Made by a program: the position numbers and the translations under genes. The notes under the pieces are model-generated. The model did not search any database and was not told the DNA's origin. It was given only the letters and a program-made list of their open reading frames with translations. 64,000 bases of DNA from Ancylonema sp. (Eukaryota), in contig JBFLGF010000138.1 in the NCBI GenBank assembly GCA_050230475.1, positions 1 through 64,000 of the forward strand. The letters run 5' to 3'. The first letter of the stretch is position 1. Each line of letters begins with the position of its first letter. This document shows, piece by piece, positions 1-64,000 of the stretch.

Positions 1-386
1 CACACGTGGGACGCAAGCTTTCTGTGGATCCCGAAGGTCCTGCTGTACGTGCCAAATCCCGCTGTACGTGCCACATTCTCGGGTTATGGGTAAACAGAAG
101 AATGCCGTTATAAGGGTTCAAGAATTTCGCGCTACTTCCAAGGCAAGATTCGCGCTGCGAGGTAGGGAGAGGAGAGTAGGGAGGAGAGAGACAGAGAGGA
201 GAGGAGAGGGCGCGGTACGACGCGCAGGATGGTGCGCCGAAAAAGAGATATATGTTTTCGAACTAACGTAGGAGCTCCAACACTTCGAGTCTGATAGTAT
301 TCGCTAGTATCGGAAACGGTATCTAATTACATGAGTTCTTGCTCCTTTGCAAGCCTATTGTTTACCAAGTATAGCCGGACGATAGA

Positions 387-1600
387 ATGTTTCATAATAT
401 CCCAGCTTTCACCGTTTCCTCCGTTACCGACTCGAGAAAATTACTCGCAAGCCTTCGACGGTCCCCAAAATCAAATCCAGAAAGTGGTCCAAGGTCGAGA
501 TGGGGTGCTTGCACTCGTATTAGGGCTTCTAATCTTATTCGATTCGAAGATGGGATGTGCGTGAAGTGAGTTTCTCCACCTCGTATTGTTCTGAGATTCG
601 CATGAACCTATGTTTGGAGCGCAAACCACAACACGAAAATCGTCATGATCTCGTTCCAACTATTGCATCACATTCGCCTCCTCTTATCAATATACCGAAC
701 CGAAACCTGTACCTGAATTTGTACCTGTCCTGTCAAACTCCATAAGAACCAAGGAGTACGAAGCCTTGAAACTTCCCATCTCCTGTTCGCAATCTCCTGT
801 TCGCAAGGTACGTGGGAAGTAAGGAGGAAACCGAGTTTCTACACCACGAGGTCTTCAAAGAGCAGCAGTACCTCAAGCATGGGGTAACGGGTAGCGGGTA
901 ACGGATTGCGGGTTACGGGTGACGGGTAACGGGGCCTACCATCTCCCAGAATGTTTACCGAAACGCCATTTCTTCCTTGCCAGGTGTCCATCGGGGCGGG
1001 CGACACCGTGATCGACGTTGGTGCCAACATCGGCCTTTTCACTCTCTTCGCTGCCCAGGTAACACCCCATGAGCCCAGGATCCCATGAGGCCAGGAGCCC
1101 ATGAGCCAATTTGAGTGGAGCATTTCTTGGGTTCTGCATACATATTTTATAGTACCTGACCGACAGACAATATGTGAGGGCATGATGGCTAAGAGATTAG
1201 GTGACGTCACAGACAGAGGAAGGCCTCTTTTGACACACACACACACACGGGGAGACTGTATGCTGACGTCAGCGATGACGTGTCCACTTCCAGAGGTGCC
1301 CGGGCGGTGCTGTGTGGGCCTTGGAGCCAATCCCGTGCATCTTCCAAGCACTGGAGGAGAACTGTGGCAATGGGGGGAGCAAGCGGAAAGACACAGGTGG
1401 GATGCTGCACTGAAAAGGATATGCAGGGGTTTGGGGACGGGTACAGGTGTTGTGCCCCTCTGGAGCTACTCCTCGGCAGCCTCAGATTTGAGCACCGTAA
1501 CGTATTTACGCACCGAGCAGGTTTGGTTTGGTTTCACGTGCCGATGGATGCTCGCATACTTTTTCTCCCTTGTTTTTTTAAGTTTTTTTTTTTTTTTTTC

Positions 1601-1637
<37 letters not shown>

Positions 1638-3706
1638 TATTTTCCCTTCACACATTTTTTTTTGCATGTTTTTTACAGCTTACTTTCATTATTCCTCCAT
1701 TTTTGTGTGCAGCCAAAGTGAGGTGCATCAACGCGGGCATCGGGGATGGGTCCTCCAATGAGGTGAAGTCCAACCAAAGTACTACACCATCCATCATCTG
1801 CCACCTGTCACCTGCCGCCTGCCACATGCCACCCGTCACATGCCACCTGTCACATGCCACCTGTCCCATGCCAGCTGTCCATTCCCCCCATTTTCCAGAC
1901 TGACTTCACCTTCTACAAGAACGCCGTCGGGTGGAGCACCTCTCGTCCCGACGAATCCGAGGTGACGAAACATTCCCCGATTTCCACGAATCGCGGAATC
2001 CCCACCCGCCACCTCACCTCCCCCCCCTGACGTGTCGTGACGTGGCGCCGCCACGTGTCACGTGTTCAGATACGGAGTGCCATGCGGGTCTACCTCCACT
2101 CCCTCCGAATCCCTTCCGCCCCCTCCCCCCATCCCCTCCTGCTGGTCGAAGTGTTGAGGGCAGTCCCTGAGTGGGTGTACCAATTGGCGGGAGAATTGTT
2201 TATTGGGAGGAAACTGGCGGGGGGCGTGCAGGTAGGCGGTGGGAGCATGAAGCTTATTGGGTTGCTCATCGGTTTCGAATCCGTTTCGTATCGGTTTTCG
2301 GAACCGGATATTGGAGTGGGTCCTTTGCCTTCCTCATGACATGCTAGGCTGTAAGAAACCGAGGTTGGTTCCGATTTCGACCAGAAAGATGTTTTTTTTT
2401 TTTTTTTTTTTTTTTTCCCCTCCCTTTCCAGATTTTGACCACTCTTGAATTCATTTTTAGATTCTTGGTGGATTCTGGGGTGGAAAGTTCGTTAACAATT
2501 TTCCATTATGTCCCCCACCGCAGATAAGGTGTAAACTGATGAGTGTGTCGCAGCTGATGAGGGAAGAGGGGATCGAGTAAGTGCTGCCCCTCTAAACAGA
2601 TACCCCCTCAGAACTGATACCTCCTCAGAATTGGTACCTGTCAATACCCTCTGGTAACCTCTCACACCTGATAACTGCTCATGTCGCCATGAAACTCACC
2701 CAGAGATGGATCAAAGATCCCCCCCCCTTGTCGTCTCCCATCCGACCCTAAAAGCACCGAGGGCCATAATGGGAGTGGGAATGACAACCGTGACTTTTTC
2801 TGGGGGGGGTGGTTTTTGGGTATGAATGAACCTTTTTATTAGAGGAGGCAGTCGGTTTTCGTGATCTATCTTTTGTGAGTGCATGCATGCCTGCCTCTTA
2901 ATTGTTGTGGTACCAGGTTGTAGCAGTGGGGTACAATACGTTTTTTCTTCCTCGTGAAAGTAAACTGTTGTTCGTGCTACCACTCCATATTTTTTCAAGG
3001 GAATCGGGAAGAGAGAAGCAATTTGTAACACACCCAAAAAAAAAAAACGGAGTGACATGATCCGTTGCTTTGTCCCGCAGGTCAATTGATCTTCTGAAAA
3101 TAGATGTGGAACGCGCAGAAGTAGAAGTCTTGCATGGAATATTGGCTTCTGATTGGCCCAAAATTAGACAAGTGGCGATGGAAGTGCACGACATTGAAGG
3201 CGGATTGCAGACCGTTGTAAGAAAAGGGGAAGATGTGACTATTCATTACGACGACCATGTATGTTTTTTTTGTTTTTTGTTTTCTTTTTTTTTTCTTTTT
3301 GCCCCCCACCCCCCGTAATTCTTCGCAATTTTTACCAATTGCGAGAAAAGTCAAATTAGAGTAGAGTCAACTCTTCACAGACACCCCTTTGCATACGCAA
3401 AAAATGGAAGCAATCTCTCGACAATTCGAGCCAGATTGAGAGGTTATACAGAGGGACGTTGGTTGGAGGTGTATTTTCTTGCCCTTCGTGAATTGGCCAT
3501 TAAAAAAACCCACCAAAAATAAAAGGACACATTTCGCTTCACTTTTTTTTTTTTTTTTTTTTTTTCCCAACCCCCAGGTGGAGATGCTCGAGACGCGCGG
3601 AGGTTTTGAGAATGTGGTTGTGAGTCAAAGCCAGTTATTGAAGGGGAGTTCATTATACAATGTATTTGCTACAAGAAGGGGACATGATTCTAGTTGGAGT
3701 AGTTGA
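387..3706 (+). CDS. FkbM-family SAM-dependent methyltransferase with probable N-terminal plastid transit peptide (10 exons)
   Basis: Exons 387-565, 808-883, 984-1058, 1294-1396, 1713-1762, 1899-1961, 2070-2231, 2524-2576, 3081-3216, 3578-3706 join in frame through GT-AG introns. Motifs: ETEFLHHEVF, SAM-binding VIDVGANIGLF, ALEPIP, IDLLKIDVERAE, DWPKIRQVAMEVHD, LYNVFATR. Exon 1 is Ser/Arg-rich and contains an IRA-S motif. Confidence 0.9.
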
Positions 3707-6387
3707 CTTTTATACATATGTGAGCTACCTTCGTGGGAACCATAATTGCTGCTCGGGTTCGGGGTCAAGTTTGGATTGGGTACCCGAACATTCCGTTCGG
3801 AACGTGTTATATACAAGTCCGCCGAGGTCAACTTCGGACTTCAAGAAAGGTTCTCTAGTTTCTGTAATTATTGTTGGTTCTATTATATTTACTTTTTCCA
3901 ACACGAGATGCGGATAATTGTCTACACAAACCTCGATAAGTTTACTACGAACAATAGGATACTAAACGATTGAATCGAGGTAGTCAATTGGAATTTACCC
4001 ACGTATATCCATTTTTATAGATCAATTTAAACTTTAAAAAAGAACATGCTTGTCGTAATTTTTATTTTTCTCATGTTTAGTTACGCATGTGTGACTATTG
4101 GTAATCATTTGCAACCGTTCGCGTATTTTACCTCGGTGACTATACAACACCGGACTCAAAGCACATAAAAAGTATTGTCTTCGAACATTTTGTTAAAAAC
4201 GCAGATGGCCAACATTGAACGCCGATGGCCCATTTGAAGGCTAATCTCACCTTTAAAATGTGCGTGCACGAATGAGACTCCTCGGTGTTTATGGAGAATA
4301 TATTTTGTTTATCAGACTTCACGGTACAACATGGGAGGTGCGGCTCGAGTGAATGCATCTCAACGTGCGGCCTCATTGCTCACATCGAAATATCGCACGC
4401 TACCTTGCCGATTGCAAAAAATCAATGCAATGCATCAATGCACCGCGTTTCGGGTTCTTGCGTTGTAGAAACCAGGGCTACCACTTGGCAACTTTTCCAC
4501 AATCATCAAGCAAAGTGCGCTAGTGGTGGATCTCTCTCACCGCAAAAATTGGTAGGATGCAGCCTTCTTGGATTCCCCTCAAATCAATAGAAAGGTGGTC
4601 ACGTAGTAATGTTGACCCTTGGATGTAAGTCCCGGACGCGCTCGTCCCGGACGCGTCCGGAGATCCCCGGATGCGTCCTGACCCAACTATAAAGTTAATC
4701 ATAATACATCACAAACTACGCAAAGGGTCCCGTCTCGTGCACCATCATAGTTCATTGCATCATGTACAACTAATGCTTTCGAGATTTGTAGCATCCGTGG
4801 GTTGTGGTGTTGAAAGAACAACTCAAATTCTTCAGTGGGGCCTCAACACATCTCTCTCGTCCGCAATCCTCGAGCTCCTCTTGCAACCACTCCTCTCTGC
4901 TATGTTGTTCGCCACTCAACTCGTTAGAAACGCGACTTCGTACACAATTCCACCCTTTCACACACCCAATTGAACTTGTAAGCAAATCAAAAAGAGGTCC
5001 CCTGAAGCTTTCAATTTACCCCCAAATCTACTTATTGTCTCTTAGTGGACTAAGACAAATCCATGAAGGTGTCCCCCCAATCTTCCCCCGCTTTAGTTGG
5101 CCTTCATAAGTCCCCATTGCATGCTCTCAATGACTTGTTTGCAGCCTCTAGCATGTCCACTTTCAATATAGTATTCTGACTCCGAGGACCCCGAAGTCCT
5201 CCAATTGGAATCTTTTCGAATTGGACTCAAAGAGCCATGATTGTATGTTTCTGCAATGCACCCGGCGTTAGAGACTTCTGACGTCATTAGGATACATGAG
5301 CCTATATCCTCAACTAACGCCTTCCCGTCTCTCCTTCTCTCTATCTCTCCCTCACCGTCACTATTGCACTCAAGGCATTTTTTGGAGTTTCCTTCTCACT
5401 CGTTCGGATGCTACTTACCACATATCATAAAATAGGTTAATGTGAGAGACTTCATCAGAGGCTCCGCGTTGACCACCGATGCCTTTGGCATCGCCATTGG
5501 AGTCCGTTACATCCTTTCGACGCATCGCCCGTCGAATGGGCGATGCGTCGAAAGGAACTATTTTTTCTTAAAAAGAGTTGACCCCAAAGGGGTTAACTCT
5601 TCACTTATTAATGTTACTTTTGTTCCCCGAGTTATCCCAGGACAGGTTCACCTCTTGTGCATGAGAAAGTCGAGCATTACTCAAGGGTGTACGGAAACAC
5701 ACACTATCATGGAACACATATGGTCCATGATGATGTTCCACATATAATGTCACCCTTTTTCATATTGATACATTTTCCTCCACCGTGGCAGCAGTGAGCG
5801 TTTGAATGCCCATTGTTTTGGTGCAAATGCCATGATGGATTATATATTTTTCGTGTATTCGAGATGTATTCGAGTCAATGAGTCGGATTTCCATTTTCCT
5901 TTCTCGTCATGCTGGGGTGTAGCTAGGGTAATACAGTAGTTGGGGTGCATATAGCAAATCTGAAGATCAGGCGAGCGTGTACGCTCATGTCCCTACCGTC
6001 ATGTGTGTTGCATGCTAAATGTCTTATATTGAACATGCTGTGTTGAGGCAATACTCATTTTGGGGTGTCGATTTCCGGGTGTCGACTGAGTATGGTCAAT
6101 GAGAATACATAAATAAAGGCATTGGGATTCATCCCAAATTCAATGTCGCATTGACCTATCCGGATTCATAGTCTCCTAATCACCCTCTAATGTTATCTCG
6201 AAAACTGACAAGTCTTTAGCTCTACACAAAACAACCAAGCTCTCTTTGCGACTTTGATGGTCCTCAGAATATTGAACTTAAAAGACGCCGAAGGCAAGCC
6301 TCTAGGTGCCCACTCGAACTATTCCTACCCACCTACCCAATACCCACCTACCCATTTCCCACCTTCCATTCCAACTCCCCTTCTCGT

Positions 6388-9300
6388 TCACTGTTCAATG
6401 GGTTGCACCGCCAACGTAGACCTCACAATGTAATCCCCGTTGGACCAAACGAATGACCCGAACACAAACTCCGCACTCGGCTCGACCACGGTTACAGTAA
6501 CGTTAAAGGAGGCGGAACCGCCGCGTTTCACGCTCATACTCCTCGGCGCGATCGACACCTCGACCCCGGCGGGGGCCTCGATCTCGACCGTGAACTCGTC
6601 GCCCCCCTTCTCCGCGACACTGATAACCGTTCTACGAACCGTGGCGCTACCCTTGAGGTTGGACACGGCAATATTCGGCAGGTTGAGGTCCCTGGGCGCA
6701 ACCGTGTGGGGGGGGGGCGGCATGCCCGAGAGCTGCAACGCCTTGTCGGCAGAAACGTAATAGAGGAACCCGATGTAGTCTTCGAAGTTGGACGGGTAAA
6801 CGAGCCCCGGGTCTGTCACGTTGACCGGATTGATTTGACCGGAACCGTAGTCGAAGGGCGACCCGGGTATCGAGGGAGGCGATCCGGGTATGATCTTCCC
6901 CCGGTTGTTCCGGACGACCGCCGTGGTTTGGATCGCGGACTTGATCCAAAACGGATCCCAATCCGGATGCGCCTGTCGCACTAGCGCCCCTATTCCTGCC
7001 ACATGGGGGGACGCCATAGAGGTCCCGGAAATGAGGTTGAAGTAGAACTGCCTCGGGTCGCCATGTGGCGAGTAGCCCGCCCACACGCTGACACCTGGCG
7101 CGGACACGTCAGGCTTCAGGATGTCGTTGGCCGAGGGGTAGAATGATCGCGAGGGGGACTCCACGGGGCCCCGGGACGAAAAGTCAATGATTGTTGGGGC
7201 CTCGCTGCCGAAATTCGTTTTTTGACCCGAGATGGTGCCGACAGGCCTAGGGGGTGCGGACCATTGGGGGTGCGCCACGTCATCAGGTCGGTAGGTACAT
7301 GGTTATAGGATCATTCCGAGTTTAAGTCTTTTTGTAGTAACACGAAAAATCTCTTGAGTAGTATAACACTTCACTTTGTGCAGGTATCTGTATCACGAGG
7401 ATGAAAGTAAAAAGTACATAGAGAAAAAAGAAAAGGAAAATCCGGCAAAACATTCCTCACTGTACCCTGTCCCCTGTCCCCTGTACCCTGTTCCCTGGGT
7501 GACCATCCACAAAACCCACAAAGTATCCCCCCGTCCCCCACGCAGTCGCCCCCCTCACTTGTCCGTCTCGTTCAGGTACGCCATGATTGCCACTCCGTCC
7601 TCGTACAAAACATGCATCGCCGTCAGCGTGTGTATGTCAGTGATCAGACCCTCCTTCACGTTGTCGGTCCACAGCACCATCCCCGCCCCCCCCGCCTCCA
7701 ACACCGCCTCCCCCTTGTTCACACGACCGTTGCCACCACGCTGACACAACACAATCTTTCCAAACACTTTCTCGGGGTCCAGGGCACCCTTCACGCACCA
7801 GTTGCCCTGGCAAACACACACCAGACCCCCCCACTCCCCCCCTTGGCAACCAACCAACCTACCGACCGACCAACTAATCAATTTACCAACCAACCCAGCG
7901 ACCAATTTAAAAATCAACCCACCCACCAACCAACCAACCAACCAGCCCATAAAGCAACCTACCCCCCCATAATCGAATCCTAGATTCGTACCTCTGCAGC
8001 ATCGTGACCCGATTTGACGACACTCCCTCCCCACACTAGCTCCACAGCCTCCTCCTCCCCCCCTCCTGCCTGCAGCTGGGCGGGGCGGTGGTTGCCCAGT
8101 ATGGAGAAGGAGGAGGAGGGTGGGGGGGGTGCATAGAGCGCCTGCCCGCTGTACACGGCCCCGTTGCCCAATACAATCTCACGAACGTATTCGCGGTCGT
8201 GGGTGCTGAAGGGGGGGGGAGGAGGTCAGAAAGGGGGGGGGGGGAGAGAAAGAAAGAAAAAAGAAAGAACGAACGGAAGAGTAAAATATAGGTATATAGG
8301 GGAGGGGGGGAGAAGAGGAAGGAAATAATATGAATTAGGGTGAATTTTGTGCCTTGAGAGGCGCCCTCCTACCTTGCCGCCACGGATAGATACCACGGTG
8401 CCACGTGGCTCAACGTCACTGGCTCCGGTCCCTCGTTGCCGGCGGAGGCGGAGACAAACACGCCCGCCCGGGCTGCAGCATGTGACATCAGCAGGATGAC
8501 GTCAGCATCCCCTCCCCCCCCCCCCAGTTCCCTGTTTTCTGCTGGAAGATTCCTGGCGGGGAGATTTTGTTACCCGCATAGAGCACCCCCAGCGCCCAGA
8601 TGTCGAAGAAGTCGTCGCTGGGGCCGATGGAGTAGTTGATGACGTCCACGCCGTCACCTGGCCGTACATCCGTACAGCCGTAAGGTCAACACGTATCCTC
8701 CTCACTGTAGTATTCCTTAATTTTGTTTCTTGCTTCAGATTTGCGAGATGTGTTTTTTTGCCTGTGTTTGTTTTTTTTTTCGTTTTTTGTCCCCCTGATT
8801 TCAGAAAATTTGATGTCACTGTATCCAGGTGGCACAAAATAGGGGTAACGCGTATATGGAATTAGTGGAAAAATAATAAAGCAGAAAGTTATCCCACTAC
8901 CGGAGGTGTCCCTATAACGGGGTTTGCTCTGACATTGTACTCACTGACAGCATCATCCAGAGCCGCTAGTAGATCGACAGCTGTCCCATAGTCACTGCCC
9001 GGGTACAGCTTGCCGCTTGTCCACAGCCCCTTGTACGCTGCGATACGCGCCCTGGGAGCCATACCTGGCAGAAAACGACACGTGGCACCCGCTCAGTACC
9101 TCACGGAAAACACCCCAAAAAAAATAAAAAACACGGGAAAAAAAAAAATAATAAAAAAAAGAAGATGGAAAAAATCGAGAAAAAAACCCGGGAAAAATCG
9201 AAAAAGTCGAGAAACCGGAAAAAACAATCGAGTGTAATGGACATCGGAAACCGGAGGAATGCCGGGTAGAGAACCTGAGATGGCCCCGTATTCCACCCCG

Positions 9301-11462
9301 GGGGTGATACCCGTGACCCGCACCCCGTAGTTCCCCCCTGCAGTAGAGGCGGTGTGGGTCCCATGCCCATGGAAATCCCTGGGGGAGTACAGGTCAGCAC
9401 TCGTGTCCACCGTGTCGTTATCTGCCAGAATCCCCGCCACGTAAAACTTTGCGCCGATGAGTTTGTTGTTGCAAACAAATTGCGGGTCTGCCAGGTCACA
9501 ACTCCCCCTCCACGGCCGGCTCAGGTGGATGTCGCTGTACGGGGCGCCGATCTGCCAGGTGGTTTGCAACAGAGGGGTGGTGGTGAGTGTAGGTGGGGGG
9601 TTCGCATCCTCTGTGTGGGCACCTGTTTTTTTTCTTTTTTTCGGTTGCGGTCTGTTTCGGTGCCTGTAGCGAGGATGGGTGTGTGCCTTTCCAGAGGGTA
9701 GACTTTGTGGGAGAATCGCGAACTCCGTTACCAGATCCTGGTACTGTTCTATGGTGTGTGTGTGCCTATACAAAGGTGTGCCTGTAGAGGTGAACAACTG
9801 CGCCCAAACTAAACCTGGGACCACTAGACTGCTCTCAGTGGGGGATGAGGAAAAAAAGTGCGGAAACAATCCGGGTGCCAGCTGTCACCTTGTCCGAGAA
9901 GCTGGGATGGTCGGGCGTGATCCCCGTGTCGATGACGCCGATGATGACGTCATCCCCCGCCTTCTCCCTCCCCCCCGCCCCCCTCCACAGCGAGTCCGGG
10001 ATGTTCAAAAAGTCGGGGGTGTGGGGGGTGTGGGGGAAGCAGCGCTTGTTTTCGACCACCTGGACTGTAGACGGGTGGGCTTTGAGGAGGGCGACTTCGG
10101 AGGGGGAGAGGGCGGCTGCAAAGGCGTTCAGGGTGTACTTGTAGCTGGGGGGGGGGGGGTTGGGGAAGGTGGTAGTGGTTGGGCGCAGAAGGCAGACAAA
10201 ATGTGAAATGTGAAATGTGAAATATGGAGGAGTGTTGAAATGTTCGGTAATTGGGGGGGGACTGGGGTGAGGGGGGGGGGGGGGGTGAGTTGGTTTGTTC
10301 GGTAGGGGTTGTGGAGACTTGGGGGGGGGGGTAATGTTACTTTTTCTTTCCTTTTCTTTTCTTTCCCCTGTGGCTTCTGAGATACCCCCCCCCCCCGTGA
10401 ACGAATTCGGAATGAGTACATATCTGGGCGGGAATAGTAGGGTAGGATGACTAGAGAGGGGCCCTGGGCCCTGGCCCTGGGTTTCAGGACTGCCTATCGT
10501 GTGGATTCCCGATATACCGTGAGTACACTTACCTGTACAGCTTGCGTTCGGAAGGTACCCCGAAGCTTCCCAGCAGCTCGTCGTGTGCGGCCACCAGGTG
10601 GTTGGCGTACAGCTGGACGTGGGGCAGGCCGGAATCTAGCTTCTGCCCGGGTTCCGGGGCAGTGCCGAGGAAATTTTCGTGGCTGCCCGAGTAGGCGGCT
10701 GCTGGAGGGAGGTTGTTGAGCAGCACGGCGTAGGCTGCGGAGGGCGGGGGTGGGGTCGAGGGAGGGGGTGGGGGTGAGGGTGGGGGCGGGGTTGGGGAAG
10801 GTGGTAGTGGTTGGGCGCAGAAGGCAGACAAAATGTGAAATGTGAAATGTGAAATATGGAGGAGTGTTGAAATGTTCGGTAATTGGTGTGGTGTAGCACA
10901 TCAAAGTGTAGGATTAAGTTGAAGGTTCGGTTTGGGAGCAAAAGGCTTCGTACGGTAGCCGACAGAAACGACAAATCAGGTGGCGACATAGGATGATCTG
11001 AGAGTTGATTTCCGAAGACCGGAGTGGCAGACCGGAGTGGACATCATTTCATGCAGTTGTACGAGAACGGTCGGACGCCGCACATTGTACGGTCGGGATT
11101 TCAGAGAAGGCTGCTGAACCAAAAAAACTCAGCAGTGCATTTGTCATAGTGGAACGGAGACAATGCAGCACACTGCAGATAGAATCCGATTCAGTAGGAG
11201 TCTAGCTGAGCTTATGGGTAGACAACGAATAGGGTTGATACTCAAAGTAGCCATTTTTTTCGCGATGCGGCACAGACGACAGCTCAGCACATCGACAAGC
11301 ACGGACGCACGACACACAATCGCGACAGCTGAAAGTCCAGCTAAAAGTGAACCCGAGCCGACCTTTTGTTCCAGGCCAGTGTTTGGCGTGCGTTGTCCCA
11401 GAGACGGCGAGAATGACCGAGAGAACGAAGATCACCCCGGGGCTCCTCTGAACGCCTTTCAT
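6388..11462 (-). CDS. Secreted subtilisin-like serine protease (S8A, plant SBT type: signal peptide, I9 prodomain, catalytic, PA, Fn3 domains; 10 exons)
   Basis: Exons 11462-11363, 10734-10533, 10144-9889, 9551-9275, 9064-8945, 8657-8574, 8472-8373, 8205-7992, 7806-7559, 7246-6388 with consistent phases. Catalytic triad motifs IIGVIDTG, HGHGTHTAST, ISGTSMASPHVAG; oxyanion SAGNEGP; CNNKLIGAK; PA domain GKIVLCQRG; hydrophobic N-terminus. Confidence 0.95.
10156..10254. repeat. Intronic ~99 bp direct repeat, copy 1 (3' end of subtilase intron 2)
   Basis: ggggttggggaaggtggtagtgg...gaaatgttcggtaattgg is identical to 10788-10886. Confidence 0.9.
10788..10886. repeat. Intronic ~99 bp direct repeat, copy 2 (near 3' end of subtilase intron 1)
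   Basis: Identical to 10156-10254. Confidence 0.9.
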
Positions 11463-11912
11463 GGCTCAGCTACTTGCGACAGCTACTAGCGATTACCACT
11501 TGTTACTTGTTCCCGCGTATCACTTCAAGGCTAGCAGTGTCTCCCCGTCAAAAGAACTGGTACGGCCGTGATACAGAAAGTACTTTCTCGTTCCAGATTC
11601 AAGCCCCCTGGACATGCGCGGTGAATTGCGAGCTCCCCTCTTTGAAAGTTTTTGGGGGGAGTTCGGGGGCAGACGACTGCACTACGCGATCCTTACAGAT
11701 CCGTACAGATGACTGTCAGACTGAACAGAAAAGCGAAATCACGTGTCAGACGATTCCCGACGATGCGGAAAGATTGTCTTACAACCGTTCGATTGACCGT
11801 TCCGATTCTTGCCAAAGCGATGTCGTTGACGTAAAAATTAATGTGCTGCCAACCCAAAGCGGCCCCCTACCCAATCCCTCTTCTAGTCAACCCCTTTCGA
11901 TTCTACAAGCTA

Positions 11913-13292
11913 CAGTGCCCCCTCGATATAAGAACACTCTTTATAAAGACAACCTCGATATAAGGACAGATTTTGTTGGAACTTTGTTAAATGCAATGCA
12001 AAATCGCCCTCGATATAAGCATAACGATACTCTATATAATGACAGATTATTTCAAAAAATTGTTAGAGAATGTCCTCGTACTGTGTATAGAACGTTGTTT
12101 CTTGCATATATTGAAAGTTTGTTAAGCCATATTGAAAGTTGTTGATGACAATCTTTGAATCTATTTCAAATCATGAAAATGTACACGAGGATTTGGATAA
12201 ATCTGGTTTGTTGGAATGTATGAGGATTGTGTATGTTGTTTGCGGTTCACAATTTGGACTACTGTGGTTCTCTTCGTGACAAGTATTGGTTTGTCTTGCC
12301 GTTCAATAATTATCCATGTTGTTCATAATCATTGTGTTTACTCCATGTCCAACAAAATATGCGAGGAATTTGACGCAAAGTACGACCTTGATACTCCCCA
12401 ACTCTCCTCGTAAAGTTGGTTGATTGTTGTTTGTTAGTCGCAATGAATGGGTCTCATTACACACTTGTATAGCTTCCATCACAACACCCACGCTGAGTTG
12501 GATGATGATGCCAAGGCAACTTACTTTAGGCAACAAGTGAACAGCATGTTTGCTTATTTACTTTGCTTCATTCTCGAAGTCCCTCAATACAAAGACACGC
12601 ATTTTAAAATCTAGTGGTGAATGATCTTGTACAGTCTAACGTGCCTTAATTATTTTTTTGTTAATTTCTAACCTCTCTCAATTGAAAAAAAAATCCGGTC
12701 CCGACCTTGGGCGAGTGTAATAATTAATAAACCTCTTAAACGTGATAACTAATTATTTCCCCCTGTCCCGCCTATATGCTGATTAACGTGCTAATTAATA
12801 ATGATCGGAACTCGTACGTATCCGTTTAAAAAATTGTACGAATAAGGAATTCCAAATGTGAGGGAGGGGGGATTGAAGGAAAAAAAAACCCGAAAAAAAA
12901 ACGGGTTGAATAACAAAAACCCGAATTCTGAAGAAAAAAAAAAAAAAAAAAAAAGGTTATTTTTGGGAGTAATGCGGGGTTCAAATATGTTGGGTTGGCT
13001 CATGTTAGAACTACGTCTATATCATTATAAATATGATTATGACTACGTAAAAAATCACGTTTGGGTTGATTCCGACCTTGATATTAGCCCGTTGCACCTC
13101 GTATTCACATAGAAGCTGGTTGCATGTCATTCAGAACCGATTCAGTCTTAGGTAATAACCTGTCTTAATTAACAATATTTTCCGGTCCCGACATTATTAA
13201 TTAAGACAGGTTTTATTGTACAGTGTATAAAGATACCTCGATATAAGGACATTTTTTTGGTTTTTTTTGGTCCTTATATCGAGGGAGCGCTG
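11913..13292. mobile_element. Non-autonomous Tc1/mariner (pogo-like) DNA transposon
   Basis: TIRs cagtgccccctcgatataag / cttatatcgagggagcgctg (2 mismatches), TA on both sides, subterminal repeats of cctcgatataag; no intact transposase. Confidence 0.85.
12632..13218. mobile_element. Nested pogo-like MITE inside 11913-13292
   Basis: Imperfect TIRs cagtctaacgtgccttaatta / taattaagacaggttttattg (16/21), TA on both sides, internal repeated ccggtcccgac and cttaatta motifs. Confidence 0.6.
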
Positions 13293-14111
13293 TATCGACA
13301 AAGGTAAAAAGGTGGTGTCAAATGGTTAGCTTTCGATCGAGCTACACTAGTCATTTAGTACGACCGTGATTCCCTTGAGACCGGAATTTTGCGATGAATT
13401 CGAGACCAACTACATGATTCTAACCAATTCACGTGTACACACATTAAATATTTAAAGGGCAAGAGTATCAGATAAAGAGGTACGGGTGTCCTTTCATAAT
13501 GCAAAGTGCCGAATTTCACTCACTCATGTTGTGTAAATATATTTCTATACTCCACCGTTTCTATAAGTGTTGATTATGCTTTTCAACCCAAGCAACAAGG
13601 CATACCGGAAAACCATTGACATAAGGACAGTTGGCCATGTGGAACCATCCATCGACAAGACATCACGACCCTACAACACGACATATAGAATCGAGGATGA
13701 TTTGTGACCAACGGACAAATGGTGACCCATATATTCGCTTATAAAATTGATAAAACCGTATTGATGTCAAGCATGACGGGCTCAAACACGGGATCGGGGC
13801 TTGAAAGTTGTCGTGACTCTATCCGAACTCCGAAACATAAAGGGAGCATATCAATCCACACAATCATGTTCTATCTTGAATATAGTAAATTGTCTAGAGT
13901 CACAGGAATGAAGCTTTAAACCCACAACCCTAGTCAAACACCATCGATCGAATAAAAAGGGCGGGCATGCCACTCAAAGCGGACACGCGCCTCACCCATG
14001 TGTCCACGTGTCATGCAACTATGATTTTTGTATCATGGACTGATGGTCACACTTGCATGATCATTTGTTTGACAACAAAAAACATTTGGTATTGATTTGG
14101 TCCACATGGTT

Positions 14112-17100
14112 TCAAATCCCGAGCTTTTCTCGAGGGATACTAATGAGTTTCAAGGTCTCTTCCCATACAAGGTCCTCTACCCCTTTCTTTCGCGAATGTT
14201 TGGAAACCTTGGTAGGTCTGCAGGAAGGTATCCAGTAGCATGCTTCGGATCCGGGTAACCGACTTGATGCTCCGAATTCGGCCAACACGGGTTGCGTGGC
14301 ACAATACAAAGTCACTCGGGCCCCTGCAATTTCACACACAAACACACCAGCCGAGTTTATGAGTACACATGGGGAGTAATAAGAACTCAGACCTAGAACC
14401 TCGATACAAGATACTTGTGCAATGGAATAATTGTTCTTACAAGGTAGACTTTCCTTCAAAACCTCCACCATTACACCATGAAAAACCCAATAGAACCGTT
14501 GGATAATATAAACAATCTTCCTTTCCCTTTTTGCTTGTTTCTCGTATGGAAGATCTACCGAAACATGCCACACAATCATTTCACAAGGTTAGAAGAATTA
14601 GATCTTGCCAATATATTTGCAAAGATGTAATGAAACTGCCACACCACCCTTGTGACTTACAACTTGGGGACTACAAAACAGTGTAACAAGCACCATGCGC
14701 ATTGATCACATTATACTTCCTACTTGTTTGTTCACACTCAACCTCTTTGTACACAGTGATACAATAAATTTGGTCGGTCAAATGTCACAGATGTTACAAA
14801 TGGCTTGAAAATTTCTCAAAAGCGACTTGTTATATTCTGATAATTTGTGTGGCAAACGATCGCGCTCGGGAAAGACAATAGTTATTAAAAAGGAGTTTGT
14901 GAACTCATAGTCGAAGTTCACATACAAGATTTGGTATTAGTTCAGTTTTTGTTTGCCTCATCAAGAATGCAGCTGAAGTATTGAAACAATTGAAACAAGT
15001 GCAAACATACATTGGATGCATCCTAACTTTTCGCACCTTGAGATGAGTTGATACAGAACCAGATCACATTTTTGTAGAGCCATTGTAGGAAGAGAGGGAG
15101 AGAGCGACCCTGTCAGTCGCACACATGAGCCCCACATGATCCCAGTATGAGCCCAACATGATCCCAATATGAGCCCAATATGATCCCAACAGGGTACCTT
15201 CAATGGCTTTTCACAAATTGGCGGAAAAAGCATGTTGTTCCAAAAAACAAGAAATTTCGGAAACGTGTTGTTAGTATCGAACTTTTTTGTCTTAGTCTAC
15301 ACGAAAATTTGATGCCACTTTATACGGGCATCACATTTTTATTTTTTTTTGCCCGTCAACATTGTGATGACTTGAGAGTTTCTTTCTTCGTGATTAGGTT
15401 CCCTTCCTATTGTTAGGACTCGGAAACAATCAAAGCACATCCCTCAACTGACGCACTCCGTTTTTCTCACAAGGCACACGCTCAAGACCTTGCAATCTCT
15501 CCATTATTGTTTTGGGGTTTTTACATTCACTACTGGATTTTTAGCATCGCATGTTTCTTTACTATGAGGCGTGTGATAAAAATTATTATGCGAGTTGATA
15601 TCATAAATATTTTGAAGGAATAATTTCGCCGGCCTAATGTTTTGCATCTGCAATGTAGCCCGAGTCAACTGATCAATTGTCTAGAGTAACACTTTGTTAC
15701 TTTCAAAGAGAGTATCTCCGTCCCAAAAATGTTGATTTAGAAAACGTTTACAGTACTACTATGTTGATCTCTGCTATCCAAGATGAAGAGATTCTTTTCA
15801 CCAAAGTTTGAGCATTGACCACTATTGAAGCTCCATTAGGTCCCTTCCTCCTCAACCCGCCCCTTTCACCCCCCTACATTAAAATCGTGCCTCCGGTTGG
15901 ATCTTACCACATTCGTCACCACCTCCCCCGGGTGCACCGCCACCACATCGATTCCCCATTCGGGAGGAAGCTTTGAGTGAAGCGCGAGGGAGAAAAGTAG
16001 CTGTGGAAAGGGGCGGAAAAAGAAAGGGAAAGAAAAGAAACGAAAAAAAACCTCATGGGGACTCATTCTGGCGTGAAAATAGAAACATTGTTCGTTATTG
16101 GCTCCTTTTATCTCCACTATAGGCCGCCCAAATGTGTGATTATGTTCGTAGACGTGGCGTACATCGAAATCTTCCGAGCGAGATGTTGATACTAAGAGTC
16201 CAAAGGCTCATTCTTTTTAACCTCTTGCAACAAAACAAAAAAAAAAAAAAAAAAAAAAAAAAAACATATATGCAAACCAGCCTCCCTCCGAACCTATCCT
16301 TCTTTGTATGCCTCTCTACAAGTGCAATCGAATCCGAAGAAGACCAAAGACTCGAGTCTTTCTCTATGGATGCACCCTGTGCGTTGTTCCTGTGTAATTG
16401 TGCACCTGCGCCAGTTTGCTCTGCCCGTAGGCGGATGCGGAGTTGTACGCTCTACCCCCTGTGAAGTGGAGGTCGAGGAAATTCAGGTCGCCGACTCCGT
16501 GCATCTACGAGACATTGGGGGGCAAACCAAACCGTGCACACAAAATATGTACAACCGCATCGTAAATGAGTCGTATATGAAAACAGAGGCAGGGGGGTCC
16601 CCTTCGTTACGCAGTGCATTGCACTATTATTATTGATGATTAAAAAAATTAAAATGAGGGGAAAAAAATAGAAAACCAAAAAAAAATAAAAAACCAACAC
16701 AAAAAAAGGGTCTAGATTTCAGCCTGCCTCTATCTTTTGTCCTGTACACCGATAAGGGCCCCTTCATCCAACCCTCTAGAGTCAACCCTCGTTACAAACA
16801 CCCTTAATGTAAAGACTACCTCGACATAAAGACTACCTCGATCTAACAAAAGACACCCACGGAACGGAGCTTGAAAAGTCAAACAACCTTGAGTCAACAG
16901 TGGCGTCCTTGACCTGGCCACGTGTCATTCCGGTACCATACAGAGAGAGTAGAGGGGTGGCCTACAACGGAGTTGACGTTGATGACTCGACCCTCGCCTG
17001 TCTGTTTCATAGCCGGGAGCAGCACGAGAGTGAGTAGGGAGGGGGCGAGGTAGTTGACTGCAACGTGCTCTTCAAACCCTTCGGATGTCACCTTGAGACG

Positions 17101-18367
17101 ACCTGCGGGGAAACTGCGGATCATGATTCGACACAAATGGAGAGGCAGCCTAACGACGAGGGAAGAAGGACGCCTTGTATGACATGATGGGGAGAAGGAG
17201 AAGGAGAGGGAGTGGGAGAGGGAGAGTGAGAGGGAGAGGGCGAGGGAGAGGGAGAGAGAGAGAGGGAGAGACAGAGAGAGGGAGAGAGAGAGAGAGGGAG
17301 AGAGAGAGAGGGAGAGAGAGAGGGAGAGAGAGAGGGAGAGAGAGAGAGATAAAGAAAGAAAGAGGGAGAGAGCGAGAGAGGGCAAGAATGCTACTACTAT
17401 TAAACCTGTCTAAAAGAATACTGTCTAAAAAAACAACCTCTCTCAAAGTAAAGAAATGTCCCTCCCAACGTTGGGGGAGTGTAATTGATTCAAAATCGTC
17501 CGGAATAATATTTTTTAACCACCCGCGATTCGTGCAAAAAAAAAAAACACGGAATCCGTACACTTTGGTACATCATCGGATACTTCCGTGAAAAATCACA
17601 ACCTCCAAGACGAGAAATTGTGAGAAAAAAACATGAAGCGTCCTACATGACAAAACAGTTGCATCGAAAAAATTGGCGGGTGGTACGAGTGCCTTCCCGG
17701 TGCACATACAGTGTCAGAAACTACACCCCCTATTGAAAGAAAAAAAACAACAATATTATTTTAGACCGATTTTATTGTATTTTGTAAAGTTTAAGTTAGA
17801 AGGAGCGATGTGCATGCACAACACATTCGCAATATTACTGTTGTCCACTTTGCCCCATAGCAACACTCTAACATCTTGCAAAAGTGATAATTCGTAGGCA
17901 CCCTGACAACGAAGCACGTGTTACTACATGCACTCAAATCTTCACATTTCACATTTCTCTAGGGAATACTTTGGTGCTCTACTGAGAGTGTGGCTTTACA
18001 GAGGGGTAAAGTTGTGATTTACTCTAAACTTTTTGAATTCCGGTCGCCAACTTTTGGTGCCTTCATATAAAGGGTATCCTATTTAGAGGGTGCCTCCATA
18101 TAGGGTATCCTATTATGATTATGCACACCCTTATGATTATGCACACCCTTCATAGAAAGGGTGTGCCTATTCAGAGGGTGCCTTCCCATAAAGAGTGTGC
18201 CTAGTTAGAGGGTGTCTTTGCAAAGGTTTCCCCATACCTGCCATGGAAAACATCCCAGCATTGTTGATGAGGACATGAAGTGGACGGTTACCCCATCCTG
18301 AGGCGAAGGTGCGCACGGAATGCAGAGATGAGAGGTCCAGCTCCATGACCTGTCAAAAGCGGTTAAG

Positions 18368-18398
<31 letters not shown>

Positions 18399-19576
18399 TT
18401 TTTTTTTTGTGGTTGTTGTTGTTGCCCCTTGTGATGAAGAAATAGTGTTCCTAGTGCATCCTTTTATCTTGATGTCCGTTTCTCTAAGACTCCCGAAAAA
18501 TATCGTTAGGTTGTTAAGTTAGGTTCTTAGGTTAGGTAATTAGGTTAGGATTTGTCTTTAGGTTATCAGGTTATATTGTTAGGTTAGGGTCATTCTTTAG
18601 GTTATTAAGTTAGGTTTATATTAGGTTACGTTACTAGGTTGGAGTCAATCCTTAGGTAATTAGATTATGTTATTCTTTAGTATATATGAAGTGTTCTTAC
18701 AAACGGTTCGGGGTCATGTTAGTGGCGAAATTGAACCACACTGGAACCATCAGCATAACGAGTACCTCGATATGGTGACACATTTTGAGGATTGAATGCC
18801 CCCCCACCTCTATGAACTGCTACTCGTGGACCTACATGTACATATAACAACACACATCCAGGATTATTTTGTGTCGCTATATCCAGGTTCTATAGTAATG
18901 AGTTCTTCCTGGGTAGATGATTAGCGAGTTAAACTCGGACAACTCTATGACAAACTACAACACGGAAGTTTGTGGATCAGAATTAGTACATGGCAATATA
19001 GACACACGTGAAATACCCCATAGTCGATTGAAAAGACTGCGAAGACATCGCACGACCATTGTTCTACATCACGTGAAGGACTGCATGCCTACGTGGACGC
19101 ACCTCCACGTGGCCCCCCTCGTATTCTTCCCGAAACTTCTTCGCGAGGGCATCTCCTAGAGTTGTGTTTCGGCATGCCAGAACAACAAGTGCTCCCTTCT
19201 TTACCAACTCCCTGGCAACAGCGGCCAGGGGAGTCCAGGGTCAGGATTTCTTTCGAATGCGGTACGAGCTAAGCTGAGATCGGGATCTCAGAGCGGCTGA
19301 AGCTGCAACAGTAGTCTGAGGGTCACCAAATCCTTCTGTGTGTGGTGACAACCCCTTCTCCTCGATTACAAGATGTGGTCCCTGAACTTACCTCGCAGTT
19401 TCTAAACCGATGCCACTAGTCGGCCCAGTAACAATGCAGGTCTTGCCTTTGATACTTTCGTGACAAACATCAGCTGCACCTCCGACCTCTCTTGCACTCC
19501 ATTTTTGCAAGATTGTATCAAGAACCACTAGCCAGTAGGCCCATAATTTCTCCCAAATCGTCAAGGAGATGTCCAT
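14112..19576 (-). CDS. FEY: Short-chain dehydrogenase/reductase, FOREVER YOUNG-like (8 exons)
   Basis: Exons 19576-19392, 19211-19103, 18349-18238, 17102-16966, 16504-16406, 16000-15908, 15109-15037, 14323-14112. TCIVTGPTSGIG (TGxxxGIG), LHVLINNAGMF, VNYLAPSLL, RVINVNSVMH, catalytic YGQSK, VHPGEVVTNV; N-terminal W..W..V...ILQK and C-terminal CRP...VWEETLKL match my recollection of Arabidopsis FEY. Confidence 0.9.
17190..17381. repeat. GA-rich microsatellite in SDR intron
   Basis: (GA)n / GAGAGG array. Confidence 0.9.
18505..18670. repeat. Degenerate TTAGGT simple repeat in SDR intron
   Basis: Repeated ttaggtt units. Confidence 0.7.
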
Positions 19577-20176
19577 CTCGCAAGGGATCAATTGCGCGGG
19601 CGGAGGCAGCTCTGGATTCTGCACAACATCAGATAGTCGCGTGGCGCATGTCTGTCTGTATTCCGCGTTCACTTTCCCAATCAAAATTTCCGTGGGAAGT
19701 CCCGCCCGCGGGAGAAACTCGGACGCAATTCCCGGTTCGGGGATAATATGCGGGGAGCCCAAGAAGCTCGGAGCCCACAAGATCCAAGCTCATAGAGCCC
19801 GGAGCTCAAAGGAGACCAGCTCGGACCAAGCTAGATCCGGGCTCCGATCACTGGATATGAGCCCTGAGCTGGGATCAGATTCGGGCCCCGAGCCCGAGCT
19901 CAGTTTTTTCAATTTTTCTTTGCTGTGCTATTTTGGGCAACTTCGTCATCAAACGAGTTGATGCGCGACCTTTACGCTGCATCCAAGTTCAAAATCTCAG
20001 ATGGTACTACAAAACCATCACACCATTCAAGCTCGTCTACACAAAGGGATTCGCATAAGTTTGGCACTACTAATACTCGGATACTCGGGATCAATGATGG
20101 GATCTCTTTCTTAATGTTTTACGTATGGTTTGTATAACATGCATGTTATTCATGTCTATATTATCATAATCGTTTA

Positions 20177-20556
20177 AATGTACCGTTAGAGGTCGGGATT
20201 ATGCAAGTAGCGCTAACTCTAGTGTCTCTATTGCCCCCCGTGGGGTTGCTTTGGTTTTTGGGTTTTCTTTAGTTTAAATTTTTATTTTTATGGTCGGTAT
20301 AACTTGCATTTGAAAAATATTTTAAAAAGGAATAAAAAAATGTTTTAAAAAAAAAAAAAAAAAAAAACGAAAATATTAATTAAGAATGAATTATAAAAGA
20401 GATGATGTTTTAATGTAAAATAAAAATAAAATAAAATAAAATAATGTAAGAATAATAAAACTTCATTGATTTTTTAATGTACCGCTAGAGGCTTGGCTTA
20501 CACAAGTAGCGCTAGCACTAGTGGCTCTATCGGCCCCCTTGGGGTTGCTTTGTTTT
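20177..20556. repeat. Two ~80 bp imperfect direct repeats (20177-20258, 20476-20556) around an AT-rich spacer
   Basis: aatgtaccg(t/c)tagagg...caagtagcgcta...tggggttgctttg occurs twice. Confidence 0.75.
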
Positions 20557-21879
20557 GTGGTGTTTTTGTTTGTTTTTTTTACATGGTATTCACCTCTAGG
20601 GATCGTGCTCTCACCCAAAGAAATATAAATGAAGTGACTAGCCACACACTTTTACATCATATGTAGTACAAAGTGAGTACCTACGAACCTTGTAATGAAG
20701 GGGGTTGTTTGGAAAAACTCCACACTTCACAAACAAAATTGCACAAGAGTCATGGTATCTATGCAACGCTGTGTGTGACATGTGTGTTTCGGGCATAGTT
20801 TTGTCCCGGACGCTTGTCTAGGACGTGTGTCCAGGCCCGTGCGTGTCCTAGACATGTCCAGAGACCCCCGGACACGTCTGGGGCCATGCACATTTACAAA
20901 AAAAATATGTTGTGCACTCCAATTTAAAATCGGCATTGGAGTGAACTTCACCTTGCGCATAAAACGATGTGGTATTGCACATGTCCTTGTATGTAGTTCG
21001 GTAAACGCGACACTTACCTAGAAAATACCATTCACGTTTTCATCTGAAGATTATGACATGCACGCTCAATCTCACACTTCAAGACAATTGTCAATATCTG
21101 ACCCCATTGAAAGTGTAAATAGGAGATGATAAACACCGACTCGCCACTTATTCGATTTCCTGAACGAAGACTTGTGCTTCATGGCAAAAGTTGCAATGCA
21201 AATTGATTTTCGGAAAAGAAGCTCGTGGTAATAATATAACAAAAACATAGTTCACGACACGAACTCAATTGCATATTAGAGTTGACAAACTCATCGTAAA
21301 AATATTACGATAAAGTCCAATCTGAAAGGTTGATCCCTTGTTCTTTGTTTTTTCAATTGCACCACTTTCTACATGCTTGACATTCAAGATTCATACAAAT
21401 GAAAACTTGGTGGATCCCAACGACGGATCATTCGTCCTACATCATAGGCCTACTATTTTGACAAGGCTAGACTAAGAGATCCGACGCCAGGCATGTTTTC
21501 TCCACCAACACCACTCTCCCCCTTGAAACATGACACAAATTGTTGCTGCGTCACCTGCGGCAATAGACATTGGTGCCATGGTAGAGTCTCAAAGCGGTGT
21601 GTGCAATTCACAAATTTTGATCACATGGTAAGGTCATACTCAAGCCACCAACATTATGCCCAAGATATCGTGCCTTCTTTATTGCCTTAGGCATTCAACA
21701 ACGCGAGACACCATTTTCGAGTAATAATTCTCTACTACAGAATGGCAGACTCAGAGCTAGACAAGGCACCCATGTGCGATGGTGGACGAGAGGCCTGATG
21801 ATCATCAAAACCCTAGCATGGATCACAATTCTGGTCAACCACTGAGATCACCTCGACTGTGATTTATAGAGATGGTCGG

Positions 21880-22150
21880 CACAGCACATACATTGGATGT
21901 AGCTATCAGGTGCCGACGATATCTCTAATCTGCAAACTACGAACTGAGAAAATTACTGGAGACCTGTGCAGAGATGCAACCATCTGGCTGAGGCTGACAT
22001 ACATATTCTTGAGTGTACAGATAGTACAAATGCCAAAACAACAGGTTTCAGCGCCATTCCCTCCCGCAACCTGCAAACGCAAGAAGGAGCAGCACACAGT
22101 AGCATCAAGAGCGTGGCCAGCCATGCGACAAACATTTTTTTTTTAAATCT
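21880..22150 (+). mobile_element. Possible decayed 3' end of a non-LTR retrotransposon ORF2
   Basis: Frameshifted peptide RPVQRCNHLAEADIHILEC resembles the C-terminal CCHC region of LINE ORF2; weak. Confidence 0.25.
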
Positions 22151-23011
22151 GCAGATGTCTTCAATCAGATGAGCAAAGAACGATGCGGACGTGACTACAG
22201 AGAAGCTGCTCCATAGAGGATGCTGCAAACACCCAAACTATTCAGTGGAATGAGAATATGTTTGAAAAGATGAAGAGTTCTCGGAGACTTACATTTTCCT
22301 ATCGAGTTAGTGCTCTGCCTTGCTTTTGCTCATCTTCGAGCTCATGCCATCAACGAAAAGGTAAACTCCGAAAGCAGCGACTGCAATGCCCAGACCAGGA
22401 AAAGCGAAACGAAGCTGGTTGGTGAGCATAGGATGATTCCGGAAAGCGTCGTTTCTTTTGAAGAAGTCGCTGGGGCCCGCCATTGAAGGGTATCAGACGC
22501 AGTTCCAATGGATCCGCCCTCGCTGTCACCACTCTCAGGAGACCCTCAGCAATGTGTTCTCCGACGAAGGCGTATGAAGTCCCCCAGGTTCTGGAGCTCC
22601 CCGGTAGGAATACCCCAGTGCATGTGCGCGACCCCGAGATAGCGCGAGGGTCCAACGGGACCCGACGTTCGAAAATGTTCCCAACATCCGAAGGGGTTCT
22701 CGGTGGGTTTGCGGGTTCAGGATTTGTTTCTCTGAACCTCAAATGTATTTTTTGCCCAGTACATTCTGGTGAAAAAACCCTGAAAAATATAAATTCCTCC
22801 AGCGTTACAGTTTTTATCTCGCGATAATTTTCCTCCATTCCTTTTCTCGATTCTGCTGAGAGTACAGGGATCACGTTTTCTTGATTCCAAGTTACAGTCG
22901 TAATTGCTTCGCCATTTAGAGGCCCAACGAATTCTAAGACGACGACTGAACACCTTGGTCAGCGATAAGCGAATCATTGCCTTTATCCAGTGGAGATAAC
23001 ACGAATCCCTA

Positions 23012-29030
<6,019 letters not shown>

Positions 29031-29734
29031 ATCGGCGGCGTGTCTTTTTGGAGACCATTTGAGTCTTGTACGGAGATGGTTGTAGAGAAGTTGTAGTATG
29101 GTCGAGCAGGTGTAAATGCTATGTTATATTTGCACATGTGGGCACGGGTGTGAACGTGTTTTTTATTTTTGCAGGCACAAAACTTGCTATGTTCTTCATT
29201 TTGGGATCCCAAAGAAAAGCGTGCGTGTTTTATCAGGCCTTTACCTCGTTTCTAGGGGTTTTGTTTTGATGGAGGTATCCGGTATCCGTTCCGGATCGAT
29301 CCGAATTGGTCTGCATGTTTCAGAGATACATTGAGTCAAGAGAACCTTGTCATCGTTTGTTCCTAACAATTTGATATCATGCACAATATTTCTAGTAGTC
29401 CTTTGTACTTTAGTCACACCACAAATAATCAATTGCAATTTTAAATAGCCATTCAATTAATGATGGCCTCACATGTAGCGTTTTGACAAAGCAAATGTTT
29501 TTGTAAGTACGACCGGGATGTTCGGGACAACTTTTATGGCGGCAAAATGCTGCATTGAATGCTTGAATGGATGTGACCCACTTTTTCATTGATCACACAA
29601 AGAAATACAATACGGAATGTTATGTACAACACGAGCTTTTAATGGTGTGTATCACACATCATTTAAGGTGGAGGTTGCACACTGAGTAACCTCCCGCTCG
29701 CCGATAGCAGCACGTCACGGAATTTCGCACCATA

Positions 29735-32722
29735 TCATAGAACAATATCAACCACCTTCGGTCCCTCTCCTCGTTCTAGAACGAACTCTTCTTCTTTGTA
29801 CAACCCGTCTACTTCGACCACTACTTTGTACCTCCCAAGAAAACTTTTCGAGGAAAAAGTCCCCCCATTAGAGATTGTTCTTGAAACCCTCCCGCTGCTC
29901 CATTCCTTCACAACCTTCTCCAATCGCTTCCCGGATTCACATAGACACCAATCCCCCGAAACGAGATGCGCATTTTTTCGAAACATACCCCCACCGTCCA
30001 AGCCTCTCCAGAATCCCCAAAGCACCACCCCCCCAACCACCGGGTGTGCAAATGCAACCCTCAACATCATCTCAAAATCGTCGGCCCGTACCATCTCGTC
30101 CTCTGATTCCACATCAAGTTCGGTTAACCAGATCGGCAACCCCGCCTTTGCCAGCGTCTCGAATGCTTCGTATACATGCCTGGGGACCGGATTCGTTATA
30201 TGCGCTTGGATTCCGATACCGTCTACGGGAGCCCCGTTTTTCAGCAACATTTGTACCGATTCCAAGTACTTTTCGGGGCTCGAGTTCACGTCCATCCCGT
30301 CTTCCACGCTGTAGTCGTTCACGAAGAGGAGCGCATTTGGGTCTGTCGTTTTGGCCAATTGGAACATGCGGGTGATGATCCCCGGCCCAAGGCGGTTATT
30401 GAAATATCCTCCATGCAACATCTCGTTGTTCACATCGTAGTGAGCGAAACGACCCTTGTAACGAGACAAGAGGGATACCACTCTATTGTCAATGGCCCCT
30501 GCAATTATCAAGGTTTGGGAAAGGGAGTGTAGAAGGGATGAGGGGATGCTCAAAGTCAGAGGATAACTATGTCTCTAAGTTGTTTGTGGGGGACAGTATT
30601 TGCACACCAATTTATCCTTGAAAGTGGTCCACAAGGGAAAACAAGTTATGAAGGATTCAGGACAAAGTGTTGATTTTTGGTTTTTTGAGGGAGTATAGGG
30701 TGCCGATGGGGAAGGCCATGGATGCATACCTAGTAAAAAAAACGATGCGTTTATTTGAGATACCTTCAAAGAGATGAGATGTTTTTCTTTTGTTTTCATT
30801 AGTTATCTACAGTCCCTTTCCTCCTTCCCCAAGACACATTGTTTTTTATTCTTGTGGGAAAAAAAAAAAAAAAAAAAAAAAAAAAACTTTGACACAAAGA
30901 CAAGGGTCACATTGGAAGCGTCGTAAGTGACGGGATTCATTGCACCATTTGTACGGATTTGCAACAATGTGTACGGATTCGTGGGGAGTTGTACGGCTTT
31001 GTACGAATTCGACCTGCCAAATGTGCGTCCGACAACCCGTGAAGCCACGTAGGCACTTCGTTGTCCCAAAATATGCAGTGGCCGCGGGCGGGAATGCCCT
31101 TCTCCTCGAGCCACGTGAGCATTTCATCGGCCGGTCCGTACTCCGTCTGCCCTCGGGCGCTTTCCATTTGCGCCCATTTTAACTCGTTTTCGAAGACGGC
31201 GAAATTGAAGTGTTCGGCAAAAAAATGACGGTATCGATGGTTGCGGAAGTGGTATTGGTTCATGCACGATCCAATGGCGAATCCCGGAGCCACGTGTGTG
31301 AGAGTCACCTTGGCAGGCGGGAGGGGTGCTCCCGATGATGACGTCACACGAAGGGTGACGTCACGTTTCCTCACCTGCGAGGGGCAATTGTTTCTGACTC
31401 TCAGTCCACCCCAAAATGAATATATTAGTATGAAGGAGTAGTGATCAAGTCTAAAAATATATCGCCATATTGCCATATTGCCCTTTGGTGTGGCGTGCCC
31501 GCATGGTACCCGAACAAAATCATGTACGGATCCCAACCGCGCCCAGCTATCTTCCCCAATCGGAGTAGGAGAGCGGTAGGAGGTGGTACGGATGGGAATG
31601 GTCAGGGTGGTTAGGGTGGTTAGGGTGGTTAGGGTGGGTAATGTTCTTTCGATGCAATGAAGTGTCGATGAAGAGCCTTCATTCTTGACCAAGTGAGATC
31701 TATTACTACCATTTCACAATATTTGTAAAGAATCCGTACATATAGTCATGCGATCTTGTTCATAGGATATGTATCGTCACATTTGTATGATCCAAGTGCG
31801 GACTCGCACGTGTCATTACGTGGATATAAATAAATTGAGATTGATTCGTGTGTACGTATTTGTGATGATGGTGTGCCCATTCCGCCACCGATTCCCAACC
31901 TTGTTGGGAATCGAGGTGGACTCGGAGGTTCACCCGACCTTGTAATAAAAACAAGGAGGCGTGTGAAAGAGCAATTATTATTTCCGTACATTTAAACCTT
32001 TGTAAAGGCACCCTCTCCCTAGGAACAACCTTCATCTCGAAACCCAAATCTGGCAAACAAGACATGCACATCCTCTACATTCTACCCTCCATAAAAACAC
32101 CAAAATGTACCCAACCGAAAAACGTGCATGTAGAGAGGTTTGGCCGCACCTTCTCCGCCATTTCCTTGAGTTCTTCGATAACCGCATCTGGATTCTGAGG
32201 CACTACCCGCACGTCCGCCGCCCAGATATCCACCCCCGCCGGCGGACCCTGAAAGTAAAACTTCACCAACTCCACCCTCGGCTTCTTCTCCAGTCGAAAA
32301 GCGCCGATGCATCGCGCCCAAGCGCCGGATTTCGCCTCAATTGCGCCAATGGGGACCCAGTAGTCGTCTACCGCTAACATCATCTCTACTTTGGTTGGGG
32401 GCGGGGGTGGGAGGGTGGGGGAGCCAATACGAACCCAAGCAGAGACCGCGTACGTGACTCTAGGATCGACACGTGGCAGCATGTGACAGGGCCCTTGCCA
32501 GAATTCGTGGCGGTTGGAGCAGATAATGTACGGAGCTGTGGGGCCCGCTAGGGAGACCGGGTGGGAGGGATGGGGGGGGGAGGAGGGGGAGGTGGGGGGG
32601 CCGTGAGGGGAGCCGGCTGGGGAGGGTGGGAATGCGGTTATGGTTTCGGATCCGGCGTGGCCAAACCAGCCAGCTGTACCGTCGTTGAAAGATCCGCTCC
32701 GGAGCAGATTGGCGGGGGGTGG
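29735..32722 (-). CDS. Endo-1,4-beta-xylanase, N-terminal CBM4_9/CBM22-like module + GH10 domain (copy 1; first coding exon not resolved)
   Basis: Exons 32722-32150, 31374-31014, 30498-29735. YAVSAWVRIG, FYFQGPPAGVDI (CBM); AVFENELKW, RGHCIFWD, YDVNNEMLHG (acid/base Glu), LFVNDY, GIGIQAH, PIWLTELD (nucleophile Glu), VVLWGFW. Confidence 0.92.
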
Positions 32723-35700
32723 CTGCAGGACACGTGGCATGAGGGAGGAAGCGTACGGAATCAGACGATGTTGTGCTGGGATCGCCCTGTGGTGCTGTGG
32801 TTGTGGTACTGTGGCATCCGTACAACATTTGTACGGATGTCACATTGTTGCCTTGTAATACATGAGGGTAGAAAGGTGGAAGATCTCCGCACTGATTCTA
32901 TAAGTAAATACGACGTGAGTGCAGACCGTCAGGGGATGGTCTAACTGACTGAGTCAACGGGGCATGCCACTGAAACGCGACTCAGATCCCATTCTATCGT
33001 CATCATTCCTGCTCACAACTTACCATTCTGGATATTCCGGTTTCCTCCTCCTGACTCGAGTTCGCTTGATCACTTCTGCCTCGGCACGTTTTCGTTTTCG
33101 TCAGCGATCTCCACACTTTTTTAGCTCGATTCAGAGGACCGGGTGAGTCATGCATCTCGCGGAACATGTGCCGAACTTCTCCGACTTCAATTTTTTTTCA
33201 GCGATGCAGCCATTATGCGGTATAAGCGGCAATAATATCCCCGTCCGGGAAGTGCTCTCTTCCTGCGCATGCACTCCATAACCCATTGCCTCTTTCACTA
33301 GAAACGTCGAATTCTCCGATGCAACAGCTAAGCAAAGACGCAGCATCATCGTACGCGCCGAAATGCGCCTTTCGTTCAGCGAGGCACGTAAGATTTTGAG
33401 GGGGAAATGGACGCGACACATCGTACGACCTGTCAGAGGGTTGTCAGCCGAAGTCTGCACCCCTTTCACGCACAAGTCAATGAACTACTCCACGTGGCAC
33501 AACTGAAGGCCGTTTTTAACACAGATGTAACCGCCCGCGGGCGAATCATATCCAGAAAGTCTCCGCTCGCGGGTGAATTCGCCTCCGGCCACCGCCTGGC
33601 GCGCGGGCTGGCGGCTCCATTTCGGAATTTCGTTTTTTGAGAGAGAGAAAATGCATTTTATTAAAGCACGATGGGAACCCTATTTGAGTACAAAAACAAC
33701 AATAATTGACCACCCTATAGGAAGAGAACCCTAAGGAGTTTTAAAAATTAATTTTTAAAACACTTCATGCTCTTCAATGTATTTTTGGGGGTATTCTAGA
33801 AAAGAGCATGTAGTTGATAAAACTATATGAATGATAGTTAAATGATAGTTCGATGCGAAATGATAGTGGGATGTGAAAACCGAAAACACCAATAAAAACT
33901 TACAAACACTTTATAGATCCCCCTTTCGGGCGGGGCTTTCCCGCCTAAATCGGACGCCTCCGGGCGAAGGTTTTGATGGGCATGTACATCTATGGTTTTT
34001 TACACCACCGCGTGATTGGGGACGGTGTACATAAGTTTTTTATTATACTTTTTTTGTTAAAAGAAACTTTATGTTGGAAGAAAACATAGGTTCGAAATTG
34101 TTCCAACAAAATGATCTATATAGATTACATTTTTCGTAACATTCATTGTTGGCAGATGTTATTTATATTCTGAAAAGGAGTTTCTTCTGTTACCTCACGA
34201 AGTAGGAGATGAAACGCCACCGAAGCATGGACAAGATAAAATGCCACCAAACGCATCTAGTCCTTCCTAAATACGATGACAAAAAAGGTCGAGAAATATG
34301 TCGTTGTATAGTTTTATTTGTACACCGTACATAGTACTTATCGAGGAATGTATACGTGTATATGTATTTACGAGATACATATTTTATCGCATTTTAGTAC
34401 CTTTTTTTTTTTTATAGCGACAAAGATCGACACGTTGGGGATCGCATTGTGCATAATTTGTCACATGCGAAAATTACCGTAATTCACTCTTCACGATGAA
34501 AAGTAGGTTCTAGAAATGTGTACTTGTAGGGGCGATCTAAATGTATCGAGGGCACTTTTGCCTAAAAATAAAAATACACAATTATATCATGGGAGTGGAT
34601 AGAAGGTAGGTACACGACTTAAACGTGTTAGCCCTCCGTACTACGGAGGGTTCCTCCGCGTCGCTCGCGCGGTGGCCAGCCATGCACATGTCGGTTGCCA
34701 CCCCCAAACCGCAACTGATTTAGTAACTCCAATATATCAAATTTACCAACCGTGCGGTGGCCAACCGCATGAATGGTGGTGGTCAATCCAAACCGCACAG
34801 ACATATGTGGTGGTCACAACCCTACACTGTAGACGTCCGACAAAGAGAGTTGGCATAATTTTTTCTCGTACTTTCCCATACACAAATACTCTGAATATGA
34901 GGTAAACATTGTAACAATATACATACGCAATTAAACGTCCTATAGTGTGCACAAGTGTTTCATGTGTCCGTGCATGTGTCTATGAGTTTTAACGTTGTTA
35001 TTTGAAATAACAAACATTAACAATTTGAGGTAATTCATTTCTAGCTTGCCCTTGCGTTCTTGACTTCCCCAACCCCCATGTTGCTAAAACTACCCACACG
35101 TACAAACCATTCGGAGTCTTGTCCCCGTGTCAAAACCGAGCGTGTCCGTGTTCGAAGACCGGAGGCAATTGCGTCGGTCACATTTTATCCTGCATAGTCC
35201 TCTAGAAAATTTACTCAAGGGATTGTCATCCTAGCTTGCGCCATTTCCAAACGAAAAGTAGTGACGGAGGAGCATGCAACCCATGGAATCTCGGTTGTCC
35301 AAGCCTGAAGCGCATATCCCAATTTGGACGGGTGTTAGGGTTGTGCCCGGCGCATTTTTTGTGGCATTTGGGGGACTAGGTCTTTTCCCAAGAGTTTGTG
35401 GTCAGATGCAAACGGGTGGGGTTATGCTAACCGTCTCACAACCGCCAACCGGATGGCCCAGCCCCCACGAGCAAAGGATGCGGCTAGATAGGCGGCGATA
35501 CCGGTAGTATGTAAATAAAGGAAAATATTGTGATAGAACAAGTAATCAAACCATACAAAACAAAAGGATTTGACTTCATCCACAAATGCATTCAAACCAT
35601 CAACAACAAGGTGCATGAGCTCCTCAAAACCTCCGGCAGGCGGCGGGCCCATGGTCAACCGTTTCTCATAAAAGCAATAACTCCTTGGGTAAGTTTACAC

Positions 35701-37638
35701 ATGTGCGATGTAGTGTTAGTGTAGGACTACCGTATCCTAGGTAAGTATATCAAGGTGAGACTGTTCGTTCGTTCCATTCTAGTTTTGGGGATATTCATGT
35801 GATTCGTGGACTCTCATCCTCCTCTCGCTCCTCATATCTGATTAACGGATAAATAAAAACCGCAGAAAATCTGAATACATTAAATCTCTGCCGGTTCCCT
35901 GCCACAAATTCGTTTCCTCCCTATCGAGTTCTACCGCCCTTCCCTCTACCAGGCCCAACCCTGTTGGGCTATATCTCTCTTGTATATTAGGGCTCGGTAT
36001 TTGGGCTCCCTACCGTGGTGGGGCATTAAAGTGTAGCGCTACAATAATCACACATGATAGTTTGGGGAAAGTACGGAATCTAAAGTTGAAAGTACTAAGT
36101 GCTAAAAATCGAGCAATTTATGATTGCAACTCGCATACATGTGAAACCATAATCAATTCCTAAATTATTGATAATTTAGGAATTATCAATAATTCACGAA
36201 GCCTTATTCAAATTATCTAAACACTTATGTTCCAAAATAAAGCTCGCCAAAGAATCCTAGTCAAGAGACATCCGTCCACTTAAAGTAAGGTTTGTGCGAC
36301 TTTATTTCTTGTATTCTCGAAGGTAATCGAGATTTTTAATTTCTAGTCACACGATCGACACTTGTGGCACCTCTCTTGGTGCTCCAAATTTTGAGCAAGA
36401 AGACCATTTTTCAACCACACCTAAAAAATACACAACCCGTCACGTTAACCAAGGGTCATAAAATTATTGCACAAATAATTATACCCATTCTATCACGGCA
36501 ATTTTGCAATATACCTCCATAAAATTTGGAATAGTCAGTCGACTGAAAACAATCCCAAAAAGGTGTGATGTACGAATCAGGAATCAATAAGACAAGAAAA
36601 AACCAGAATGGAGAATGAGAAGAGGAAGAAGACGCAGAGATACAATGAGACGTAGACACGTAACACTGTTCTTGTCGTCTATAAGGTACTGATGTCCGTT
36701 CGCTTTGGCACGACACTAAGCTCGGACTAAAAAATAAGACATGTCATAACAATGTTTGGGCTCTGTAGGGCACCAGCCAGCACACCAATGATTTTAGTCA
36801 GGAGGCAGCCGTACGTGTTGATCAGCTTCTTAGTGTCCCGAATTGCGAGATAAATTTTCGAAGCCAGTTGAATCGTATCCCGGTTCTCTCGTCGTCGGCT
36901 TTTGCCTTTTGTTGACGGAGGGCATGGTGGTCAAGGTGCAGGCTCCCAGGTTTCGTGTGTCGTACGCGCGTGGACAGAGACGTGGCGGTGAATGGAAGCA
37001 GTGCGTCCAGGGACGTTTGTTGCTGAGGGACGTGATGGAGACGTGATGGTTATTGCAAGAACCTTGCGATGCTGTCCGAGGAATGAGGGAGCTGAAGGCC
37101 AAAAAATGCGGTGGAAATCCCCAGGTGGTGGCGAAGGATTGCGTCGCCACTGCATCGCACCAACTTGTCCGCCGATCTGTGCCACGCGTGGAGACTGGTC
37201 TGGCACTCCTAGTTTGAAGAACGTTACCACTACCTAAGCAATCAGGCTGCGCTTTGTCGTACGAGGTAGATGAGGAGTCGTCACAAGCACCGTTTTTGAT
37301 TGGTCTGTTTTGTGGACCTGCCGCCACCTGCGGCAGGTCCACTAAACAGGTCCACCTGCGAAGCTTGTGGAACCATTTTGTAACAGTCAACTCCCGTTAT
37401 ACGAACTCCCTTACTGTATATGTAGTCATTTTACAATTACCGTACAGAGAAATCCCTAGAACGGTAACCGTACAGTGGATCGACAGGTTTCCATGAATTC
37501 TGTACACCATACTTTATGTACAACGAGCACCTCGTGTACATAGCAGAGCAGGCTACTCTCTAACTTAGGTAAAGTAGCACTGCTCGAGCGTTGCTGATAA
37601 CTACCAAATCGTCTCATCACTGTAGCCAGGGAGGCACT

Positions 37639-40600
37639 ATGAATTCATCCGCTCAACAGGTACGAGCCGTCCGACCCCTATGGACTTTCCAGAAACACAT
37701 GCGATCGCAACCGAGTGGTTGTCTATGTTTCCTCAATCGCCTCTCATCGTGTTTATCGACCCCCGCTCGTCAGTATTTGCATCGAGCTGAGTTTCACAGT
37801 ACATCATGGATGATCGTGAACGGCTATTCGAGTGAGTGAGTAGACACAATTTTGAAATCCCGTTCACAGTCGGGCAAAGCACTGAGCATATTTTCCCTTC
37901 CTTGTTTTCACGTACAGCCACCATGCAACATCCTGGAGAACAGTACCTTCCAATCTGGAGTGTCCAGCTGGCAAGGTACTGGAGGCTGTGAGCAGCTGAC
38001 AGCGGTCCCCGCCTCTCCCTTCGGCTCCCCTCACGGACCCCCGGCCACTCCATCCACCTCCAGAAACTCCTCCTCATACGGTTCTAATTTCTCTGATGAT
38101 CCGAACCGCCCCTCGCTCGCGGGCCCCACAGGTCCTTACATCGTCGTGTCCAACCGCACAGACACGTGGCAAGGCCCGTACCAAATCATCACAGATCGCG
38201 TCCGGTTATTCGTAACCTACGCAGTCACCGCATGGGTCCGAATCGGTCCCCCCAATCAATCCCCAGCCCTCGTATCCAATGTCGACATCGCTCTCAGTGT
38301 GGACGGCGCTTGGATGAATGTCGGAATGGTCGAATGCGATTCGCGAGGCTGGGTCCGGTGCGTGGGCTCATTCCGCCTCGAGAAAAAGGCCTCTTCTGTA
38401 AGGCTGTATCTGCAGGGCCCTCCGCCAGGTGTCGACATCTGGTTGGCCGACATTCGGGCTGTTCCTCAGGATCCAAAGGCTGAGCTGGCGCATCTCAAGC
38501 AGAAAGCGGAACAGGTACTCCACGATTCCCCGTTTCCCCGTATCCGATACTCGGAATAAGTACCGTTGACATGTTCGGGTCCTTACCCGCCCCCGCCCCT
38601 CATCCAGGTTCGCAAGCGCGACATCATCATCAACATCACCTCCGCCTCCTCCCCCTCCACCGCCCCCTCCCCGGTTACAGGCGCACACGTGCGAATGAAA
38701 CAGCGGTCTTCCTCTTTCCCCATAGGCTCCTGCCTCTCCCTGGCGCACATCCGATCCCCCGAATTCCGGCGCTTCTTTTCCGCCCACTTCGATTTCGCCG
38801 TTTTCGAGAACGAACTCAAGTGGCCCAGAATGGAGTGGCACCGCGGGATCCACGATTTCGACGCCGTGGATTCGCTGCTGACGTGGCTGGAGGGGGAGGA
38901 GATCCCCGTGAGGGGCCACTGCATTTTTTGGGACAACGAGTTGCCGCCATGGCTGCCCGGGCTGGAGGATGCCCAGCTCGCGGGTGGGTGGTTGGGGGCG
39001 GGGGGCGGGGGGGGGTGGGGGGGGGGGGAATTGAAGGTCGCTCGCGTTGCCATTTGCAAGGGTGCGATATGGGGGTCTCATATTGTGCTTATACATAAGC
39101 ATGTAGTGCTTATACATAAGCATATAGTGCTTATACAAAAGCATATAGTGCTTATACGTAAGCATATAGTGCTTATACATAAGCATATAGTGCTTATTAT
39201 ACATCTGAGCATTTACTGCTTACATGTAAGCATGTAGTGCTTACAAATAAGCATGTAGTGCTTATAAAATACCGTACTGGCCAGGTTTACCCCACCCTTT
39301 TTTCCAAACAATTTCTTAATTCTTACCCCACTCCCTTACCCTGGCCAAAAATAAACAATTATTGCGACCCCACGGCCTTCCCCCAGCCCATGTTTTTAGC
39401 AATTAATAACAAAAACCCATCAAATTAATACCCCAATTCGGCAACGGGTTTGATTTATTTCTAGACCCTAAATGTAGACAATCACAGCCCAATCACAGCT
39501 CAATCAAGCAAAGCCTGTAATATGTGCCAACCGCGCTTAAAAATTTGACATGCCCCGAGAATCGTGATCCCGACAAAATCCCGATTATTTAGAGCTTGCC
39601 GCCGGTGTTACCCCGCCTGGCATAATTTTAGGATAACATCCCACAAGTCCCTGAAAACGAATTACCAGATTTACTCAATACCCCAAAATCGAAAATCTTG
39701 AATTAATTTCCTTGCCCCACCTTAGCCACAAATAATTAATTGATGGGGTATTAAAGGTGGCCAGTAGGGTACAGTGTTCCCTCGATATAACGACAAAAAA
39801 AAATTCCATGAAAGTGTCGTTATATCGAGGTGTCGTTATACACTGTATAACGACATTTACTACTAGAATCTAAAATATATGTCGTTGTATCGAGGGACTT
39901 TGTGAATAAGCAAATGTGTTTCTTATGAGTTTCCTAGAGTAAGTTGCCTTGGCATGATTCTGAAATTCAGCGTGTGTATTGATATACGAGCTATACAAAT
40001 GCGTCATGATACCAATACATTCGGATGGACAAAATATACCACACAATTTTACGAGGAGAGTTGGGGAGGTATTAAGGTTGTTACAAAGCAACACCGGACA
40101 CGCACATTCTATTGGACCTTATGGAATTCTAAATAAATTTTGAGGTGCCGTTCTAGATTTTTCTCAATTTCCATACATCGTTATCTGCGAGCGATAGCGT
40201 TATATACAATGTATAACGACATTCATCAACAAAATTCTGAAATAATTTGTCATTATATTGAGTGTCGTTATGCTTATATCGAGGGCAATTTCATATTGAT
40301 TTTAAAAAAGTTCCAAAAAACTGTCGCTATACCGAGGTTGTCGTTATATCGAGGGTCGTTATATCGAGGAAGCACTGTAGTGCTCTTGTGTCCCGTACCT
40401 TGTATCCGTTTTGTTGTTGCATGCCAAGCGCGACATTTCGTTGCTTCAATTCGTCGAGTTGAAATGCTTAGAAAGGCTTCATTTGTGTGTGTGTGTCTGT
40501 GTTTTTTTTTTTTTTTTTTTGTGGGATTTTTGGGGATTTTGTGGATGGAGAGGCCGGGAGGGGGGGGGGGGGGGGACACAGCGTCGAGTTCGGCATTGCT

Positions 40601-41558
40601 AATGTCAAATCATAAGAGAGAACATTGTCATTGCCTACTCCTTGGTGCAGAGGCCATCGACAATAGAGTGGTATCCCTCTTGTCTCGTTACAAGGGTCGT
40701 TTCGCTCACTACGATGTGAACAACGAGATGTTGCACGGAGGGTATTTCAATAACCGCCTTGGGCCCGGGGTCATCACCCGCATGTTCCAATTGGCCAAAA
40801 CGACGGACCCAAACGCGCTCCTCTTCATGAACGACTACAACGTGGAAGACGGGAAGGACTGGAGAATAAACCCCCGAAAATACGCGCAGTCGATCCAAGA
40901 GTTACTGAGAAACGGAGCCCCCGTAGACGGGATAGGAGTGCAGGCCCATATAACGAATCCGGTGGTGCCACATGTCTTGGACGCGTTGGATGTGCTGGCA
41001 GAGGTCAAATTGCCGAAGAACCGGGTAGCGGGGAGCGATGCATCCGATAACCGGGTTTGTGGTGACCCGATGTTGTTAAGAGACGGGTTATTAAATGATG
41101 ACGTGTCATCGGGTGACCAACCGCTTCCCGTTTGGTTTACGGAAATGGATGTCGCTTCGTCGGACGAGGGCGTTCGAGCGGACGATTTTGAGATGATGTT
41201 GAGGACCGCGTTTGCACATCCCGTTGTAAAGGGGGTCGTTCTATGGGGGTTCTGGAAGGGCGGTGACAGGTATCCCACTTGTCGAGAAAACGCCGAGTTG
41301 GTGAACGGGGATTGGACGTTGAATGAGGCCGGGAGGAGGTTGGAGGCGATCTTGGAGGAGTGGAGGGGTGGGGAGGCGGTTGGGAAGAGTGATGACGGGG
41401 GACGGTTTGTTGGTAGGGGGTGGTTGGGGAAGTATGATGTGAGCGTGGAATGGAATGGCTACGTGCATCACGAGGTGGTTGACCTTGATAGAGGGGTGGG
41501 GCCAAAGGAAGTTGATATAAATTTATGTGCACTACAGGAGGGGGGGTTGGTAATGTAG
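37639..41558 (+). CDS. Endo-1,4-beta-xylanase, CBM + GH10 (copy 2)
   Basis: Exons 37639-37659 (MNSSAQQ, less certain), 37918-38514, 38608-38983, 40651-41558; same intron positions and motifs as copy 1 (AVFENELKW, RGHCIFWD, YDVNNE, VWFTEMD). Confidence 0.92.
39084..39265. repeat. 21-bp palindromic minisatellite (tagtgcttatacataagcata) in xylanase intron
   Basis: About 8 units, each containing tgcttat..ataagca. Confidence 0.9.
39272..39769. mobile_element. TA-flanked MITE (CCGTA-type ends)
   Basis: Ends ccgtactggccaggtttacccc / ggggtattaaaggtggccagtaggg, TA at 39270-39271 and 39770-39771. Confidence 0.65.
39772..40377. mobile_element. pogo-like MITE
   Basis: TIRs cagtgttccctcgatataacgac / gtcgttatatcgaggaagcactg, TA on both sides, many subterminal gtcgttatatcgagg repeats. 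Confidence 0.9.
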
Positions 41559-42299
41559 ATGATGGCGTAAGTGCCGATATATGGTGTTTCGTTTTTTTTT
41601 TTTTTTTTTTTTTTGGGGGTGTTAATAATACCTGGCGGTTTCATGAGCTCAAGAGCTCCCATCTTTTGAAGCTCAATGTAGTGGGTAGATGCATCGCCAA
41701 TGGTGGGGGGCATGATAAGGGCAATGAGATTATGTAGTGCAAATGTCCGGATTTTTCGTTTAGTGCACATTTGTATAAACACTTGTGGCAAAAATGTAGC
41801 ATCAACTTGGGGGTTAAAAATGATATTGTGTGGATATATAATAAGGCAAAGGCGTGAAACTTGCACAAGGCAAAACCCAACGCCGTAAAGGTCGTGAAAA
41901 ACAATTGATCGATCGATTACTTGTATTGCACTTGTTATCCACTTCCATTATTGATTATGTACTCTTTGACATACATAGCTGTGTCTCCCCCCAAAGATGT
42001 CAATTGCCTAGTCGATCTTAGGTTGTTAAGGGATTCTCCAGACATGATAGGCAGTCACCGAATATGATTTCACGTATATCGTTTAGTAGAGGGACCGGTA
42101 TAGCGCCTAGGTTTGTAACGTCATGTGAGTACTTGCTCATTCATGTAAGCGAATTCCGTACTTAAAACCAGATATTAGACGAGCCCCAATACTTAGCTCG
42201 TGCTCCCTCTAAGAACCAATATCAATTGTGCGTGTGGAGTATCGCAAAGAGAGTCAAGTGTTCTCTTCATGGTATTGGTATCATACAAGAAACATGTGT

Positions 42300-42516
42300 T
42301 GTGAGTGCTTTCTTCTGCCATCGATGCAAGAATAAAGCACAACTCTCTCAGACAACTCTTGAATCGAAAGATCACGTCATTACAAACGTTGACACAACAA
42401 AAGTGCAACTTTGAAGTAGAAAAGTCTGATTACAGAATTCAGCATACAAGCTCAGACCTAGTACAGTCGATTGTTACCTGGTCAAAGAATCTACTGGTAT
42501 TGAAACTATTCGTCAA
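42300..42516 (+). repeat. Left terminal inverted repeat of the copia element
   Basis: Reverse complement of 47312-47528; about 12 differences in ~217 bp by manual alignment, outer 68 bp identical. Confidence 0.95.
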
Positions 42517-45500
42517 CTGCCAATCATATCCAAGCATTCTGCCACATCAACTAGTTCTTATCGACACTTGTGCCAGATGGCCAAGCGTAATCATTGAAAC
42601 AAGGACATCGGCCTGCAGCCGGCCTGCAGCCGGCCTGCCGCCTGCATTTGCTGCTGAATAACGACAAAACTAAAGCTAAATTCCCGGTATTGCTAACGAT
42701 ATAACGAAAACTAACATTTTCCTTGTTGTGTTCTTCCCCCCTCCCTGGGTACTTTTGTATTCCCCCTCCAAAATCGATAACCAAAAACGATATCGATTTT
42801 ACAAACACAAGTCGACATTTATTTTTCATACACAAACCCCACCAGATCACAATTTTTCTGTAACACCTTGGCAGACACTGCTTTGGTCAGCATATCAGCA
42901 GCCTGGTCTTCACTCCGTACAAACTGCAGATTGGATCTTTTTCTTGGTCACCCTCTCTCGAATGGAATGATACTTGATCTCGATGTGTTTGGGGAGCGCT
43001 TGTGTGGAAAAATAGGATTCTCAACAAGTTTCAAGGAACTCTCATTGTCTCCCAGCAATAGCACACTCCCCCCACCAATACCCAACTCTTTTTGCATCTG
43101 GCTCAAATAAATGGCCTCATTTCCCAACAGCACTCAATGCCAAGTACTCACTCTTACAGCTCGAGTGTGTGACTGTATCCAGGAGACCACTTTTCCAACT
43201 CACAGCAGCTCCTCCACTAAGAAAGACATAGCCGGTTCTCCCCTTCCTAGTGTCGACGTCGTCACCATGACTAGCATCTGAGTAGCCGATGACTGGCAAA
43301 TCACCTCCTTTCTTATACATCAGCCCCAAAATTACAGTTCCCTTGAGATATCGCAAAACTCTCTTTACCCCCTCCCAATGCTTGTCCCCTGGCTGCTGAC
43401 TGTATCGACACAAGGAGTTAACAGCAGCTGCCAGATCAGGTCTTGTCTCAGAAGTGAGATACAGCAAACTGCCCATTGCAGACTTGTAGCCCACACCCTC
43501 TATTCCAGCAGATTCAGAAGCAGATTCACAGTTTGCAGAAAATTTTACACCCAGCTCAAGAGGAGCAGCAGAATTGCAATCTTGCATCCCAAACTTGGTG
43601 AGGAGATCTCTGGCATATTTCTTTTGCATCAAAAACACGTGTCCATCAGACTGCCGTCGAATCTCAAGCCCCAGCAAGAATTTTGCTTCCCCCAGTTCTT
43701 TCATGTTATACTTCTTTCCCAATCCTCTTTTCACCCCAAAAATAGTATCCAGCCTGATGCAGAGGAGAAACACATTATCCACATAGAGCGCCAAGTAGAG
43801 TGCTTCTGGCCCTGCTCCCAGAATATAAAGGTCAAAATCTGAAGCGAGACGATGAAACTGCAAGCTTTTCAGCACGTCGTCGATGTGCTGATTCCATCCT
43901 CTCGGTGCCTGCTTGAGGCCATACAAGCACCTGAGTAGTAGCCACACCAAATCTGCTTCACCAAGCCCACACGTGCCGTCAGGGGCCTTCATGTACACCT
44001 CCTCTTCCAGGGGTGCATGGAGAAAAGCTGTCGTTACATCCATCTGATGCATGTGTAGACCCCTGGAAGCTCCCATGGCGACAAGTTGGCGAATGCTCTC
44101 AAAACGAACAGTTGGAGAAAAGGTCTGATCGTAGTCCTCTCCCTCTACTTGACTGAACCCCTTAGCCACAACTCTTGCTTTGTATTTTTCTACAGAACCA
44201 TCTGCATTGAATTTGATTTTGAACACCCACTTTGACTTCACAACTTTCTTCCCCTTCGGCCTTGACACAAGTCGATAGACCTGGTTTTCTTGTAGACTGC
44301 CATTTCTGCAGCCATTGCAGCTTTCCACTCAGCTGCTTGTGGGCTGTTAAGAGCGTCCTCGACAGTCGTTGGTGTCTTTATCTCACTTTCCAAGTTGGCA
44401 ACAAAAGCAGCAACAAATTTGTTGGGATGCATTCCTCTGTTCTCCCTTGCAGATCGACGAATAGGCTCTGGATCATCGATAGAAGTTTCTGAAAGTTGTC
44501 GTTCACGCCAAGTGGATTAAAAGGAGTAGCATCATCTGGGTACCATTCTGGACCATCTTCCAGATGATCTTCGTCTGCATCGCCTCCACTAGAATTGCTG
44601 ACAAGTTCTGGAAGATCTGCACTCTGAGGAAGAGGAGATGATCTCGGAAGCTGTGGCAATTTTCCGACAGCATCAGGGATCTCTTCATCGACAGAATTTG
44701 GATCGCCATAGGCAGGTTGCCCACCTCCAGAAATACCCCCTCCGAGACCAACACTACCCCCCTCCTGCTCCTTGATCAGCTGCATCCAGATCTAGCCATG
44801 ACATTTTTGTTTGTGCAACTGGCTCATGCACTCTTGCCTTCTTGCCAATTTTTTGTCCCCTCCACCAGCTTTGCTTGACAGATTCATCGAAGTCTACATG
44901 ACCAGTGCCAACGTTGTGTACTTTGTTCGTTGCAAGATCCCAGACTCGGTACTCGGTAGCAAGGACTGTCGGGATTCCATCCAACTAACACACCAAGCCA
45001 AGCCAGCGCACTCATTTTCCCAGCCCGATCTTATTTCTCCAGTCGCACATAAACTTTGCAGCCGAATGATCGAAGATGATCAACCTTTGGAACTTCTCCT
45101 GACCACATCTCCTCTGGAGTTTTTGGAAGTCCGCTGACTTGACATCGATTTCTGAGGTATGAAGCTAAGGAGATTGCTTCTGCCCACAGACGGAAGTTGC
45201 ATGTGCAAAAACATAAGCCCTCTTGCAACGTACGATTCATGCGTTCTGTGATTGCATTGCCTTGAGAAGTGTTTGGCGGAGTTGTCTCATGTCTGATGCC
45301 TCTGTTTTTGAGCCACTTCTGTAGATCACCATCGATAAACTCTCCTCCTCGATCTGATCTCAGATTCACAGGTTTCCAAGCTTGTCTTTCCCAGATTGTG
45401 ATCCATTGCTTTAGACGAGGAGCTGCATCATCTTTGCTGCGAAGTATTTCCACCCAGGATTTTCGACTGTGTTCATCGACGAGCACCATGTTGTACACCA

Positions 45501-47311
45501 TGTTGTACACTCCTCCCCCTATAACGGCCTTGCCAAGTCCACCGACACTCTTCCTAGGCAGACTTGTTCTCCTGCACCACCTTCTCGTCGAGGATGAGGT
45601 TTGTCGTGTGCCTTCCCCAGCTTGCACCCTTCACAATTTTGCAGAACTCCTGAGATGCCTCCTTCCAGTCCTCGTACAAAGATGTTGTCGTGCCACATTT
45701 TTGAGCACTCTCTCATTTGCCATGCCCAAGTCTCGTGTGCAGGAGGTCGATTTCGACTGCAGCTACAACAGCTTCCCCTTCAGTAAGGTTGCTGATGTCG
45801 AACCGGTGTGCAGATGAGAGTTTTTCGACGTGTCGATGTTTCTTGCAGAGTGCAGACTTGTTGTCTTGATTTGCTGTAAATTGGAATGATGCCACCAGCT
45901 TTTCCACTGCAAGTGTAAGACCACCCTGCTTCTCTGGCTTTCTGACCGCTGAACAAATTAATGCGCATCCTAGGAATGTACAAACATTTCTTGAGTGTTA
46001 CTTCTCCACACTCTCCCTCGGTATTCAGCTCAATTGTTCCCCACTGCTTCACTCGCACACTTCCGACCAGATGATGCATGATGACCTCGTGTGGAGTCTT
46101 CGATGATTTTGAAAAGATTTTTTATGCCCACAAGAATGGTGACTGGAACCATCGTCGAAAAGGAAATCTTTCTCTGCATCATCATCATCTGCAACATTTC
46201 CTTCACAAATTTTGATTTCAGCCAGCAATGATAGCTTCTCCATGACCACAGCTCTCCTCCTCATCGATTTCATTCGCCAACGAAAGCTATTTTTCTCCCA
46301 GTGCGTACCCCCTTTCTCTGCATTCGTGGACCTTCGTTTTTCTTGTCGAAACATGTTAATTCCACATGACCAATGGCTCCACAATATTATATCTGCATTC
46401 TTCGTTTTTCTTGGAGCAGTCTCTGCTATAGTGACTTGTCTCTCCACAAGTATAGGAGGAATGTCCTCCACTTGATCCACTGCCTCCACCTCTGCCTCCA
46501 CGACCACCTATGATTCCACGATTATCTGCTGAATACCCCCTGAATGTACCCCTGCCTCCACGATTGTCGATACCACCACCTCTGCCTTGGCTTGAAAATT
46601 TTTGTTGCGCTGACCACTTAGCATAGTTTGCCTCTACAACTAGTGCCTCAGCATCTTTGCATCCTTTTTCTTTCTTGTCGTCCAGCTCATCCATTCTTGC
46701 CCCCAGATCCAGCTGATCCCAGGTGCCTCTTTCTGTCCATAGTAAAGCTTCTTCAACATGCCGTATTTTGTTCTTGACATGCCCCAGCAAACAATGCCAT
46801 CACCTTATCTTCTGCGCTGACTGGAAATTTTTGATGTACACACTCTCTGATGATCGACAGAGAAGTATTCTTGATTTCTCTGACTGGCATCTTTTCATCG
46901 ATCTTGAAAGAGAGTTCAGCTTTTCTTTTGCAATCTGTCGAAGTTCTGGGAGACACCTTGTCATACTCCTCTGTCCTCTGTCAGATAGTCCCGCATCGCC
47001 TTTGGATCTCGTTCAAATTGTTCAAGTGATGTAGCGATGTCGTCACTAACAAATTGCATGAGTAGCATGACTGCCTTCTTTGATCTTTTAAGGAAGCTTT
47101 TGACATCAAGTGTATACTGCTCCATTTTTGCTTCATTTGTTGGCCAGTGTTCATCATCATATCTGGCTGTAACCTCAGTTGGAATAGTCTTTGTTCCCAA
47201 ATCTCAAGGCACTCAGCATCATCAAGAGTAGCTGAGGCCTTAGATCTCCATGCTTGAAAGGTAACTTTATCTCCATCCAGAATGCAGTACCGTGCTGAGT
47301 GCTTTCTTCAA

Positions 47312-47528
47312 TTGACGAAGTAGTTTCGATACCGGCAGATTCTTTGACCAGACAACAATCGACTGTACTAGGTCTGAGCTTGCATGCTGAATTCCTTAAT
47401 CAGACTTTCTACTTCAAACTTGCACTTTTGTTGTGTCAACGTTTGTAATGACGTGATCTGTCGATTCAAGAGTTGTCTGAGAGAGTTGTGCTTTATTCTT
47501 GCATCGATGGCAGAAGAAAGCACTCACA
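47312..47528 (-). repeat. Right (5') terminal inverted repeat of the copia element
   Basis: Reverse complement of 42300-42516. Confidence 0.95.
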
Positions 47529-47639
47529 TGTGTGTCTCCACATTTGAAGTGAAAATCATGGAACCCCACACATCAGTTTCGTAAATTAAATATTAAAGAA
47601 AAAGAAATGAATGAACTTAATCATTGCAAACCATATTTG

Positions 47640-47900
47640 GGTGCGCACAACTAAAATCGCGCACATGTTTGGGACACGTGCACGATGCGCACATGTTCGG
47701 AACATGTGCGCTCAACCCCGCGCACATGTGAGTGCCCACCCAGGAAAAAATATCTTTAAAAATCGCGTGTACTGTTGCTAACCACTATGAGCGGCGGCTT
47801 TTTACTTAGATTTTTTTATTTTTTGGGGCTTTTGCGAGGAGGTGCGCGATGCGCACATGTTCCGAATATGTGCGCCAAACCCACACACATGTGCGCGCTC
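47640..47900. repeat. Cluster of gcgcacatgt motifs, probable DNA-transposon subterminal region
   Basis: gatgcgcacatgttc(g/c)gaa(c/t)atgtgcgc occurs at ~47684 and ~47848 with further partial copies. Confidence 0.55.
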
Positions 47901-49182
47901 ATTTGTGTCAAGAAAAAATGGTTGCGTGTCTCGGCATCTCAAACCCACGGAGCGACATGTCAGAAGTTTTGATTAAAAACCGTGGACTCGTCGACTAATA
48001 TGACACAATACTTCACATGTGGGATAATTCAGCTAGGAGCCTCGTCTCCGAGAAACCACGGCTCAAGGACATGCCAAACGTATTTTGGACCAACACACTA
48101 GCAATACACACGTGTGGACTAAGGAATCACGTGCACACATGCTACCACTCGTGTCGAATTGTACGGTGTCATACACAAGTCTGGGCTTACATGGAAACGT
48201 ACGAAATTATGTATAAAAAAAAAGTGATCGGTTTGACTCATTTCAGCTGGGTAATACTATTTTAAGGCAATTCATTCTCGGTTTGCTGGTTCTTTCTTGG
48301 GTTTTTCTTCCCGACCTACACCTCGAGTCGGGTATCACTCAAGTGTCCACAAATCACATTCGACATACTCATACATTAAAGGCCATGCACAACAAAGGGA
48401 CTTCTCAACCTTCCGATATTCTTCTTAAACATTGCTTCACTACAGCTTGGTGTTTCTCCGATGGTAAAGAAACGCAGTCTTGAATCGCAATGGCAATATG
48501 AATCGTGCTCAAAGCCGACCCAGAATTCACCTGCAAGATTCCGAAACCCCAAATCCCAAAACCGCAAGCTATCAGTCATGCATCTCTTCCTTGTATCAAA
48601 CAAGAGTCGTCAGGTGCAAACACGGTTGTGAAATGTTACATTTACGATTACGCAAGTAAAGTTTGCGTACAATGTAACAAAAACAGAATCGAAATCGAGA
48701 TGACGTCATACTTACAACCGTAAGAGACCCTTTCTATGGAGAGCACAAAAGAAAACATTTGTTCCAAATCCGGGCTTGTAGGGAGCCCAGATCCGTCGGG
48801 GCTTGAAGCCAGATTCGTGAATGCTACGTTTACGATTCCCACAAACCGTAAAAGTACGGTTTAGGTTTAGGTTTAGGTACGCTGTAAGTACGGAGTCCAA
48901 AGCGTGAGTACGTCATGTTCACTACGTAAGGGGTGTGAACGTCACATGTACGATTCCGTTTTACTGTGAAGTACGACATGCTTTGAGATGGGATTGAGAT
49001 GTTGATTGAGATGTCGAGATCTTGTCGTGGTACCAGCCCCAACCCAACCAGGGTTGGGAAGCCAGGTGCAGGGACGGAGTGGAACCCATCCCCACCTACA
49101 CGGCTGATGGGGGTTTGCATTTAACCAAAAAGTCTCAACGGTTTTGGGTTGGTCAATTCGGTTAGTCCCCCCCTAGTCCTTG

Positions 49183-49279
49183 CTCCCTGGTCCCTGTCCC
49201 TGATCCCTGGTCTCTGTCCCTGATCCCTGGTCCCTGTCCCTGATCCCTGGTCCCTAGTCCCTGGTCCCTGGTCCCTGGT
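49183..49279. repeat. Tandem repeat tccctg(g/a)
   Basis: Directly visible array. Confidence 0.85.
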
Positions 49280-50274
49280 TTCTCACCCACACTCGGCCGT
49301 TGACCCCCACTGCGAACTCAAACGGCAGGTCGTTCAATAGGGAGATTACTGGCAACGTGGGCTTCCCTAATAACCTGCGGGACGGAAAGCACGGAGGGGG
49401 GGGGTAGTATCGACTTTGCCTCGGAACTAACGAAAGTGGAGGTTGTGTGCCTCTACCCCCACATCGAGATGCAACTGTTAATCTAGACGATGATGACCTC
49501 GAAAGGAACGGGAATTTCCGCCGTTTTGTTTCATACCCCTTGTGCCTCTCTTATTGGTGTACTTGTGTAACAACACCGCAATACAAACGACCTCCTTTGC
49601 AGGTCTTCTTTTGTCATTATATCATTGTATGATTGTAACGGATTTTAGGTGTACGCGAAAATCCGCCTTACATTCTCGCTTGTCTCGTGGAGCAGTCAAA
49701 CAAAGTGCCCCCCGTAAGTGGTCCAAATTGTGCGGCCGCCCCCGTTCCTAAAAGTACAAAAACGGGACTCCGGTTAACCGTCGGTTCGCACCCAGTCGAG
49801 TGTTGATACCCGTTTTGCTCTTTGCTCCGAGACTCCACGTGTGCATCTTTATCTTTATCTCCTCTCACCGTCCACACATGTGATTTCGGGCGCCATATCC
49901 GGATGCGCTTTCAGTAACCGGGCGAACACCAACGCCCCTTTCTGCCATCCATCACCACCCCCCTTACAACGCCTTAGTGGGCAGTGTGGCAATTAGGGGG
50001 GAGGGGGAGGAGATGGAAAAAGAGGGGAGGGGGAAAAGTGGGGATATGGTCACACGCAAAAATGGCAACATGGCAATTGGGAGAATTGGAAAATGGGGAA
50101 AACGGGAAAATTGGAAAATAGGGAAATAGGAAAATGGGAAAATGGAAAAATGGAGACATGGAAAAACGGCAACAGTGGACAACTCTTGGGAGGGACCAAC
50201 GGTGAAGGAATAAAATTGGGAGTACAACTAACCCTTTGACCATGTCAAAGTTATGAACGGAACTACGGTCCAAC

Positions 50275-50337
50275 AAAACCCTAAAACCCTAGAACCCTAT
50301 AACCCTAGGACCCTAAAACCCTAAAACCCTAAAACCC
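50275..50337. repeat. Interstitial telomere-like 8-mer array (AAAACCCT / TTTTAGGG)
   Basis: About 8 units, several with substitutions. Confidence 0.75.
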
Positions 50338-50607
50338 AAATCTCGACCAAGAAGCTTTACTTGCAAATTGGGTTTGTTTCTCCTCGTAGCCCCTTCAAAT
50401 GCCAATGAGGGAAGGATTGCGGTTGTAGGTCCCCCTATGTCTACGTCATAATTCTGGTTGGGGCGAAAAAGGGGGGGAGGGGGGCGGAAGGGTCTTCACA
50501 ACAAACAAAACCCCAATTGGTTGAGAGGTGGATTTTTTGGAATTTACATCGTAATATATATTTTGATTCCAAAATGTGTATTTTGATGTCGTGCACTTGG
50601 TCCCTCG

Positions 50608-50661
50608 AATGTACGGATGTACGGATGTACGGATGTACGGATGCACGGACGTACGGATGTA
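50608..50661. repeat. 8-bp tandem repeat gtacggat
   Basis: About 6 units. Confidence 0.85.
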
Positions 50662-51729
50662 CCTCTGCATGTCGGTCCGAAATTACGCCAATTACGAAGT
50701 CTTCAGCCGAGGGCATGTACTGAACCCAGAAGCCCAAAAAACGAACCAGGCCCGACTTCCTTCAGATTTTTCTCTTTTTGTTCCCTTGGGTTATCTTTGG
50801 CCTGTATACGCAGATGCAGGCACGATACTTTTTATGGTCATCATTAGTGGCAAGGTACGGAACAAGAGCCAGCAGAGGGCAAAAGCCAGCAAGATCCTGA
50901 ATTAGTGATTAAACCAGATCTAATAGGAAAATTGTGGACGAGCGCTGTACCAGAAATTTTGAGTGGGGTGCTGAGATAGAGCGAAATGAGTACTCACCCT
51001 TTTCTGGTCGCTGTCGACCCACTGGAGCCCCTTCCGACTGCATCTCAAGGCCCCCGCCCTCGCAGCAACCACGAAGTTTCCTTCCTGTGGCAGGAGACGG
51101 CGACGAATCAGGCGACAGGTTTAGGAAAGGCGAATGGGAGGACAGGATTTTATGGAATGAAGAATCTGATTGAAGCGCGGCGGAGGATCGGAAATTTTCT
51201 GACTTGCTTTAAGCCTCCGCCTAGTCTGACGACATCGCCAGCTGTCTCCAGGTCCAGGATGACGTCACCAGGGACCTGCCAGGTGGAAGAGGCAGGAGCG
51301 AGATGAAAGGGCGAACAGATACTCAGACGAACGTGGTGAAATACTGGAGGTTATGTAGTTTTAAGTGAATCATATGTGCAATTTTCAATTTTATCGGAGG
51401 ATTCCAGGAGAAAATAAATAATTCATTCATGAGTTCATTTCCTACTTCGATTTTCACAAACTCCTAGCAATTCAATGACGGGTTTCCAGATTCTGACCAC
51501 AAGCGAGCACACGTGGCTCTCAACAGCGCTGCCGACGGTGGCCATTTGAGAAGCTGAAAGCAGTACTCTTTAAAGGACCACCGTGTAAGGGGCAGGTAAC
51601 TTTTCTGAGAGAATGGGAGCTACTCAGAACAGTATTACAACAGGGCGCTCCTCTGGACGGAGATTTCTTGAAGTGTAAAACAGATACTCGCGGGTTTTGC
51701 CGCAGCATGCAGCTTCAAGGACGACTGAA

Positions 51730-52185
51730 CTGAGAGCATCTGCTACGGCCTCGCATATCGTCCTGATTTTCGACTTCTGCCATTAATATACTCAAATCAT
51801 CCAAAATGGCGAACGGTACGGCCTGCGCATATCAAAATTATTATGCTCTGGACATTCTGCCGGATGATTTACGCATATCTTGTCGCAAATTTTCCCAAAA
51901 TATGCTCAGAAGTTTGCGTAAATTATCGGGTTGAGCATAACCTCTGGACCAATCAGATTCTCGTGTGGTTCGCCTACGTGGCAAAAAACTTAAGTCAGGA
52001 GTTTCATCCGGACCAATCGGAAACCAATTGTTCGCCTACGTGGCAAATATTTTGCTTCAGAATGCTCAGGCCGTAACGTTTGCCAACGGAGCACATGTCA
52101 TTTTGCCGCATGATAAATTCATCATCACCGAGCATATCTCCAAATTATGCTCAAAGATTTGCGAGGCCGTAGCGGATGCTCTGAG
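51730..52185. mobile_element. Imperfect foldback (long inverted repeat) element remnant
   Basis: Arms 51730-51759 vs 52156-52185 and 51807-51830 vs 52062-52084 are near reverse complements; a related motif recurs near 61302. Confidence 0.6.
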
Positions 52186-52944
52186 TGGAATTCTGAGCGA
52201 AGTTCTACGTTCAATTTTTGGGTACGATTTTTAAGGCTCGCTGTAGAGAATTACGCGTTATAACGATAATTTTTTTCGGTATAACGAGTTAAAGTGACAG
52301 GTGAGATTCCATAGAACGGCAAAAGATGAGCCGGTTTATTTGCGCGCAGCCGTACGGAATCTTCCCCCGGAACCGCAGGTGCATCTCTGTTCATCCGCAC
52401 AGAAACCGTCAGTTGGGCTTGTTTGTTGGAACAGAGAAAGTTAGAGATTCATCACAATTGAGGTACTAGGTTGCACATTTTTGGGTTGCGAAGTTGCGGC
52501 TGGTCCTCTGGGAATGAACAAAAATGAGCCACAATATGGCTTCAGCTTATTTCAAACTTCAGCTGCTCTTCATTCCAGGGAAAAGTTGGCATTCAGAATA
52601 TTGTGGTGAATACGTCGCGACATGCGTGTTTCCCCTGGTCGTTTGATTGAATCTCGGAGGCTTTGTACGGCGCTGACAAGCAGTACGACGAGCGTAGGCC
52701 AGAACTGAAACGAGAGAACCTGAGTAGGCTTCAAGAGGGAGTACTCATCATGCCCGAAGATGTAAGCAGCTGACTCAGCTGCTGACTCAGTCGCTGCTGC
52801 TGCTGAGCGCTAATTTTTCTGCTGGCCGTAAACCGCTAAGCAGGGCCATGATGTGTTTGACTGGTGCAGGCCATTTACGGCCCAGAATTTACTTTGCATA
52901 AATATATATGACAAGAGGGCTCTGCACCTTTCTTTCCTCAAACT

Positions 52945-54143
52945 ACCGTGTGATGGGCGATGGACAGTTCTGGATGCGTTGTCGGATTTCGATTGGACCA
53001 CAAGCCCGAATCGGTGAAACTCTACTTCCAGGGTCCGCAAGCGGAGGTCGATATTTGGGCGGCAGATGTACGAATAGTGCCTCAGGACACGGTGGCGGTT
53101 ATCAATGAACTGAAGGAAACGGCGGAGAAGGTGAGAGCCAACGATTGCATCACGTGGCTAGAACGATACAATGAAACATGTCTAAATCAATTACTTGTCT
53201 TATCTAACATGGAATTCTCCGATTTCGGGTTTCCACCCAATTTACAAGTCAAAAAGTGACTTGTACATTGATAACATGTCTAAATTGGTTTTTTTTTCCG
53301 GTCTCGACGGTATCAATTTAGAGAGGTTTAAACTCAACTTGTTTTTCAGGTGAGGAAGCGTGACATCATCATCCAGCTGACGTCATCGTCAGGATCTCCC
53401 TTGTCGCCGGCCAAGGTGACTCTAACCCACGTGGCTCCGAGTTTCGCCAGTGGGTCCTCCATGAACAAAAACGGGTTTGATGACAAGAAATATCGCGACT
53501 TTTTTGCCGACCACTTCAATTGGGCGCGAATAGAGAAAGGCGGAGGTTTTATAGGGGATTACTTTCAGGTGGATGATATGCTGACATGGCTACAGGCGAA
53601 GGGGATTCCCGTTCGGGGGAGCTTCACAGTGAGGAAGGAAGTGTTTTGGATCGACGAGGAGTTGTCCGACTTACTATTGGCAGGTCGAATCCGTACAAAT
53701 CCGCACTCGTCCTTAAACATCCGTACAACCTCATAATTTGGCAAGTCACACTTTGCATCCCCTAATGCAAATGTCACCTTGCTTCACATTATGGGCGAGC
53801 GGGGGCTTGTTTACCCCCTCTGTCTGTATTTTTAACGTCATACCGAAGTGAATTTGATATCATTAATCTCATACACCTTGAATATCGTTCAAATGCCTTG
53901 ATTTCTCATTGAAAGCCACCAATTTACTTCAAAACGAAAGGTAGTGACTTTGTACTTCACTTCAATTTGACGCTCTTTCCCACCCTACCCTTCCCGTGTT
54001 TAGATGCTGTCGACAAGCGAGTTGTGGATCTCTTTTCTTGTTACAAGGGTCGTTTCGCTCACTACGATGTGAACAACGAGATGTTGCACGGAGGGTTCTT
54101 TGCGAACCACCTCGGGCCGGGGGTCATCACCCGCATGTTCCAG
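52945..54143 (+). pseudogene. GH10 xylanase copy 3, 5' part
   Basis: Truncated, frameshifted CBM exon to 53130 (KLYFQGPQAEVDIW), exon 53350-53683 lacking AVFENELK and with RGHCIFW changed to RGSFTV, exon 54004-54143 (YKGRFAHYDVNNEMLHG...ITRMFQ) broken off. Confidence 0.85.
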
Positions 54144-54546
54144 GATTCACGTGGAGGTTACCGCAACCGTGACGCAGCCGGAGCTAAGAACCTCAGAGGT
54201 AAGGGGTGGGGCGGCGGGGGGGGTGGGGGGTTGGGGTGCTAAAAGGCGATGCAATGGAGCACTTGGAACAAGGGAAATGTGAAGCTTGGAAAGTGTCGTG
54301 TTCTTTGTGTTTGGCGAAAGCGTACCTACTCACTATCACGGGTGTTCATGTGGTGAGAGTCTGAAGTGTGTTGTTCGAGGATTGCAGGTGTCGATCACTT
54401 TCTACTTCACATTTTCGGAGGGTCCTCGGGAGACTCGTGGAGGTCGGGCGGTTCTCCGCCGAGTGACTCCTACCACCGAAGAAGAAGCGAAAACGATTTG
54501 TGCGAGATTCGACGCGGATCATGCTGTTGCAAGCGATGTCTTGTAG
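54144..54546 (+). pseudogene. Last two exons of an acyl-CoA thioesterase 9-like (HotDog fold) gene, 5'-truncated
   Basis: Exons 54144-54198 and 54388-54546 splice to IHVEVTATVTQPELRTSEVSITFYFTF...RRVTPTTEEEAK, matching my recollection of the plant ACOT9-type C-terminus (VEVVAHVTRPELRSSEVSNxFYFTF...VVPATEEEAR). Confidence 0.8.
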
Positions 54547-57293
54547 AGTTCTAGAAATCATCTCCGGATTAAGTTGCAAGAGCTTGAGTGGTAGGTGAAT
54601 GCCGTATTTTCGGGAACTGCTATCCCAAGTTCGAGTTGAATATGATGTAGATAAAGTTCTTTTCGCAATTTGAGAGATGATTGTGCGTTGTTGTGACATT
54701 CAAACGTGCACGGTTTGTAGCTATGTGTAGTCTAGCGATCTTGAGTACTTCCGAGATTGTTTTTAGTATTTTCTGGCCGAGGCTGACTTGCTCCAAAAGA
54801 ATTGGTGTGCAAGTGAGTGTCTTTACTTTGCTAAACACTAATGTTTCATGAGGCTGATTTACGACATTGTTGTCAATGTGTGGCATAATTCACTTTGAGC
54901 CAGTGACAATGTCGATGCGGTCAAGGGCAGGCCTTTTTTGTTGTTGATGGACAATTTGTCGAAGTTTGATACAATGTTGTTGGTGTATAGACATACGGAA
55001 GTCATTAAGCAACTTATCCGATAATCAACTTTTTAGGGGCGTAGAAATGGACTTGGTGGTTTTAACATAAATGTAATATGGTCAATGTAAATGCGTGTAC
55101 CGCCTTATTGATATTGTCATTGTTTTTGTTGTTTGTTGTTCTTGTCAGTGAAATGTAGACACGTCAATAAATCATGTCAAACGGGTCGATGTGTTGTTCA
55201 TAGATGTACACTCCCGCCAATAAATCCGCCCGACGGCGCCACGGGCCGTATGGCTTGCTCAGCGGGCGGATATACATAGCCTTTTTAACTCTTTAGTTCA
55301 TGTGTTGTCAGATTTAATCACTCCACATTTATCGAATTGTATGCTATTTTGCTATGAAGTGCATGGTCCCCTCTACCGTAGTTGGTCCCGCTCTGCTCAC
55401 GGATTTTGGGAGCCCCGCTCCGAGCCAGCTCGCGTGGGAGCTTGATCAGAGCCAGCTCGCACCCGCGACCCGCCTGGCAAAAACAAAACATCGAAATGCG
55501 ACTAAGGTCAAAGCATCCCTGGCCAAAAAGGTAGTTATTTCGGGCCGTAAGTCCCGAACATAAACAATATGCGGCGACCATAGAACGGATTACGACTATG
55601 TTTTGTCTCAAGACCTTTCTGAAGTTTATTTTACTCGTACATTATAGTTGTTTGTTCGGTGCACTTATATTCGGTGAGGAAGTCCGCATGAACACCTCGC
55701 GAATGAGAATTTCATTATGAAATCCCATCGGATGCAACAAATAACATGGTATAATGCATTCCAACAGATACACATTATACAGCGACTATACACGACTTAT
55801 AACTTCTGATCTAAGCCTACTTTTCCATGCCTTTAAACAACTTTGTGTGTAACATTCATATGCACCCATTTTGCACCCACTTTGTCACCTCGAAATAGAC
55901 CAGGTTATATTGTTACAAGACAATGGCAGGCTTCGGATTTTGTTTGGAATATAGACTTATATGACCAATGCATTTTCGGATATGTATGCTTTTGAGACAA
56001 AGTACCCTCAACGACAATGGCCTCTAGCGTGATTGGCTCTTTTGGAATGAAGTATTTCGTTACTTTGTTAACGTGGACATTACAATCGTGTACAATGATG
56101 CAGTGTTGGTAGTTGTCTAGTCAGTCGAGAGGGCTAGCGGTTGAAGAATTGTTGACTTCCAATCTGAAGTTTAATAACATGGAGAATCCTTAGGCGCAAA
56201 ATCGAGACGGGTCGCATTCAAGGAGAAAGTCGTAGAATTTCATATACCAAAAACAGAAAAGAACGGGAATAAAAAGATTCCGTGCGTCTTGGTGTTAATA
56301 CAATGCCAAAATTGAAAACAATATAGTACTAATTTGAGATGAACTCATTGAGGTACTGCTAAATGAGAGAAACATATAGATTTACGTGTCTGAGTGTCGA
56401 GAGTGTGTATGTCATTGTTTGGTGTTGTGCTGTTTGTAATTTTCTCCTTCTTTGGTGTGTCGACGGTTGACAATGTTTTCAAAATCTGCTAGTCTATAAA
56501 ATTTCAAACCACCTTTCACGTTTCCTCTCCGAAAATTTGTCCGGATGAACCATAGTCTTTTGCTCTCAATCACTTTGACAAGGGAAAACGCCCTGAATTG
56601 TTCCCACGCGTTCCTATCGATAATTGTGTACCCTGTGGTCCAAATGGTTCAATACCAATTTCATAATGTATGTTCCTGCTTGGTGCCATTTTAATTGAAA
56701 ATCAGATTGACGTTCACGCATTGCCCTAATGTACAACTTGATGCAAAAACGATTACATCTCGCCCCCCCCCGCACGCATGTTGTGTCTCAAAATTTGTAT
56801 GAGATATCCTTTTCAGGTGTCATTTTCAGGTGTCGTCCAATACTTATAGGTCACGAGTACATGTAATAATGGACGAGCTTCAGTTTATACTCTACAAAAC
56901 AACAAAATAAAACCAATATGAAAACGCATACCCCCGATGTTACACTTAGTGTGAACCATGCAATTTGCATTTTGAATTAAAGGATGTATAGAACCATTAG
57001 AGACCAATATTTTTGTGCTGAAGTTCCTACAAATAATTCACGATCGCTAGGAAGTATACATTACATATGACGTAGTTCTTACAAAAGTAACGAGTATTTC
57101 TGGATGCAATGATCACAATTTCTATCTCGATGACCTTACACTCGTTGTCATGCTCCAGTTGTGACCATTGTCTTTACTTCTGTTTATATGCAGTCGACTT
57201 CGCCAATTTAGATGCTTGACTAGATTCATTTTCTTTGTGAACGTCAGAAAAATCCTTGTGTAAGTTTGATGCCCGCGAATATTTGCGGCATCG

Positions 57294-59380
57294 CTACACC
57301 TGATCTCCAGGATGGCGTGGCTTTCGGAGAACTTTCGGAACCATATCGACGGCCTCCAGTTCCGATGGTCGCATGCTGGATCCGGGGTTCATCATCCACG
57401 GAGGAATATTCGCCAGACTTTTCGCACTCCCCATCGTCCAGCTCGGAGTGCGGGGGATCGAACCCGCCGACCTAGGAGGTGATGTTGAACGCCGGTCCAC
57501 ACGTGTTTCCCCTTGGGAACGCTGACGTCGTGCCACCCTCGCTCCACCATTGGATACCGGTGCTTCAAATTCGCGATACGGCACGGGCTGTATTGATCCG
57601 GAATCCGTCATTTCGTCCGACCCTCCCGTCAACGGTGAATTGAGGCCAGTAGAACCTCGACTGTGGCGCTCGGCAGCAATCCCTATTTTTGCCGACTCTT
57701 CGTTTCCTTTGACGAGAGAAGGGAGAGAGCCCTTGGGCATATCTGTTTTCAGTACGATAAAAGATGTCAGGGATCAAAACTACAGAACATACGTCGAAGA
57801 CGATAACAGGTGTTCAAATTTAATCACAAAGTGTAAATCAGGATAACACACGTCATGACCGTGTGGTACATTGGAGCTTCATCCCCCCCCCCCCCCCATC
57901 CACAAATGTAGGGGGAAAGCCACTTCGTATCTTCTTTCGTATCGGTGCAATCATCGAGAACTTCTGTCCTCGACCCAAAGACGTATGTGTGACGTAGAGT
58001 TACGAAGCTCGCTGTCTATACCGGCTATTCAATCTTACTTGTGGATCGATGCTGCAGTGTGCGCCGTTGTGGACCTCCTTCGACTCCACTGACTTTCTCC
58101 GCGCCCTGGAAGTCCTTGACAATTTCGTCTTCTAGATTTGGAGCGCGCAGACACATCAGTAGGAGAAGATAGATGGAGAAGGTGGCAACCATACATCCCA
58201 GATAGACGGCGATGTACAGCTGCGGGCAGGTGGGAAGGAAGAGCCGTCAATACAATCGTGCGAAAAAAGATATGATTAAGGAAGATGACATTTTTGTCAT
58301 GAACTTGCTCTGGGTTTTTTAATTTTGTGCGCTGTAACCTAGTGCTGAGGAGGGATAAACAGAGCGACATTTTCTTTAAATATACATAAAAGAAGTACGG
58401 TCAGAACATGGGGTTGTGACCAGAAAAATAATGGATATATTTCCTACATAAAACAGCAACTTATCGACTGGATCAGAAATCACGTAAGAAACGTCATACA
58501 ACTACCGAGGTTTGAACATAATTTCCCGACATTCGAACGCCGCATGGATAAGCCAACGACGAAATCGATCAGACTGTCTTACCCATTTGTTCGAGGTTCC
58601 AGCGATGTCCATATACGTCTGAAGACCGAGCCAGGACGCGACAGTCGCGAGACCAACCATGAAGAAAGTCACCAATTGGAGACCTTTGCTGTAACCAGAC
58701 CGCCTCTTCACGCACCCAACGAACATTCCGAGAAGAAACACGAGCGCCGCCATGCCAAGAGTCGCAGTTCCGAGGATCGCGTGAAGATTTTTTAGCCCCT
58801 TGAGAGTGTTACCATCTGGAAGCTTGCAATAGGCTACGTATCCGCCACCGGCAGCCGCAAGAAATCCCACTGCGGAGACCAAAAAGTGGACCACGTGGAA
58901 TGAACGTCGGCGATTGGGCTGGAGAAGTGCCATTCTGGACAAGTACGAAGTGATAGGGGAGAGAATAGGTGATAGGGGAGTGATAGGGGAGAGCTTGCAT
59001 GCCGATGTGGTATATTGATGACGCGATATTAGCCGGTTATCCTTCACAGGTCGGATAATCATGAGTCATCGATGTAGAGCGTTCGTGGTCGATGAAACAT
59101 TGTCACCCTTCTCTTAGTTCATCGTTTGACGACCTCTGCCAGTTTTATTTTTGTGAAGCGAAAGTTGTTTCGGATCAGCTAACTGTTCGCTCGGATTGCG
59201 AAGATTTATTGACATGCAAAATAATCATACTACTCAGAAGTAGATGTGACCTGTAAAACCATACTACTTTTGCGTATACAATCCAGTAATTTAACCTGAG
59301 GATGACGAGGGTGTGCGGAAACGCAATGGCAATTGCAGCCGTCATGATGACGCCATGGTAACGATACCACATGTTGTTAA
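57294..59380 (-). CDS. Cytochrome b561-domain membrane protein with long hydrophilic C-terminal tail (5' exons unresolved, may be a pseudogene)
   Basis: Exons 59380-59296, 58934-58583, 58219-58039, 57742-57294 in consistent phase; five hydrophobic segments; His motifs YHGVIMT, VVHFLV, LHAILG. Confidence 0.7.
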
Positions 59381-59537
59381 CTGCAGAAAGCATCGTGAAA
59401 ATGAGATGGCTGAGTTTCGGCTCCTTCCAGGTTGTAATAAAAAAGTATCAGATGGTTGATATACTCATGTGAGAAAGCGCTACGTCAAAAACATGTATAA
59501 AAACTATCTATGCATGGAGCCTTCAACGATATCTGTA

Positions 59538-59568
<31 letters not shown>

Positions 59569-60251
59569 ACATAAATGGTAGAATGGGTCTCGCAAGAAAT
59601 CATTAGAACTCTGTTAGACTGTTCCCTGTCTTGTTTCCGGCGAACCATACGACATGCGAGGAAATTGCAAAATTATTCATTATTGATGGGACGTGAAACC
59701 GACTCGGATCTGGCGAGTGAATTCAATCATTACAGAAACCGAACCGATTAAATTGGTGGTCCAAATTCGAACCTTGAAAGTCGGTGAACGAAGATAATGA
59801 CCGGAAAGTACGGATCGTTCTATCGATGTGACATCGATAGAACGATTCTTCCGATGAATCCAGTCGTTGTCACCGTACGGAAATGTCACGCAGTTGTCCT
59901 GCAGTCCACAAATGTTCACAAATGAGAAAGTTTCCGTTTACTCATTTTCTTTTCTCGCCATGCGGATATTCGTAGTCGCATTGGTCTGATAATCCATGGC
60001 CCTGGCTTGAACTAAAATATAAACGGATATAACATTCCCAATATTGATACCATACATGGCACCACAAGACGTGAAAACGTTTCCGCCTGGTGTATACTGC
60101 GGGGCGGGGCCGCTCGGAGTGGGATTGTGTAACGGGGCGGGAAGTATCCACGATTTGAAAACAAATTGAAACTTAGGAATAAAAGACTCTTCCGCCTCGC
60201 CAAAAACATGAACAATTTTAATAAATATAATCGGGACCGCAAAACAAAACC

Positions 60252-60282
<31 letters not shown>

Positions 60283-61999
60283 AAAAACAAATTGAAAAAT
60301 GACGGAAGTCCGCCCCATTCATGCGGGGCGGTGCCAACTACGGTTCGTACTTAAAAAACCTATGAATTGAATTTTATGAAACTCCAGGCAAGCTGATAGC
60401 TGGGTTGCTCAACACCATTACAACCCTGGTTGGACTACGAAATATTAGCATCAAACATTGAGTCTCTTTCGCGACGTCTTCGTTCTCACAAACGTTCACT
60501 AAAGTGGGTTTTCAAGGTAATTAAATTTGTAAACACCTGCATTTCTTTGTCCGTTTATTCTTCGTTACTTTAATATTCGAATTCGATATTAAAGTGTATC
60601 AAGAGATTGCCCGCTTGTAGGTAGCTCTGACTATGCTGAAATTTATGCAACGTTAATCCAAGGCATCACAGTTTCCTATTGTTTTGAAGTGTTCTGGTAA
60701 AAGTTTAGGATTGCTAGGTGCCACATATACATTCGTTAATCATTGATAAGTGGAAGTGGTTTATAAATCTGAGGATCTGAATCCACGCAAGAATGATACT
60801 TGGATTACATTTGTAACACGAAAACTTCGAGGTGTGATGCCATCGAAATGGTGTGTGTTGCCCTCTAGATGTGATCCGCCTCACGTATGAGTAGGAAAGT
60901 ACTTGTTGATTTCCCGTGATATATATTTTGTAATTCCTCTCAATGACAAAGGTATTCCACAACTTTTTTATAAACATTTGGAGGGAAACCTTGTTGCATG
61001 GAACAAAACATTCTACATCGTCTCATCGAAGCCTCATCGTTAGATCATCGTTCTTATAAAGATCAAAGATCCTAGAATAAAAACCAAATTCTATGTCGAT
61101 TTTTTTTCACACTAAATGTATATGTAAACGGAATTTCAATGCATAGATAAATCACCACGACAAAAATTCCAAGCCATTCAAGTTCCATTTTCCCAAATCC
61201 CTGGTACAACGATGGCTCACACGAAAAATCCAGCACCTCGATACAAATAAATGACTATGGTACATATAATAAAGTTTTCAGGACGATCAATGTTTTTATA
61301 TGGCATCGCTACGGCCTCACAATTCTTGTATTGGCATTAAGGATTATACATTGGCATAGTTAAAAAAATAACGGAGGGTTCAAGTCGCGATGCATCGAAC
61401 ACTCCACAAAATAGATTCGAAATGATCCCGAAACATCTCCGAATGAGCCTAAGTGAGTCCAACTCATTGCCAAGTGTGCCAAATGATTTTTTTGCGTGAC
61501 TCTATCGAAAATTTACTCAAATAACTTTGAGTGACGTACGACTTCGGTTTTCAGAAATAAAAATCGCCATCGTTTTTTTAAAGTGTAGCGCGACAACCAT
61601 TTTGTCTTAATTTGTTGTTCATATCAAATTTGCGATACGGATATGAAATTTTGATTGCGGTACGGTCAATGTGGCGAACGATGTAACCTGTAGGACGATA
61701 AATCAAGTTTTGCGTTTCCTAGCGTTCACATTCTCGTGATACTAGCATGTGTGGGTCCACACTTTGTAGCCAAGTCAAAATTACTAAAGAGCCTTGATGA
61801 AGAGAATGTCAAATATATAGCTTACGCTAATAATTTTATCGCGCAGATGTTATTGCAACTTCAATTTTCAATCATCGCTGTCTCCCGTGTCTCTTGTCGT
61901 GAATTGTTGATTCTGTGTAATTTGTAATCACATTCCGTGCTCGTACCTTCCACTAGGGTGTAATATAAAACATGTCAACATCTCTCAACGCAAATGAAA

Positions 62000-62270
62000 T
62001 TGTCTTCTTGTTTTGATGACGAAAAACTAAAATTGAGGCGTAAGAGTTCGGTCAATTTGTTGTCATTCAATACAAACCAAAGCGATTCCATCCAAAAATC
62101 TTTGATTCAAGCATAATGATAATTTTCGACTCTCTTGAGTACCAGATTTAGTTGCTATGCTCGCTAGCGCTACTTGCGAGCAATGAGCGACTACCGATTC
62201 AACTTGCGAATGTCGCATGTGGCCTTGATTTGAATATCGAGTCAAGTCCTTACGATTGAAAGTCAACATC
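62000..62270 (-). mobile_element. Possible decayed hAT transposase C-terminal dimerisation domain
   Basis: LSLCLNQRFLDGIALVCIE*...F..KTRR resembles the hAT motif RSTMSQERLNGLALLSIE...FAKKKRR. Confidence 0.35.
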
Positions 62271-63120
62271 GATGTACGTCAACGAATTCCCCTATCTCAA
62301 AGTATGTCTTGTCCACAAATGTTTCAAAAAGTTCCCAAGTGTCCTTATTGTTACGAATGATTTCCAGTGCTATCTTAGTAGTTCCACGGTATTTCCGATA
62401 AGTCCCCAAGTGTTCCCATCAAACTAGAAATATCACACGATGTCTAATAGACCATCCATACAAAGAATCGATTTTTAAGCTTTATCGATATGATTGAGCG
62501 AGTGCCCAGCTAGTCTTTGTAAGACACAAACTAGCATAAATGCCGCATTCACTCGATCTAACACCATATGGGTTGTCCGTCATGCTCGATGGAAAAGATT
62601 GAAAAATGCAAATGAACAAATGAGTATTCACAATGCAGATAAGCGTAACGCATCAATACAATTTTTTTTTAAAGAAAAATGAGTACCCGAAATCCTTCGG
62701 TGAGTAACACATACATTTTGAGCGCAAAATGTCTTCACCATTCAGGCTTTCATTATCCACCATCGGAAAGTGAAGGTTACAAGTGACGCACACTTATACG
62801 TTAATATCAGATACTAGCCTTACAACAACATACCACTCAACATATTTGCTCAATACTCAGCCGGACAAAGTGGCATCATTAAACTTCCACTCCTTACGCT
62901 TTGAAAACGTTAGAATTGTAAAATGTACCGTATGTTGGTTTGATACAATAGGTAAAAAAAATCAGACGTGTGAGTCACAATATTGCGCAATCTAATTCGT
63001 TTTGAAGTGAAATTATTATTCGCAATCGAGATTTGCATCACCCTCCCGTCCGAAATTTGATATACCCTTCGATATGGCGATCGGAGTTTCGCGATCGCCC
63101 TTGTTATGGAGTCTCAGACA

Positions 63121-63813
63121 GAATTGACAGACCCAAACGCGCTACTCTTCGTGAACGACTACGCTTTAAAAGACAACCATGATGTAGAATCGAGTCCCGA
63201 AACGTACCTAGATTCTGTACATGAGTTGCTCGACACTGGTGCGCCTGTTGGCGGCATTGGAATTCAAGCGCACCCAATCACCCCGGTAGCCTGGCATGTG
63301 TACAATGTTTTTCAAACGTTATCAAAAGCGGGACTCCCGATATGGTTAACTCAATTAGTCGTGGAGTCGGAGGACGAGGGGTTGCATGCCGACCACTTGG
63401 AGATGATGTTAAGGGTCGCGTTCGCACATCCCGCCGTTGAAGGGGTAGTGTTGAAGAGTGTTTGCACATGGGAGGACCGTGGGGGCATAGGTGGGAGAAA
63501 CGCGCAGCTCGTCACGGGGGATTGGTCTCCTACTGAATCCGGAAAACGGTTGGAGGAGATTGTGAAGGAGTGGAGCAGCGGGAGGGTTTTGGGGACAATA
63601 CCCGGCCGGGGATCATTCTCGTCGAGGGGCTTTTTGGGGAGGTATAGAGTGGCGGTTGAAGTAGACGGGATGTACAAGGAAGAGGATTTTGTTTTGGAGA
63701 GAGGAGAAGGACCAAAAGTGGTCGATATCGTGATTGGAAGCGCAAAGGTTCAAGACTTTGCAGCCGTCCTTGAGCGAAGTGTTGCACAAGATTTTTTTGG
63801 TATCAAGAAGTAG
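63121..63813 (+). pseudogene. GH10 xylanase copy 3, 3' part
   Basis: Resumes at TDPNALLFVNDY, where the 5' part stopped (paralogs read MFQLAKTTDPNALL); nucleophile WLTE changed to WLTQ, LWGFW changed to LKSVC. Confidence 0.88.
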
Positions 63814-64000
63814 TAGTGAACAACTGCTCAAAGATTTATTTTCACTTGTCCTCAAATTGAATAGTGCCACGGTTTAGTTACTAAGATGCCCAATCAAGTT
63901 GTTGCTCGCGGTGGCCATAAAGCACCGAAACGAAGACGAAGTGTCAAGATACTGATGGGGAACGTGAAGATGCAGTAGTCGAATCCATTTTAGTCAAAAC

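Follow-up and report, generated by a model that had tools for sequence, protein, structure and literature searches.

An inverted 5' end in one copy of an ordinary Ty1/copia family, probably left by an error of reverse transcription

Background

Aberrant cDNAs of retroelements can integrate with target duplications (PMC1950507). In HIV-1 assays, strong-stop DNA is known to prime itself as a side reaction; in the accessible part of that source the self-primed products are called dead ends and were not detected in endogenous HIV-1 reactions, which counts against the mechanism that we favour below (PMC6088434). The accessible part of the paper of Bao et al. (PMC2836005) calls the chain of events leading from an LTR element to a DNA transposon unclear and suggests that two chance neighbours were involved.

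We analysed a copia element which an earlier note had read as bounded by inverted repeats instead of LTRs and as the sign of a new copia replication mode or family. We concluded that the family itself is ordinary, built with direct LTRs, that the copy studied here is one broken member of it, and that its inverted front end likely goes back to a reverse-transcription error which preceded insertion.

Results

Organization of the element

The element occupies positions 42300-47528 on the minus strand; it is decayed and is present as a single copy in the window (the whole stretch of 64,000 nt that was analysed). It was compared with the assembled contigs of five public sequencing runs, X1, X2, X3, X4 and X7, and contigs from three studies reveal how the family is normally built. 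The assembled sequence contains, in order along the element, a duplication, the final 220 nt of the LTR in inverted form, 14 nt of direct LTR end, 3 nt of primer site, gag-pol, a full 3' LTR and the duplication again. The features are the following:

42295..42299, plus strand: left copy of the target-site duplication, TGTGT (sequence comparison; X1 and X2 contigs)
42300..42716, minus strand: complete 3' LTR of 417 nt, TGTTAG..CTCACA (family contigs)
42515..42520, minus strand: candidate transcription start, an initiator-like motif GCAGTT, where the inverted arm stops (inferred)
42736..42746, minus strand: polypurine tract (X3 loose end at 42737)
42846..44328, minus strand: reverse transcriptase of copia type and RNase H region, interrupted near 43120 (RVT_2, E 2e-70; tblastn with P0001)
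44757..45630, minus strand: integrase core and SH3-like domain, in pieces (rve, E 8e-11; SH3_retrovirus)
45783..46121, minus strand: protease-region beta-barrel (Pol_BBD, E 1.6e-7)
46359..47203, minus strand: gag region with a zinc knuckle, split up by frameshifts (ORF pieces; zf-CCHC, E 0.0014, below the Pfam cut-off)
47294..47296, minus strand: primer-binding site, of which the last 3 nt are left (X1, X2 and X7 contigs with loose ends at 47296; letters of the joint)
47296..47309, minus strand: direct-orientation remnant of the LTR 3' end, 14 nt long (exact match to 42302-42315)
47309..47528, plus strand: inverted copy of the last 220 nt of the LTR (LTR positions 198-417), at the place expected for the 5' LTR (arm alignment)
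47529..47533, plus strand: right copy of the target-site duplication, TGTGT (sequence comparison)

Along the minus strand the Pfam domains follow in the order zf-CCHC, Pol_BBD, rve, SH3_retrovirus and RVT_2; Pfam is silent over the RNase H region, which was recognised by a tblastn match to the homologue P0001 at 43208-42846. Apart from the sub-threshold zinc knuckle, these searches bear out the gag-PR-IN-RT-RH order of copia elements that had been proposed for this strand. The coding frames are interrupted by stops and frameshifts, and the closest homologues of the reverse transcriptase match at 59% over 98% of the query and at up to 72% over part of it. The copy also carries many other small indels when compared to the family contigs.

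A six-frame Pfam scan found rve and not a tyrosine recombinase, and DIRS was rejected on this ground. Penelope-like elements combine a GIY-YIG endonuclease with a Penelope reverse transcriptase; neither such an element nor a DNA transposase is supported by the same scan.

Inverted arms and target-site duplication

The two arms, 42300-42519 and 47309-47528, are reverse complements of each other, with 208 of 219 aligned bases identical (blastn E 2e-92); they differ by 8 transitions and 3 transversions, 11 substitutions in all, and by two indels of one base each. Their divergence (K2P 0.052) was not used as an age, since the two ends may come from two templates. The inverted repeat first noticed, of about 217 bp with about 12 differences, is thus genuine and measures 220 bp, and its TGTGAG..CTCACA termini and the TGTGT duplication at 42295-42299 and 47529-47533 are equally confirmed. 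The flanks match at length 5 only: at lengths 4, 6, 7 and 8 they differ. Two random 5-mers from the window agree with a probability of 0.0012, and the frequency of TGTGT is 0.0015. Both outer ends are exact LTR 3' (U5) termini lying flush with the 5-bp duplication, for which chance would account with a probability of about 0.001-0.002. Hence the claim that the structure was integrated as one unit is likely to be right.

These figures bear on the idea that two independent family members lay head to head, that a deletion then joined one member by its LTR end to the U5 end of its neighbour, and that the flanks agree over 5 bp by coincidence. The fusion of two neighbours is the route which Bao et al., in the accessible text, suggest for the TIRs of Gingers (PMC2836005). 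Neighbours are common at high copy number, the arm alleles may stem from another subfamily, and a genome-wide scan selects lucky matches; however, the match has a probability of about 0.001-0.002 per case and independent insertions leave unmatched flanks (PMC1950507). We consider this fusion very unlikely.

The description of the repeats as standing "instead of LTRs" applies to the 5' side, where the inverted arm is found, and not to the 3' end, where a whole LTR lies at 42716-42300 behind a polypurine run. What had been taken for the left inverted repeat is only the distal half of this LTR, its last 220 nt (42519-42300). The right arm is the same half inverted, followed by 14 nt of direct LTR end and by a nearly deleted primer-binding site; this exact direct copy at 47296-47309 had been overlooked when it was stated that no direct-orientation LTR copy exists. 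The copy therefore lacks two direct LTRs and a whole primer site, having the 220-nt arm and the 14-nt remnant instead, and 13 nt are missing relative to the family contigs (the last bases of the LTR and the rest of the primer site). About 20 extra nucleotides (42717-42736) separate the polypurine tract from the LTR start. An inversion of the whole LTR in place was rejected, as the 5' side has two copies of the LTR end and lacks the upstream half; autointegration was rejected as well, the interior being colinear.

The family has direct LTRs

Although no single full-length copy is found among the contigs, the family architecture reads LTR, tRNA-Met primer site, gag-pol, polypurine tract, LTR. 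One X4 contig of 1429 nt runs from 42696 to 42300, continues for 10 more letters and then runs from 47296 to 46290, that is to say through a direct LTR, the primer site and gag. The identical LTR-gag joint occurs in X1 (3 contigs), X2 (4) and X3 (1), and is one among the best 15 of 245 joints. Among the best 18 of 28 rows of loose ends, all seven rows behind 47294-47297 (27 records, four runs) open with the complement of the primer site and six of these run on into the LTR end, while the six rows before 47309-47312 (33 records) all run into the upstream half of the LTR. The LTR is read as one piece over 42344-42696 in an X3 contig and over 42300-42696 in an X4 contig, and the family LTR start adjoins 42737, where an X3 contig has its loose end. 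Contig depth, a rough measure, is 97 in the LTR against 26-49 in the internal part for X3, and 12.7 against 7-10 for X4: LTR contigs are about twice as deep, which fits two LTRs per element. The family contigs contain the primer site TGGTATCAGAGC, given in the accessible part of PMC3852365 as the tRNA-Met primer site of plant copia elements. The family thus displays the domain order with a copia-type reverse transcriptase, direct TG..CA LTRs, a tRNA primer site and a polypurine tract, all features of Ty1/copia.

A new replication mode or an inverted-end family finds no support here, because the family contigs show a direct LTR followed by the primer-binding site and gag. Relatives with direct LTRs, which the earlier note had itself named as evidence to the contrary, are seen in the X4 contig, in the joints of X1, X2 and X3 and in the loose ends of X1, X2 and X7. 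Its other suggestion, a copia core that landed in an independent MITE, fails because the repeat is the family's own LTR sequence. A Ginger-like TIR DNA transposon or a MITE was rejected, the repeat running into the upstream LTR half in six of six rows among those listed and a reverse transcriptase being present. DIRS-like inverted ends with an internal complementary region were rejected as a family trait: the family junctions listed are direct, and the 14-nt complement is an LTR end at its normal place.

A low-copy subfamily could nevertheless carry inverted ends and propagate as such, either by a DIRS-like end repair through the 14-nt internal complement or by cut-and-paste with the family integrase. 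The TG..CA inverted ends with their duplication would fit, and so would the 14-nt piece, which is a complement of the outer ends and thereby recalls a very small internal complementary region; moreover, contigs drop rare forms, and the tables of joints and loose ends were covered in their best rows. Yet every family junction among those listed is a direct LTR followed by the primer site, the 14-nt piece sits where the LTR end lies in normal copies, the six-frame scan gave neither tyrosine recombinase nor transposase, and the copy has a 5' end without promoter half or primer site and broken coding frames. We hold this to be very unlikely.

Exact LTR patterns gave 0 matches in viral_contigs and genome_contigs, and the reverse transcriptase query found no relative in viral_contigs. 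Among metagenome relatives (at most 43% identity, too distant to speak for the family), none of the 48 of 69 loci that are 4 kb or longer has long-range inverted repeats; 12 of the 48 have long-range direct repeats, several of which are only overlaps of contig ends.

Reliability of the junctions

Contigs of X1 and X2 span the left insertion junction, joining unique flank to 27 nt of LTR end (41627-42326, 1 difference). Over 280-700 nt of unique flank, X1 shows 0-1 difference, and X1 and X2 may be the window's own source. No contig of X1, X2, X3 or X7 covered 47298-47305 or bridged the inner junction, a hole which proves nothing as contigs drop rare variants. The joint of the empty site (42299 to 47534) is not among the best 15 of 245 joints, and no paralogous empty site occurs within the window.

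The inverted arm or its junction might be an artefact of assembly or polishing in a high-copy repeat. The family is indeed a deep repeat in the best-matching runs, where mis-joins arise, and the inner junction is known from the assembly alone. A mis-join, however, is expected to yield neither a matching 5-bp duplication nor an ordered series of arm, LTR-end remnant and primer-site remnant, and both the flanks and the left junction agree with runs that may be the source. We regard an artefact as quite unlikely.

A probable strong-stop fold-back

The most likely origin, which we hold to be probable, is that a strong-stop DNA turned back on itself and served as primer for the plus strand, and that the resulting cDNA with two U5 ends was inserted by integrase with a normal 5-bp duplication. 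After a normal first jump, one minus-strand strong-stop DNA would have been used to build the minus strand. Another, the 220-nt arm, would have turned back on itself to copy its initial 14-16 nt and would then have been transferred to the primer site at the 3' end of the minus strand, with a loss of 13 nt; in this way it would have taken the place of the normal plus-strand strong-stop DNA. The product would carry a U5 end on both sides and be acceptable to integrase; this would account for the TG..CA ends and the 5-bp duplication. Having neither a 5' U3 promoter nor a primer site, the copy is predicted to be unable to retrotranspose again.

In its favour, both internal breaks lie at ends of reverse-transcription intermediates, one at the primer site and the other at the initiator-like motif, and a fold-back would copy just the stretch that is present as the 14-nt direct remnant. 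The motif GCAGTT, noticed after the position of the break was known, fits TCAKTY in five of six positions and is the sole CA[GT]T[CT] in the LTR. One-mismatch TCAKTY sites number 7 in the LTR (5% of LTR positions), 2 of them with CA intact, and GCAGTT belongs to both sets; no TATA-like motif was found 25-35 nt upstream of 42519. We infer that the arm corresponds to R+U5. The join has only 1 nt of microhomology, which counts against a fold-back, and the folding of arm and remnant (a 14-bp stem, z only -1.96) adds nothing. The case comes from one copy, whose inner and right outer junctions are known only from the assembly.

The differences between the arms are unevenly placed, 11 of 13 falling in the inner 100 nt (permutation p 0.019, or 0.056 with adjacent changes merged). 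Over 52 letters in which the arm and the 3' LTR show 6 differences, a deep X2 contig (depth 1025 versus about 10 in the flanks) departs from the arm at 1. This is a weak hint that the arm and the 3' LTR may derive from two templates; several arm differences lie at deamination-prone sites, so that shared alleles could be recurrent changes.

It may also be that a normal direct-LTR element was inserted first and that a template switch during replication or repair later rewrote its 5' LTR, along with a small deletion at the primer site: the switch would enter at the short inverted termini, copy 220 nt backwards and return 16 nt before the LTR end. The duplication would then be intact with no need for new integration chemistry. 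TGT.AGT is common to the start of the LTR and its inverted end, so that such a switch could also leave the duplication flush, and small indels abound in this copy. On the other hand, two switches and a separate deletion are needed, chancing on the primer site and on the initiator-like motif, and arm alleles drawn from the element's own LTR should be private, whereas most of them match the deep family contig. We judge this later rewriting unlikely.

Discussion

The copy is likely a genomic fossil of a reverse-transcription side reaction which we found described only in vitro. If the fold-back is true, cells can complete a cDNA that has two U5 ends and integrate it, and a fold-back would provide an integrase gene with inverted termini and a target duplication in a single step. 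As the family is present in high copy number, the idea is testable: other fold-back copies should have arms ending at the transcription start. Such copies would presumably escape structure-based LTR finders. It is highly improbable, though, that fold-back is a recurrent one-step route to integrase-bearing elements with true inverted ends and that a small subfamily here has been re-mobilised by cut-and-paste or end repair, as a living intermediate between LTR elements and TIR transposons of the Ginger type. A literature search, with most subscription papers and Repbase outside its reach, brought up, among the titles listed, no description of a copia element with inverted ends or of an integrated two-U5 product.

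Comparison with known systems

Among described systems (PMC6088434, PMC7192593, PMC2836005 and PMC7197481 being taken from the accessible parts of these papers), the element resembles Ty1/copia (Pseudoviridae) with a tRNA-Met primer site in its domain order, RVT_2, TG..CA LTR, polypurine tract, primer sequence in the family contigs and 5-bp duplication; it departs from it in that the 5' LTR is replaced by the distal 220 nt of the LTR in inverted form and that little of the primer site is left. The complex insertions made by template switching (Sabot and Schulman 2007, PMC1950507) are likewise aberrant reverse-transcription products integrated as a unit and recognised by their flanking duplication, but they are dimers with three direct LTRs which may stay active, whereas the present copy has two outward U5 ends and is predicted to be dead. 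In self-primed minus-strand strong-stop DNA of HIV-1 (PMC6088434) a fold-back also copies its own 5' part; there the cTAR hairpin does the priming and the reaction is a dead end seen in vitro, while here the fold-back would have used only 1 nt of microhomology, and extension and integration of the product would have followed. DIRS-1 (PMC7192593) shares a reverse transcriptase, terminal repeats that are inverted but not identical, and an internal complement of the ends; DIRS elements, however, use a tyrosine recombinase and have inverted ends family-wide, in contrast to the DDE integrase, copia reverse transcriptase and direct LTRs of this family. Ginger1 and Ginger2 (Bao et al. 2010, PMC2836005) have an LTR-type integrase flanked by inverted ends of 40-270 bp that start with TG, and a short duplication, but they are multi-copy families without reverse transcriptase and with a Gypsy-type integrase, whereas we have one copia copy with a reverse transcriptase and a broken integrase. 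Finally, the inversion circles produced by autointegration (Lee et al. 2020, PMC7197481) are inverted copia cDNA products made inside the particle; their inversion is internal, between two whole LTRs, while the copy described here has a colinear interior and only its LTR end doubled and inverted.

Family in public contigs

We compared positions 41300-48500 of the window, which contain the copia element, with the assembled contigs of the public sequencing runs X1-X4 (4 of the 12 runs listed), and positions 47250-47360 with those of X1, X2, X3 and X7. X1 and X2 come from one sample, possibly the source of the window, X3 and X4 from a second study and X7 from a third. Depth is high over the element, a repeat, and low in its flanks (for example, 1025 in one X2 contig versus about 10). 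A single X4 contig of 1429 nt runs from 42696 to 42300 (the 3' repeat region), adds ten letters and goes on from 47296 to 46290 (the gag side); the same joint of the LTR end at 42300 to the gag side at 47296 was found in X1, X2 and X3 as well. The letters at this joint in the family contigs complete TGGTATCAGAGC; in plant copia elements this is the primer-binding site for tRNA-Met (PMC3852365).

Loose ends at 47250-47360 were counted over 18 of 28 rows. Among those listed, all seven behind 47294-47297 open with the complement of the primer site, six of which then enter the LTR end, the X3 row leading to a different sequence; all six before 47309-47312 run on into the upstream LTR half, and one more (X1 at 47285, 2 records) departs into unrelated sequence. 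An X3 loose end places the family LTR start, TGTTAG, directly behind the polypurine run near 42737, and the LTR contigs have about twice the depth of the internal contigs in X3 and X4. From the direct joints of LTR, primer site and gag, this LTR start and the doubled depth, we concluded that the family, as pieced together from contigs, has the usual copia arrangement, with LTR, primer site, gag-pol, polypurine tract and LTR, all direct. A propagating subfamily with inverted ends, at low copy number, is highly improbable, as all family junctions among those listed are direct and the copy in the window has neither a 5' promoter half nor a primer site.

A glacier metagenome, X7, also contains the family, in a 97-nt contig that shows 0 differences over 47 letters. 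Two distant copia-like metagenome loci carry direct repeats, of 419 nt (93%) at 1718-2264 / 6160-6611 of L068 and of 168 nt (83%) at 6013-6173 / 9520-9681 of L003.

Structure of the copia copy

The stretch 42300-42519 (the left arm) is the reverse complement of 47309-47528 (hereafter the arm): 208 of 219 bases agree, and there are two one-base indels. TGTGT stands on either side of the copy; the match is exactly 5 bp long and no more, and its chance probability is about 0.001-0.002. Pfam domains follow the copia order on the minus strand (zf-CCHC, weak; Pol_BBD; rve; SH3_retrovirus; RVT_2), and the RNase H region was matched by one homologue. The coding frames are interrupted at several points, and a six-frame scan found no recombinase, transposase or endonuclease. 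The inverted ends, the 5-bp duplication and the domain order described in the earlier note are borne out in substance. Its statement that no direct-orientation LTR copy exists does not hold, as a 14-nt exact copy of the LTR end lies in direct orientation at 47296-47309; and the left inverted repeat, which it had read as a terminal repeat in place of an LTR, consists of positions 198-417, the final 220 nt, of a complete 417-nt 3' LTR.

On the 5' side the duplication is followed by these same 220 nt in inverted form, a direct 14-nt piece of the LTR end, 3 nt of the primer site, and gag. This side has no upstream LTR half, and it also lacks 13 nt of the family contigs that comprise the final LTR bases and the greater part of the primer site. 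The LTR end occurs twice here, once inverted and once direct, which excludes a plain inversion of the LTR and points to a copying event. A fusion of two neighbouring elements requires that the 5-bp match arose by chance, and we find it very unlikely. There is a small chance of an assembly error at the inner and right outer junctions; the duplication, which matches on both sides, and the ordered remnants at the 5' side speak against it. The copia copy is a real feature as assembled, of an ordinary family.

Proposed folding back of strong-stop DNA

The likeliest reading of the copia copy is an error of reverse transcription that was integrated as a one-off. [quoted passage not shown] The arm would be such a DNA, which would have folded back, copying its own first bases into the 14-nt remnant, and jumped to the 3' end of the completed minus strand, at the primer site. 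The 13-nt deletion is located at that site, where the finished minus strand would end. The product would have a U5 end on both sides, each ending in CA, and its integration would leave the 5-bp duplication. Two strong-stop DNAs may have taken part, possibly from two packaged RNAs.

The inner end of the arm coincides with the sole CA[GT]T[CT] in the LTR; initiator motifs TCAKTY are present in some LTRs (PMC3601003, in the portion available). This candidate initiator lends the strong-stop model only modest support, because the motif was spotted after the break was seen and TCAKTY with one mismatch has 7 sites in the LTR (2 keep CA intact). Eleven of the 13 differences between the arms fall within the inner 100 nt (p 0.019; 0.056 with neighbours merged). 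Over 52 letters that include 6 differences between arm and 3' LTR, a deep X2 contig shares 51 with the arm, and an X3 contig agrees with the 3' LTR at some of the sites where the two differ. The clustering and these alleles are in keeping with two packaged RNA templates; recurrent deamination or polishing could mimic the pattern. Against the strong-stop model count the microhomology at the fold-back join, of 1 nt, and the description of self-primed products, in the review PMC6088434, as dead ends absent from endogenous HIV-1 reactions. A template switch after insertion might instead have rewritten the 5' side and kept the duplication, TGT.AGT being common to the LTR start and the inverted end; it is unlikely, as it would have to strike both reverse-transcription landmarks by chance.

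Compared with an X3 contig, the copy has about 20 additional purine-rich bases between polypurine tract and LTR start (42717-42736) and a short deletion just within the LTR. Either a subfamily variant or a second scar, left by the proposed aberrant synthesis, may account for these. An imperfect 36-nt palindrome (83%) within the last 40 nt of the LTR (42305-42340 and 47488-47523) is a possible hairpin adjoining the primer site. The element also has short tandem duplications, as GC-rich repeats in the LTR (42600-42645) and as a 13-nt duplication in the integrase region (45486-45511).

Surroundings

The make-up of the window is eukaryotic. On the minus strand, at 6388-10635, lie subtilase gene pieces (inhibitor I9, peptidase S8, fn3). 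Together with the CBM4/9 and GH10 gene pieces below, they suggest that the host may belong to the plant lineage. CBM4/9 and GH10 xylanase-like paralogues, at least four of them and diverged (70-88% DNA identity), are clustered in both orientations:

11900-12640, 29735-32839, 37840-41558, 52970-54142, 63061-63813; both strands; CBM4/9 and GH10 cluster

The copia element lies about 750 bp beyond one GH10 frame. Immediately right of the insertion, 47566-48047 is a separate multi-copy repeat with many GCGCACATGT palindromes and a 61-nt internal duplication.

Comparison with known systems

The copia copy is not a DIRS element, as far as the available part of PMC7192593 describes these, the six-frame scan being without a recombinase; a Ginger transposon (PMC2836005, seen in excerpt) was likewise rejected as its identity. 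In the literature, which we covered incompletely, we found no description of a copia with inverted ends or of an integrated two-U5 product. The template-switch products of Sabot and Schulman (PMC1950507) are aberrant and integrated, as proposed for the copia copy, but their geometry differs from that of the copy. The copia copy is relevant to the possible origin of Ginger-type ends.
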